In this document: positions 1-32,000 of the stretch, in pieces | Layout of the letters: every line of letters begins with the position of its first letter | How positions within the stretch are numbered: the stretch's first letter is position 1 | Assembly: GCA_934660865.1 (NCBI GenBank) | Contig: CAKUIA010000001.1 | Span: 173,226-205,225 of the forward strand | DNA length: 32,000 nt | Direction: 5' to 3' | Source: an uncultured Opitutales bacterium | Lineage (GTDB): Bacteria; Verrucomicrobiota; Verrucomicrobiia; Opitutales; Intestinicryptomonadaceae | Notes under the pieces: model-generated | What the model was told of the DNA's origin: nothing | Databases searched by the model: none | Seen by the model: the letters and a program-made list of their open reading frames with translations, nothing else | Translations under genes and position numbers: made by a program

Positions 1-119
1 TTTAAAAAAGCTCCAAGTATGTTTAGTTTCCATAAGCCGTTAAAATATATAAACAGCCTATAAAACGGGCGCGCAATTTGTCAAATATGCTTTGCTTTAA
101 AAGGCACAAAAAAAGCTTA

Positions 120-194
120 TGGCACCCCCTATCGGATTCGAACCGATGTTTTCTGAATGAGATTCAGAAGTCCTAACCACTAGACGATGGGGGC
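120..194 (-). tRNA. tRNA-Glu (anticodon CTC), 3' CCA encoded
   Basis: The reverse complement reads GCCCCCA-TC-GTCT-AGTGGTTA-GGAC-T-TCTGA-ATCTCAT-TCAGA-AAAC-ATCGG-TTCGAAT-CCGAT-AGGGGGT-G-CCA. This is a full cloverleaf with a GTTCGAAT T-arm and a 7-nt anticodon loop carrying CTC at positions 34-36. As I fold it, the acceptor stem has G1.T72 and A7.A66 irregular pairs. Confidence 0.85.
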
Positions 195-232
195 ACTATA
201 AGCTAAAATCAATTCAGGAAATATCGCCAAAA

Positions 233-260
233 GCCGCAGAATTGTCAAGCAATTTGCGGC
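233..260. terminator. GC-ended hairpin flanked by T-runs on both strands; probable terminator of the DUF805 gene
   Basis: gccgcagaattg / caatt-tgcggc is a near-perfect inverted repeat. It is followed by attttttt on the + strand and by TTTTGG on the - strand, 38 nt downstream of the stop at 298. Confidence 0.55.
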
Positions 261-297
261 ATTTTTTTGACGCAAAAAAACCAAACAATGCGCGCCG

Positions 298-789
298 TTA
301 TATGTCTATCGTATCGCCGTTTTGCTTGTCGGGATTTTCGGCGGCAACAACCGTTTGGGACTGTTGCGAACTTTTACATTCGTCTTTGAAGAAAGTTGCA
401 CCGTATTTATTGTCGGAACTTTGCCCCCTGCAAAAAAGCAGGATAATAAACACAACAAAACTTGCAATAGGGACAAGCGACAACACCGAAAACCAGCCGC
501 TTAGCCCCAAATCGTGAAAGCGTTTTGCGGATATTGCCAGCGTTGTATAGCTTATCACAATCTGAAATGGCAAAAATATAAATCTGGCGAGATTGGACGT
601 TAAAATATCCTCTGCACTGGCCCCGTTCATGGAAAGGCCAATGGCAAAGGGAACCATTATAAACACTGCCAAAAGCCCGAAGAACAGACTGGACAATATA
701 GAATAGATTAAGTAGTCCAAACGCCCTATTCTTCCCTTAAAGGAAAAGAACATTCTGACACACTTTTTTATAAAACTTTCTTTTTGCAT
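298..789 (-). CDS. DUF805 (YhaH/YhaI-like) inner-membrane protein
   Basis: N-terminal FKGRIGRLDY motif, several hydrophobic helices, then AKRFHDLGLSGWF and a C-terminal NKYG, the signature pattern of DUF805. The start could instead be Met13 (753). Confidence 0.8.
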   Translation of the reverse strand: MQKESFIKKCVRMFFSFKGRIGRLDYLIYSILSSLFFGLLAVFIMVPFAIGLSMNGASAEDILTSNLARFIFLPFQIVISYTTLAISAKRFHDLGLSGWFSVLSLVPIASFVVFIILLFCRGQSSDNKYGATFFKDECKSSQQSQTVVAAENPDKQNGDTIDI

Positions 790-853
790 ATTTAGATTAT
801 AATCGCAAAAAATGCCTACTATTCAAGCAAATTGAAGCGGCAAATTTTTGCAC

Positions 854-883
854 AAAAAAATCTCCGAAGCAACTTTCGGAGAT
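854..883 (-). terminator. Rho-independent terminator after metY
   Basis: The minus strand reads ATCTCCGAA-AGTTGC-TTCGGAGAT followed by TTTTTTT, 37 nt downstream of the metY stop (920). Confidence 0.8.
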
Positions 884-919
884 TTTCGTTTTTGCCTTTT
901 GCGGGAATACCGATTGTCC

Positions 920-2194
920 TTACAAAACGCTGTCGAGCGCCTCTTTTAGGTCGTCGATATGCTCCAGGCCAATCGAAAGGCGTATAAGCTCGGGAGTTAG
1001 ACCGCTTGCCGCCTGCTGGGCTTCGTCTAGCTGCGAGTGCGAAGTTGAAGATGGGTGCAAAATAAGGCTTTTTGAGTCGCCTACGTTTGCAAGGTTGCTG
1101 AAAAGCGGGATATTGTCTACCAACTTTACCGCCGCATTGTAGCCGCCCTTTACGCCGAATACTACCATTCCGCCGAAGCCATTTTTAAGATATTTGCTTG
1201 CAAGCGGGTAGCTTGGGTCGTCGGGCAAGCCGGGGTAGCGAACCCACGAAACCGACTTGTGCGCCTTAAGGAATTTTGCGATTTCAAGCGCGTTTTCGCT
1301 GTGGCGCTTTATGCGCAAAGGCAAACTTTGCAAGCCCTGCAAAAATATCCACGCGGCGTCGGGGGCAAGGGTTGGCCCTATGTTGCGCAAGCCTACCGTT
1401 CTTAGCCTTAAGATGAAGGCAAGCTTGTTGTTTTCGCCCAAGTCGTGCGCAAAGCGCAGGCCGTGGTAGCCGCCGTCGGGCTCGTTATACAACGCAAACT
1501 TTTTGTCGCTCCAGTCGAAATTGCCCGCGTCTATAACTGCGCCGCCAATGCCCGTGCCGTGCCCGCCAATCCATTTGGAAAGCGAGTGTATTACAATGTT
1601 CGCGCCGTAGTCTATCGAGCGTATCAATGTAGGAGGCGTAAAAGTTGCGTCTACAATCAGGGGCAGGTGGTATTCTTTTGCGATTTTCGCGTAGCCTTCA
1701 ATGTCGGCCGCGTCCAAAACGGGGTTGCCCAAAGTTTCTATGTAAATCGCGCGCGTGCGCTCGTTTATGGCGGCCTTTACTTCGGCAAAATCGTTTACCT
1801 TTGTAAAGTGCGCCTTAATGCCGAACTGCGGCAAAATGGAATTGAACTGAACGTAGGTGCCGCCGTAAAGGTTGTTGGCGGCTACCAGCTCGTCGCCCGC
1901 TTTTAATATGTTGGTTATGGCAAACGCTATTGCCGCCGTGCCCGACGAAAGCGTAAGGGCAGCCGCCCCGCCCTCTAAGGCTGCAAGCCTCTTTTCGAGA
2001 ACGTCGTTTGTCGGGTTCATTAAGCGGGCGTATATGTTGCCCGGTTCTCTCAGGGCAAAAAGGTCTGCACCGTGCTTTGCGCTTTTAAAGTTAAAAGCCG
2101 TTGTTCTGTATACGGGAACGGCCCTTGCCAATGTAGTCGGGTCGGGAACCTGCCCTGCGTGAAGTGCCAATGTTTCGGGTCTGTAGTTGCTCAT
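920..2194 (-). CDS. metY: O-acetylhomoserine sulfhydrylase / aminocarboxypropyltransferase (PLP, Cys/Met-metabolism family)
   Basis: 424 aa. It carries [26 protein letters not shown] and the PLP-lysine motif [11 protein letters not shown], which are typical of MetY/MetZ-type enzymes. Confidence 0.9.
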
Positions 2195-2235
2195 TTTATT
2201 TTCCTTTCAAATAGTTTGTTGGTGTTTTGTTGGTG

Positions 2236-3234
2236 TTAAAATTCGTATTTTATAGAGGCCGCCCATGCGGTGTTTTCGCGTGTATTTAAAACCGTGCCCA
2301 AGTGGCCGTAGCCCGCGGTAACAGTAAGGTGCTCGTTTACAACGGCCGCAAGCCCTATCGTCCACCAGTCGCTTTCTTCGCCTACAAGCTGTTTGGAGCC
2401 CGCGCTTATCGGCGAATATTGGTTTATCTTTTGGCGGTATTCAAAGGCCGCAAAAAGCCAGTCGGTTATGCCGAATACCGCGTTGCCTTCGGCGGAAAAT
2501 TCGTATTTGCCGGAATAGCCCGTATAGCCCAAGTTTGAAGCGTCGGTAGCCCTGCCCGTAATCGACAAAATTAGAGGGTGCCCGTAAATCAAAAATGTTT
2601 TCGAAGCGGTTATGGTAAATTCAACGCCGTATTCCCTGTCGTAGCCCTTTTGCGAAAGCAGGCCGCCGAGGTTGTCGTTTATTTCGCCAATGCCGTCGTT
2701 ATACTTGCCATGAACGCCAACCGTTATTGCCGGCACAAAGCCTTCGTAAAAATCGTTTTCCTTTATCACGTTAAAGCGGGCGTTTACGGTGTGCAGCCAA
2801 ACGTCGTTGCGGTCTATATTTGCCCCCGCATACTGCAAAATGTCGCTTTGCAGCGAACCCGTGCCGAAGCGGCTTGCGTTGTACGAAAGCTCCAATTTGC
2901 CGAACAGCGTTTCGCTTACTACAAAGCTTTCAACATTCTTTTGGCGCGCGTTAACGTAGGTTGCGCCAAAACTTGGCAGGGCAAAATCGGTGCCTTCGGG
3001 CCCCGGGTTTACCAAATAGGCTATGGGGGTTAAAACCACGCCGCCTACGCCGTCTATTGTAAACAAAGGCAAAGGAGCTGCCTTTTGCGGCTTTGCGCTT
3101 TGCTGCGTTTTGTTTGCGGCCTCTTTGGGCTGGGCGGCTTCGGCGTTAATGGCGGCTTCGTTCGAGGCCGCATAGGTTATGGGAGAAACGGCAAGGATTG
3201 CCGCCAGTTTATATATTGCAGAAATTTGTTTCAT
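2236..3234 (-). CDS. Outer-membrane beta-barrel protein, family not assigned
   Basis: Sec signal peptide (MKQISAIYKLAAILAVSPITYA/AS), alternating beta-strand-like pattern, and a C-terminal ...SIKYEF ending in aromatic Phe (OMP/BAM signature). It lies 41 bp upstream of metY on the same strand. Confidence 0.7.
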   Translation of the reverse strand: MKQISAIYKLAAILAVSPITYAASNEAAINAEAAQPKEAANKTQQSAKPQKAAPLPLFTIDGVGGVVLTPIAYLVNPGPEGTDFALPSFGATYVNARQKNVESFVVSETLFGKLELSYNASRFGTGSLQSDILQYAGANIDRNDVWLHTVNARFNVIKENDFYEGFVPAITVGVHGKYNDGIGEINDNLGGLLSQKGYDREYGVEFTITASKTFLIYGHPLILSITGRATDASNLGYTGYSGKYEFSAEGNAVFGITDWLFAAFEYRQKINQYSPISAGSKQLVGEESDWWTIGLAAVVNEHLTVTAGYGHLGTVLNTRENTAWAASIKYEF

Positions 3235-3556
3235 TTTTATTGTCCTTATGCTTTTTAATTTTTTTGTTTGTTTAATTTTTGCCTTTAATGGCGTGTTTGT
3301 TTTTTTGTCGATTTCCGTTTAAGAGCAACGGCGGCCAATTCCTTTTTTTGGAACAACGGTTAAACCGCCGCCGCAAACATTCGCATAGAACAACAACAGC
3401 TTTGTTTTTCGCTTATAAGATCGTAAAAATCTTTGTTGTGTGAAAATTGCCTGTAAGTTTCAAATTTCATTATGTCTACCGTTATGGTAATGTATTTTTA
3501 AAAGTCAACACATTTTTTAAAAATTTTTTATTTTTTAGTAAAATAGCCGTATAACT

Positions 3557-3586
3557 TGCATATTTACTGCATATTTTTGCATATAT
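3557..3586. repeat. Three direct TGCATAT repeats at 10-11 bp spacing in a 573-bp intergenic region
   Basis: TGCATATTT at 3557, TGCATATTT at 3568 and TGCATATAT at 3578. Confidence 0.6.
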
Positions 3587-3807
3587 TCGCCCGATTTGCC
3601 CCAAATATTTTTCATAATATAGGCAATATAAAAGCCATTCACTACTTTTTTAATAGCGTAATATGCGCAACAGGAAAATGTGCGGCTAAAATGCGTATGC
3701 AATAAACGAATAAATAAAACAACAGTGCTTTTATTTTGAGAATACAACAGCCAAAAAAGTTTCCGATAAAAACATGTGGCAACCTACAATTTATCCACCA
3801 ATAAAAA

Positions 3808-4329
3808 ATGAGAATCTTTACCGCTATTTTGCTTATAATTTTGTGCATATTCCTGTTCGATTGCTCAACGCAGCCCAAGCTTGAGCCGCAGACCGCGCAA
3901 AATATAGACATAAGAAAATATATGGGGCTTTGGCACGAGGTTGCGCGCTCGAAAAACCTTTTTGAAAACAACATTGTAAGCGCCCAAGCCCAATATTCGC
4001 TAAATGCCGACAACACCGTAAGCGTGCTAAACACAGGCACGCGCAAAAACGGCATAACAAAAAACATAAAAGGCAAAGCCTACGCCCCAAACCTGCACGA
4101 CTTTTCAAAGCTAAGGGTTACATTTTTTTGGCCCTTTTACGGCGACTACAATATTTTGGCCGTAGGCGAAAACTACAACTGGGCGCTTGTAGGCGGCGAC
4201 AAATATTTGTGGATACTTTCCAGAACCATTCCCATACCCAGAAGCGAGCTAAACGACATTCTGCAAAAAGCAGCCTCTTTAGGCTACACAACCGACAACC
4301 TAATATACAACCAAAACACGGTAAAATAA
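3808..4329 (+). CDS. blc: Bacterial lipocalin (Blc-type outer-membrane lipoprotein)
   Basis: 173 aa with a signal peptide containing Cys. The motifs YMGLWHEVAR, FFWPFYGDYNILA and DKYLWILSRT match E. coli Blc (YLGTWYEIAR, FFGPFYGGYNVIA, DYLWILSRTP). Confidence 0.9.
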   Translation: MRIFTAILLIILCIFLFDCSTQPKLEPQTAQNIDIRKYMGLWHEVARSKNLFENNIVSAQAQYSLNADNTVSVLNTGTRKNGITKNIKGKAYAPNLHDFSKLRVTFFWPFYGDYNILAVGENYNWALVGGDKYLWILSRTIPIPRSELNDILQKAASLGYTTDNLIYNQNTVK

Positions 4330-4378
4330 GCTTTGTATTTTTTGATGTAAATTATAACAAAAACAAAAAATACAAAGC
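4330..4378. terminator. 14-bp perfect inverted repeat between convergent genes (bidirectional terminator-like hairpin)
   Basis: GCTTTGTATTTTTT (4330-4343) and AAAAAATACAAAGC (4365-4378) with a 21-nt loop. It sits exactly between the blc stop (4329) and the activase stop (4386). Confidence 0.55.
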
Positions 4379-4385
4379 GACAAAC

Positions 4386-5168
4386 TCACGGCAAACTTAC
4401 GGTTTTTTTTGTCAATCCAGAGAGTTTTTCTGCAATTATTTTTCCGTAATATAAATCGGGCATATCCGCCTTAAAGTACGGCTTTTTCAAAGCGATAGCC
4501 TTTTCTATACCGAAGGGAACATATGGTTCTATATGAATCTCCGACACCGACGAAAACGAATTTGCCATGTCTGCAATTTTTTGCAAACAAAACCCGCTGT
4601 CGTTTAAAGAAGGAATCATAGGGCACCGCAAGAAAATGCGAGTACATGCATATTCGGCATTTTCCGCAATAGCCTTGTCTATAAAATTAAGATTATCAAC
4701 AACTACATTTAACGGCTTGCCCGTATATTCAAAATGCTTTTTTTCGTCTAAAATTTTTATGTCAAAAAGCCATAAATCTACCAACGGCAAAAAGCGCGCA
4801 AGCACAGACTTTGCAGCATAACCGCTAGTTTCCACCGCCGTATGCACCCCGTGCGATTTTGCGCCTTCCAACAACTCAACAGCAAAATCGGGCGCAGCCA
4901 AAACCTCTCCACCCGAAAGCGTAAGCCCGCCAGCCGACGCATCGTAAAAATCCTTGTCTTTTAAGACTTCGTTTAAAACCGCCTTAGCAGACATTACTTT
5001 GCCTATAGGCGTTCCGTCGGGATACTGCCCTATTCCGAAATCCTGACTTTCTGGAGAATGGCACCAAATGCAGCGCAACGGACACCCCCTAAGGAACACA
5101 ACAGTGCGTATTCCGGGGCCGTCGTGGGTTGAAAATTTGTCTATTTTTAAGACAACCGCTTTTTGCAT
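4386..5168 (-). CDS. Glycyl-radical enzyme activating enzyme (radical SAM, short PflA type)
   Basis: Motifs STHDGPGIRTVVFLRGCPLRCIWCHSPE (CX3CX2C) and GGLTLSGGE. I chose Met29 of the tracked ORF (ATG at 5168) because it lies 5 bp after the GRE stop; the longer ORF would overlap the GRE by 79 nt. There is no extra ferredoxin-like Cys cluster. Confidence 0.9.
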   Translation of the reverse strand: MQKAVVLKIDKFSTHDGPGIRTVVFLRGCPLRCIWCHSPESQDFGIGQYPDGTPIGKVMSAKAVLNEVLKDKDFYDASAGGLTLSGGEVLAAPDFAVELLEGAKSHGVHTAVETSGYAAKSVLARFLPLVDLWLFDIKILDEKKHFEYTGKPLNVVVDNLNFIDKAIAENAEYACTRIFLRCPMIPSLNDSGFCLQKIADMANSFSSVSEIHIEPYVPFGIEKAIALKKPYFKADMPDLYYGKIIAEKLSGLTKKTVSLP

Positions 5169-5173
5169 GGACT

Positions 5174-7543
5174 CTACACAAGCCTGTGTCGTTCTATAAC
5201 CTCGTTTTGCCAACGTTCCGACAAAGCGACAAAACGCGCAGAAAAACCGCATACTTTCACCATTAAATCCATGTGGCGTTCGGGGTGCTTTTGCGCGTCT
5301 ATAAGGTCTTCTACAGAATTGCAGTTAGGCTGCAAAAGGTGCCCGCATTTCTTTGCAAAAACCCTAAATATGGCGGCAAAAGTCTCGGCACTCATAGCGT
5401 GCTTGTCGAAAGTAAGATTGGCGTTCGATGCAATCAGACATTCGTGAGGAAGCGTTGCGATAGAGTTCAAAACCGTTGTAATACCCTCTTTGCAGCGGTA
5501 TTCGCTGGGCGAAAATCCCTGCGCAAAGCGGTCGCCGTTGTACCTGCCGTCGGGAGTCGCCTTTGCACCGTTTCCCCAATACATAAACTCTCTATATATC
5601 AAAATCGCCAAGTGGTACGAATCGTTTTGGTCGGTCGTAAAACCCTCTATGTCGTCGTGAATTTTCCGCATCCACCACACCATTTGCTCGCACGACTTTT
5701 TCGAACCGTCGCCCCAATACGGAGCCTTTAACACCTCTGCGCGCAAACGTTGTCCGTCGTCGCCCTCCCAGTTGTTTCGAACGGCATTCAGCAGCTCTTT
5801 TATAGTGCAAATTTTTTTGTCGAAACAAACGTATTCTATTGCCAACAGCGAATCCACAACATTGCCCAAAAACGCCAAAGTGATTACGCGCGGGCGAGAT
5901 GCTACACCGCCGTCGGTAGTATCGCGTCGGCTTTCTATTGCACCTTTTAGACACATAGAATATACGGGATAAGGCGAAACCTTCGCAATTTGCCTTCCGT
6001 ACCTAGTATATTGCCCCATCGCACTCCTGAAAAACTTTATAAAATTCCTGTATGCAATGCGCTGCGCATCGCCCGCGCTCTTTGCGTTTTGCAGGGGTTC
6101 AATTTCTATTTGCGCCTCTTTTTCTAAATTTTTATCCTGGTATATTGAAAGCTCCAAAGTTCTTACAACGGAAACATAGTTTGCGTCGTCTACGTCCATT
6201 ACCGAATCTATGTAGCCATTCCAACAACCGCACGCAACATATTCCCTTGCATCCTCGTCAGAAAAACCGCAATTTTTGTAATATGGAATATGGCGGTCGT
6301 CGTTAAACAGCGCAAACACACAATGCCCCTTCATAAGCATATCTCCGATTTGCAGGAAATATTCTTGCGGCGAATTAGACGATATCCTGCAATGCAATTT
6401 TGGGAATACACAATCTGCGGCATAGTGCATTTCTATAAACATTTTTGTTAGGTCGTTATACACTACGTTCCCGTATTTGTCGCACCCGCCCAATGTTATG
6501 GGAATTTCCATTTCGTGGTCGTCGTATCCGTCTACCTTGCGCATACCGTCGTGATGGCAATCGGCGGTAATCATAAATTTTGCAATCAATTCCTTTGCCT
6601 GGGCTACAGTTAAACGCCCTTCGGCTATGTCGGCCTTGTACAGGCCATACAGCCAAGCATCGCAACGCCCCATTGCATACACAGAAACCCCGTCTATATA
6701 GCCGAGTATTTCGCGCATAAACCAAAGAGTGTTTAGCCCTTCGTAAAATGTTTTCGGCGGTTCCCACGGGCAACGCTTTGCGGATTGCGCAATCATATTA
6801 AAGTTATTGCGCTGCCTTTCGGTTAAAGACGGGTCTTTTAAACGCCTTTCTGCTTCGTCTGCAAACGAAAGCTGTATCTTATGCAGCGTTTTCAATCCTT
6901 CAATAGCTGTCTGCAACTCCTTTTTGCCCAATATATCGTCGCTTGGACAGCTCTTTAACGCTGCTTGAACATCGGCATAAACGCCGCCAAAACCCTTGCT
7001 TAAAATTGTTCTCGCAGGTGGAATATGGTGAATTGAATCGACAAAAGGCCCGCAACAAAGCGTGAGGCGTTCTTTATTGCGCCTCTTGAACACCTTAAAG
7101 GCTTCGTCGGGAATCAAGTTTTTTTCACGGTAAAAACGCGAACAAAGATGCCAAGCCATTCTGGCTGGGCGCGCTCCCGCCCAGCCACCGTTTACGCCAG
7201 CTTCAAAATAAAACGGCGATTCGGTAAAAATAAACGGGACAAAGTGCGTACGCATAGACTCGTACAATTTTTTGCGTATATCCAATGCATCATAATTGGG
7301 GTTGAGTTTTGTATACGCGATTATTTCGCTCTGAATTTTCTTTACGCTGTCTATTTGTCTAATGTCTTTTGCTTTACCGTGGCATTCGTCAGGATAAAAA
7401 GCGCGAAGCTGCTTGCGTAAAGCCGCATAGTCTTCGGAGCAATTTAAACTTGAAGCCCCAAGCACGCCATTGCCGGCAAAAACCGTTGCAGTTGCTGCCA
7501 TAGCCGTATTTTTTAAAAAATTTCTCCTCGATATCATATACAT
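5174..7543 (-). CDS. Glycyl radical enzyme (PFL-like family), substrate unknown, with an N-terminal twin-arginine signal peptide
   Basis: 789 aa. C-terminal glycyl-radical motif DLMVKVCGFSARF (Gly766), TPDGR motif, and Cys loop YVACGCWNG (Cys440, 326 residues before the Gly, as in PFL). The N-terminus MISRRNFLKNTAMAATATVFAGNGVLGASS matches the Tat consensus S-R-R-x-F-L-K followed by an h-region. Confidence 0.9.
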   Translation of the reverse strand: MYMISRRNFLKNTAMAATATVFAGNGVLGASSLNCSEDYAALRKQLRAFYPDECHGKAKDIRQIDSVKKIQSEIIAYTKLNPNYDALDIRKKLYESMRTHFVPFIFTESPFYFEAGVNGGWAGARPARMAWHLCSRFYREKNLIPDEAFKVFKRRNKERLTLCCGPFVDSIHHIPPARTILSKGFGGVYADVQAALKSCPSDDILGKKELQTAIEGLKTLHKIQLSFADEAERRLKDPSLTERQRNNFNMIAQSAKRCPWEPPKTFYEGLNTLWFMREILGYIDGVSVYAMGRCDAWLYGLYKADIAEGRLTVAQAKELIAKFMITADCHHDGMRKVDGYDDHEMEIPITLGGCDKYGNVVYNDLTKMFIEMHYAADCVFPKLHCRISSNSPQEYFLQIGDMLMKGHCVFALFNDDRHIPYYKNCGFSDEDAREYVACGCWNGYIDSVMDVDDANYVSVVRTLELSIYQDKNLEKEAQIEIEPLQNAKSAGDAQRIAYRNFIKFFRSAMGQYTRYGRQIAKVSPYPVYSMCLKGAIESRRDTTDGGVASRPRVITLAFLGNVVDSLLAIEYVCFDKKICTIKELLNAVRNNWEGDDGQRLRAEVLKAPYWGDGSKKSCEQMVWWMRKIHDDIEGFTTDQNDSYHLAILIYREFMYWGNGAKATPDGRYNGDRFAQGFSPSEYRCKEGITTVLNSIATLPHECLIASNANLTFDKHAMSAETFAAIFRVFAKKCGHLLQPNCNSVEDLIDAQKHPERHMDLMVKVCGFSARFVALSERWQNEVIERHRLV

Positions 7544-7835
7544 AACATTTTGATTTTAGTATCCGAAGCGACATGGTATTTTACCACCGCAAAATTACAA
7601 GTAAAAAAAACTTTATCACAACTATTCCCGCAATAATTCCAATATTGCGCTACGGAAATTCAAAAAAATACAAATTTAGGGCACCTACCAACCTAATCTA
7701 CAACCTAAATGCAGTAGAATACGATTAGAAACTTAAACACTGCAAAAAATACAGTTTCATTTATTTGTTATAAAATTGTTTTTCAAAACACAACAACAAA
7801 ACAACAAGCACAAAACCGAACCGCCCGCAAACCCA

Positions 7836-7868
7836 ATAAAAATGCGGGTTTTCCGAAGAAACCCGCAT
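7836..7868 (-). terminator. Rho-independent terminator after tRNA-Thr
   Basis: The minus strand reads ATGCGGGTT-TCTTCGGA-AACCCGCAT followed by TTTTATT, 13 nt after the tRNA 3' end. Confidence 0.8.
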
Positions 7869-7880
7869 AAAAATTAACCG

Positions 7881-7953
<73 letters not shown>

Positions 7954-7989
7954 CAAGTATTAAAGCTGTTTATGAAAGCACTAGCGTGT

Positions 7990-10900
7990 TTATTTTGCAA
8001 GCTTTTTTTGATTTAAAATTACGTCTTTGCCGAAAATCCTTCTAATTATGTAATAAAATACGGGGGTCATTAAACAGCCGCATATTGTTACGCCCAACAT
8101 ACCGAACAAAACCGATGTTCCCAATGCCTGCCTTAGCTCGAAACCCGAGCCCGTGCCGTATGCCAAAGGAACTACGCCCAAGATAAATGCAAAAGATGTC
8201 ATCAAAATGGGGCGCAAGCGGTTTTTGGAAGCATTGCTTACTGCGCTTACAATCTCCTCGCCCCTTGCCTCTCTTTGCTTTGCAAATTCGACAATCAAAA
8301 TCGCGTTTTTGCAGGCAAGGCCTATAAGCACAACAAAGCCTATTTGCGACATTATGTTGTTGTCCATTCGCCTATAATCTATGCCGAGCACCGCAAACAA
8401 AAGCACCAGCGGCACAATAAGTATAACCGAAAGGGGAATTGTCCAGCTCTCGTACAGCGCCGAAAGCAAAAGAAAAATAAACACAACGCACACGCCGAAA
8501 ATATACAGCGCGGTGTTGCCCGCCTTGCGTTCCTGATAAACAAGGTCTGTCCACTCTATGCCCATGCCCACGGGCAAAATTTGGCGGGCAAGCTCTTCTA
8601 TTTGGTTGGCAACATAGCCCGTGCTATAGCCCTTTTTAAGGTTGCCCTGAATGGGCGCGCTTGAATAAAGGTTAAACCTTTCCACACGGTCGGGGCCAAT
8701 GCCGCGCCTTATTTTTACAAGCGAGCCGAACGGAACGCTTTTGCCGTTTTTGCTGGGAACTTTTAAGTTGTATATGTCGTTTATGCTGCCCCTGTTTTCG
8801 GGTTGGCCCTGGGCTACAACCCTGTAAACGCGCCCCAAAATATTAAAGTCGTTAACGTAGGCCGAGCCGAAATTATACTGCATTGCGGCAAAAATTTCGG
8901 ATATGGGAACATTTAGCTTTTGCGCCCTTTCGCGGTCTACCTCCATAAACAGCTGCGGGTCGCTTACCCTATACGAAGTAAACACGCTGTCTACGGAATC
9001 GAGCTTTCCTATTTCCTCTACCAAAAGGTTTGCATAGTGGTTTAGCTGCATAACGCCAAGTCCCGCCCTGTCTTGCAGCATAAATTTAAAGTCGCTACCC
9101 GACCCTATGCCGGGAACGGGCGAAGGCGTTAAAATGTTGCTCTTTGCCTCCGAGATATTTTCGTCGAGAACCTTCCTTGCCTCCTGCATGATATATGCCA
9201 TTGTGTAGCCGTGGGTGTCTCTGTAGGGGCGTTCCCTGAAATTTACAACCAACCTGCCGCAAGAGGACGAAACCATACCCGTTGCCGCGTTTTGCCCCGC
9301 GTTAGACTGCGCATACATTATGCCCGCAATGCGCATAACAAGGTCGCCCGCGCGTTTGGTAACCTCTTCGGTTGTACTAAACGCCGTTCCGTTGGGCATA
9401 TCAAGGCCTATGTTTATAAAGCCTCTGTCCTGCTTGGGTATAAAGCCCTTGGGGGTTGTTTCGAAAACGTGAACCGTCAGATACAGCAAGCCTATATACA
9501 AAAGAAAAATTATAACCGAAATTCTTATTAAGCCGGCAACCAAGCGGCCGTAGAACTTTGCGCAAAGATCGAAAAGCCTGTTGAAAAGCCAGAATATTTT
9601 GCCGAATGTATAGTTGTATAGCTTAAACAAAAATCCTTTTTTTGCATGGGGCTTTTCTTTAAGGAAAATCGCGCAAAGCGCGGGCGTTAGCGTAAGCGAA
9701 ACTATGCCCGAAAATATTGTGGAGGCGGCTATTGTTATTGCAAACTGCCTGTAAAACTGCCCCGAAATGCCGCCCAAAAACGCGGTGGGCAAAAACACGC
9801 AGCTTAGCACCAAAACTATAGCTATAAGCGCGCCCTGCACCTGCGTCATTGCCTTTTCGGTTGCGGCTTTTGCGTCCAGACCGTCGGCCATATTGCGCTC
9901 TACGTTTTCGACAACAACAATCGCGTCGTCTACAACAATGCCTATGGCAAGCACCAAGCCGAATAGAGTAAGGTTGTTTATAGAATAGCCCAAAGCGTAC
10001 ATAACCGCAAATGTGCCGACAAGCGAAACGGGAATTGCAAAAAGCGGAATGACTGCCGCCCTGAATTTTTGCAGGAACAACAGCACAACAAAAACAACCA
10101 AAATTACGGCGTCGAAAATAGTGCTGTAAACGGCGTTGATTGATTCGGAAATATACTCGGTTGTATCGAAGCCTATGATATAGTCTACATCGTTGGGGAA
10201 GTCTTTTTTAAGTTCCTCCAGCTCTTTGCGAATGTTTTTAACAGTTTGCACCGCGTTAGACCCGGGCAACTGGTAGGCGCCCATGCCCACCGTACTTTTG
10301 TTGTTTATGTACGAGTCGGTATTGTAGTTGTACGAAGCCAGCTCTATTTTTGCCACGTCTTTTAGGCGGATAACCCTGCCGTCGGGCAAGTCTTTTACTA
10401 TAATCGAGCCGAATTCCGATTCGGTCGAAAGCCTGCCCTTCATATTTATCAGCAGCTCAAGCGTTGCGTCTTCCTTGTGGGGCGACTGGTTTATTTTGCC
10501 CGCGGCAACCTGCTTGTTTTGCTCTTCTATTGCCGAAATAATCTCCTTTGCGCTCATATTCAGGCTGGCAAGCCTGTCGGGGTCTATCCAAATACGCATG
10601 CAATATTCCTTTGCGCCCCAAACGTCGAATTCGCTAACGCCGTATACGCGCGAAAGCCTGTCTTGCATATTTGTAATTGCGTAGTTTGTTAAATACAGTT
10701 TGTCGCGCGTGCCCTTCGGCGAAATAAGGTTTACCGTCATCAGCAAATCGGGCGAACGCTTTGCCACGGTTACGCCCTTGTCGCGCACCTCTTTCGGCAA
10801 TCTGGAAAGCGACTGCGAAACCTTGTTTTGCACCAAAACCTGCGCCATATCTATGTTGGTGCCCGTTTCGAAAGTAACGGTAATTCTAACCGAGCCGTTC

Positions 10901-11157
10901 GAAGCGCACTGGCTTTGCATGTAAATCATATTTTCTACGCCGTTTATTTCCTGCTCGAGGGGGGCGGCAACCGTGTTCATCAAAACTTCGGGAGAAGCGC
11001 CCGCATAGTTTGCCGAAACCGAAATTGTAGGCGGCACAATATTTGGATATTGCGTAATCGGCAGATTTTGGAACGCAACGGCACCTACAAGTATTATAAA
11101 GATTGAAATAACGCTTGCAAAAATGGGCCTGTTTATAAAGAAGTGCGAAAAATTCAT
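7990..11157 (-). CDS. RND efflux transporter, inner-membrane permease (AcrB/MexB-like, HAE1 family)
   Basis: 1055 aa. The N-terminus MNFSHFFINRPIFASVISIFIILVGAVAF...YP...PPTISVSA..PGASP is typical of AcrB, with 12-TM architecture and two large periplasmic loops. Confidence 0.95.
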   Translation of the reverse strand: MNFSHFFINRPIFASVISIFIILVGAVAFQNLPITQYPNIVPPTISVSANYAGASPEVLMNTVAAPLEQEINGVENMIYMQSQCASNGSVRITVTFETGTNIDMAQVLVQNKVSQSLSRLPKEVRDKGVTVAKRSPDLLMTVNLISPKGTRDKLYLTNYAITNMQDRLSRVYGVSEFDVWGAKEYCMRIWIDPDRLASLNMSAKEIISAIEEQNKQVAAGKINQSPHKEDATLELLINMKGRLSTESEFGSIIVKDLPDGRVIRLKDVAKIELASYNYNTDSYINNKSTVGMGAYQLPGSNAVQTVKNIRKELEELKKDFPNDVDYIIGFDTTEYISESINAVYSTIFDAVILVVFVVLLFLQKFRAAVIPLFAIPVSLVGTFAVMYALGYSINNLTLFGLVLAIGIVVDDAIVVVENVERNMADGLDAKAATEKAMTQVQGALIAIVLVLSCVFLPTAFLGGISGQFYRQFAITIAASTIFSGIVSLTLTPALCAIFLKEKPHAKKGFLFKLYNYTFGKIFWLFNRLFDLCAKFYGRLVAGLIRISVIIFLLYIGLLYLTVHVFETTPKGFIPKQDRGFINIGLDMPNGTAFSTTEEVTKRAGDLVMRIAGIMYAQSNAGQNAATGMVSSSCGRLVVNFRERPYRDTHGYTMAYIMQEARKVLDENISEAKSNILTPSPVPGIGSGSDFKFMLQDRAGLGVMQLNHYANLLVEEIGKLDSVDSVFTSYRVSDPQLFMEVDRERAQKLNVPISEIFAAMQYNFGSAYVNDFNILGRVYRVVAQGQPENRGSINDIYNLKVPSKNGKSVPFGSLVKIRRGIGPDRVERFNLYSSAPIQGNLKKGYSTGYVANQIEELARQILPVGMGIEWTDLVYQERKAGNTALYIFGVCVVFIFLLLSALYESWTIPLSVILIVPLVLLFAVLGIDYRRMDNNIMSQIGFVVLIGLACKNAILIVEFAKQREARGEEIVSAVSNASKNRLRPILMTSFAFILGVVPLAYGTGSGFELRQALGTSVLFGMLGVTICGCLMTPVFYYIIRRIFGKDVILNQKKLAK

Positions 11158-12287
11158 TATTTAAGCTCCACCTTTACGGGTTTTACAACCGAATTTAACT
11201 TTGCGCGGTGAAGCGCCTTTACAACAACCCAATCGCTGTCTTTTAGGCCGTCTAAAATTATTATGTTTTTGCCTATGCTTTCGCCTACGCTTACCGCGCG
11301 GTATTCTACAACGTTCTTGTCGTTTACAACCAAAACATAGCGGCCAACCAAGTCGGTGCCCACAATCTGCTCGGGCAGCATAAGGCGGTCTACACCCTCG
11401 CTGCGGCGCAAACTTGCCTTTGCATACATTCCGGGGAAAAGCTTGCCCTTTGAATTGTCTACATCGGCCCTAAGCTCCATACTTGCCGAATTTAGCTTGT
11501 TGTCGATATACGTCAGCACGCCGGTGTGCGACGCGGTCTTTTCGTCCATAAGCTTTATCTTTACGGGCGGGCCGCTGCGGGTGTCGCCGTTGATTTTGTC
11601 GATAAGGTTTTCGTTCGAATAGTTTATTATGTCGCGTTCGCTAACTTCGAAATACGCATATATTGTAGCCCTCGAAACCACGTTTGCCATAAGGGTGTCG
11701 GAGGCAGCAATAAGGTTGCCCGCGTCTACCATGCGGCGGCTTACATAGCCCGAAATGGGAGAGGTGATTTTCGTAAATTCAAGATTAAGGTTTGCCTCTT
11801 TTAGCTGCGCTTTTGCGCTCATTAGCAATGCGTTTGTTGTAAGATATTCGCTGCGGCGCGTTTCCAAAGTTTCCTTAGAAATTGCCTTGGCGGCAAACAG
11901 CTCTTCTGCGCGGTTTAGGTTGCTTTTTGCCAGGCTTACTTTCGATTCAGCCTCTATAACCGAAGCCTTGCAGTTTTCCACTACAACTTCGAAGGGCCTC
12001 GGGTCTATAAGGAAAAGCGGCTGGCCCTCCTTTACGTATTGGCCGTCGAAAAACAGAATCTTTTCGAGATAGCCGCTAACGCGCGAACGAATTTCAACCG
12101 ACTTTTCGCCCTCAAGCCTTGCAACGTAGTCGTCCCAAATTTCAACCTTGCGCTTTATGGGGTTTGCAACCTCTACCGTAGTGTTCTGCGCAACCGGTTT
12201 AACCGTTTGTTGTTCGTCTTTGCACGATACCGCAAAAAATGCGCACAATGCAAACAATGCCAATGTATATAAATTTGTCTTTGCCAT
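11157..12287 (-). CDS. RND efflux periplasmic adaptor (membrane fusion protein, HlyD/AcrA family), lipoprotein
   Basis: Lipobox AVSC, a coiled-coil hairpin region and barrel-sandwich motifs (ITSPISGYV). The stop TAA shares its A with the ATG of the pump gene (TAATG), which indicates translational coupling. No outer-membrane factor gene is adjacent. Confidence 0.9.
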   Translation of the reverse strand: MAKTNLYTLALFALCAFFAVSCKDEQQTVKPVAQNTTVEVANPIKRKVEIWDDYVARLEGEKSVEIRSRVSGYLEKILFFDGQYVKEGQPLFLIDPRPFEVVVENCKASVIEAESKVSLAKSNLNRAEELFAAKAISKETLETRRSEYLTTNALLMSAKAQLKEANLNLEFTKITSPISGYVSRRMVDAGNLIAASDTLMANVVSRATIYAYFEVSERDIINYSNENLIDKINGDTRSGPPVKIKLMDEKTASHTGVLTYIDNKLNSASMELRADVDNSKGKLFPGMYAKASLRRSEGVDRLMLPEQIVGTDLVGRYVLVVNDKNVVEYRAVSVGESIGKNIIILDGLKDSDWVVVKALHRAKLNSVVKPVKVELK

Positions 12288-12472
12288 ATATAAGATAAAG
12301 TTTTTTTAAGGCCCGGAAAAAAGAAAACTGTACCGCAATTTGCCGCAAAAACCGGCAACGCGACACCTAATAAAGCCCTTCCCCACAAGCCGTTAAAGTT
12401 TTAAAGATTTACAATTATATAAAAGGAAAAGCTTTTCAAGAATTTTTACCTAAAATTTTGCATTGTTTTTGC

Positions 12473-12505
12473 AAAAAAAACGCCCCGCCGAATGTCGGCG
12501 AAGCG
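12473..12505 (-). terminator. Rho-independent terminator
   Basis: The minus strand reads CGCTTCGCCGA-CAT-TCGGCGGGGCG (11-bp stem including 2 G.U pairs) followed by T8, 24 nt after the stop at 12529. Confidence 0.8.
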
Positions 12506-12528
12506 CAGTAAACCTTGTGTAAGACAAA

Positions 12529-13362
12529 TTAGTTTTCCCTTAAAAACTTTACGCACTTTTCCAAGTCTTTTAGGTTGTCTTTGTAGTTGGCTTCGTACTC
12601 GATAACAAAAAAGCCGTCGTAGCCCTGTTTGTCCAGCTCGGCAAGCATTGCCTTGTCGTTAAGCGCGCCCTCGCCCAGTGGAACGGGCTGGTTTTTTGCG
12701 TTTCCGAATTCGGCCTGGTCTTTAAAGTGAATGGAGCCTATGTTGCCTTTTAAAAGCTTAAGGGCGTCTACTGGGTTTATGCCGCAGCGCGACCAGTGCC
12801 CTACATCGGGGTTTGCCATGACGTTGTCGAAAGGCCTTGTGTATTTATTCATAACTTCGGGGTCGAAATACTGGTTTAGGCTGTCTTTTGCGTGGTGGTG
12901 CAAACACATTTTTACGCCGTATTTTTTGCCGAATTTATCCCATACGGGGAATCTCGAAACGGGGTCTTCGGTGATTATGCGCTCAATGCCGAATTCGTTT
13001 GCAAAGCGGCAGTATTTTTCCACATCGGCGTCTTTCGAGGTTCTTTTTACGCCGAAGCTTACCATTTTAAGCTTTGCGTCGGCAAAAAGCTTTTTCACAA
13101 ACGCCTTTTGCTCGGCGGTCATATTAACGTCGAATTTCGCGTTGCCGAATTTGTCGGAAATTCTCTGGTTCGGATAACATTCAACGCCGTCTATATCAAG
13201 ACCCTTTATCCTGTTTACGGTTTCTTCAAGCGTATAGCAGTTCATTGAAAACGCCTGAATTGCAATTTTGCGGTGCTTTTTTGCGGGAGATTCGCCATGC
13301 GCAAACGCCGACGAAATAGCAAAGGCCAACAACAGTATTAACGATATAATCTTCTTAGTCAT
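12529..13362 (-). CDS. Secreted xylose-isomerase-like TIM-barrel protein (sugar phosphate isomerase/epimerase family)
   Basis: 277 aa with a Sec signal peptide (LLLAFAISSAFA/HG). The overall pattern (IAIQAFS..., HHHA, HFKD, VIEYE) resembles the AP-endonuclease-2 / xylose-isomerase-like TIM-barrel family. The assignment rests on motif recall only. Confidence 0.6.
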   Translation of the reverse strand: MTKKIISLILLLAFAISSAFAHGESPAKKHRKIAIQAFSMNCYTLEETVNRIKGLDIDGVECYPNQRISDKFGNAKFDVNMTAEQKAFVKKLFADAKLKMVSFGVKRTSKDADVEKYCRFANEFGIERIITEDPVSRFPVWDKFGKKYGVKMCLHHHAKDSLNQYFDPEVMNKYTRPFDNVMANPDVGHWSRCGINPVDALKLLKGNIGSIHFKDQAEFGNAKNQPVPLGEGALNDKAMLAELDKQGYDGFFVIEYEANYKDNLKDLEKCVKFLREN

Positions 13363-13463
13363 AATGCCGATTTTCTAACTTCGGTAAAATTTTTATTCAA
13401 GAACTTTTTTAATTTTCTTGATAAAGCGCAAAACTATACATATTCGTAAATCAATTTATAGAT

Positions 13464-15140
13464 ATGTATATGAAAAACACAGCAAAAACATTTTTCTTTT
13501 TAGCCTGCCTGCTCGGTTGCATAAGCGCGTTTGCCGAAGCAAAAGCGTCGATAGACTCCGTTAAGCTAAACTATGCGCAGGCAAAAAGCCTGTATGCAAA
13601 AGTGGTGAAAGTTTCGGATTTCGGCGCCATTGCAAACGACGGCAAAGACGATACCAAAGCCATAAACGCCGCCCTTGAAAAGGCGGCCGAACTTGCCAAA
13701 AGCGAACCCGTTTGCCTGCTTTTCGAAAAAGGCAGCTACGACATTGCGCCCGAAAACAACGAGTTTTACGCATTAAAATTAAAGAACGCAAAAAACATTT
13801 TAATAGACGGCAACAACGCAACTTTAATAAGGCACAGGGGCGCCGTATTTTTCTTAAAAGACTCCTCCAACATTGCGGTTGCAAATTTTAAAATTAAAAA
13901 CGCCGAACTGGCCATAACCGGAGGCGTGGTTGTAAATAACGGCGACGGATTTTTCGACTGCAAAATAGCCGAGCAATTCCCCGCCTACGAAAAACCCGTT
14001 TTGGCTGTTATAGGCTACGACGAAAAACACGACTGCTACAACGTGAAAGTTGCCGACATTTACCAGCTGGACAGCACCGTTAACGCGAAGAAAATCGCCG
14101 ACAAAACTTTGCGCGTGTTTTTAAACAAGGGCAAAAAAGCGCCGCCTTTAAATTCAACCGTATTGCTGCGCTACGCCGTTTACGGCCCGCAGGCGGTTAT
14201 GTCGGAAAAATGCAAAAATGCAAGGTTCTACAACCTTACAGTATTGGAACACTCGGGAATGGGCATTTTGGCGCTGAACACCGAAAACATTTATGTGGAC
14301 AATTTCAACGTAAAAACAAGCGACAAAAAATATTGGATGGCGGCCACCGCCGACGGGCTTCACTTTAAAAACTGCAAAGGCAAAGTGTTTATATACAATT
14401 CCTATTTCGAAAAACTCGGCGACGACGCATTGAACATTCACCAAATGTACCTTACCGTTAACAAACGTATTTCGCCCAGAAAAATAGAGGTTTTCCATGC
14501 AAGGAATTTAAGCGAAAAGCAAAGGCACCCCGCAAAGGAAAGACCGTTCCCCTACTACCTTGTTCCCGACAAGGGCGACACCATTGTTTTCGGCGAAAGG
14601 GACAACTACCTAAGGCTGGGCTCGCCAAACAGGATTGTTGGCGCTCAGATTTTGCACGACAAAGGCTCGGCAATTTTCGAGTTCGAAAACGACCTGCCCG
14701 AACACGTCGACTACGGGCTGACTGTTGCAAACATTTCGCAAGACCCGTATACGGAAATAAAAAACTGCACCGTAAGGGGCAACAGGGCAAGGGGTTTCCT
14801 TATAAAGGTTTCGGAGGCCGTAATAGAAAACTGCACGTTCATACGCCCGACAATTAGCGGCATATTGCTTGAAAACGACGCCAGCTACTGGTACGAGGGC
14901 ATTAGGGTTAAAAACCTGCTTATAAAAAACTGCAAGTTCGACAACTGCGGAACAAGATGGAACAGGAACAAGCTGCCGCCCGCAATTTGGGACGATGCCT
15001 CTTTTTGCAAGGGAGTTCCCAAAAACGGCTATGTAAACGAAAACGTTAAAATAGAAGACTGCGAATTTATAAACTGCAATGTTTTGCTGCAGCAGACAAA
15101 GAACGTAGCGGAAAAAAACAACAACTACGAGGAGGACTAA
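13464..15140 (+). CDS. Secreted or lipoprotein right-handed beta-helix protein (pectate-lyase fold; probable glycoside hydrolase or polysaccharide lyase)
   Basis: 558 aa. Signal peptide with lipobox LLGC, the N-terminal motif VSDFGAIANDGKDDTKAINAALEKA typical of pectate-lyase-3 type domains, and repeated NC-x-V/F-x-N PbH1-like turns near the C-terminus. Confidence 0.65.
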   Translation: MYMKNTAKTFFFLACLLGCISAFAEAKASIDSVKLNYAQAKSLYAKVVKVSDFGAIANDGKDDTKAINAALEKAAELAKSEPVCLLFEKGSYDIAPENNEFYALKLKNAKNILIDGNNATLIRHRGAVFFLKDSSNIAVANFKIKNAELAITGGVVVNNGDGFFDCKIAEQFPAYEKPVLAVIGYDEKHDCYNVKVADIYQLDSTVNAKKIADKTLRVFLNKGKKAPPLNSTVLLRYAVYGPQAVMSEKCKNARFYNLTVLEHSGMGILALNTENIYVDNFNVKTSDKKYWMAATADGLHFKNCKGKVFIYNSYFEKLGDDALNIHQMYLTVNKRISPRKIEVFHARNLSEKQRHPAKERPFPYYLVPDKGDTIVFGERDNYLRLGSPNRIVGAQILHDKGSAIFEFENDLPEHVDYGLTVANISQDPYTEIKNCTVRGNRARGFLIKVSEAVIENCTFIRPTISGILLENDASYWYEGIRVKNLLIKNCKFDNCGTRWNRNKLPPAIWDDASFCKGVPKNGYVNENVKIEDCEFINCNVLLQQTKNVAEKNNNYEED

Positions 15141-15171
15141 TTTTTATTTTGCGCCCTTTTGGATAAAGGAA

Positions 15172-15207
15172 AATCCCGCTCCTGTTTGGGGGGCGGGATT
15201 GTTTTTT
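15172..15207. terminator. Bidirectional terminator between convergent genes
   Basis: AATCCCGC (15172-15179) pairs with GCGGGATT (15193-15200). It is followed by TTTTTT on the + strand and by TTTTCCTTT on the - strand. Confidence 0.75.
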
Positions 15208-15232
15208 GTGTCTCTTTATAATAGCAGTTTTT

Positions 15233-17365
15233 TTAGTAGACAAAAAGCATTTCGCAATACTTGGGCAGCGGCCACAATTCGTTGTCGACTTCGCCTTCGA
15301 GCGTATCGGCAATTTTGCGGACTTGAGCCATTGCCTCGAGCAGCTTTACGGGAGCTTCGCCCTTCTTTATGAGGGCTTCAAGCTTGTCGGCCGCCAAAAC
15401 CAAAGCGTTAAGCCTTGTGTCGATTTTCGACGCCAGCGTTTTTACCGCCGAATTCTTTGTGCCCAAAACCTTTTCGGCTTCGAGCGACTTGCCCAGCTTT
15501 TCCAAATAGGAAACAACCGCGGGAATTATGTGCGTGCGCGAAATCTTCAAAGTCAACCCCGCTTCTATTCCGACTTTGCGGGTGTATTCCTCCAAAAATA
15601 CTTCGTAGCGCGACTTTAATTCCACCGAATTGAAGACTCCGTACTTTTCGAAAAGCGCAACGTTCTTGGGGTCTACCAAGGGCTTGATTGCCTCGGGGGT
15701 TGTGCGCAAATTGGGCAACTTGCGCTTTGCAGCCTCCTTCTTCCAGGCTTCGCCGTAACCGTCGCCGTTGAAGATAATCTTCTTGTGCTTTTTGATTATC
15801 GTCGAAAGAATCTTTTGCAATTCGTCGTGGAAGTTTGCGCCTTTTGGCAGATTTTCGAGCATTGTTGCGATTTCGTCGAAAGCTTCGGCAACGGCGGTAT
15901 TCAAAACAATGTTCGGGCTTGCGCAGCTTTGCGAAGAGCCTGCGGCTCTAAACTCGAACTTGTTGCCCGTAAAGGCAAATGGGCTTGTTCTGTTTCTGTC
16001 GGTTGCGTCGCAGGGCAATACGGGCAAAATGTCGGCTCCGATTTTCAAAATCTTGCCGTGCTTGCTCGACTTTGCTCCGCCGTTTTCGATTTGCTCTACA
16101 ATGTCGGCGAGCTGTTCGCCCAAGTACATCGAGATTATTGCCGGCGGCGCTTCGTTTGCGCCCAAACGGTGGTCGTTGCCAGCGCCCGCTATGGCCGAGC
16201 GCAACAAGTCGGCGTGCCTGTCGACAGCCTGTATTACCGCGCAAAGGCTTGTAAGGAATATCGCGTTTTGGTGTGGGTCGTCGCCGGGGTTAAGCAAATT
16301 GATGTCGCCAACCGAAATGGACCAGTTGTTGTGCTTGCCCGAGCCGTTTACGCCGTCGAAGGGCTTTTCGTGAAGCAGGCAGGCAAAGCCGTGCTTGTCG
16401 CCTATCCTCTTTAGCGCGTCCATAATAAGCATATTGTGGTCTACCGCCAAGTTAAGCTCTTCAAACATCGGGGCAATTTCGAACTGCGCGGGGGCAACTT
16501 CGTTGTGCCTCGTCTTTGCGGGTATGCCGAGCCTCCACAATTCGTGGTCCAACTCGCTCATAAACGACAAAATTCTGGGTTTAATTGCACCGAAGTAGTG
16601 GTCTTCCAGTTGTTGGTGCCTTTGCGGGGGAGCGCCGAAAAGCGTTCTGCCCGTTTGCATTAGGTCGGGGCGTTGTACATAAAAACGCTTGTCGATTAAA
16701 AAGTACTCCTGTTCGGCGCCCAAGGTTACCTTTGCGTTGCCCTCGAAAGTTTTGCCGAAGCACTTTAGCAGGCGCTTTGCCTGTGCGCCCAAAACCTGCA
16801 TCGAGCGCAGCAAGGGGGTTTTCTTGTCGAGAACCTCGCCCGTGTACGAGCAAAACGCCGTGGGAATATACAAGGTTGCAACACCGTATTCGCGCTTGAT
16901 AAAGGCGGGGCTTGTCGGGTCCCATGCGGTGTAGCCGCGGGCTTCGGCCGTAGAGCGCAAACCGCCCGAGGGGAAACTGGAGGCATCGGGTTCGCCCATT
17001 ATAAGGTTTTTGCCCGAAAATCTTGCAATAACTTCGCCGCCGCCGACCGGTTCAAGGAAGGAGTCGTGCTTTTCGGCGCTGGAACCCGTAAGGGGCATAA
17101 ACCAGTGCGTGTAGTGGGTAGCTCCCCTCTTTATCGCCCAGCTTTTCATTGCGTGGGCAACATCGTCGGCAATCGAAGAATCTATTGCCTTGCCCGTGTT
17201 CATTGTTTCCATCAACTTCTTGAAAACGGGCTTGGGGAGGTATTCCGACATCGCCTTGATGTTGAATACGTCGCAGCCGTAGTCTTCTATGAAGTTGCCT
17301 GCCGCCGCCGTTTCGGGAACGGCGGTGTCGGCAATATTTGCCAGTGCTATTTTTCTGCTATTCAT
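15233..17365 (-). CDS. Glutamine synthetase, type III
   Basis: 710 aa. The N-terminal region FNIKAMSEYLPKPVFKKLMETMNTGKAIDSSIADDVAHAMKSWAIKRGATHYTHWF and the ~700-aa length are characteristic of GSIII (Bacteroides/cyanobacterial GlnN type). Confidence 0.92.
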   Translation of the reverse strand: MNSRKIALANIADTAVPETAAAGNFIEDYGCDVFNIKAMSEYLPKPVFKKLMETMNTGKAIDSSIADDVAHAMKSWAIKRGATHYTHWFMPLTGSSAEKHDSFLEPVGGGEVIARFSGKNLIMGEPDASSFPSGGLRSTAEARGYTAWDPTSPAFIKREYGVATLYIPTAFCSYTGEVLDKKTPLLRSMQVLGAQAKRLLKCFGKTFEGNAKVTLGAEQEYFLIDKRFYVQRPDLMQTGRTLFGAPPQRHQQLEDHYFGAIKPRILSFMSELDHELWRLGIPAKTRHNEVAPAQFEIAPMFEELNLAVDHNMLIMDALKRIGDKHGFACLLHEKPFDGVNGSGKHNNWSISVGDINLLNPGDDPHQNAIFLTSLCAVIQAVDRHADLLRSAIAGAGNDHRLGANEAPPAIISMYLGEQLADIVEQIENGGAKSSKHGKILKIGADILPVLPCDATDRNRTSPFAFTGNKFEFRAAGSSQSCASPNIVLNTAVAEAFDEIATMLENLPKGANFHDELQKILSTIIKKHKKIIFNGDGYGEAWKKEAAKRKLPNLRTTPEAIKPLVDPKNVALFEKYGVFNSVELKSRYEVFLEEYTRKVGIEAGLTLKISRTHIIPAVVSYLEKLGKSLEAEKVLGTKNSAVKTLASKIDTRLNALVLAADKLEALIKKGEAPVKLLEAMAQVRKIADTLEGEVDNELWPLPKYCEMLFVY

Positions 17366-17399
17366 ATTTTTGTCCTTTCAAAATTTGTCTCTTTAAAAA

Positions 17400-18731
17400 C
17401 TATTCGTTCGAGAAGATTTGGAATCCGTTGTAGGCCTCCATTGCGTGTTCGGAAATATCCAAGCCCTTCAATTCGTCGCTCTTGCTTACCCTTATACCCA
17501 TTGTCTTTTTCATTGTGTAGAAGATTGCAAAGCTTATCGAAACGCTTGCCGCAGCCACTGCAACTATGCCTATTATTTGCGGTAAAAGCTCGTGGTCGGG
17601 CGAGAACAGGCCAACGGCCAAAGTTCCCCAAACACCGCATACCAAGTGTACCGAAAGCGCGCCAACGGGGTCGTCGATTTGCAGCTTGTCGAAAGCGTAT
17701 ACCGCAATTACAACTATCACACCCGAGATTGCGCCGATTAGGCACGAAGCTTGAATCGATACGCAGTCGGCAGAAGCCGTAATACCTACCAGGCCAGCCA
17801 AGCAGCCGTTAAGAACCATCGACAAGTCGGGCTTGCCTTGCGCTATCCACGAAGTGAACATTGCAGCCATTAAGCCCGCCGCGGCCGACAAAGCCGTTGT
17901 TGTAAATACGTAGGCCACCATTACGGGATCGGCGCTAAATACCGAAGCTCCGTTAAAGCCGAACCAACCGAACCACAGCAAAAATACGCCCAATGTTGCA
18001 AAGCCCAAGTTGCTGCCGGGAATTGCGTGAGCGGTCTTGCCCACATACTTGCCGATTCTCGGCCCTACCAAAATTGCGCCTACTAAGGCCGCCCAACCGC
18101 CTACGCTGTGCACGAATGTAGAACCCGCCAAGTCGTAGAAGCCGAGCTTTGCCAGCCAGCCGCCGCCCCAGCCCCACGAGCCAATAAGCGTGTAGCCGAA
18201 CGCCGCATAGATTATTGCAAAGATTATGTATGCGCTAAACTTTATCCTTTCGGCAACCGCACCCGAAACAATGGTTACGGAAGTTGCGGCAAACATGCCT
18301 TGAAAAATAAAGTCCGTCCAATAGCCGTAGTTGCCGCCGTTATAGGCAATGGCTCCCAACGCGCCCTCGGGCGAGGAAACGCCCAAGCCGATAAAGCCCA
18401 GCACGCCGTTTATAAGCCAGGAATCTTTCGGATACATAATGCTAAAACCGATTACCACATAGGTAAGCAAACCTATTGCCACCGTGATAACGTTTTTAGA
18501 CAGAATGTTTACGCTGTTCTTTGCGCGGCATAAACCCGTTTCTACCAGTGCAAACCCGGGGTGCATTGCAAAAACCAAAATTGCGCCCAAAAGTATCCAC
18601 AAGTTGTTAATTGTAAACATTTCGTTCGACACAGCGGGCGCTGCAGCCTCGGCGTTTGCCGCCACCTCTTGCCCGAATGCGGAACACGCACCCATCAGTG
18701 CGCCTATATATAACAATGTCTTTAGTCTCAT
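17400..18731 (-). CDS. amt: Ammonium transporter (Amt family)
   Basis: 443 aa with a signal peptide and 11 TM helices. Conserved motifs include FVHSVGGWAALVGA and the second pore His in SVHLVCGVWGTL. Confidence 0.95.
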   Translation of the reverse strand: MRLKTLLYIGALMGACSAFGQEVAANAEAAAPAVSNEMFTINNLWILLGAILVFAMHPGFALVETGLCRAKNSVNILSKNVITVAIGLLTYVVIGFSIMYPKDSWLINGVLGFIGLGVSSPEGALGAIAYNGGNYGYWTDFIFQGMFAATSVTIVSGAVAERIKFSAYIIFAIIYAAFGYTLIGSWGWGGGWLAKLGFYDLAGSTFVHSVGGWAALVGAILVGPRIGKYVGKTAHAIPGSNLGFATLGVFLLWFGWFGFNGASVFSADPVMVAYVFTTTALSAAAGLMAAMFTSWIAQGKPDLSMVLNGCLAGLVGITASADCVSIQASCLIGAISGVIVVIAVYAFDKLQIDDPVGALSVHLVCGVWGTLAVGLFSPDHELLPQIIGIVAVAAASVSISFAIFYTMKKTMGIRVSKSDELKGLDISEHAMEAYNGFQIFSNE

Positions 18732-18752
18732 AACCGTAAATTGTTTGAATTT

Positions 18753-19094
18753 TTAACCTATTGCCTCGCGCCCCGTTTCGCGCGTTCTTACGCGAATACA
18801 CTCCTCGACGTTCAATACAAAAATTTTGCCGTCGCCGATATGGTCGGTTTGGGCGCCTTTTATAATAGACTCTATGGTCTGGTCGAGATACTCGTCGTTA
18901 ACGGCGATTTCCAAGCGTACTTTTTTAAGGAGGTTTACCTCTCTAACATTTCCGCGATAGTTTTCGCTATAACCCTTCTGCCTTCCGCAGCCGAGTGCGT
19001 TGGTAACCGATAGCCTGTATATTTCGTTCTTGAAGAGTTCCTTTTTTACCTCTCCAAGTTGTTCGGGCTTAATGTATGCTATTATTAGTTTCAT
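18753..19094 (-). CDS. glnK: P-II nitrogen regulatory protein (GlnK-type, linked to amt)
   Basis: 113 aa from the internal ATG at 19094 (MKLIIAYIKPEQL...GCGRQKG...IGDGKIFV...RVRT). The 49-codon upstream extension of the tracked ORF would run through the sigma-54 promoter. Confidence 0.9.
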   Translation of the reverse strand: MKLIIAYIKPEQLGEVKKELFKNEIYRLSVTNALGCGRQKGYSENYRGNVREVNLLKKVRLEIAVNDEYLDQTIESIIKGAQTDHIGDGKIFVLNVEECIRVRTRETGREAIG

Positions 19095-19125
19095 TTTTTT
19101 GGAATGATGAGATACTTTCTTGATA

Positions 19126-19141
19126 AGCATAAAGCGTGCCA
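19126..19141 (-). promoter_or_regulatory. Sigma-54 (-24/-12) promoter of glnK-amt-GSIII
   Basis: The minus strand reads TGGCAC-GCTTT-ATGCT. The GG/GC spacing is exactly that of the TGGCAC-N5-TTGC consensus, and it lies 32-47 nt upstream of the glnK ATG. Confidence 0.8.
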
Positions 19142-19275
19142 GTTTTTTTGCGCATTTTTGCAAAAAGACGGCAAAACCCGAAAACCCCGCATAAATACTA
19201 AGACCTACAAGAATGTATGCACCTGCAAAATTGGCGCGCACAAAAAAGTAGTCGGCATAAGGCCTATTTTTGGCC

Positions 19276-19331
19276 TTTGTATGCTACAAATTTGTTGCAA
19301 CTACATTTTTGTGCTACTACAAATTTGTAGT
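19276..19331. promoter_or_regulatory. Upstream activator sequence: three tandem 16-bp palindromic sites
   Basis: GCTACAAATTTGTTGC (19283-19298), ACTACATTTTTGTGCT (19300-19315) and ACTACAAATTTGTAGT (19316-19331, a perfect palindrome), preceded by a TTTGTA half-site at 19276. The site centres lie 150-183 bp upstream of the -24 element. Confidence 0.7.
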
Positions 19332-19348
19332 TCGGTAAAATATACAAC

Positions 19349-19377
19349 AAAAAAGGCGGTGCATTTAAGCACCGCCC
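19349..19377 (-). terminator. Rho-independent terminator after the dapF-like gene
   Basis: The minus strand reads GGCGGTGC-TTAAAT-GCACCGCC followed by TTTTTTG, 25 nt after the stop at 19401. Confidence 0.85.
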
Positions 19378-19400
19378 GACAACAATCCAATTTACACAAA

Positions 19401-20261
19401 TTACATATTGGGAATGTCTTGCGTTAAAACGCTATCGAACATTTCGTATACCCCCACTTTTGTAGCGGGCCCGCTCATTGTTATAGAATAGTCGGGTTTT
19501 ATAGAAATTTTCAAAATTCCCCCCGGCATATGGACAGTTATGTCGCCCTCGCATAAGCCAAGTTTGTAGGCAACGCTTGCCGCCGCGCTAGAGCTTGAAC
19601 CCGAAGCCAAGGTATAGCCTGCGCCCCTCTCCCAAATTTGTATGTTAATGTTGTTTTTGTCTACAACCTCCAAAAACTGCACATTTGTTCTGTTGGGGAA
19701 TTTTTTCGTCATATTCTCCAAAACGGGGCCAATTTTGTGCGCAATTTCCGACGAAACCTTTTTCATGGGCACAACGCAATGCGGGTTGCCCACCGTTGCA
19801 CAGCAGTATTTATAGGCAACGCCGTCTATTACAACCTCCTGGTTTATAACTTCACCCTTTACTCCGTTTACGGGAATCTTGTCGGCGTCGAAGCTTACGC
19901 GCCCCATTTCAACGGTAATGTAGTCGCCGTTTTGCGAAACCGTGCACGAAACTACGCCGCCTAAGGTGTCTACCGTAAAGGGTTTGTTTTCCTCTACGCG
20001 CCCCGTGTCGAACAAATAGCGCGAAAATATCCTAAGGCCGTTGCCGCTTTTTTCGGCCTCGCTGGCGTCGGGGTTTAAAATGCGCAATTTAAAGTCGGCC
20101 TTGTCGCTCTTTTCGGGGCCGAACAAAATTCCGTCGCTTCCCAAGCCGAAATTTCTGTGGCAGATTTTAACAACGTCCAAGCCCTGCGGGCAAACGGGGC
20201 AGTCTTTGGGGTCTAAAACCAGATAGTCGTTGCCCAATGCGTGGTATTTATAAAACTTCAT
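19401..20261 (-). CDS. dapF: Diaminopimelate-epimerase-family protein (DapF fold) with both catalytic Cys positions occupied by Ser
   Basis: 286 aa from the ATG at 20261 (MKFYKYHALGNDYLVLD), 13 nt after the dapL stop. DapF motifs GNDY, GSDG, NPDASEAEKSGNG, GNPH and ERGAGYTLASGSS are present. The two active-site Cys of canonical DapF (..CGNG.., ..ACG[ST]G..) are Ser here. Confidence 0.8.
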   Translation of the reverse strand: MKFYKYHALGNDYLVLDPKDCPVCPQGLDVVKICHRNFGLGSDGILFGPEKSDKADFKLRILNPDASEAEKSGNGLRIFSRYLFDTGRVEENKPFTVDTLGGVVSCTVSQNGDYITVEMGRVSFDADKIPVNGVKGEVINQEVVIDGVAYKYCCATVGNPHCVVPMKKVSSEIAHKIGPVLENMTKKFPNRTNVQFLEVVDKNNINIQIWERGAGYTLASGSSSSAAASVAYKLGLCEGDITVHMPGGILKISIKPDYSITMSGPATKVGVYEMFDSVLTQDIPNM

Positions 20262-20274
20262 TTTTGTATCCTTG

Positions 20275-21513
20275 TTAAAATTCGAATTTCGACTGCGACA
20301 TTCTCTTTTTGATTTCGGCAACAACGGCCTTTTCGGCCTCTGCGCCGTGCGCTTCGAAGGTTACCGAAAACCTTACATACGGGCCTTCGTCGTCCCACGG
20401 GACAGTGCTTATAAGGTGCTGCGAAATCATCCACTGCGAAAAATCCTCGCCCGATTTAAACTTTGTTTTGCTCCCGTCTTTGTCTACCGCGGCTTTTGGG
20501 GCTTTCATATAAAGGAAAAATCCCGCCTTGGGCTTTTTGGGGCAAAAGCCCAAATCTTTTAGCACGCCCACAAGCAAATCCATACGCCTTGAATATTTGG
20601 CGGCAATTTGCCTTGTAATAAGCGGGTTTTCAAGCCCCTTGGCTCCCGCAAGCTGTATGCCCAAAAACTGCCCTGAATCGCAGTTGTCCTTAACGTCGCC
20701 GTAGGCTTTTACAAGCAGGGGGTTGCCGCAAACCCAGCCTATTCTCCAGCCCGTCATATTGTGGCTTTTCGACATCGAATGCAGCTCAAGAGCCACGTCT
20801 TTGGCGCCTTGAACCTGAAATATCGAAAGCGAAGGCCCTTCGAACGTTAAAGACGCGTACGCGGCGTCGGAAATTATTATTATGGAATTTTCCTTTGCAA
20901 ACTTTACAAGCTTTTCGAAAAATTCAAGAGTTGCGCTTGCGCCCGTGGGGTTGTTCGGATAGTTTACAACCATAACCTTTGCCCTTTTCCTTATGTCTTG
21001 GGGAATGGAATCCAAGTCGGGCAAAAAGTTGTTTTCTTCGGAAAGCTTTACGTTGTATACTTCGCCGCCCAGATATTTTGCGTGCGTGCCGAAAACGGGG
21101 TAGCCGGGAATTGTCATTATAACAACGTCTTTTGGGTTTATAAAGCAATAGGGCAAAATGCTCAGGGCCGCCTTGGAACCTATCGAGTGTATGATTTCGG
21201 TGTCGGGATCTAGCTGTACGCCGAAAACCGCCTTCATATAGGAAGCGGCTGCAACCTTAAAATCCCTGCCGCCGTTGTCGGCATAGCCGCGGTTTGCGGG
21301 GTTTTTCGCCGCCGCATACAAAGCCTCTACAACTTCGGGGAAAGCCATTTCGTCGGGCTCGCCTACGCCCATGTCTATAAGTTCAACATCGGGCTTGGCG
21401 GCTTTGGCCGCGCGCTTTGCCCTCTTGATTTTTTCGAACTTGTAAATTTCGTTCGTTTTGCCGTAGTTTACTCCGCCTATTCTTTCGGCGAACATATTTT
21501 GAAGGAATGTCAT
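20275..21513 (-). CDS. dapL: Class I/II PLP aminotransferase, probable LL-diaminopimelate aminotransferase
   Basis: 412 aa with IDMGVGEPD, NYPNNPTG and the PLP-lysine motif SMSKSHNMTGWRIGW. The function is inferred from family resemblance and adjacency to the DapF-family gene. Confidence 0.65.
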   Translation of the reverse strand: MTFLQNMFAERIGGVNYGKTNEIYKFEKIKRAKRAAKAAKPDVELIDMGVGEPDEMAFPEVVEALYAAAKNPANRGYADNGGRDFKVAAASYMKAVFGVQLDPDTEIIHSIGSKAALSILPYCFINPKDVVIMTIPGYPVFGTHAKYLGGEVYNVKLSEENNFLPDLDSIPQDIRKRAKVMVVNYPNNPTGASATLEFFEKLVKFAKENSIIIISDAAYASLTFEGPSLSIFQVQGAKDVALELHSMSKSHNMTGWRIGWVCGNPLLVKAYGDVKDNCDSGQFLGIQLAGAKGLENPLITRQIAAKYSRRMDLLVGVLKDLGFCPKKPKAGFFLYMKAPKAAVDKDGSKTKFKSGEDFSQWMISQHLISTVPWDDEGPYVRFSVTFEAHGAEAEKAVVAEIKKRMSQSKFEF

Positions 21514-21539
21514 TTTTGTACGAGTGTTTTGATTGTTTG

Positions 21540-23111
21540 TTATTTATATAAAAGCGGGTCTATATTCAGTTTTTTTATTTTATAGAGTATAATGCGCGGC
21601 GTGGTCTTTAAATATTTTGCGGCCGCGCTTGCGTTGCCGTTGTTTTTCTTTAGCGCGTTTATTATTATTTCGCGCTCGAAGTTGCCGACAAGCGTTTCGT
21701 AGTCGGTATTTTCGGGCTCTGCGCCGTCGCCCGCAAAGGCGGGGGCCGACGCCGTCGACAAATCGGTCTGCAAAGTCGGCGGCAAATTGTAGCCGCTAAT
21801 TACGTTGTCGGAAGTGTTTAAAACCGCATATTCCATGCAGTTTTCAAGCTCCCTTACGTTGCCCGGCCAATAGTATGAAGTCAGCATATTTATGGCCGTT
21901 GTGGAAATTCTCGAAACGCTTTTGTTGTGTATTAAATTGTATTTTTCCAAAAAGTGCTCGGCTAAAGACGTAATGTCGCACTTGCGGTTTCGCAGTGCGG
22001 GCAGATATATCGGGAATACGTTTAGGCGGTAGTACAAGTCTTCCCTAAAAGTTCCCTCCTTAATCATTTCCTCCAAATTGCGGCTTGTTGCGGCCAATAT
22101 GCGCACGTCTACCCTGCGCTCCTGGCTCGAGCCTACCCTAAAAAATGTGTGCTCTTGAATGAAGCGCAAAAGTTTTAACTGCATAAACAAGGTTAAGTCG
22201 CCGACTTCGTCCAAAAACAAAGTTCCCGTGTCTGCAACTTCAACCAAGCCCGCCTTGCGGTTTACAGCCCCCGTAAACGAGCCCTTTTCGTGGCCGAACA
22301 ATTCGCTTTCTATAAGGCCTTCGGGCAATGCCGCGCAGTTTATGGAAACAAACGGTTTGTCTTTTCTAAGCGAATTTTTCTGGATTGCGCGCGCAACAAG
22401 CTCTTTGCCCGTGCCCGATTCGCCCCTTATTAAAACCGTAGCGTTCGAAGAGGCCACTTTGAAAATCATCGAATACACCTTTTTCATATTCGCGCAATTC
22501 CCCACAATTTCGGTGGGGCGCAGCTTGTTTTCAAGCTCAAGGTGCAAACGCTTGTTTTCGCTTATCAGCTTTTCTCGCTCTTCAACTTCGGCGTAGGCTG
22601 CGTAAACGGCGTCGGCCATAATGTTGGCTATAATTTCAAGCAGGCGCAAATCGGCGTCTAAATCGGTGTTTTCGTCGGTTTTGCGGTCTATGCTTATGGT
22701 GCCAATTACGTCGTCCATATATATAATGGGAACGCAAATAAAGGCCACGTTTGTTTCGCCCGAGCGCGCGCCCGTGCGGTTTAAAAAGCCTTTTTCCTTC
22801 GAAACATCGGCAATTACGCGCGGCTTGCCCTCTAGCGCAACCATGCCCGTAATGCCCTCGCCTATGCGGTAGGTGCCGCGCTCGGCCTCGCGCTTGCTAA
22901 GCCCCTGCGAGGCCTCTATTACAAGCATATCGCCCTCGCGCAGAGCCACAGTGCCCCTAAGCAGACCCATTTCGGTATGCAATGTATCCAGAATCTGCGA
23001 AATCATCTCCTGCACCGACGATCTCTTTGCCACAAGGTGGCTTATTTTCTTTAATACTTCAATGCTAACGTGTAGGTGGTTGTCCATAAGCTGGTGTTTG
23101 TTTTGCGGCAC
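21540..23111 (-). CDS. Sigma-54-dependent transcriptional activator, GAF - AAA+ - Fis-type HTH (NifA-like architecture)
   Basis: N-terminal GAF-like domain (no receiver domain). AAA+ core with Walker A GESGTGKE, the sigma-54 contact loop ESELFGHEKGSFTGA, Walker B LFLDEVG, and WPGNVRELEN. C-terminal HTH NASAAAKYLKTTPRIILYKIKKLNI. The tracked start is GTG at 23111; an alternative ATG is at 23087. Confidence 0.92.
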   Translation of the reverse strand: MPQNKHQLMDNHLHVSIEVLKKISHLVAKRSSVQEMISQILDTLHTEMGLLRGTVALREGDMLVIEASQGLSKREAERGTYRIGEGITGMVALEGKPRVIADVSKEKGFLNRTGARSGETNVAFICVPIIYMDDVIGTISIDRKTDENTDLDADLRLLEIIANIMADAVYAAYAEVEEREKLISENKRLHLELENKLRPTEIVGNCANMKKVYSMIFKVASSNATVLIRGESGTGKELVARAIQKNSLRKDKPFVSINCAALPEGLIESELFGHEKGSFTGAVNRKAGLVEVADTGTLFLDEVGDLTLFMQLKLLRFIQEHTFFRVGSSQERRVDVRILAATSRNLEEMIKEGTFREDLYYRLNVFPIYLPALRNRKCDITSLAEHFLEKYNLIHNKSVSRISTTAINMLTSYYWPGNVRELENCMEYAVLNTSDNVISGYNLPPTLQTDLSTASAPAFAGDGAEPENTDYETLVGNFEREIIINALKKNNGNASAAAKYLKTTPRIILYKIKKLNIDPLLYK

Positions 23112-23170
23112 AATGCAGGCCGAAGGCGAAAACTTTGTTATATGTTTTTTAGCTCCTTTTGCATTGTGCC
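23107..23170. repeat. 11-bp perfect inverted repeat bracketing the gltB-activator intergenic region
   Basis: GGCACAATGCA (23107-23117) and TGCATTGTGCC (23160-23170) with a 42-nt spacer. The promoter-distal arm contains the GTG start codon (23109-23111) of the activator. Confidence 0.7.
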
Positions 23171-23186
23171 CGTTTAATTTTCCGGT

Positions 23187-26100
23187 TTAAGAATTTGCGC
23201 GCTTTGCCAAGGCAGCCCTGTAGTCGATTGGGAACACTTTTACAAACTTCGGCAAAAATTCGCTCCAGTTGTTTAAAATGTTTTCGGCAACATAGCTGTT
23301 TGTTGCGTTGTAATAGTCTTGAATAATGCCCCTTAGTTCGGCGTCCGACTCGGAATTTTCGGCAATGCTTTCCAAGTCTACGCTTTCAAGGTTGCACCTT
23401 CTGTCGAACTGACCGTCGGCGTCGAGCACATAGGCAAAGCCGCCCGTCATGCCGGCCGCAAAGTTAAAGCCTGTCGGGCCCAAAACTACAACGCGCCCGC
23501 CCGTCATATATTCGCAGCAGTGGTCGCCCGCGCCCTCGGTTACAATAACGGCCCCGCTGTTTCTGATTGCAAGCCTTTCGCCCGCAAGGCCGTTTATGTA
23601 AATCTTGCCGTTCGTAGCGCCGTAGCCGATTACGTTGCCGGCAATAACGTTCTTCGAGGCGTTTTCCCTTTCGGCGTCGTACGCCTTTATGAAGATATTG
23701 CCGCCCGAAAGGCTCTTGCCTATATAGTCGTTGGCTTCGCCGGTAAGGGTAAAGTTTATGCCGTGGCACAGGAACGCGCCAAAGCTTTGCCCGGCGCAGC
23801 CCGTAAAGTTTGCGTTTACGGCGTTTTCGGGCAAATTGCCGTCGCCCCACTTTTTGGCCGCTACGCCCGCAAGCATTGCGCCAACGCTTCTGTCGAAGTT
23901 GTGTATTTCAAAGCTTTCGGTGTGCGAAGAGCCGTTTTCCAAACTTTCGGCAAAGGCCCCAAGCAGTTTTTTGTCGTAGGCGTCCTTCAATTCCCTTTCG
24001 GCAAGGCCGGCCGACTTTCTCGGAGAGTTTTCGTCGGCAATTTGCGCAAACATCTTCGAAAAGTCCAAATTCTTCGACTTCCAAAAATCCAGCGCGCCGT
24101 CTTTGTCGAGCAAGTCGCTGCGGCCTACGGCCTCGTCTATGGACCTTAGCCCCAACGACGCCAAAATTTCCCTGGTTTCTTCGGCTACAAAGCGCAGGTA
24201 GTTTTCGATATGTTCGGGCTTGCCCGCAAACTTTTTGCGCAACTGCTCGTCTTGCGTTGCAACGCCGACGGGGCAGCAGTTCTTGTGGCATACGCGCCTC
24301 ATTACGCAGCCTATTGCAACCAAAATGGAGGTTGCAAAACCGAATTCCTCGGCGCCAAGCAACGCGCCTATTACAACGTCGCGGCCCGTCTTTATCTGGC
24401 CGTCTACCTGAACGCGAATCTTGTCGCGCAGGCCGTTTAGGCGCAGCGTTTGCTGGGTTTCGGCCAAACCTATTTCCCAGGGAGCACCCGCATATTTAAT
24501 GCTGGTTAAAGGAGACGCCCCCGTGCCGCCGTCGTGGCCGCTAATAAGAACCATGTCGGCCTTGGCCTTTGCAACGCCCGCCGCAACCGTGCCTACGCCG
24601 GCTTCGGAAACAAGCTTTACGGAAACCCTTGCGCTTTCGTTTGAATTGCGCAGGTCGTATATAAGCTGGGCAAGGTCTTCTATTGAATAAATGTCGTGGT
24701 GCGGCGGCGGCGATATCAAAGTTACCCCCGGAATGGAGTGCCTGATTTTTGCTATTATCGAGTTTACCTTGTAGCCGGGCAGCTGGCCACCCTCGCCGGG
24801 CTTTGCGCCCTGGGCAACCTTTATCTGCAGTTCCTTTGCGTTTGCCAAATAGGCGGCCGTTACGCCGAATCTGCCGCTTGCAATCTGCTTTATTGCGCTG
24901 GAGCTTTCGGTGTTAAAGCGGCTTTCGTCTTCGCCGCCCTCGCCGCAGTTGCTCATTGCGCCAAGCCTGTTCATTGCAACGGCTATGGTTTGGTGCGCCT
25001 CGGGCGAAAGCGCGCCGAAACTCATTGCGCCGCTTACAAAGCGCTTTACAATGCTTTCGGTGCTTTCAACTTCGCTTAAAGGCAATGGGGTTGCCGCCGT
25101 CTTAAACTTGAACAAGCCCCTTAAAGTGCAAAGCCTGCGCGCCTGGTTGTTTACAAAATCGGCATACTGGCGGTAAAGCTTTTCGTCGTTATTCCTTACC
25201 GACCTTTGCAAAAGCGATATGCTTGCGGGAGTCCACAAATGGTTTTCGCCGTCTTTTGCATACTTGTATTTGCCCGCGTTTTCCAAAACGTTTTCCTCGC
25301 CGAACTTCGGGTAGTGCGTGTTGCGGTACCTTTCCAAAATTTCGGTTGCAACCTCGTTTATGCCTATGCCGCCTATTCTGGACGACGTGCCCGAAAAATA
25401 GGTGTCTACAAATTCCTGCGAAAGGCCTATTGCCTCGAAAATCTGCGCCTGGCGGTAGCTTCGCAAAGTGGAAATGCCCATTTTCGACATTATCTTTAAA
25501 AGCCCCTTCTTTATGGCGGTTATGTAGTTTTCGGCGGCTCTTGCGGCGTCGATATTGTCTATCTGGCCGTCCTTTACCATTTCGGCAACGGTTTCTATAG
25601 CCAAATAGGGGTTTATTGCCGTAGCTCCATACCCAAGCAAAAGCGCAAAGTGCATAATTTCGCGCGATTCGCCCGTTTCGGCCACAATGCCCGCGGCATA
25701 GCGCAAGCTGCACTTTACAAGCCTTGTGTTTACGGCGGCCACAGCCAAAAGCATCGGTATAGGCGCATAGCCGTAGTCAAGGTTCTTGTCGCTTAAAATT
25801 ATAACCGTTTTAGAATCCCTTACCGCGTTTTCGGCGTCGTCGCAAATTTTTTCCATTGCGCGCTTTAGGGCTTCTACGCCGCCTTCGGCCGAAAACTGCG
25901 CCTTAATTGTTACCGACTGGAACGTAGGCAACTTGGAAGAGCGCATGCAGGAAATGTCGTGGTTGGTTAAAATCGGGCACGGCAGCTTTAGCAGGTGCGC
26001 CAACGAAGGCGACTCTACAAGCGAGTTTCCGCAGTTGCCTATGTAGGTTGTCAAGCTCATTACAAGCGACTCCCTTATCGGGTCTATCGGCGGGTTTGTT

Positions 26101-27653
26101 ACCTGGGCAAACAGCTGCTTAAAGTAGTCGTACAAAAGCTGCGGCTTTTCGGAAAGCACGGGCAAAGCCGCGTCGTTGCCCATCGAGCCTATGGGCTCTT
26201 TTGCGTCTACGGCCATGGGCTTTAAAATCAAATCCAAATCCTCTTTTGTATAGCCGAAAAGTTTTTGCCTTTGAATAAGGTTTTCGCCTATGGACGGAGC
26301 TTCGGAATTTTCGAATATGCCGGGCAGCTCTATTCTGTTTTCCTGAACCCAGCGGCGGTAGGGCTTGGCTCGGGCAAGCACCGTTTTAATTTCGGTGTCG
26401 TGCATTACCCTACCCTTTTCGGCGTCTATATAAACCATTTCGCCGGGGCGCAAACGTCCCTTTAAGGCTATGTCGTTTTCGGGCAAATCCAAAACGCCCG
26501 TTTCGCTTGCCAAAACAAACAAGCCGCTTTTCGTTATCGTATAGCGGGCGGGTCTTAAACCGTTGCGGTCTAGCAAAGCGCCCGACTGCGTGCCGTTGGT
26601 AAATACCAAGGCCGCGGGGCCGTCCCACGGTTCGCTTACGCCCGAATGGTATTCAAAAAAGCCCTGAATGTCTTTGCTGATATGGAAAGACTTGCCCCAC
26701 GCCTGGGGAACAAGCATAAGCATTGTATGCGGTAGCTTGCGCCCAGCCTGGCAATAAAATTCGACGGCGTTGTCCAAACAGGCCGAGTCGCTCTGGTTGG
26801 GGCTAATTACGGGCAAAAGCTTCTTTATATTGTCGCCGAAAAGCGGGGTTGAAAAATGCTCTTGGCGCATATTCATTTGGTTGATATTGCCGCGCAAGGT
26901 GTTTATTTCGCCGTTGTGGGCCAAATATCTGAAAGGCTGCGCCAAAGGCCATGTCGGGAAAGTGTTTGTAGAATACCTTTGATGTATAAGCGAAATTGCG
27001 CTTACATAAGTTTCGTCGCTTAAGTCGGGGTAAAACTGCTTTAGCTGGGGAGCGTTTAAAAGCCCCTTGTATACAACCGTTTTTGCCGAAAGCGAGCAAA
27101 TGTAAAAAGATTCAATATTTTCGGCCGCAATTTTGTTTTCTATTACCCTGCGCAATATATACAGGCTGCGCTCCATTTCCTCTGCGCTTAAGCCGCTTTT
27201 TGCTATGAACAACTGCTCTATGTTCGGGCAACTGTTAAGGGCTATGCCGCTTATTGCAGACTTGTCGACGGGAACCGTTCTTTCGGCTACGAACGAAAAC
27301 CCTTCGCTTGCCAGACAGCCCTTGAAAATTTCCACACACTTTTTTACCGAAGATTCGTCTTGGGGCAAAAACAGCATTGCAACTGCATATTCGCCAAGCT
27401 TGGGCAGCTTTTCGCCCAATACCTTTCTAAAAAACGCGTCGGGGATTTGGGTTAGAATGCCAGCGCCGTCGCCCGTGTGCGAATCTCCGCCAACTGCGCC
27501 CCTGTGTAGGAGTCTTTCCAAAACTTTAATGCCGTCCAAAACAATTTGGTGGCTTGCGCGGCCCTTAATGTCGCTGATAAGGCCAACACCGCAAGCGTCG
27601 TGTTCGTTTTTGGGACTATACATTCCCTGTTCTTTTGGATAATACATCTGCAT
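23187..27653 (-). CDS. gltB: Glutamate synthase large (alpha) subunit
   Basis: 1488 aa. It has a class-II amidotransferase N-terminus with a propeptide then Cys (NEHDACGVGLISD), a central domain, an FMN/3Fe-4S domain (RRVCHKNCCPVGVATQD) and a C-terminal GXGXG beta-helix domain. No small-subunit (gltD) gene is adjacent. Confidence 0.95.
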   Translation of the reverse strand: MQMYYPKEQGMYSPKNEHDACGVGLISDIKGRASHQIVLDGIKVLERLLHRGAVGGDSHTGDGAGILTQIPDAFFRKVLGEKLPKLGEYAVAMLFLPQDESSVKKCVEIFKGCLASEGFSFVAERTVPVDKSAISGIALNSCPNIEQLFIAKSGLSAEEMERSLYILRRVIENKIAAENIESFYICSLSAKTVVYKGLLNAPQLKQFYPDLSDETYVSAISLIHQRYSTNTFPTWPLAQPFRYLAHNGEINTLRGNINQMNMRQEHFSTPLFGDNIKKLLPVISPNQSDSACLDNAVEFYCQAGRKLPHTMLMLVPQAWGKSFHISKDIQGFFEYHSGVSEPWDGPAALVFTNGTQSGALLDRNGLRPARYTITKSGLFVLASETGVLDLPENDIALKGRLRPGEMVYIDAEKGRVMHDTEIKTVLARAKPYRRWVQENRIELPGIFENSEAPSIGENLIQRQKLFGYTKEDLDLILKPMAVDAKEPIGSMGNDAALPVLSEKPQLLYDYFKQLFAQVTNPPIDPIRESLVMSLTTYIGNCGNSLVESPSLAHLLKLPCPILTNHDISCMRSSKLPTFQSVTIKAQFSAEGGVEALKRAMEKICDDAENAVRDSKTVIILSDKNLDYGYAPIPMLLAVAAVNTRLVKCSLRYAAGIVAETGESREIMHFALLLGYGATAINPYLAIETVAEMVKDGQIDNIDAARAAENYITAIKKGLLKIMSKMGISTLRSYRQAQIFEAIGLSQEFVDTYFSGTSSRIGGIGINEVATEILERYRNTHYPKFGEENVLENAGKYKYAKDGENHLWTPASISLLQRSVRNNDEKLYRQYADFVNNQARRLCTLRGLFKFKTAATPLPLSEVESTESIVKRFVSGAMSFGALSPEAHQTIAVAMNRLGAMSNCGEGGEDESRFNTESSSAIKQIASGRFGVTAAYLANAKELQIKVAQGAKPGEGGQLPGYKVNSIIAKIRHSIPGVTLISPPPHHDIYSIEDLAQLIYDLRNSNESARVSVKLVSEAGVGTVAAGVAKAKADMVLISGHDGGTGASPLTSIKYAGAPWEIGLAETQQTLRLNGLRDKIRVQVDGQIKTGRDVVIGALLGAEEFGFATSILVAIGCVMRRVCHKNCCPVGVATQDEQLRKKFAGKPEHIENYLRFVAEETREILASLGLRSIDEAVGRSDLLDKDGALDFWKSKNLDFSKMFAQIADENSPRKSAGLAERELKDAYDKKLLGAFAESLENGSSHTESFEIHNFDRSVGAMLAGVAAKKWGDGNLPENAVNANFTGCAGQSFGAFLCHGINFTLTGEANDYIGKSLSGGNIFIKAYDAERENASKNVIAGNVIGYGATNGKIYINGLAGERLAIRNSGAVIVTEGAGDHCCEYMTGGRVVVLGPTGFNFAAGMTGGFAYVLDADGQFDRRCNLESVDLESIAENSESDAELRGIIQDYYNATNSYVAENILNNWSEFLPKFVKVFPIDYRAALAKRANS

Positions 27654-27681
27654 AATTGTAATTGTTGTTTGCTAATTATGT

Positions 27682-27697
27682 AGCAAATTGCGTGCCA
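27682..27697 (-). promoter_or_regulatory. Sigma-54 (-24/-12) promoter of gltB, activator, dapL, dapF
   Basis: The minus strand reads TGGCAC-GCAAT-TTGCT, 29-44 nt upstream of the gltB ATG (27653). Confidence 0.85.
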
Positions 27698-27771
27698 GTT
27701 TCGAAAAACATTTTTGCAATTTTACATAACTAGCTTATTATCATATTTATATCTTAGAACATATGCGGAAC

Positions 27772-27885
27772 AACTTTTTTGTAGGCATTCCCGACAAATT
27801 TGCAGACTACAAATTTGTCGCAAACAAATTTGTTGAAACTACATTTTTGTTGCAAGAAAATTCTTATTTTTGCTACAAAAAAGTT
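27772..27885. promoter_or_regulatory. Upstream activator sequence: four tandem 16-bp palindromic sites framed by a 13-bp inverted repeat
   Basis: CCGACAAATTTGCAGA (27791-27806), ACTACAAATTTGTCGC (27806-27821), CAAACAAATTTGTTGA (27821-27836) and ACTACATTTTTGTTGC (27838-27853). They are flanked by AACTTTTTTGTAG (27772-27784) and its exact reverse complement CTACAAAAAAGTT (27873-27885). Confidence 0.7.
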
Positions 27886-27913
27886 TTTTGGCGGCATTTT
27901 TTGCCCACTTTTT

Positions 27914-27934
27914 AAAAACCTTAAGCTTTTAAGG
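27914..27934 (-). terminator. Weak terminator-like hairpin after nadE
   Basis: The minus strand reads CCTTAA-AAGC-TTAAGG followed by TTTTT, 16 nt after the nadE stop. The stem is AT-rich, so read-through is plausible. Confidence 0.45.
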
Positions 27935-27949
27935 CACAAAAAAGTAGTT

Positions 27950-29590
27950 TTATTTGTCAAAAAAGCCGCGCGCGCTTACGGGAATTTTGCGGTCGGTTAA
28001 AAATGCCGTGCCTGTAAGCTTTGGCCCAAGCGGATATTGGCTGCGCTTGCCCTGTGTTTTTGCAAGTTTATTTAGAACGTCTAAAACAATTTCCCTTTTG
28101 TAGCCTTTTTCGATTATTTCCTCCGCCGACATAAAGTTTTCTATTCTAAGGCGCAAAATTGCGTCTAAAACTTCGTATTCGGGCAGGCTGTCGCTATCTT
28201 TTTGGTCGGGTCTAAGCTCGGCCGAGGGCGGTTTTGTTATTGTATTTTGCGGAATTATCTCTTTGTTGTGCAACTTATTTATGTATTTTGCAAGGGCGTA
28301 GACATCGCATTTGTACACATCGCAAATGGGGGCATACGCGCCGCAGGTGTCGCCATATAAAGTGCAATAGCCGACAGCACATTCGCTTTTATTACCAGTT
28401 GTAAGCAAAAGACTTGAAAATTTATTCGACAACGCCATAAGCAGCAAAGCCCTTGTTCTAGACTGCAGGTTTTCTTCGGTTGTATCGCGTGGCAAACCCT
28501 TAAACAAATCGGCCAACGTATTTTCGGCAGAACTTACAACTTCTTTTATTGCAATAATATCAAACTTTATACCTAAATTTTCAGCCAAAGCCTGGGCGTC
28601 TTGCACACTGCCTGTGCTTGAAAATTTAGAGGGCAAAGCCACCCCCCTTACATTTTCGCACCCTAAGGCGTCTACAGCCAAAGCGGCAACTACGGCCGAA
28701 TCTATGCCGCCGCTAAGCCCCAGCAACACGCTTTTTGCCCCGCACTTTTTAACAAAATCGCCTATTGCCATAACTATTGCAGAATATATATCCGCTATGC
28801 CAGAAAAGTCGCTACCATTTGAATTAAAGCCCGTTATGGCGTTTGTATCTATAACAAGCCCGTCTTCGGCGAATTTTTTAAGGCATACCGAAGCGTTTTT
28901 GTTTGCGTCTATATACGTCGAAGCCCCCGCAAATATTATCTCGTCGGTAGCCCCAACTAAATTGCACCACAAAACGGGAGCTTTGACTTTTTTCGAGATA
29001 TTATAAAGCATTCCGTTGCAATGCCTTACATTGTCGTTTGTCTGCGAAAACACGCTGGCCGAAATATTTATAAGCAAGTCGCAGTTTTCCATTTCGTCTA
29101 AGGGGTGCTTGCTGTACCTATAGGCGGTTTTTACTTCGTTTAAAGTCCAAATATCTTCGCAAATGGTTATGGCAATTTTTTTACCGTTAAAATCAATATA
29201 GGCACATTCGTTGCCGGACTCAAAAACGCGGGGGTCGTTCAGGGCGCCGTAATTCGGCAAAAGGCGCTTATCGTAAACAAGTTCCACCTTTTTATTTCGT
29301 ATCCAAAAAGCCGAGTTGTAAACGTGTCCGTTTTTGCCTATGCGAGGGCAGCCCACCAAAACGGGCAGTTCAAAATAGCGCATTGCACCCTGCAGGGCTT
29401 CTTCTGCGCCGCGCACAAAACTTTTATATTTTGCAAAGTCTTTTATGGGATAACCCGATACCGCGCACTCTGCAAAAACCGCAAAATCGGCTCCCTGTTT
29501 TTTTAAATTGCGCGTTGCCTGCACAATTTTGGCAACATTTAAGTCGAATGCGCCAACCTGCGCGTTAATCTGCCCTACTCCAATTTTCAT
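27950..29590 (-). CDS. nadE: Glutamine-dependent NAD+ synthetase (N-terminal CN-hydrolase/glutaminase domain plus NAD synthetase domain)
   Basis: The nitrilase-type triad context is present (FAECAVSGYP, YDKRLLPNYG, ITICEDIW), as is the ATP-PPase motif LSGGIDSAV. I prefer the start MKIGVGQIN (ATG at 29590). The tracked ORF starts 3 codons earlier (29599), but that ATG lies inside the predicted promoter-to-TSS interval. Confidence 0.9.
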   Translation of the reverse strand: MKIGVGQINAQVGAFDLNVAKIVQATRNLKKQGADFAVFAECAVSGYPIKDFAKYKSFVRGAEEALQGAMRYFELPVLVGCPRIGKNGHVYNSAFWIRNKKVELVYDKRLLPNYGALNDPRVFESGNECAYIDFNGKKIAITICEDIWTLNEVKTAYRYSKHPLDEMENCDLLINISASVFSQTNDNVRHCNGMLYNISKKVKAPVLWCNLVGATDEIIFAGASTYIDANKNASVCLKKFAEDGLVIDTNAITGFNSNGSDFSGIADIYSAIVMAIGDFVKKCGAKSVLLGLSGGIDSAVVAALAVDALGCENVRGVALPSKFSSTGSVQDAQALAENLGIKFDIIAIKEVVSSAENTLADLFKGLPRDTTEENLQSRTRALLLMALSNKFSSLLLTTGNKSECAVGYCTLYGDTCGAYAPICDVYKCDVYALAKYINKLHNKEIIPQNTITKPPSAELRPDQKDSDSLPEYEVLDAILRLRIENFMSAEEIIEKGYKREIVLDVLNKLAKTQGKRSQYPLGPKLTGTAFLTDRKIPVSARGFFDK

Positions 29591-29605
29591 AATCAACATA
29601 TTTGT

Positions 29606-29621
29606 AGCAAAAGGCGTGCCA
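29606..29621 (-). promoter_or_regulatory. Sigma-54 (-24/-12) promoter of nadE
   Basis: The minus strand reads TGGCAC-GCCTT-TTGCT. The -12 GC is only about 17 nt upstream of the ATG at 29590. Confidence 0.75.
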
Positions 29622-29729
29622 CTTTTGTATAAAAATTTCGCCGTTTATTTGCATTTATATATGTATAAATAAGTTATAAAAATGCAAATTTTGCGCAAGA
29701 CACACTACATATAGACCTGCAATAAAAAC

Positions 29730-29760
29730 AAAAAAAGCAAACTACAAAATTGTAGTTTGC
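29730..29760 (-). terminator. Terminator of the glycosyltransferase gene whose stem is a copy of the UAS palindrome
   Basis: GCAAACTACAA-AA-TTGTAGTTTGC (29737-29760; 11-bp arms) is followed on the minus strand by T7 (29730-29736). The core ACTACAAAATTGTAGT differs at 1 of 16 positions from the glnK site ACTACAAATTTGTAGT. Its centre is 128 bp upstream of the nadE -24 element. Confidence 0.7.
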
Positions 29761-29786
29761 CCTGTTTTGCGCGGGTTTTGAATTTG

Positions 29787-31001
29787 TCATTCTTTTATGC
29801 TGCTTTTTATAATTTCAAAATATTTTCTTGTCTGCAAAACTTTGTCTACGTTTATTTCGCTAAACTTTCGGGCATTTTGCCCCATTTGCCTTAAGCTGTC
29901 GCGCTCGGCATAGGCCTTTAGGAAAACATCGGCAAGCTCTTTTGCGCTGCCGTGGGCAACAGTGTAGCCCAAGTTGTTTTTCCTTATAATTTCGGCAATT
30001 TCGCTATTTTGGTCTACAATAGAAAGCAAGGGCGAACCCGCCGACATTATAGCCCAGGTTTTGGACGGCAGCGACATTCTCGAAACGCCCGATTCTATCG
30101 AAACCATTTCGACATCGCCGATACCGTAGACTTCGGACACGCGCGAAACGGGCTGCAAGGGGAAAACCGAAACGTTTTTCATTTTGTTTTTTTCGACATA
30201 TTCAAGCAGCTGCTTTTTGTAGGAGCCGTCGCCAATAAGAACAAAGTGTATGGGAGTATTTTCAACGCTCTTTATCGCCTGCAATATCATAGGCCAGCCC
30301 TGAAAATAGCCGATATCGCCCGCATACGAAATTATAAAGCGGCTTTTGTCTATATTAAGCTCGTCCATTAGGCGGTTTTCGCTGCGCGGCACGGGGCAAA
30401 CGGTTTTAGTGTCTGTCCAGTTATACACCGAAAAAACCTTGTCGGGGTTGCCGCCGTTTTCGACTATCGTGTTTTTCATATCGGCCGAAATTGTTATCAC
30501 GGCGCTTGCCGCATTATACACGCGCTTTTCCATATATCTAAAAAAGCGTATGGCCAGGTTCCTTTCGCCCAGATTTTTTATGCGAATGATTGTGTCGGGA
30601 AAAAGGTCTTGCGCGTTGTATACAACGGGGGCGAATTTTGAAAGCAAAATGCCCGCCCACCCCAAAAACGGCGGCGAAGAATATATCAAATACGCGTCGG
30701 TTTTTATCTTCTTTGCCTGCCTATACAAAGTGTAGCTTAAGCGCAAATATTTTAACATTCGCAAAAAAAGCCCGCCGCCCTCGCCGCCTTTCGAGCCGAA
30801 ACGCATTACGGTAAGGTTCTCGGAAATCTTTTCGACACTGTGCGAAATGTAATACTCGCGCTTTTCGCGCGATATTTTCCTTGAGGGGAAACCCGTTATA
30901 ACCGTAACTTTTGCGCCGTTTTCGGCAAGCTGGGTTATAAGCTCGTTTTGCAGGGGGTGGTTTTCCTTACACAAATAACCTGTTATGTAAACTATATTCA
31001 T
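29787..31001 (-). CDS. GT4-family glycosyltransferase (WcaI/WbuB-like)
   Basis: From the ATG at 31001 it reads MNIVYITGY...LAENGAKVTVITGFP, a typical GT-B N-terminus. The C-terminal donor-binding region contains LPSKTWAIMSAGSPLL. The tracked ORF has a 20-codon upstream extension (31061) that looks non-native. Confidence 0.75.
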   Translation of the reverse strand: MNIVYITGYLCKENHPLQNELITQLAENGAKVTVITGFPSRKISREKREYYISHSVEKISENLTVMRFGSKGGEGGGLFLRMLKYLRLSYTLYRQAKKIKTDAYLIYSSPPFLGWAGILLSKFAPVVYNAQDLFPDTIIRIKNLGERNLAIRFFRYMEKRVYNAASAVITISADMKNTIVENGGNPDKVFSVYNWTDTKTVCPVPRSENRLMDELNIDKSRFIISYAGDIGYFQGWPMILQAIKSVENTPIHFVLIGDGSYKKQLLEYVEKNKMKNVSVFPLQPVSRVSEVYGIGDVEMVSIESGVSRMSLPSKTWAIMSAGSPLLSIVDQNSEIAEIIRKNNLGYTVAHGSAKELADVFLKAYAERDSLRQMGQNARKFSEINVDKVLQTRKYFEIIKSSIKE

Positions 31002-31167
31002 AATGCGCAAATATGCACGCAAATGCCTGCATAAAAAATCTCCCCAAATTCTTCCAAACATAGCCCGCCGTGTCGAGATTTTTCAATTAAAACGCTTTGC
31101 CCGACAAAAAACTGTTGAATTTGCGTTAAAAAATTTGTACCGTTTTGCACACTATTAAACAAGCATT

Positions 31168-31551
31168 ATGAAAAAGTTATTATTGGTTTTATTGACAATA
31201 GCATCGTTAAGCTGCATTTCGTGCACTACACCCACAACCGACCAGGGCTACGCAATGGCCAAGGCCGGGCAATACGACACAAGTTTTTACTATGTCGGGA
31301 CAAAGGCCGAATTGCGCAAGGCCACAATTAACGCCCTTGTAATGAAAAAATGGGAGGTAAAGGATTTAGGCGACGCCATAAGCGCAAGCCTAGACCACAG
31401 GGGAATGTCGGCAAGGCTCTTCATAACATTTGCCGAGAACCAAATAAACGTAAATTCGAAAGGCTCGAACATATCGGGCAAAGCTATTGTGCCGATAAGA
31501 TACATAAACAATGTTAAGGCCGCAATCGGCAAACAACTCGGTTCTAAGTAA
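31168..31551 (+). CDS. Small putative lipoprotein, unknown function
   Basis: 127 aa. The signal peptide MKKLLLVLLTIASLSCISC has Cys residues in a lipobox-like context. I recognise no family. Confidence 0.6.
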   Translation: MKKLLLVLLTIASLSCISCTTPTTDQGYAMAKAGQYDTSFYYVGTKAELRKATINALVMKKWEVKDLGDAISASLDHRGMSARLFITFAENQINVNSKGSNISGKAIVPIRYINNVKAAIGKQLGSK

Positions 31552-31685
31552 AAACCTTTTCGATAAAACGGCGCGCAAAAAAATTTGTGCACCTTATTTT
31601 TTTAACTTTTAAGCTTTAGTTCTTGACTAAAAAGCCAGCATATAAAGAATCTTTGTTTTTAAAAATTGCGTAGAACGCAAATTTT

Positions 31686-31771
31686 GCTCGAGTGGTGAAA
31701 TTGGCAGACACGTATGATTCAGGTTCATATGCACCTCGTGCGTGGGGGTTCAAGTCCCCCCTCGAGCACCA
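31686..31771 (+). tRNA. tRNA-Leu (anticodon CAG), class II long variable arm, CCA encoded
   Basis: GCTCGAG-TG-GTG-AAATTGGCAGA-CAC-G-TATGA-TTCAGGT-TCATA-TGCACCTCGTGCGT-GGGGG-TTCAAGT-CCCCC-CTCGAGC-A-CCA. The acceptor stem is perfect and CAG occupies positions 34-36. Confidence 0.93.
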
Positions 31772-31776
31772 TTTAA

Positions 31777-31809
31777 AGCCCGCATCCCGACAAGGTTTGC
31801 GGGCTTTTT
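31777..31809 (+). terminator. Rho-independent terminator after tRNA-Leu
   Basis: AGCCCGCA (31777-31784) pairs with TGCGGGCT (31798-31805), followed by TTTTT. Confidence 0.8.
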
Positions 31810-32000
31810 GTTGGCTTAAATACTGGGCTTGCGGGCGGTTTTGCCCCTTTTTTGCGTTAAATAGCTGTTGAACATATGTTGAAAATATGGCGTATTTTTG
31901 CTTGAAAAGTCCTCACTATTTCCGGGTCAACCCCAAAGGTTGTGGAATAAGGTTTTTTTTGTAATTTGTTTTTCATAGTTTTATTCCGCATTCTACGAGT

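Follow-up and report, generated by a model that had tools for sequence, protein, structure and literature searches.

The glycyl radical enzyme (GRE) encoded in the window, by which we mean the whole 32-kb stretch of DNA analysed here, carries a predicted twin-arginine (Tat) signal peptide at its N-terminus, and the conservation of export signals among its relatives suggests that the enzyme is probably exported to the periplasm. As to the exact order of events, we tentatively propose that the GRE would be made radical-bearing in the cytoplasm and then exported in folded form. In textbooks, both GREs and the radical SAM enzymes that activate them belong to the cytoplasm, and they depend on SAM, on a low-potential reductant and on oxygen being strictly excluded. 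To our knowledge no exported GRE and no exported radical SAM enzyme is known, so that the prior for export is low; full-text literature searches returned nothing on the export of a GRE or of its activase, in agreement with the remark of the first-pass annotation that neither export of a pre-activated GRE nor another role for such a leader had been described. A large and conserved family in which both partners bear export signals would shift glycyl radical chemistry to the cell envelope, and opens the questions of (i) whether Tat can move a protein-based radical across a membrane, (ii) whether a radical SAM enzyme can act without cytoplasmic SAM and flavodoxin and (iii) what anaerobes would gain from radical chemistry on substrates too large for import.

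The ORF begins MYMISRRNFLKNTAMAATATVFAGNGVLGASS, as the first-pass annotation had read it, and this N-terminus contains the exact S-R-R-x-F-L-K motif noticed there (S-R-R-N-F-L-K at residues 5–11). The anatomy described earlier was also recovered: the RR motif lies in an n-region, which is followed by a weakly hydrophobic h-region rich in Ala, Thr and Gly (25 uncharged residues follow K11) and by a small-residue c-region, G-A-S-S. Indeed, the curated NCBIfam model TIGR01409 (TAT_signal_seq) matches the whole GRE with 19.7 bits (E 8e-4; cut-off 16.7) and its first 60 residues with 24.1 bits (E 3e-5). Among the window ORFs of 60 aa or more in the six reading frames, no other has an N-terminus of the form [ST]RRx[FL]. 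The best 12-residue hydropathy of the leader (1.28) lies at the low end of the Tat-type range of the family and is lower than that of the Sec-type leaders. In the AlphaFold2 model, pLDDT is below 50 over residues 1–34 and the fold begins at residue 36. The N-terminus is thus probably a working Tat signal peptide. Note that a microcompartment targeting peptide was considered and rejected, as the leader has the anatomy of a signal peptide and the annotated related loci are without shell genes; shell-protein Pfam families were absent from the genes called in related loci and from window ORFs of at least 150 aa.

Features of the GRE–activase operon and its surroundings (positions in the window)
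Feature	Position	Strand	Basis or remark
Terminator-like hairpin 3′ of activase	4270..4287	(-)	end of two-gene GRE–activase operon
Radical SAM GRE-activating enzyme, 260 aa	4386..5168	(-)	TIGR02494, PF04055, PF13353
Activase C-x3-C-x2-C motif, codons 29–36, radical SAM [4Fe-4S]	5061..5084	(-)	sequence
GRE gene, 789 aa plus stop codon	5174..7543	(-)	PF02901 + PF01228
Gly766 codon, predicted glycyl radical site in VKVCGFSARF	5246..5248	(-)	alignment to CutC
Cys440 codon, predicted thiyl-radical cysteine; loop G439-C440-W441-N442	6224..6226	(-)	alignment to CutC 9f3w
Predicted Tat signal peptide, codons 1–32 (MYMISRRNFLKNTAMAATATVFAGNGVLGASS)	7448..7543	(-)	TIGR01409
S-R-R-N-F-L-K twin-arginine consensus, codons 5–11	7511..7531	(-)	sequence; S/T-R-R-x-F kept in 13 lineages
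Promoter-like site, 35 nt upstream of GRE start	7578..7605	(-)	consensus scan, 9/12, TG extension
Terminator-like hairpin after upstream RND efflux genes	7842..7868	(-)	separates RND genes from GRE operon

The leader could in principle be an artefact of gene-start choice, with translation from Met15 or later, and the in-frame ATG of Met15 (at 7501), which we add to the earlier reading, does lie within it. We nevertheless give this explanation a negligible probability. A stop codon 4 codons upstream of Met1 means that the frame opens just before the leader, and the in-frame Met residues are 1, 3, 15, 97 and 129, so that the next one past Met15 is residue 97 (as the earlier reading of the h-region had it), within conserved sequence. 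In addition, 13 lineages keep S/T-R-R-x-F at the protein level although synonymous changes have occurred in its Arg codons (AGG, AGA, CGA, CGT, CGG, CGC), which shows that the leader upstream of Met15 is translated and under selection. The promoter-like site also lies upstream of Met1, but it is weak evidence, since 4 such sites were found in the scan against 6 expected by chance.

The protein behind the leader is an intact GRE with both the Gly and the Cys sites kept, as had been claimed. Profile searches matched PF02901 with 253.6 bits and PF01228 with 66.7 bits, and C440 (G-C-W-N), TPDGR at 663 and G766 (VKVCGFSARF) are all present. In alignment, C440 falls on the cysteine within the CutC (9f3w) loop G-C-V-E, and G766 in KVCGFSA with the radical glycine motif RVAGYSAYF of CutC; G439, C440 and W441, as well as C765, G766, F767, S768 and A769, are invariant among 35 family members. 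The AlphaFold2 model (pLDDT 87.7) superposes in Foldseek on glycerol dehydratase (1r8w), CutC, PflD and propanediol dehydratase with TM 0.77–0.80. The barrel and glycine radical domains, the radical Gly, the Cys-loop Cys and the cognate CX3CX2C activase place the protein in the GRE superfamily. However, no known GRE function could be assigned from the NCBIfam equivalogs, all of whose cut-offs were missed by a wide margin (TIGR01774, 227.7 against 678; HypD, 197.6 against 1100; CutC, 189 against 1050), and the PFL model TIGR01255 gave 46 bits only. It speaks against export that the mature GRE is Cys-rich, catalytic Cys included, and a periplasmic thiol-oxidising system would endanger it.

Known GRE 1,2-eliminases (CutC, glycerol dehydratase, propanediol dehydratase, HypD, IslA/IseG and PflD/YbiW; PFL2 class) have the same domains and barrel fold, a radical Gly and a catalytic Cys that align with those of the window GRE, and an activase likewise encoded next door. 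Sequence identity of the solved GREs to the window GRE is nevertheless only 18–20%, and where the eliminases have the general-base Glu of G-C-V-E the window GRE has Asn (G-C-W-N), a Cys loop that suggests a chemistry unlike that of any characterised GRE. These eliminases are cytoplasmic or housed in protein microcompartments, in contrast to the Tat signal of the window GRE and the Sec or Tat signals of its family. PFL, also cytoplasmic, has a double-Cys loop that the window GRE does not have. The microcompartment GREs of the GRM loci are marked by a short amphipathic encapsulation helix and by shell genes nearby, whereas the leader of the window GRE is built like a signal peptide and the window ORFs of at least 150 aa matched no shell family.

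Leaders were compared among 120 cluster representatives that are 54–98% identical to the window GRE and whose source bacteria, from gut and rumen, bear the labels Kiritimatiellae, Lentisphaerae, Victivallales or Opitutales; the family as a whole extends to hundreds of 90%-identity clusters in human gut, rumen and digester metagenomes. An N-terminal signal peptide, Tat-type (RR or RK) or Sec-type, is found in ~95% of these representatives, so that the leader asked about in orthologues is indeed kept: ~44 are Tat-type, ~64 Sec-like and one is a signal peptide with a GH16 fusion. Every relative more than 63% identical to the window protein has an RR or RK leader. Mean leader hydropathy is lower in the Tat-type than in the Sec-like leaders (1.66 against 2.42, p = 1e-14) and the Tat-type are longer (36 against 31 residues); lower hydrophobicity and greater length are known to separate Tat from Sec leaders. 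Leader class at five loci (L008, L016, L038, L046 and L067) was read by eye, owing to upstream Met codons or GTG starts. In some relatives, lipobox-like leaders or a secreted GH16 module replace the Tat leader. As an example, P0051 opens with a Sec signal, which is followed by a GH16 domain (62 bits) and a linker; the junction falls exactly at the mature start of the GRE, whose own leader is absent. Misassembly of this GH16–GRE fusion was rejected, as the same continuous ORF occurs on contigs of several independent samples. Sister clusters at 30–45% identity, read for members longer than 600 aa, start at the first conserved helix, which is the predicted mature N-terminus, and a metagenome clade at 33–38% identity likewise starts at the mature-protein position without a leader. 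Within the family, only ~2 of the 120 representatives are truly leaderless; the truly leaderless members are P0024, P0048, L028, L037, L040, L054, L090, L094 and L095. Since such members exist, the periplasm would not be needed for the GRE chemistry as such.

The leader might instead serve without export, holding the GRE at the membrane face or binding a chaperone while the enzyme stays cytoplasmic, as the vestigial Tat motif of NarG binds NarJ. All characterised GREs and activases are cytoplasmic or in microcompartments, SAM and flavodoxin are cytoplasmic, the window activase is without a leader, remnant Tat motifs are known on non-exported proteins, and the few leaderless family members would fit as well. 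We consider this use of the leader rather improbable, however, since the n-, h- and c-regions are complete and not a remnant, and since swaps to a Sec leader, a lipobox-like leader or a GH16 module would make no sense for cytoplasmic hold-back. The positive-inside rule places the body of the protein outside the cytoplasm, activases of related loci gain Tat-type but never Sec-type leaders, and the two-gene GRE–activase operon contains no candidate chaperone gene. A different destination is also conceivable, in that the signal peptides would target an internal membrane-bound compartment and not a conventional periplasm, as in anammox planctomycetes, where signal peptides route proteins to the anammoxosome. 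The family is confined to MAGs labelled Kiritimatiellae, Lentisphaerae and Opitutales, which belong to the Planctomycetes-Verrucomicrobia-Chlamydiae (PVC) group with its unusual cell plans, and such a compartment would ease the question of SAM and electron supply. Yet none is known in these lineages, and the glycoside hydrolases encoded alongside are of the ordinary secreted sort and have similar leaders, so that we regard this destination as highly improbable.

The activase gene follows the GRE at the spacing reported in the first-pass annotation (GRE stop TAG, 5 nt, then ATG), and its product matches TIGR02494 with 219 bits against a cut-off of 174. It has the motif C29-x3-C33-x2-C36 together with GGE, and is of the same short type as PFL-AE, having 260 aa and just one CX3CX2C cluster but no insert of the ferredoxin type; it has neither a leader nor an auxiliary-cluster insert. 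An upstream start that would give it a leader (MRFFCAFCRFVGTLAKRGYRTTQACVES) was rejected, being overlapped with the GRE gene and not signal-like; in the orthologues L047 and L059, which have a stop codon just upstream of the shared MQKAVV start, the MRFFCAFCRFVGTLAKRGYRTTQACVES stretch is closed by stop codons. Leaders are nevertheless common on related activases: Tat-type leaders occur in ~55 of 120 relatives of the window activase and in 117 of 120 relatives of the L017 activase, and Sec-type leaders in none of either set. In these two subfamilies, activase leaders are thus solely of the Tat type, as expected for an exported Fe-S protein.

The leaders of the two partners are complementary. 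A leaderless activase stands beside a Tat-type GRE in 13 lineages and beside a Sec-type GRE in none, and a leader-bearing activase beside a Tat-type GRE in 4 lineages and beside a Sec-type GRE in 4 or 5 (Fisher p = 0.005–0.012 for ~21 lineages that are not phylogenetically independent). Six pairs were fetched afterwards as a test of this rule (L143, L145, L146, L147, L148 and L149), of which five agree with it plainly; the sixth, L146, is ambiguous, as the start of its GRE is uncertain. Sec-type GREs that stand beside a Tat-leader activase occur in many relatives (L002, L051, L068 and L145 among them) and suggest that in those lineages activation would take place outside the cytoplasm. As this seems to be present in the family, activation before export becomes less compelling for the window GRE; it is likely, though not the sole option. 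Of the earlier proposal (export of a pre-activated GRE, or another role of the RR leader), the export part is favoured by the comparative evidence, and cytoplasmic activation cannot be taken as obligatory.

In the activate-then-export route, the 86-kDa GRE would fold inside the cytoplasm, where the activase would abstract H from Gly766 using SAM and a cytoplasmic reductant. TatABC would then carry the folded, radical-bearing GRE across the membrane, the leader would be cleaved after about Ser31 or Ser32, and the GRE would then do its chemistry in the anoxic periplasm of its host cell, a strict anaerobe of the gut. Since a GRE regenerates its radical at every turnover, one activation may serve many turnovers in an oxygen-free periplasm. 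Genes tatA and tatC are absent within the window; across 1.2 Mb of fetched loci they were seen in only one species, L017 and its metagenome copies, which carries the GRE family. In L017, a distance of 0.8 kb separates the GRE operon from tatA/B (PF02416) and tatC (PF00902, 170 bits).

The pairing data also bear on a route in which Tat exports the GRE with the leaderless activase hitch-hiking on the folded precursor, the radical being made in the periplasm with SAM perhaps carried out bound to the activase. Tat hitch-hiking is established for partner subunits of hydrogenase-2 and DMSO reductase. Elsewhere in the family, the radical seems as a rule to be made outside the cytoplasm, since Sec-type GREs, which cross unfolded, are paired with Tat-leader activases. 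In L139, a leaderless second-family GRE and a Tat-leader activase lie within an operon of exported proteins, which looks like co-export in the opposite direction, and the Fe-S modules of L147 and L150 may be a periplasmic electron supply. In the L147 operon, the leaderless activase is accompanied by two Tat-leader proteins, a NapG-like ferredoxin and an aldo-keto reductase with an Fe-S domain, and by a NapH-like Fe-S protein of the membrane; the module is found again in L150. The L147 proteins only resemble NapG and NapH, and an identification as such was rejected (55 bits where the cut-off is 179, and 53 bits where it is 213). On the other side, no sufficiently stable GRE–activase complex is known, PFL-AE acting catalytically and transiently, and no periplasmic SAM source is known. 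Half of the related activases gained leaders of their own, which is hard to explain if co-export is efficient, and cytoplasmic activation accounts equally well for the complementarity of leaders. We therefore think that hitch-hiking is unlikely for the window GRE.

Finally, the GRE might be exported but have no radical outside, acting in glycan binding or leaving the cell as waste or in an inactive form. There is no known precedent for a radical that withstands export and then acts in the periplasm, and in one lineage the GRE is joined to a GH16 module for the binding or cleavage of glycans. However, Gly766, Cys440 and more than 100 other positions are invariant in 35 members at 54–70% identity, an activase adjoins the GRE in about half of the loci, and export signals on activases would be pointless for a non-radical protein; export without a radical is thus very improbable.

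Compared with Tat-exported cofactor enzymes (TorA, DmsAB, periplasmic [NiFe] hydrogenases and NapA), the window GRE has their S/T-R-R-x-F-L-K leader, and the activate-then-export route would share their logic of cytoplasmic finishing followed by folded export. In those enzymes, a signal on one partner suffices and the Fe-S partner always travels by Tat, as appears to be the case here. The difference is that they carry a metal cofactor, when the GRE system would export a backbone radical or a radical-making Fe-S/SAM enzyme, and that no dedicated proofreading chaperone gene is visible here. The sulfatase/anSME pair (AtsB, ChuR), which like the GRE system is common in gut glycan degraders, also relies on a radical SAM enzyme that modifies one residue of an extracytoplasmic partner. 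However, anSME remains in the cytoplasm, where it gives the sulfatase a stable formylglycine at a stage when this is unfolded and not yet exported, whereas the GRE system involves a reactive radical that needs a folded protein, and many of its activases have export signals of their own.

In the window, the operon lies between an RND pump and a lipocalin gene, and the window gives no clue to the substrate. In related loci, the neighbours are carbohydrate-active enzymes and esterases (GH78, GH43, GH106, GH39 and GH2), most of them with signal peptides, which suggests a glycan or glycan fragment as the GRE substrate. Together with the GH16 and GH2_N fusions, these glycan-degradation contexts point to a new class of polysaccharide-processing enzymes, and this candidate class sits in poorly studied members of the gut microbiota. 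A more far-reaching idea, which we consider somewhat doubtful, is that in these gut and rumen bacteria a complete radical-enzyme system operates outside the cytoplasm and that a glycyl radical, generated or employed in the periplasm, attacks complex glycans directly. GREs would arrive by Sec or Tat, activases by Tat with their Fe-S cluster and possibly SAM-bound, and NapG/NapH-like modules may deliver electrons; one possibility for the reaction would be radical elimination of a glycosidic, sulfate or phosphate substituent. The window pair, a Tat-leader GRE with a leaderless activase, would then be an activated-first, exported-later variant. If true, such a system would be an anaerobic counterpart of the oxidative polysaccharide-cleaving enzymes of aerobes.

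It should also be mentioned that RR is present in 22 of the ~44 Tat-type GRE leaders, the remainder having RK or RQ, and that RK stands in place of RR in about half of the Tat leaders of GREs and activases taken together. In these bacteria R-K thus occurs routinely as a natural form of the twin-arginine motif, which matters for signal-peptide prediction.

The glycyl radical enzyme (GRE) of the window, a 789-aa ORF with the N-terminus MYMISRRNFLKNTAMAATATVFAGNGVLGASS, carries S-R-R-N-F-L-K at residues 5–11, bearing out the S-R-R-x-F-L-K Tat motif claimed in the first-pass annotation. The NCBIfam Tat signal model TIGR01409 gives 24.1 bits on residues 1–60 and 19.7 bits on the whole protein, against a curated cut-off of 16.7, and this GRE is the sole ORF in the window with an RR-type N-terminus. 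Other details of that annotation proved equally accurate: the in-frame Met residues are 1, 3, 15 and 97, with none between Met15 and Met97, C440, TPDGR (663) and G766 stand where they had been placed, and both expected GRE domains were matched in Pfam (PFL-like domain, 253.6 bits; glycine radical domain, 66.7 bits). The 5 nt already reported separate the GRE stop codon from the start codon (ATG) of a radical SAM enzyme of 260 aa, which scores 219 bits against the GRE-activase model TIGR02494 (cut-off 174) and contains the motifs C29-x3-C33-x2-C36 and GGE. Since hairpins bound both ends and a promoter-like site precedes the GRE, the GRE and its activase look like one two-gene unit.

In an AlphaFold2 model built on 35 relatives (mean pLDDT 87.7, pTM 0.88), residues 1–34 lie below pLDDT 50 and the fold starts at residue 36. 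Foldseek placed this model among the GRE eliminases (TM 0.77–0.80, 18–20% identity), and the closest solved structures by sequence are CutC, archaeal PFL2, glycerol dehydratase and HplG (E 1e-49 to 1e-43). The radical Gly and catalytic Cys align with those of CutC; the Cys loop reads G-C-W-N, where GRE eliminases have G-C-V-E. None of the NCBIfam functional models came near its cut-off on the window GRE, and G439, C440, W441 and G766, plus more than 100 further positions, are invariant in its family (35 members, 54–70% identical). Altogether, the window GRE is, on these comparisons, an intact, predicted radical enzyme outside every characterised functional class.

Coordinates of the features in the window and in related loci (L-numbers, genome or metagenome loci; P-numbers, individual relative proteins)
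Feature	Location	Strand	Remark
GRE with Tat-type leader	window 5174..7543	-	
GRE activase, leaderless	window 4386..5168	-	
Terminator-like hairpin			closes the RND pump operon upstream of the GRE
Promoter-like site			upstream of the GRE start
Terminator-like hairpin			after the activase
DUF3034 protein with signal peptide; lipocalin-like lipoprotein	window 2236..3234; 3808..4329	-; +	flank the activase end of the operon
Xylose-isomerase-like TIM barrel; right-handed beta-helix protein	window 12529..13362; 13464..15140	-; +	both secreted
Nitrogen-assimilation cluster	window 15233..27653	-	ordinary
Leader-bearing activases	L017 8392..9249; L002 9169..10014; P0271-P0390 and ~55 of P0391-P0510		
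P0051 GH16-GRE fusion gene	L002 6021..9137		also L003, L004, L005, L043
RR-leader metallophosphoesterases	L002 10425..11396; L141 1059..2333; L147 284..1774		
Further GRE families	L127 689..3028; L141 6719..9004; L139 13379..15688; L143 2247..4496 and 8164..; L146 2015..4210; L068 87..941		
tatA/B and tatC	L017 10021..11369		downstream of the GRE-activase-OmpA/Pal cluster
Nap-like/aldo-keto reductase modules	L147 7244..10004; L150 1..2461		

At the DNA level, the window is 92–97% identical to a MAG from the human gut (Hadza) that bears the label 'uncultured Opitutales bacterium', and the two are collinear. The family occurs at 53 genome loci, every one of them in a gut, rumen or faecal MAG; the labels of these MAGs are Kiritimatiellae, Lentisphaerae, Victivallales, Opitutales or Verrucomicrobia, and several genomes hold at least two paralogues. 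Among the best 120 representatives of 90%-identity clusters (54–98% identical to the window GRE), about 44 have a Tat-type leader (22 with RR; in the remainder, RK or RQ takes its place and the surrounding T-R-x-x-F-I-G context is otherwise unchanged), about 64 an ordinary Sec-like or lipobox-like signal peptide, one is a fusion protein and about two are truly leaderless. The orthologues thus uphold the RR leader, which is kept in every relative more than 63% identical to the window GRE, and leader type varies in more distant ones. Tat leaders are known to be less hydrophobic and longer than Sec leaders; the predicted leader types of the family match this established difference between the two pathways, in best 12-residue hydropathy (1.66 for Tat-type vs 2.42 for Sec-like, p = 1e-14) as well as in length (36 vs 31 residues). 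In 13 lineages, both Arg codons vary synonymously while S/T-R-R-x-F is kept, and the RR motif is therefore translated and under selection. About half of the Tat-type leaders of GREs and activases have R-K in place of R-R, and the two forms alternate between near-identical proteins, activases included (e.g., P0339 vs P0341); these bacteria thus seem to use R-K routinely as a natural variant of the twin-arginine motif. R-Q, C-R and R-N-R also occur (P0061, P0050, L143 8164..).

Among 1.84 billion searched representatives of clusters at 50% identity, the family falls into one or two clusters, and the next relatives outside it (~750 aa) are 30–45% identical. N-termini were read for the relatives of more than 600 aa in this identity range, and all of them start at the first conserved helix (x-L-R-x-E-L-x-x-Y), the position at which the mature window GRE would start; likewise for a metagenome clade at 33–38% identity, whose adjoining activases are leaderless too. 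Since these sister clades start at the mature position, the signal peptide was added, in a single clade of gut and rumen bacteria, to an enzyme of cytoplasmic ancestry. Within the family, there is also a truly leaderless minority at 45–60% identity (P0024, P0048; L028, L037, L040, L042, L045, L054, L090, L094, L095, L097-L099), and no adjacent activase was found at these loci; these members may be cytoplasmic paralogues with the activase encoded elsewhere.

Leaders are also present on the activases. At the locus of the GH16 fusion, the activase begins MENVTRKAFLAGAASLAVAPLLGA..., ahead of the conserved start. The best 120 relatives of the leader-bearing L017 activase comprise 117 with Tat-type leaders (RR or RK), none with a Sec-type leader and three short ones that look like truncated gene calls, and among the best 120 relatives of the window activase, itself of the short type, about 62 are leaderless, about 55 Tat-type and none Sec-type. 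An Fe-S protein can be exported only folded, that is via Tat, and a cofactor-free GRE may take either route. The observed leader distribution, with activase leaders always Tat and GRE leaders Tat or Sec, is the one expected from real export; hydrophobic N-termini without a function would not produce it. The hundreds of Tat-leader GRE activases would be exported radical SAM enzymes, of which we know of no description, and their leaders are the strongest new evidence for the putative export.

Scoring of adjacent GRE and activase genes by lineage placed a leaderless activase beside a Tat-type GRE in 13 lineages and beside a Sec-type GRE in none, and a leader-bearing activase beside a Tat-type GRE in 4 lineages and a Sec-type GRE in 4 or 5 (Fisher p = 0.012 to 0.005, indicative only, as lineages are not independent). 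Six pairs come from loci fetched later to test the pairing (L143, L145, L146, L147, L148 and L149); five fit clearly, and that of L146 is ambiguous because the GRE start is unclear. A GRE whose activase stays inside must leave in folded form, carrying either its radical or the activase itself, and one whose activase is exported is free to leave unfolded. For the window GRE, we tentatively favour, with slightly less than even confidence, activation in the cytoplasm followed by Tat export with the radical. The anatomy, conservation and pairing rule are read directly from the genes, and we infer folding, activation, export and cleavage: the precursor would fold inside the cytoplasm, the leaderless activase would make the Gly766 radical with cytoplasmic SAM and reductant, Tat would carry the folded, radical-bearing GRE across the membrane, the leader would be cut off after about Ser31 or Ser32, and the mature, Cys-rich GRE would then catalyse turnover of a glycan-derived substrate in the anoxic periplasm. 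The main rival, in which the GRE is exported and the activase rides out on it, would equally let a folded GRE leave, and we consider it rather unlikely.

Fusion proteins point to glycans as well as to a site outside the cell. In P0051 (1038 aa), the same ORF on contigs of several independent samples, a Sec signal peptide is followed by a GH16 domain (62 bits), a short linker and a GRE whose own leader is missing, the replacement lying exactly at the predicted mature GRE start; polysaccharides outside the cytoplasm are the substrates of GH16 enzymes. A weaker rival, in which the GRE stays cytoplasmic and its leader has a hold-back or tethering role, appears improbable, as it leaves unexplained this fusion, the Sec-type leaders and the activase leaders. 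In addition, the leaderless P0123 (909 aa, 41% identical) carries an inserted GH2-type sugar-binding domain behind its first helix (PF02837, 31.7 bits vs cut-off 28) and is, as a predicted cytoplasmic relative, a second link of this GRE family to carbohydrates. Family neighbours include GH78, GH43, GH106, GH39 and GH2 enzymes, esterases and metallophosphatases, most with Sec or Tat leaders. At three unrelated loci, metallophosphoesterases (PF00149) with RR leaders adjoin a GRE or an activase gene.

In gut MAG UMGS1035 (L017), which carries the family, tatA/B and tatC (PF02416 matched; PF00902 at 170 bits) lie 0.8 kb downstream of the GRE-activase operon. In L147 and L150, the activase adjoins an aldo-keto reductase with a C-terminal Fe-S domain, a NapH-like membrane Fe-S protein and a NapG-like (poly-)ferredoxin, the likeness to NapG/NapH being a resemblance only, with scores far below the family cut-offs. 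Both ferredoxin and reductase have RR leaders in L147; in L150 only the reductase does, the ferredoxin leader being degenerate. This module suggests a possible electron route from the membrane to a periplasmic radical/redox system or to a carbonyl product of the GRE reaction.

The components belong to known families; what is new is their predicted placement outside the cytoplasm and a consistent export logic for both partners. A full-text search of 8 million papers and preprints, with most subscription journals outside its coverage, returned no work on GREs or GRE activases that are exported, periplasmic or equipped with a signal peptide, in line with the earlier claim that an exported GRE is undescribed. 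An extracytoplasmic GRE and activase would surprise specialists in radical enzymology and protein export.

Two further GRE families, ~24–27% identical to the window GRE, occur in the same operons; their Cys loops read W-G-C-F-E-Y and their Gly motifs R-V-(A/C)-G-W. Tat-like leaders are present on some of them (VKITRKGFIAG, MTRNRFLRGL), and the one in L139 lacks a leader and adjoins a Tat-leader activase. Elsewhere, the window contains housekeeping genes of nitrogen assimilation (type III glutamine synthetase, AmtB, PII, DAP epimerase, an aminotransferase, a sigma-54 activator with a GAF domain and large-subunit glutamate synthase), together with an RND pump and a small number of secreted proteins, among which the xylose-isomerase-like TIM barrel protein, with a Sec signal peptide, and the beta-helix protein, of pectate-lyase or GH28 type and also with a signal peptide, lie 5–6 kb from the GRE.

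Follow-up and report, generated by a model that had tools for sequence, protein, structure and literature searches.

Conserved palindrome pairs as the candidate enhancer of a nitrogen-assimilation regulon in gut Opitutales

The stretch of Opitutales DNA analysed here (32,000 nucleotides, referred to as the window) has three sigma-54 promoters on its minus strand, with 16-bp palindromes 100-183 bp upstream of them. We consider it probable, at about 0.8, that these palindromes form the enhancer of a nitrogen-assimilation regulon in this gut Opitutales bacterium and are bound by the activator encoded in the gltB operon. Judged by its sequence and conservation, the palindrome is a genuine regulatory signal that is well conserved but of an ordinary kind, with a textbook mechanism.

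All three promoters fit TGGCAC-N5-TTGC/ATGC with perfect GG/GC elements, and each fronts nitrogen genes on the minus strand. The promoter TGGCACGCTTTATGC (19127..19141), also present in the related loci L001 and L028, precedes the operon encoding GlnB (PII), AmtB and the type III glutamine synthetase GlnN (15233..19094). The promoter TGGCACGCAATTTGC (27683..27697), with orthologous promoters in 12 species, precedes gltB-EBP-dapL-dapF, an operon encoding the glutamate synthase large subunit as its first gene (gltB, 23187..27653), a NifA-like activator (EBP, 21540..23087, with the likely start ATG at 23087), and LL-diaminopimelate aminotransferase (dapL) and dapF as its distal genes (19401..21513). 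The promoter TGGCACGCCTTTTGC (29607..29621) precedes nadE (27950..29590), encoding the glutamine-dependent NAD+ synthase, whose MKIGVGQ start lies ∼16 nt past the -12 GC; in the relative L140, the nadE sigma-54 promoter has two palindromic sites. The window contains no nif genes.

A sequence-only reading of this DNA had listed eight copies of the palindrome, and all eight 16-mers are found where it placed them. Its estimates of site position (centres about 100-185 bp upstream, 15-17 bp apart) agree with the measured values of 101.5-182.5 bp and 15-17 bp. The sites were scored with a matrix built exclusively from the sites of other species, for which the best match in a shuffled window averages 10.9 bits and reaches at most 14.1 bits; five of the eight clearly exceed chance by a wide margin, a sixth is marginal and the other two do not rise above noise. 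Upstream of the glnB -24 TGG, the candidate sites are GCTACAAATTTGTTGC (19283..19298, centre at 149.5 bp, 22.4 bits, strong), the weaker ACTACATTTTTGTGCT (19300..19315, 166.5 bp, 13.4 bits, marginal) and the perfect palindrome ACTACAAATTTGTAGT (19316..19331, 182.5 bp, 24.4 bits, strong). The gltB array consists of two strong sites, ACTACAAATTTGTCGC (27806..27821, 116.5 bp from the gltB -24 TGG, 22.3 bits) and ACTACATTTTTGTTGC (27838..27853, 148.5 bp, 19.8 bits), and two weak ones that alone are at noise level, CCGACAAATTTGCAGA (27791..27806, 101.5 bp, 10.6 bits) and CAAACAAATTTGTTGA (27821..27836, 131.5 bp, 10.6 bits). The position of CCGACAAATTTGCAGA is close to that of a site conserved in relatives at 104.5 bp, and a packed array like that around CAAACAAATTTGTTGA also occurs in L140. 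The single nadE site, the strong ACTACAAAATTGTAGT (29741..29756), has its centre 127.5 bp from the nadE -24 TGG on the upstream side and the top score of the window (26.9 bits).

Within the window, the 16-mer with up to three mismatches occurs four times, a count that 100 shuffles never reached (expectation 0.15), and its 10-bp core with up to one mismatch occurs 13 times (3.2 expected). The earlier claim that the motif is confined to the DNA upstream of the three promoters is true of the strong sites, but not of weaker matches: a motif-like plus-strand sequence TCAACATATTTGTAGC (29593..29608, 17.7 bits), missing from the earlier list, present in L001 and absent from L140, overlaps the nadE -12 element and transcription start, and a 14.4-bit match lies inside glnN (16562). 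The spacers between sites and promoters are AT-rich, as described, at gltB (GC fraction 0.27) and nadE (0.25); the glnB spacer is less AT-rich (0.41; window 0.47).

The motif, with the Opitutales consensus aC[T/G]ACA-AwwT-TGT[A/C]Gt over its 16-bp dyad, is conserved upstream of orthologous operons in at least 12 Opitutales species, the outcome of the footprinting in related genomes that had been proposed as a check. In 12 species, the distance of the sites from the gltB -24 TGG, measured at their centres, is 104.5 ± 2 and 136.5 ± 1.5 bp, while the activators of these species are only 70-80% identical. Among 8-mers, those derived from the palindrome recur in more of the 12 orthologous intergenic regions than any others (in as many as 11 of them, compared with at most 8 in shuffles), followed by pieces of the sigma-54 -24 element. 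Gene order is variable: relatives have divergent glnN and gltB sharing one site pair, L140 has divergent nadE and glnB sharing one site pair, and in the window nadE followed by gltB, and glnB-amtB-glnN, each have sites of their own. Across these gene orders, the motif travels with the promoters. In 526 kb of fetched loci, 30 of the 31 strong sites are in or beside these regulatory regions (the exception being L036 14681), and the loci L021-L033, which hold paralogous activators, as well as L034 and L035, have no strong sites. Degenerate copies only, judged by eye and unscored, are present in L161 and at the L158 and L159 promoters beside the activator gene. The shared 8-mers, the conserved positions and the constant association with the promoters support the palindromes acting as a functional upstream activating sequence. 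The arrangement is that of an enhancer, with dyads 101.5-182.5 bp upstream of -24 GG/-12 GC promoters and a candidate AAA+ activator.

In metagenomes, too, the motif occurs alongside nitrogen genes and activators of this family. A metagenome scan using site pairs as the query, that is, the motif alone, yielded 120 loci, of which 61 carry amtB, glnB, glutamine synthetase (glnN), GOGAT (gltB), nadE and/or the gene of a GAF-AAA+-HTH homologue of the activator, this last being present in 31. Genes downstream include glnA, cynS, glnD, gatC and nifH. The pair spacing in these loci is 30-31 bp, and the second site, left unconstrained in the search, likewise reads cTACA..TGTAg.

The protein that binds the palindrome is probably the GAF-AAA+-HTH activator of the cluster, as the sequence-only reading had suggested. 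Its GAF domain is joined by a sigma-54 interaction AAA+ domain (PF00158, 6e-71) with a GSFTGA loop (GAFTGA-type), an AAA lid and a Fis-type HTH (HTH_8). Over the full length, NifA is its top NCBIfam match as well as its best structural relative (PDB 9qq6). Assignment as a NifA equivalog was nevertheless rejected: the architecture fits, but the score against TIGR01817 (461.7 bits) is under the curated cut-off (528.85), the motif is ACA-N4-TGT, and nif genes are lacking in the window. Assignment as NtrC was also rejected, since the NtrC model TIGR01818 matches residues 188-514 only and the N-terminus is a GAF domain rather than a receiver domain, a replacement that implies no phosphorelay. The activator gene lies inside the gltB operon in every Opitutales locus covering the region.

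It is unlikely that the palindrome, though truly a site of nitrogen control, has another binder encoded elsewhere in the genome, be it a classical dimeric regulator or a different enhancer-binding protein, the in-cluster activator then recognizing something else. Further regulators and off-target sites could lie outside the ∼32 kb of this genome in view, and likeness of DNA-binding domains does not follow likeness of motifs, as the Desulfovibrio study discussed below also states. In S. aureus, the core ACAAATTTGT is in addition the site of GraR, an unrelated regulator of the OmpR type, so such palindromes are not exclusive to one fold. Against this, the sites lie at enhancer distance from promoters with an absolute need for an enhancer-binding protein, the GAF-type activator gene adjoins them in all covering Opitutales loci and in 31 of the 120 loci found by motif alone, and the loci of paralogous activators are without the motif.

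The palindromes might instead work as RNA or DNA structure (terminator hairpins or repeated extragenic palindromes) and not as protein sites, which we regard as very improbable. This idea draws on the nadE-proximal copy (29741-56), which is enclosed, directly past a stop codon, in a terminator-like minus-strand hairpin with a U-run (29734..29763; 13 pairs, -19.8 kcal/mol, z = -4.8, U7). The hairpin begins 24 nt past the stop codon of a glycosyltransferase gene (29787) and has the stable stem, U-run and placement of an intrinsic terminator. L001 keeps it by compensatory change in the flank: outside the motif, its stem differs by C>T / G>A at paired positions and is extended by GGG/CCC pairs. 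The remaining copies, however, give only 6-bp AU-rich stems (-5.3 kcal/mol), the copies of relatives sit between divergent promoters where no transcript ends, and the copies keep their sequence beyond mere pairing and a fixed distance to the -24 element. Furthermore, dapF has a separate GC-rich intrinsic terminator (19354..19377, minus strand, -19.7 kcal/mol, then a U-run), which closes the gltB-EBP-dapL-dapF operon just ahead of the glnB site array. It is plausible that the nadE-proximal palindrome, in addition to its predicted enhancer role, doubles as the intrinsic terminator of the upstream gene. That the matches are chance palindromes in AT-rich intergenic DNA has almost no probability left: two of the eight sites do not outscore the top match in shuffled sequence and about half of the metagenome matches lie in AT-rich contigs without nitrogen genes, but no shuffle reached the observed counts, five sites score 6-13 bits over the shuffle maximum, and position and sequence are conserved between species, so that shuffles, 8-mer sharing, relatives-only matrix scores and cross-species positions effectively refute it.

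For the enhancer bound by the gltB-operon activator, we infer the following mechanism. An activator dimer would bind each 16-bp dyad through the C-terminal Fis-type helix-turn-helix, and dimers on neighbouring dyads would nucleate the active AAA+ oligomer. Dyads ∼30-32 bp apart are separated by about three helical turns and thus face the same side of the DNA; in the window genome, two such sets appear to be interleaved at 15-17 bp. Looping of the AT-rich spacer would then allow the oligomer to contact sigma-54 RNA polymerase at the -24/-12 promoter, and ATP hydrolysis would open the promoter, turning on nadE, gltB and glnB-amtB-glnN. Since its gene is in the gltB operon, the activator would also raise its own expression, a proposed positive feedback. 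The nitrogen signal is presumably received through the GAF domain, in the form of 2-oxoglutarate and/or PII, as in NifA proteins.

Activators annotated as 'NifA' and located beside amtB-glnB-glnA-nadE-gltB are present in MAGs of Spirochaetales, Planctomycetota, Desulfomonile and Thermodesulfobacteriota. They are 43-51% identical to the window activator over the full length, GAF domain included, and have the same gene neighbourhood. Like the Opitutales loci, theirs have such dyads in pairs (cTACA-N4-TGTAg, 30-31 bp apart) ahead of sigma-54 promoters. The sites are usually 96-100 and 126-130 bp from the -24 element, compared with 104 and 136 bp in Opitutales; the recognition helix reads TERI[ML]G[YL][KR], compared with TPRIILYK in the window activator; and the MAG activators often control a type I glutamine synthetase. 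No nif genes were found in the 20-kb neighbourhoods examined around many 'nif-specific NifA' proteins that sit beside ammonium-assimilation genes.

We give slightly better than even odds to a joint reading in which the cTACA-N4-TGTAg pair and a one-component GAF-type activator constitute a single ancient master switch of nitrogen assimilation. Its range may include Verrucomicrobiota, Planctomycetota, Spirochaetota and Thermodesulfobacteriota; its geometry may be nearly fixed, with two dyads three helical turns apart at ∼100 and ∼130 bp from the -24 element; databases may now mislabel its activator as 'nif-specific'; and in Opitutales its element may also provide the upstream gene with a terminator hairpin. 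So wide a distribution, together with the rigid spacing, suggests that bacteria outside Proteobacteria commonly use this system in place of NtrBC.

The motif provides a testable recognition sequence for nitrogen control in the Opitutales of gut and rumen, an abundant group whose circuit includes that of the cultured relative Intestinicryptomonas porci, and on whose regulation we found no work among the papers searched. It allows the nitrogen regulon to be read from MAGs, here covering glutamine synthetase, GOGAT, AmtB, PII and NAD synthase, and elsewhere cyanase, GlnD, GatC, transporters and sometimes NifH (nifH). Annotation would also gain, as many proteins called 'nif-specific NifA' by pipelines sit beside ammonium-assimilation genes.

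The signal had been proposed as previously undescribed, which, going by the papers searched, stands for the Opitutales lineage but not for the motif as such, since the same inner 12 bp were predicted in 2015. In this independent precedent, TTtACAwwwwTGTaAA was assigned to DVU1949, a nitrogen regulator in the sulfate-reducing Desulfovibrionales (Kazakov et al. 2015, BMC Genomics 16:919, PMC4641369). DVU1949 is a one-component sigma-54 activator in the category 'nitrogen metabolism and transport', with its targets tabulated by locus tag (PMC4641369). In symmetrised frequency tables, the 100 published DVU1949 sites give TT[T/G]ACAwwwwTGT[A/C]AA and prefer the same bases over the inner 12 bp as 35 Opitutales sites, while the outer two positions are TT/AA in the former and AC/GT in the latter. 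The window targets (ammonium transport, PII, glutamine synthetase and GOGAT behind sigma-54 promoters) fit a DVU1949-type regulon, whose members we take, from their locus tags, to be amt-glnB, glutamine synthetase and GOGAT. Both motifs are purely computational predictions, and the hosts belong to different phyla. The DNA-binding domain of the window activator is identical to that of DVU1949 at 12 of 36 positions, compared with 19 of 40 for DVU0569, which has a different predicted motif; the DVU1949 domain, the 42 residues on which this comparison is based, is of the canonical NifA type (19 of 35 to PDB 9qq6). Convergence could explain the likeness of the two motifs; alternatively, one of the lineages could have a mistaken assignment.

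With NifA, the Opitutales system shares the GAF, AAA+ and Fis-type HTH architecture and dyads ∼100-200 bp upstream of sigma-54 promoters. One upstream site can be enough for NifA, and nadE in the window has a single one. The DNA sites differ, as the earlier reading had recognized for both NifA and NtrC: proteobacterial NifA binds TGT-N10-ACA, whereas in the Opitutales dyad ACA-N4-TGT the half-sites are inverted and closer, and TGT..ACA read across adjacent window sites has a variable N6/N7 spacing, not N10. The recognition helices also differ (TPRIILYKIK in the window activator, TPRQIAYRIQ in NifA), as do the targets, which are nitrogen fixation genes for NifA and assimilation genes here. The physiological role is that of NtrC (NRI) at the enterobacterial glnAp2, the sigma-54 activation of glutamine synthetase, amtB-glnK and related genes. 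Tandem NtrC dyads about three turns apart nucleate the oligomer, as proposed for the Opitutales dyads; the NtrC DNA motif is unrelated to that of Opitutales.

The palindromes of the window are predicted to be sigma-54 enhancers for a NifA-like one-component nitrogen regulator. The window derives from a human-gut Opitutales (Verrucomicrobiota) MAG, and its relevant genes all lie on the minus strand: a glycosyltransferase gene (29787-31061), nadE, encoding a glutamine-dependent NAD+ synthase (27950-29590), gltB (23187-27653), the gene for the GAF - sigma-54 AAA+ - HTH_8 activator (21540-23087; 99% identical to a gene on contig CAKTSY010000004.1), the LL-diaminopimelate aminotransferase gene (20275-21513), dapF (19401-20324), glnB/PII (18753-19094), amtB (17400-18731) and glnN, encoding a type III glutamine synthetase (15233-17365). 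Three sigma-54 promoters are located directly upstream of nadE, gltB and glnB, and a GC-rich terminator (19354-19377) lies between dapF and the glnB control region. A fourth, loose sigma-54-like match (TGGCATATATCATGCA, 9185-9200, minus) inside an acrB-like gene has no palindrome upstream and is probably due to chance. gltB and the activator gene are separated by a gap of ∼100 nt in which no obvious terminator was seen; co-transcription of the two, and therefore positive autoregulation, is plausible. This interval (23087-23190) contains no gltD, and the LL-diaminopimelate aminotransferase gene and dapF come after the activator gene; in relatives the order is gltB-gltD-activator (e.g. locus L012, 8512-9981), and the intervening protein of 489 aa, with Fer4_20 and Pyr_redox_2 domains, fits the GOGAT small subunit. 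An Rfam scan of positions 19000-30000 gave no family matches.

The eight 16-bp palindromes described in the sequence-only reading (19283-19331, 27791-27853 and 29741-29756) agree exactly in position and sequence. When up to 3 mismatches are allowed, the perfect palindrome has 4 matches (0.15 expected), and its 10-bp core has 13 with up to 1 mismatch (3.2 expected); neither count was ever attained in shuffled sequence. To avoid circularity, a 20-bp scoring matrix was trained only on sites from other species and then applied to the window, where five of the eight sites score 19.8-26.9 bits, compared with a mean of 10.9 and a maximum of 14.1 bits for the best score of each shuffled window. Site 19300-19315 is marginal (13.4 bits), while sites 27791-27806 and 27821-27836 (10.6 bits each) are credible only because of their position inside the array. 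A further motif-like site outside these eight (29593-29608) scores 17.7 bits and overlaps the nadE promoter at its -12 element; it is not taken as established since it is found in the comparison locus L001 but not in the relative L140. Degenerate, half-matching copies (e.g. ACTACTTTTTTGTG and CTACAAAAAAGT) flank the main arrays at 27868-27885, 27772-27790, 27931-27950 and 19246-19263, and the enhancers may therefore extend past the eight sites.

The distance from the -24 TGG to the upstream site centres is 101.5-182.5 bp, in line with the ∼100-185 bp estimated earlier. The AT-rich spacers proposed at the same time are present at gltB and nadE (GC 0.25-0.27), but less so at glnB (0.41), and no match to the IHF consensus WATCARNNNNTTR was found in the three spacers. 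The gltB array consists of two interleaved in-phase sets, with centres at 27798.5 and 27828.5 (30 bp apart) and at 27813.5 and 27845.5 (32 bp apart), and L140 has a comparable packed array (15-17 bp) ahead of gltB. Reading these arrays as NifA-type TGT-N10-ACA sites that span neighbouring palindromes was rejected because the spacer would then vary between N6 and N7. The sequence TTGCAAAAATG occurs exactly 11 nt upstream of TGGCAC at the gltB and glnB promoters of the window (27708-27722 and 19152-19166), and at the gltB promoters of six other loci (L008, L011, L014, L015, L017 and L018) a left half-site, [C/G][T/G]ACAAAATTGGCA, abuts the -24 element; these may be a promoter-proximal half-site or an extended -24 preference.

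The strongest site (29741-29756) is part of a minus-strand hairpin of 13 pairs with a U-run after it; the hairpin begins 24 nt past the stop codon of the glycosyltransferase gene (-19.8 kcal/mol, z = -4.8). The stems of the remaining palindrome copies are weak, with only 6 bp each (-5.3 kcal/mol). In L001, the stem carries a compensatory C>T / G>A pair outside the motif and has gained GGG/CCC pairs, and one position within the motif is now unpaired. These stem changes argue for selection on the hairpin besides the site, and the element therefore probably doubles as terminator and enhancer. Downstream, the nadE start codon (MKIGVGQ) lies ∼16 nt past the -12 GC of its sigma-54 promoter (29590-29621, minus), and in L140 (2137-2165) the distance is 13 nt. 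Because of this proximity, the nadE mRNA is predicted to be leaderless or nearly so, leaving no room for a Shine-Dalgarno sequence.

A protein search with the activator retrieved 20 Opitutales loci (70-99% identity), including one from the cultured Intestinicryptomonas porci. Most have glnN and gltB in divergent orientation around a shared intergenic region of ∼400 bp, and the activator gene in a gltB-gltD-activator operon; the intergenic region contains a pair of divergent sigma-54 promoters together with two or three palindrome copies. In an unbiased count of shared 8-mers, pieces of the palindrome rank first, with as many as 11 of the 12 regions sharing one (at most 8 after shuffling), followed by pieces of the -24 element. 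On the gltB side the enhancer geometry is strikingly rigid: across 12 species the site centres keep distances of 104.5 ± 2 and 136.5 ± 1.5 bp to the TGG. Where glnB-amtB is located elsewhere (L006 and L019), the motif is again found upstream of the operon. Gene order varies between the window, its relatives and L140 (with nadE and glnB divergent), and the sites accompany sigma-54 promoters in every arrangement. Phylogenetic footprinting, suggested in the sequence-only reading, thus finds the palindrome kept in place and sequence upstream of orthologous operons.

The idea of a dispersed repeat was rejected, as strong sites are confined to regulatory regions in the 526 kb of fetched loci: 30 of 31 strong matches lie in or beside these regions (the outlier being at 14681 of L036). 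Two further exceptions occur in L036 and L037, where an orphan sigma-54 promoter next to the activator gene has a site pair. None of the paralogous-activator loci (L021-L033) contains a strong site, and distant activator orthologs in Victivallis (L034) and in an 8.6-Mb genome (L035) have no linked nitrogen genes, hence are uninformative. In L036 (9400-9921; likewise in L037), the orphan minus-strand promoter (9746), which adjoins the activator gene, has two strong sites upstream of it, at 134.5 and 167.5 bp, and is followed only by a 61-aa lysine-rich ORF (9519-9704) without a Pfam match, and then by terminator-like hairpins. No convincing Rfam match was found in the orphan promoter regions, which may drive expression of a small protein or an sRNA under nitrogen control.

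Outside Opitutales, site pairs (pattern CTACAWWWWTGTAG, 12-24 bp, ACAWWWWTGT) were sought in a single metagenome scan, which returned at least 120 loci. Among the matches listed, 61 have amtB, glnB, glnN, gltB, nadE and/or an activator homolog (31, 29, 14, 8, 5 and 31 loci respectively), 17 have complete activator genes aligned from the GAF domain through the HTH (44-51% identity), and 42 have a sigma-54 promoter at enhancer distance, with sites mostly ∼96-100 and 126-130 bp away. The pairs are spaced 30-31 bp centre to centre, and the second site, fixed by the pattern only at ACA/TGT, still has T/A at ±5 and C/G at ±6. Other downstream genes among the matches listed encode type I glnA, cyanase, glnD, gatC, a TRAP-type binding protein, an ABC ATPase, an amino-acid permease-PII fusion, a Gcw_chp outer-membrane protein and, once, nifH. 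Where nitrogen genes are lacking, the listed loci are shorter and richer in AT (median GC 0.40 vs 0.50), and many of them are probably chance matches. Tandem arrays of 29-bp period with an ACAwwwwTGT core (L100, 1008-2844; L053, 3054-3170), with no nitrogen genes nearby, were set aside as an unrelated satellite repeat.

In two metagenome loci (L084, a 631-aa ORF, and L127), the gene directly downstream of a site pair and sigma-54 promoter encodes an amino-acid permease with a PII domain fused to its C-terminus. On the AT-rich metagenome contig L141 (minus strand, promoter ∼316), nifH is preceded by a sigma-54 promoter and a site pair whose distances from the -24 TGG are 128 and 158 bp, and the motif may therefore also control nitrogenase in some lineages. 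A conserved ∼260-aa secreted protein, which begins ...FE[LV][ST]xDFxxKY[IV]WRGQN and weakly matches Gcw_chp, is the first ORF after the promoter in L063, L064, L079, L116 and L157. In environmental lineages its gene often opens the amtB operon under motif control, and the protein may provide an ammonium channel in the outer membrane.

The activator contains GAF, Sigma54_activat, AAA_lid_14 and HTH_8 domains, with GSFTGA as its sigma-54 contact loop. Its top NCBIfam model is NifA, with a score (461.7 bits) short of the cut-off (528.85), and its top solved structure is full-length NifA (9qq6). The recognition helix, kept within the Opitutales group, differs from that of NifA (TTPRIILYKIKKL vs MTPRQIAYRIQTL). 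NCBI annotation gives the name 'nif-specific transcriptional activator NifA' to close homologs of one metagenome-locus activator, which come from MAGs of Spirochaetales, Desulfomonile, Planctomycetota and Thermodesulfobacteriota. In four such genomes (L158-L161), the gene adjoins amtB-glnB, glnA, nadE or gltB, and no nif genes are found within 20 kb; the name is therefore probably misleading. The Spirochaetales locus has a clear site pair ahead of glnA, and the other three have, as judged by eye, one clear site or degenerate CTAC-N6-GTAG copies.

That the in-cluster activator binds the palindromes, as the sequence-only reading had predicted, is supported by strong comparative evidence, and all observations fit the standard enhancer model. 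Dimers would occupy the in-phase dyads and build the AAA+ ring, the AT-rich spacer would form the loop, and ATP-driven opening of the sigma-54 closed complex would follow. By analogy with NifA, the nitrogen signal (2-oxoglutarate and/or PII) may enter via the GAF domain. The interest of the system comes mainly from its breadth, its rigidity and the systematic 'NifA' mis-naming.

The signal had been called previously undescribed; this stands for Opitutales, for which no paper on sigma-54 nitrogen control was found, but the core motif has already been predicted in another phylum. The sole literature match to the core sequence, S. aureus GraR (ACAAATTTGT), is an unrelated OmpR-family regulator and was taken as coincidence. 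The Desulfovibrio activator DVU0569 has the DNA-binding domain nearest to that of the window activator, but the motif predicted for it is TGG-N16-CCA-like, and it was therefore rejected as a precedent. The nearest precedent comes from Desulfovibrionales, where a regulon was predicted computationally for DVU1949, a one-component activator assigned to nitrogen metabolism and transport (PMC4641369); we found no other paper mentioning DVU1949. The DNA-binding domains of DVU1949 and the window activator are not particularly similar (12/36 identical by local Smith-Waterman), and BLASTP with the 42-residue DVU1949 domain gave no alignment; shared ancestry of the two systems is therefore only a possibility. 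The 100 published DVU1949 sites give TT[T/G]ACAwwwwTGT[A/C]AA (PMC4641369) and the Opitutales sites [A/G]C[T/G]ACAAwwTTGT[A/C]G[T/C], alike at the inner 12 positions and unlike at the outer two.

Follow-up and report, generated by a model that had tools for sequence, protein, structure and literature searches.

We report a dapF gene whose product has serine in place of both catalytic cysteines. With a probability that we put at roughly 70%, it is the organism's working LL-DAP to meso-DAP epimerase and belongs to a large Ser/Ser DapF subfamily, typical of Verrucomicrobiota and Planctomycetota, that would use oxygen-based acid/base chemistry. DapF, the diaminopimelate (DAP) epimerase, is a textbook two-cysteine, cofactor-independent racemase, and its step sits between DapL and the synthesis of lysine (LysA) and peptidoglycan (MurE). 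The gene occupies positions 19401–20261 of the window, by which we mean the whole stretch of 32,000 nucleotides that was analysed. Unless stated otherwise, all features given below lie on the minus strand.

A full-length member of the DapF family

The gene encodes a protein of 286 amino acids, with the ATG at 20261, the stop codon at 19401–19403 and an AAGGA ribosome-binding site 8 nt 5' of the ATG. The protein scores 229 bits against TIGR00652, the NCBIfam equivalog for DapF (cut-off 114.65), which covers residues 1–270 of 286, and two tandem DAP_epimerase domains (PF01678) were found by Pfam scan. In phmmer searches all solved DapFs were matched end to end, with E-values of 2e-53 for Arabidopsis 3ejx and 2.8e-42 for Bacillus 2otn. 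The whole-length kinship with diaminopimelate epimerases, which a sequence-only reading of this DNA had noticed by eye, is thereby placed on firm ground. Foldseek with the AlphaFold2 model (pLDDT 96, pTM 0.92) found Anabaena DapF 9mro at a TM-score of 0.90 (E = 3e-33), and the 26 best matches (26/26) were DapF-family chains, namely DapF structures and the O-ureidoserine racemase 7vdy. The NCBIfam model, the Pfam domains and the predicted fold together confirm that the protein is a full-length DapF.

Serine at both catalytic positions

HMMER alignments to solved DapFs place Ser72 (codon AGC, 20046–20048) in the column of catalytic Cys73 and Ser220 (codon TCG, 19602–19604) in the column of catalytic Cys217 (H. 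influenzae numbering, which we take to be identical in E. coli DapF). At the first site, 'aeKSgngl' is aligned with 'peMCgngv' of Arabidopsis and Anabaena and with 'vaQCgnga' around Cys73 of E. coli; at the second, 'ytlaSgss' is aligned with 'atlaCgtg' and with 'etqaCgsg' around Cys217 of E. coli. The catalytic cysteine pair is thus absent from these columns in comparison with four solved DapFs. For the Haemophilus enzyme, the comparison draws on the E. coli alignment and on PMC12039745, where the loop segment Val-Ser-Gln corresponds to Pro-Glu-Met, the residues directly before the catalytic Cys in Anabaena and Arabidopsis. In the AlphaFold2 model, Ser72 directly precedes helix 73–85 and Ser220 directly precedes helix 221–233, so that the catalytic positions are kept. 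The earlier reading had located both serine codons and had asked for an alignment with PF01678, TIGR00652 and DapF structures; this alignment gives Ser and not Cys at both positions, and neither loop holds another Cys, as had also been observed.

Judged from these alignments, the textbook two-thiol mechanism cannot apply to the window DapF, because both catalytic cysteines are serines. Two ways around the missing thiols were considered and rejected. A new catalytic cysteine might have arisen elsewhere, and Cys34 and Cys162 are conserved (99% and 87%), but they are equally so in Cys/Cys DapFs (8/11 each) and therefore not compensatory. Conversion of serine to formylglycine requires, in sulfatases, the motif (C/S)-x-(P/A)-x-R, which by eye is not matched by S-G-N-G-L-R.

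Distribution and conservation of the Ser/Ser pair

The breadth survey that had been proposed for the variant reveals a conserved state of a large bacterial clade, not a one-off. The pair was found in 120/120 of the nearest protein clusters, in 120/120 clusters of a profile search and in 94/94 further clusters. All close and mid-distance relatives examined carry it (334 protein clusters and 80/80 genome loci), and most of them belong to Verrucomicrobiota and Planctomycetota. Among the best 150 representatives at 50% identity, 124 are Ser/Ser, reaching down to 38% identity to the window protein. A third homologue search yielded metagenome-assembled genomes of Phycisphaerae only, with no DapF from V. 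spinosum, Akkermansia or a cultured planctomycete among the matches.

Positions 72 and 220 are Ser in 100% of the sequences compared (103 full-length clade representatives and the window protein). Position 72 is encoded by AGY in 64 cases and by TCN in 16, position 220 by TCN in 69 and by AGY in 11; with both codon families present at both sites, what is selected for is serine as such. The branch between the Ser/Ser clade and the Cys/Cys enzymes is short (0.013–0.029), and the clade shows no rate acceleration. All DAP-binding and helper residues are present in the window DapF (N11, N63, G73-N74, N159, H161, N193, E211, R212 and G221-S222). The reference list for this comparison (Asn11, Asn64, Gly74-Asn75, Asn157, His159, Asn190, Glu208, Arg209, Gly218-Ser219) comes from the H. 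influenzae structures and from PMC5885031. Within the clade N11, N63, G73, N74, N159, H161, N193, E211, R212 and G221 are 96–99% conserved, and position 222 is Ser or Thr. The hallmarks of a pseudo-enzyme, relaxed catalytic sites or pocket and rate acceleration, were not found: the serines are invariant, the pocket is conserved and the branch is short.

In the searchable literature we found neither a description of a natural Ser/Ser DapF nor a characterised member of the clade; a promising lead, GapMind 2026, deals with other enzymes. The clade is also absent among 17 PDB matches, where Ser at the catalytic positions occurs in engineered mutants only.

Co-varying residues and natural hybrids

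Several further positions distinguish the clade from Cys/Cys enzymes. Around the first serine, the motif KSGNGLRI (Lys71-Ser72-Gly-Asn-Gly-Leu-Arg-Ile78, 20028–20051) differs from that of Cys/Cys enzymes at two positions: residue 71 is Lys or Arg in 84% of Ser/Ser clade members versus Met or Gln, and residue 78 is Ile in 96% versus Cys in 8/11. Tyr13 of the GNDY motif (codon 20223–20225) is a clade-specific substitute for an active-site Phe: position 13 is Tyr in 97% of Ser/Ser representatives and Phe in 9/11 Cys/Cys sequences, and the equivalent Phe has been listed among the residues lining the active site (PMC5885031). On the side of the second serine, Gln195 (codon 19677–19679), two residues past the substrate-binding Asn193, is present in 94% of the clade, the Cys/Cys enzymes having Glu, Gly or His. 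Within the motif YTLASGSS (Tyr216-Thr-Leu-Ala-Ser220-Gly-Ser-Ser223, 19593–19616), position 223 is Ser in 95% of the clade versus Gly in 11/11 Cys/Cys sequences, and Tyr216 is found in 80%.

These residues fall into two partner sets, Tyr13, Lys/Arg71 and Ile78 going with Ser72, and Gln195, Tyr216 and Ser223 with Ser220. One natural hybrid (P0143) combines Y13/K71/S72/I78 with H195/C220/G223, so that Tyr13 tracks Ser72; it is a real gene, located on a 1.6-Mb contig next to tsaD and purB. Another (P0269) has C72 together with Q195/S220/S223, and here Gln195 tracks Ser220. A natural Thr/Cys DapF (P0192) was found as well. Each half-site apparently can work in Ser or Cys mode, because the hybrids P0143 and P0269 pair each residue with its own set of neighbours. 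It is their covariation that suggests roles for Tyr13, Lys71, Gln195 and Ser223. Lys71 and Tyr216 were also considered as universal activators, but part of the clade lacks each of them (Lys71 or Arg occurs in 84%, Tyr216 in 80%), and therefore neither is strictly required.

Operon context and pathway linkage

A spacer of 13 nt with the AAGGA ribosome-binding site (20262–20274, read directly from the sequence) separates dapF from dapL (20275–21513), which encodes an LL-diaminopimelate aminotransferase of 412 amino acids (NF004937 equivalog, 645.1 bits, cut-off 585). A gap of 26 nt without terminator lies between dapL and the gene for a sigma-54-dependent activator with GAF, AAA+ and Fis-type HTH domains (21540–23111; PF13185, PF00158, PF25601, PF02954). 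The first gene of the unit is gltB (23187–27653), encoding the large subunit of glutamate synthase with four glutamate synthase Pfam domains. The sequence TGGCACGCAATTTGCT (27682–27697), 29 nt upstream of gltB, is a perfect match to a sigma-54 promoter, of which the window contains two versus 0.06 expected by chance. About 110 nt upstream of this promoter lies the palindrome CTACAAATTTGTCG (27807–27820, no strand assigned), a likely activator binding site. There are four such palindrome sites in the window versus 0.01 expected, each 110–190 nt upstream of a sigma-54 promoter. Directly 3' of dapF, an intrinsic terminator is formed by GGGCGGTGC..GCACCGCCT and a T-run (19354–19377; 9-bp stem with 7 GC pairs). 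No lysine riboswitch or other RNA element was detected in an Rfam gathering search, which found three tRNAs only.

Co-transcription of dapF with dapL behind gltB and the activator, as proposed earlier, is well supported by the 13- and 26-nt gaps, the perfect sigma-54 promoter and the terminator after dapF, and the sigma-54 nitrogen-regulon context of dapF is real. In our model, dapF is the last gene of a sigma-54-driven unit gltB–activator–dapL–dapF. Glutamate is consumed in the DapL reaction, and through this unit the synthesis of DAP and lysine would be tied to nitrogen status.

The link to dapL is local, not general. In the 80 genomes, a Ser/Ser gene stands beside dapL in only one other case (L002, again with dapL 13 nt upstream), and in gut relatives with 80% identity the Ser/Ser dapF stands alone. 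It had been asked whether the variant always travels with the aminotransferase; it does not. The further suggestion of a two-gene module beyond simple lysine/peptidoglycan biosynthesis is not supported, as the aminotransferase passes the DapL equivalog and the pairing recurs only in L002. A conserved alternative operon was not found either, there being no dominant partner among the same-strand close neighbours in the 80 genomes. Of 68 adjoining same-strand neighbours that were scanned, 2 are dapA, and a dapA-like cluster lies at most three genes from dapF in 3 loci. Gene fusions with continuous open reading frames and the Ser/Ser pair include LysA–DapF (P0127 and P0146; TIGR01048, 360 and 410 bits, cut-off 297.9), DapF–MurE on two independent contigs (P0145; TIGR01085, 451 bits, cut-off 257.3) and Alr–DapF in both orders (P0160, P0207). 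Through dapL, dapA and the LysA, MurE and Alr fusions, sequence data link the Ser/Ser DapF to the DAP/lysine/peptidoglycan pathway.

Published data on relatives, in which the DapF is known from gene listings and not from active-site residues, point in the same direction. Lacunisphaera limnophila (Opitutaceae, complete genome) contains DAP and lists one DapF and DapL (PMC5303756). V. spinosum lists one dapF, no ddh and DapL as its only route (PMC3390587), and Tn-seq has shown its dapF to be essential (PMC12283558, supplementary file 8). In subdivision-4 Verrucomicrobia, DAP is about 10-fold below the E. coli level (PMC5303756). Because of this low DAP, a slow enzyme or a different route to meso-DAP is possible.

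Proposed mechanism and alternative explanations

At neutral pH, the hydroxyl of serine is much inferior to a thiol as an acid/base. Single Cys-to-Ser mutants of DapF-fold enzymes have been described to 'hinder catalysis', and crystallographers use them to capture the open form (PMC12039745, PMC11602996). In the mechanism that we propose, two-base 1,1-proton transfer would be retained. The reacting carboxylate of DAP would be bound at the N-termini of helices 73–85 and 221–233; one serine, as alkoxide or proton relay, would take the alpha-proton, and the opposite serine hydroxyl would return a proton to the planar intermediate on its other face. Candidates for activating the serine are the helix dipole, the added hydroxyl of Tyr13 or Lys71, and the conserved pair His161/Glu211. 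Thiol oxidation and thiol-directed inhibitors should have no effect on an enzyme of this kind. That throughout the clade the Ser/Ser pair deprotonates the unactivated alpha-carbon in place of the Cys thiolate/thiol, tuned by co-evolved Tyr13, Lys71, Gln195 and Ser223, is a proposal which the odds, to our mind, somewhat favour.

Other explanations have to be weighed against a working Ser/Ser epimerase. The substitutions are odd a priori and a single substitution separates the Ser72 codon AGC from TGC, as might be expected of a sequencing, assembly or gene-calling artefact, or of a recent inactivating mutation in a decaying gene. The open reading frame, however, is intact and full length, with ribosome-binding site and terminator, and the Ser220 codon TCG is two changes from TGY, as had been pointed out at the outset. 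More than 400 independent sequences, which stem from many projects and include the complete genomes CP149973.1, CP011265.1 and OZ244160.1, have the same residues. A sequencing slip had been called unlikely, and the comparative data already refute any such artefact. Alternatively, the protein could be a pseudo-enzyme or DAP-binding protein that binds LL- or meso-DAP for sensing, sequestration or regulation of a partner, epimerisation being left to an unrelated enzyme. Cys-to-Ser mutants of the DapF fold are regarded as catalytically crippled (PMC12039745, PMC11602996), other bacteria have a non-homologous PLP-dependent DapF2 (PMC9026213; bioRxiv 10.1101/2024.10.14.618325), and E. coli lacking dapF still grows via an unidentified low-efficiency racemase (bioRxiv 10.1101/2024.10.14.618325). 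E. coli DapF moonlights as a regulator of RppH (PDB 6d13), and a second epimerase is possible in Ser/Ser genomes. A dead site would drift, yet conservation of the two serines is 100% and each site draws on both codon families. Conservation of His161, Glu211 and the entire pocket is as strong as in active enzymes, and the branch is not accelerated. The independent LysA, MurE and Alr fusions suit a catalytic supplier of meso-DAP, and the pathway tables of Lacunisphaera (PMC5303756) and V. spinosum (PMC3390587), which do not give active-site residues, contain a single DapF and no Ddh. A non-catalytic role, one of three readings offered from the sequence alone, is for these reasons distinctly improbable.

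Another of those readings, an enzyme of the DapF fold with changed chemistry or substrate, is also disfavoured; it would be dehydratase-like, or would epimerise a DAP-containing peptide or another diamino acid, e.g. ornithine. There is precedent in the proline racemase superfamily, with its Cys to Ser/Thr dehydratases (structural neighbours 4k7g, 6r76), but DAP has no beta leaving group for elimination and the clade does not form a divergent long branch. As for the substrate, the DapF family includes members that act on other compounds, namely HisR (PMC11602996), the O-ureidoserine racemase 7vdy and PddB (PMC8225329). Ornithine accompanies DAP in Opitutaceae walls (PMC5303756), and the Calothrix copy follows, at 6 nt, a putative LD-carboxypeptidase assigned by eye from its motif. 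The residues that bind the reacting and distal ends of free DAP are nevertheless all retained, and the genomic and fusion partners DapL, DapA, LysA and MurE are the DAP pathway itself. The protein scores twice the DapF equivalog cut-off, but 63.8 bits against the 350 bits demanded for the bifunctional Chlamydia type (NF038284). With no leaving group in DAP and both ends of the pocket kept, we consider a changed reaction or substrate unlikely. The third reading, a lineage-specific epimerase with a mechanism not yet described, accords best with the data in its mechanistic part; its restriction to one lineage falls away, since the comparative sequences are best explained if a very large clade has the Ser/Ser form as its standard DapF.

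Significance

Cys-to-Ser replacement is what the field uses to switch two-cysteine racemases off. A large natural subfamily with both serines fixed under selection and embedded in the DAP/lysine/peptidoglycan pathway would leave two possibilities: hydroxyl bases suffice when suitably surrounded, or meso-DAP is made in these major phyla by an undescribed route. If our reading is true, the Ser/Ser enzyme would be the first DapF-fold racemase to run on two oxygen bases, and Verrucomicrobiota and many Planctomycetota would have it as their housekeeping route to meso-DAP and lysine. It would resist oxidation and thiol-directed inhibitors such as aziridino-DAP; DapF inhibitors that alkylate the catalytic thiol (aziDAP) would probably miss the clade, and the clade would be mislabelled by annotation rules or signatures that demand Cys. 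There might also be a connection with the low DAP content behind 'peptidoglycan-less' descriptions of these groups, and the enzyme is a concrete molecular lead for the long debate on unusual PVC cell walls. Natural Ser/Cys and Cys/Ser hybrids, together with the residues that co-vary, offer a ready-made mutational path.

Comparison with known systems

Canonical DapFs (EC 5.1.1.7; H. influenzae 2gke, E. coli 4ijz, Arabidopsis 3ejx, Anabaena 9mro) are 33–35% identical to the window protein over the full length. [quoted passage not shown] The pathway neighbours are also the same. Canonical enzymes differ in having the Cys pair, Phe13, Met/Gln71 and the Cys of 'GNGxRC', where Ser/Ser DapFs have the Ser pair, Tyr13, Lys/Arg and Ile; they have Gly three residues past the second catalytic residue and Glu/Gly two past Asn193, in place of Ser and Gln.

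PhzF/YddE proteins, which have the DapF fold and no Cys pair, reach TM-scores of 0.61–0.71 at 13–17% identity in Foldseek, and the window protein has no PhzF Pfam match; nor does it match any Pfam or NCBIfam model for proline racemase, hydroxyproline epimerase or 3-hydroxyproline dehydratase, a superfamily to which its fold is only remotely similar (TM-score 0.70–0.75, 12–16% identity). The proline-racemase-like trans-3-hydroxy-L-proline dehydratases share a related fold (TM-score about 0.7, 13–16% identity) and the theme of Cys to Ser/Thr replacement. Their substrate has a beta-hydroxyl leaving group, which DAP lacks, and the pocket of the window protein is that of DapF. The bifunctional DapF/glutamate racemase of Chlamydia trachomatis, whose NF038284 cut-off the window protein does not reach, is a DapF of the PVC superphylum downstream of DapL (PMC5885031), as is the window DapF, but it has both cysteines (C72, C207) and a remodelled pocket, whereas the window protein has a canonical one.

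Redox switching of C. glutamicum DapF by an active-site disulfide (PMC5296763) is impossible in a Ser/Ser DapF, because both catalytic cysteines are serines; unlike that enzyme, it would be oxidation-proof. A hydroxyl replaces one Cys in a natural cofactor-independent racemase, the E. coli Asp/Glu racemase EcL-DER with its Thr/Cys pair (PMC8142540), whose nearest parallels in the DapF family are the natural Ser/Cys protein P0143 and the Thr/Cys protein P0192. EcL-DER differs in its Asp/Glu racemase superfamily fold, in having only one base replaced and in being reportedly effectively unidirectional; in the Ser/Ser DapF both bases would be hydroxyls. The engineered C73S and C217S mutants of H. 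influenzae DapF (PDB 2q9h, 2q9j) and C67S/C209S HisR, found as sequence and structure matches, have Ser at a catalytic position in the same fold. They carry single substitutions in an unadapted background, with hindered catalysis, whereas the natural proteins combine both serines with co-varying second-shell changes and long purifying selection.

Identification of the window protein

The dapF-family gene, on the reverse strand, encodes 286 residues (ATG at 20261 to stop codon at 19401–19403). An AAGGA ribosome-binding site is located 8 nt upstream of the ATG and the resulting amino terminus agrees with the homologues (MKFxKYHALGNDY), so that the coordinates 19401–20261 proposed in the sequence-only reading are right. 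A longer alternative ORF with a TTG start at 20324 runs into the upstream gene. The whole-length likeness to diaminopimelate (DAP) epimerases noticed in that reading was fully substantiated, all sequence and fold tests identifying the protein as a DapF. Two PF01678 domains (Pfam) are present, the NCBIfam equivalog TIGR00652 gives 229 bits (cut-off 114.65), and all solved DapFs are matched over their full length (E = 2e-53 to 1e-20). For the AlphaFold2 model (pLDDT 96, pTM 0.92), the best 26 Foldseek matches are all DapF-family chains (DapF structures and the O-ureidoserine racemase 7vdy), with a TM-score of 0.90 to Anabaena 9mro.

HMMER alignments to the DapFs of Arabidopsis, Anabaena, Pseudomonas and E. 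coli place Ser72 (codon AGC, 20046–20048, reverse strand) at the first and Ser220 (TCG, 19602–19604, reverse strand) at the second catalytic Cys. In the model, Ser72 directly precedes helix 73–85 and Ser220 helix 221–233, the spot at which canonical enzymes place their cysteines. Alignments and codons thus confirm the replacement of both catalytic cysteines ('Ser/Ser'; canonical enzymes are 'Cys/Cys'). The window protein also reads NPDASE (Ala66 codon, 20064–20066) where N-x-D-G-S-E is found in 98% of the clade and in every Cys/Cys enzyme; Ala66 is common only to its closest relatives, P0135 and P0230.

Distribution and conservation of the Ser/Ser state

The occurrence of the variant, a survey of which had been suggested, reveals a large, old subfamily. 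Ser/Ser was found in 120 of the 120 nearest protein clusters (90% clustering; 61–99% identity), whose named members are Opitutales, Puniceicoccaceae and Cerasicoccus, and in 120/120 and 94/94 clusters from two further searches, with names from Planctomycetes, Phycisphaerales, Phycisphaerae and Verrucomicrobia. In a library with a single sequence for each 50%-identity cluster, Ser/Ser accounted for 124 of the top 150 matches, down to 38% identity; seven were Cys/Cys and a handful mixed. Scanned with the clade's own N-terminal motif, a collection of one genome per species gave at least 600 matching stretches, and the best 80 loci were all Ser/Ser. These are mostly from Verrucomicrobiota, including the cultured Cerasicoccus maritimus and the complete genomes of IMCC26134 and a Coraliomargarita; the remaining labels are Sedimentisphaerales, Pirellulales, BRC1, Desulfobacterales and one Calothrix parasitica. 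An 80%-identical Ser/Ser protein occurs in the cultured human gut Opitutia bacterium KCR 482 (2.30-Mb complete genome).

Among the 80 genomes, position 72 is encoded by AGY in 64 and TCN in 16, position 220 by TCN in 69 and AGY in 11. These two codon families of serine are unconnected, and the retention of Ser while the family switches implies that purifying selection has long acted on serine as such. Within the clade, the residues that contact DAP and the helper residues (N11, N63, G73, N74, N159, H161, N193, E211, R212 and G221) are 96–99% conserved. No long branch between Ser/Ser and Cys/Cys enzymes was seen in a neighbour-joining tree.

The Ser/Ser gene of Calothrix parasitica NIES-267 (AP018227.1; locus L056, 5977–6846; 35% GC; 58% identity to the window protein) begins 6 nt downstream of a putative LD-carboxypeptidase gene (motif read by eye). 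Because cyanobacterial DapF is normally Cys/Cys, this gene may have been acquired horizontally as an additional copy. Candidatus Solincola (Actinomycetota; P0252, P0552, P0553) has a second Ser/Ser DapF, of apparently independent origin. It has a canonical-type background (Phe13, Cys78, Glu195, Gly223; motif GAGETLASAAGA) and groups with Cys/Cys enzymes in the tree, so the cysteine pair may have been replaced by serines on more than one occasion.

Cerasicoccus and other subdivision-4 Verrucomicrobia were first described as lacking DAP and peptidoglycan, and later found to contain DAP at about a tenth of the E. coli level, together with ornithine (PMC5303756). The Ser/Ser DapF is carried by these organisms (L011, P0105, P0110), and it may be connected with their small amount of DAP.

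Clade signature and half-converted enzymes

Set against 11 Cys/Cys sequences, of which four come from solved structures, 103 Ser/Ser representatives show a signature: Tyr13 (97%) instead of Phe, Lys or Arg at 71 (84%) instead of Met or Gln, Ile78 (96%) instead of mostly Cys, Gln195 (94%) instead of Glu, Gly or His, Tyr216 (80%) at a position variable in Cys/Cys enzymes, and Ser223 (95%) instead of Gly (11/11). In DapF, the Phe that corresponds to residue 13 counts among those lining the active site (PMC5885031), and residue 71 is within a loop curving around the substrate (PMC12039745); judged from the alignments, signature residues may contact the serines directly.

Natural hybrids combine both types. 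P0143 (Ser/Cys) carries Y13/K71/S72/I78 together with H195/C220/G223, P0269 (Cys/Ser) carries C72 together with Q195/S220/S223, and P0192 (Thr/Cys) has Phe13. The two half-sites therefore switch independently, each with its own accompanying residues, as expected if serine does the cysteine's job with local help. P0143 is a real gene, located on a 1.6-Mb contig with housekeeping neighbours, between tsaD and a family-B DNA polymerase gene. Together with P0197 (Ser/Cys) and P0153 (Ser/Thr), these proteins resemble evolutionary intermediates or revertants and offer ideal enzymes for comparison. L085/L086 (6001–6843) were also listed with the half-converted DapFs.

Links to the DAP pathway

The strongest functional evidence comes from gene fusions among the Ser/Ser representatives. 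The two consumers of meso-DAP are LysA and MurE. Ser/Ser DapF is fused to LysA in P0127 and P0146 (TIGR01048, 360 and 410 bits; cut-off 297.9) and to MurE in P0145 (TIGR01085, 451 bits; cut-off 257.3), the latter fusion being present in two independent metagenomes; fusions with alanine racemase occur in both orders (P0160, P0207). In the three cases looked up (P0127, P0145, P0146), the contig carries the fusion as one continuous ORF. Further Ser/Ser domains are joined to a gamma-glutamyl cyclotransferase-like domain (P0130), a GNAT acetyltransferase (P0162) and a SAM methyltransferase (P0163), as candidate fusions or gene-calling read-through.

For Lacunisphaera limnophila (Opitutaceae, complete genome), which contains DAP at about one-tenth of E. 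coli levels, one DapF, perhaps Ser/Ser, and DapL are listed (PMC5303756). In V. spinosum, with one dapF listed and neither ddh gene nor activity, DapL is the only route (PMC3390587); Tn-seq shows this dapF, again perhaps Ser/Ser, to be essential (PMC12283558, supplement).

A bona fide dapL (LL-diaminopimelate aminotransferase; NF004937, 645 bits; cut-off 585) ends 13 nt upstream of dapF in the window. Whether the Ser/Ser gene always travels with this aminotransferase had been raised as a question, and it does not. Among the best 80 genomes, the adjacency recurs only in L002, a sheep-rumen Opitutales, and is thus not general; in 80%-identical relatives, dapF lies without dapL between a biotin operon and rpmG. 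A census of close same-strand neighbours in these 80 genomes revealed no dominant partner (DapA twice, LeuA three times).

Plausible nitrogen regulation in the window

The sigma-54 nitrogen context recognized in the sequence-only reading was corroborated. The reverse-strand order is nadE, gltB, sigma-54 activator (GAF/AAA+/HTH by domain matches, 21540–23111), dapL, dapF, terminator (19354–19377), glnK (P-II), amtB and type III glutamine synthetase gene glnN (the last three at 15233–19241). Perfect sigma-54 promoters are located just upstream of gltB (27682–27697) and nadE (29606–29621), two against 0.06 expected in the window, and one with a single mismatch upstream of glnK (19126–19141), all on the reverse strand. 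The palindrome CTACAAWWTTGTAG occurs four times (19284–19297, 19317–19330, 27807–27820, 29742–29755; 0.01 expected), each copy 110–190 nt upstream of one of the three promoters. These palindromes probably serve the GAF-AAA+ activator as binding sites, and a compact nitrogen regulon would thereby be defined. Promoters and palindromes thus place dapL-dapF plausibly in the nitrogen regulon of this organism, a local arrangement and not a property of the Ser/Ser subfamily. In L002, a GSIII gene (3–2156) lies directly upstream of dapL-dapF, so the link between DAP genes and nitrogen assimilation recurs, rearranged. Elsewhere in the window, a glycyl-radical enzyme (PFL-like + Gly_radical, 789 aa) followed by a radical-SAM activase (288 aa; 4386–7543, reverse strand) fits an anaerobic life in gut or rumen.

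Possible mechanism and comparison with canonical DapF

We favour a DAP epimerase in which serines do the work of the cysteines. An artefact is refuted by the comparative data and was rejected. A pseudo-enzyme or a DAP-binding role, with some other epimerase encoded elsewhere, is improbable, since both the selection pattern and the fusions weaken this reading. A changed substrate or chemistry is only slightly less improbable, as the DAP pocket is intact and DAP offers no leaving group.

The favoured serine epimerase would operate by two-base 1,1-proton transfer. One serine might act as alkoxide or proton relay, with stabilization from the helix dipole and from the added residues and perhaps assistance from His161/Glu211; the other would be the proton donor. 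The H. influenzae mutants C73S and C217S reportedly retain some epimerase activity. Counting against the proposal, catalysis is described as hindered in single Cys-to-Ser mutants of the DapF fold (PMC12039745, PMC11602996), and the only exception listed in a 2021 review of such enzymes is a Thr/Cys pair of a different fold (PMC8142540).

Full-text literature searches found no description of a natural Ser/Ser DapF, no clade member was among the solved structures matched, and the databases name these proteins plainly 'diaminopimelate epimerase'. If active, they are of high mechanistic interest. Pocket and geometry are those of canonical DapF, the bases at the catalytic positions are hydroxyls, and Tyr13, Lys71, Gln195 and Ser223 are added as extra polar groups.
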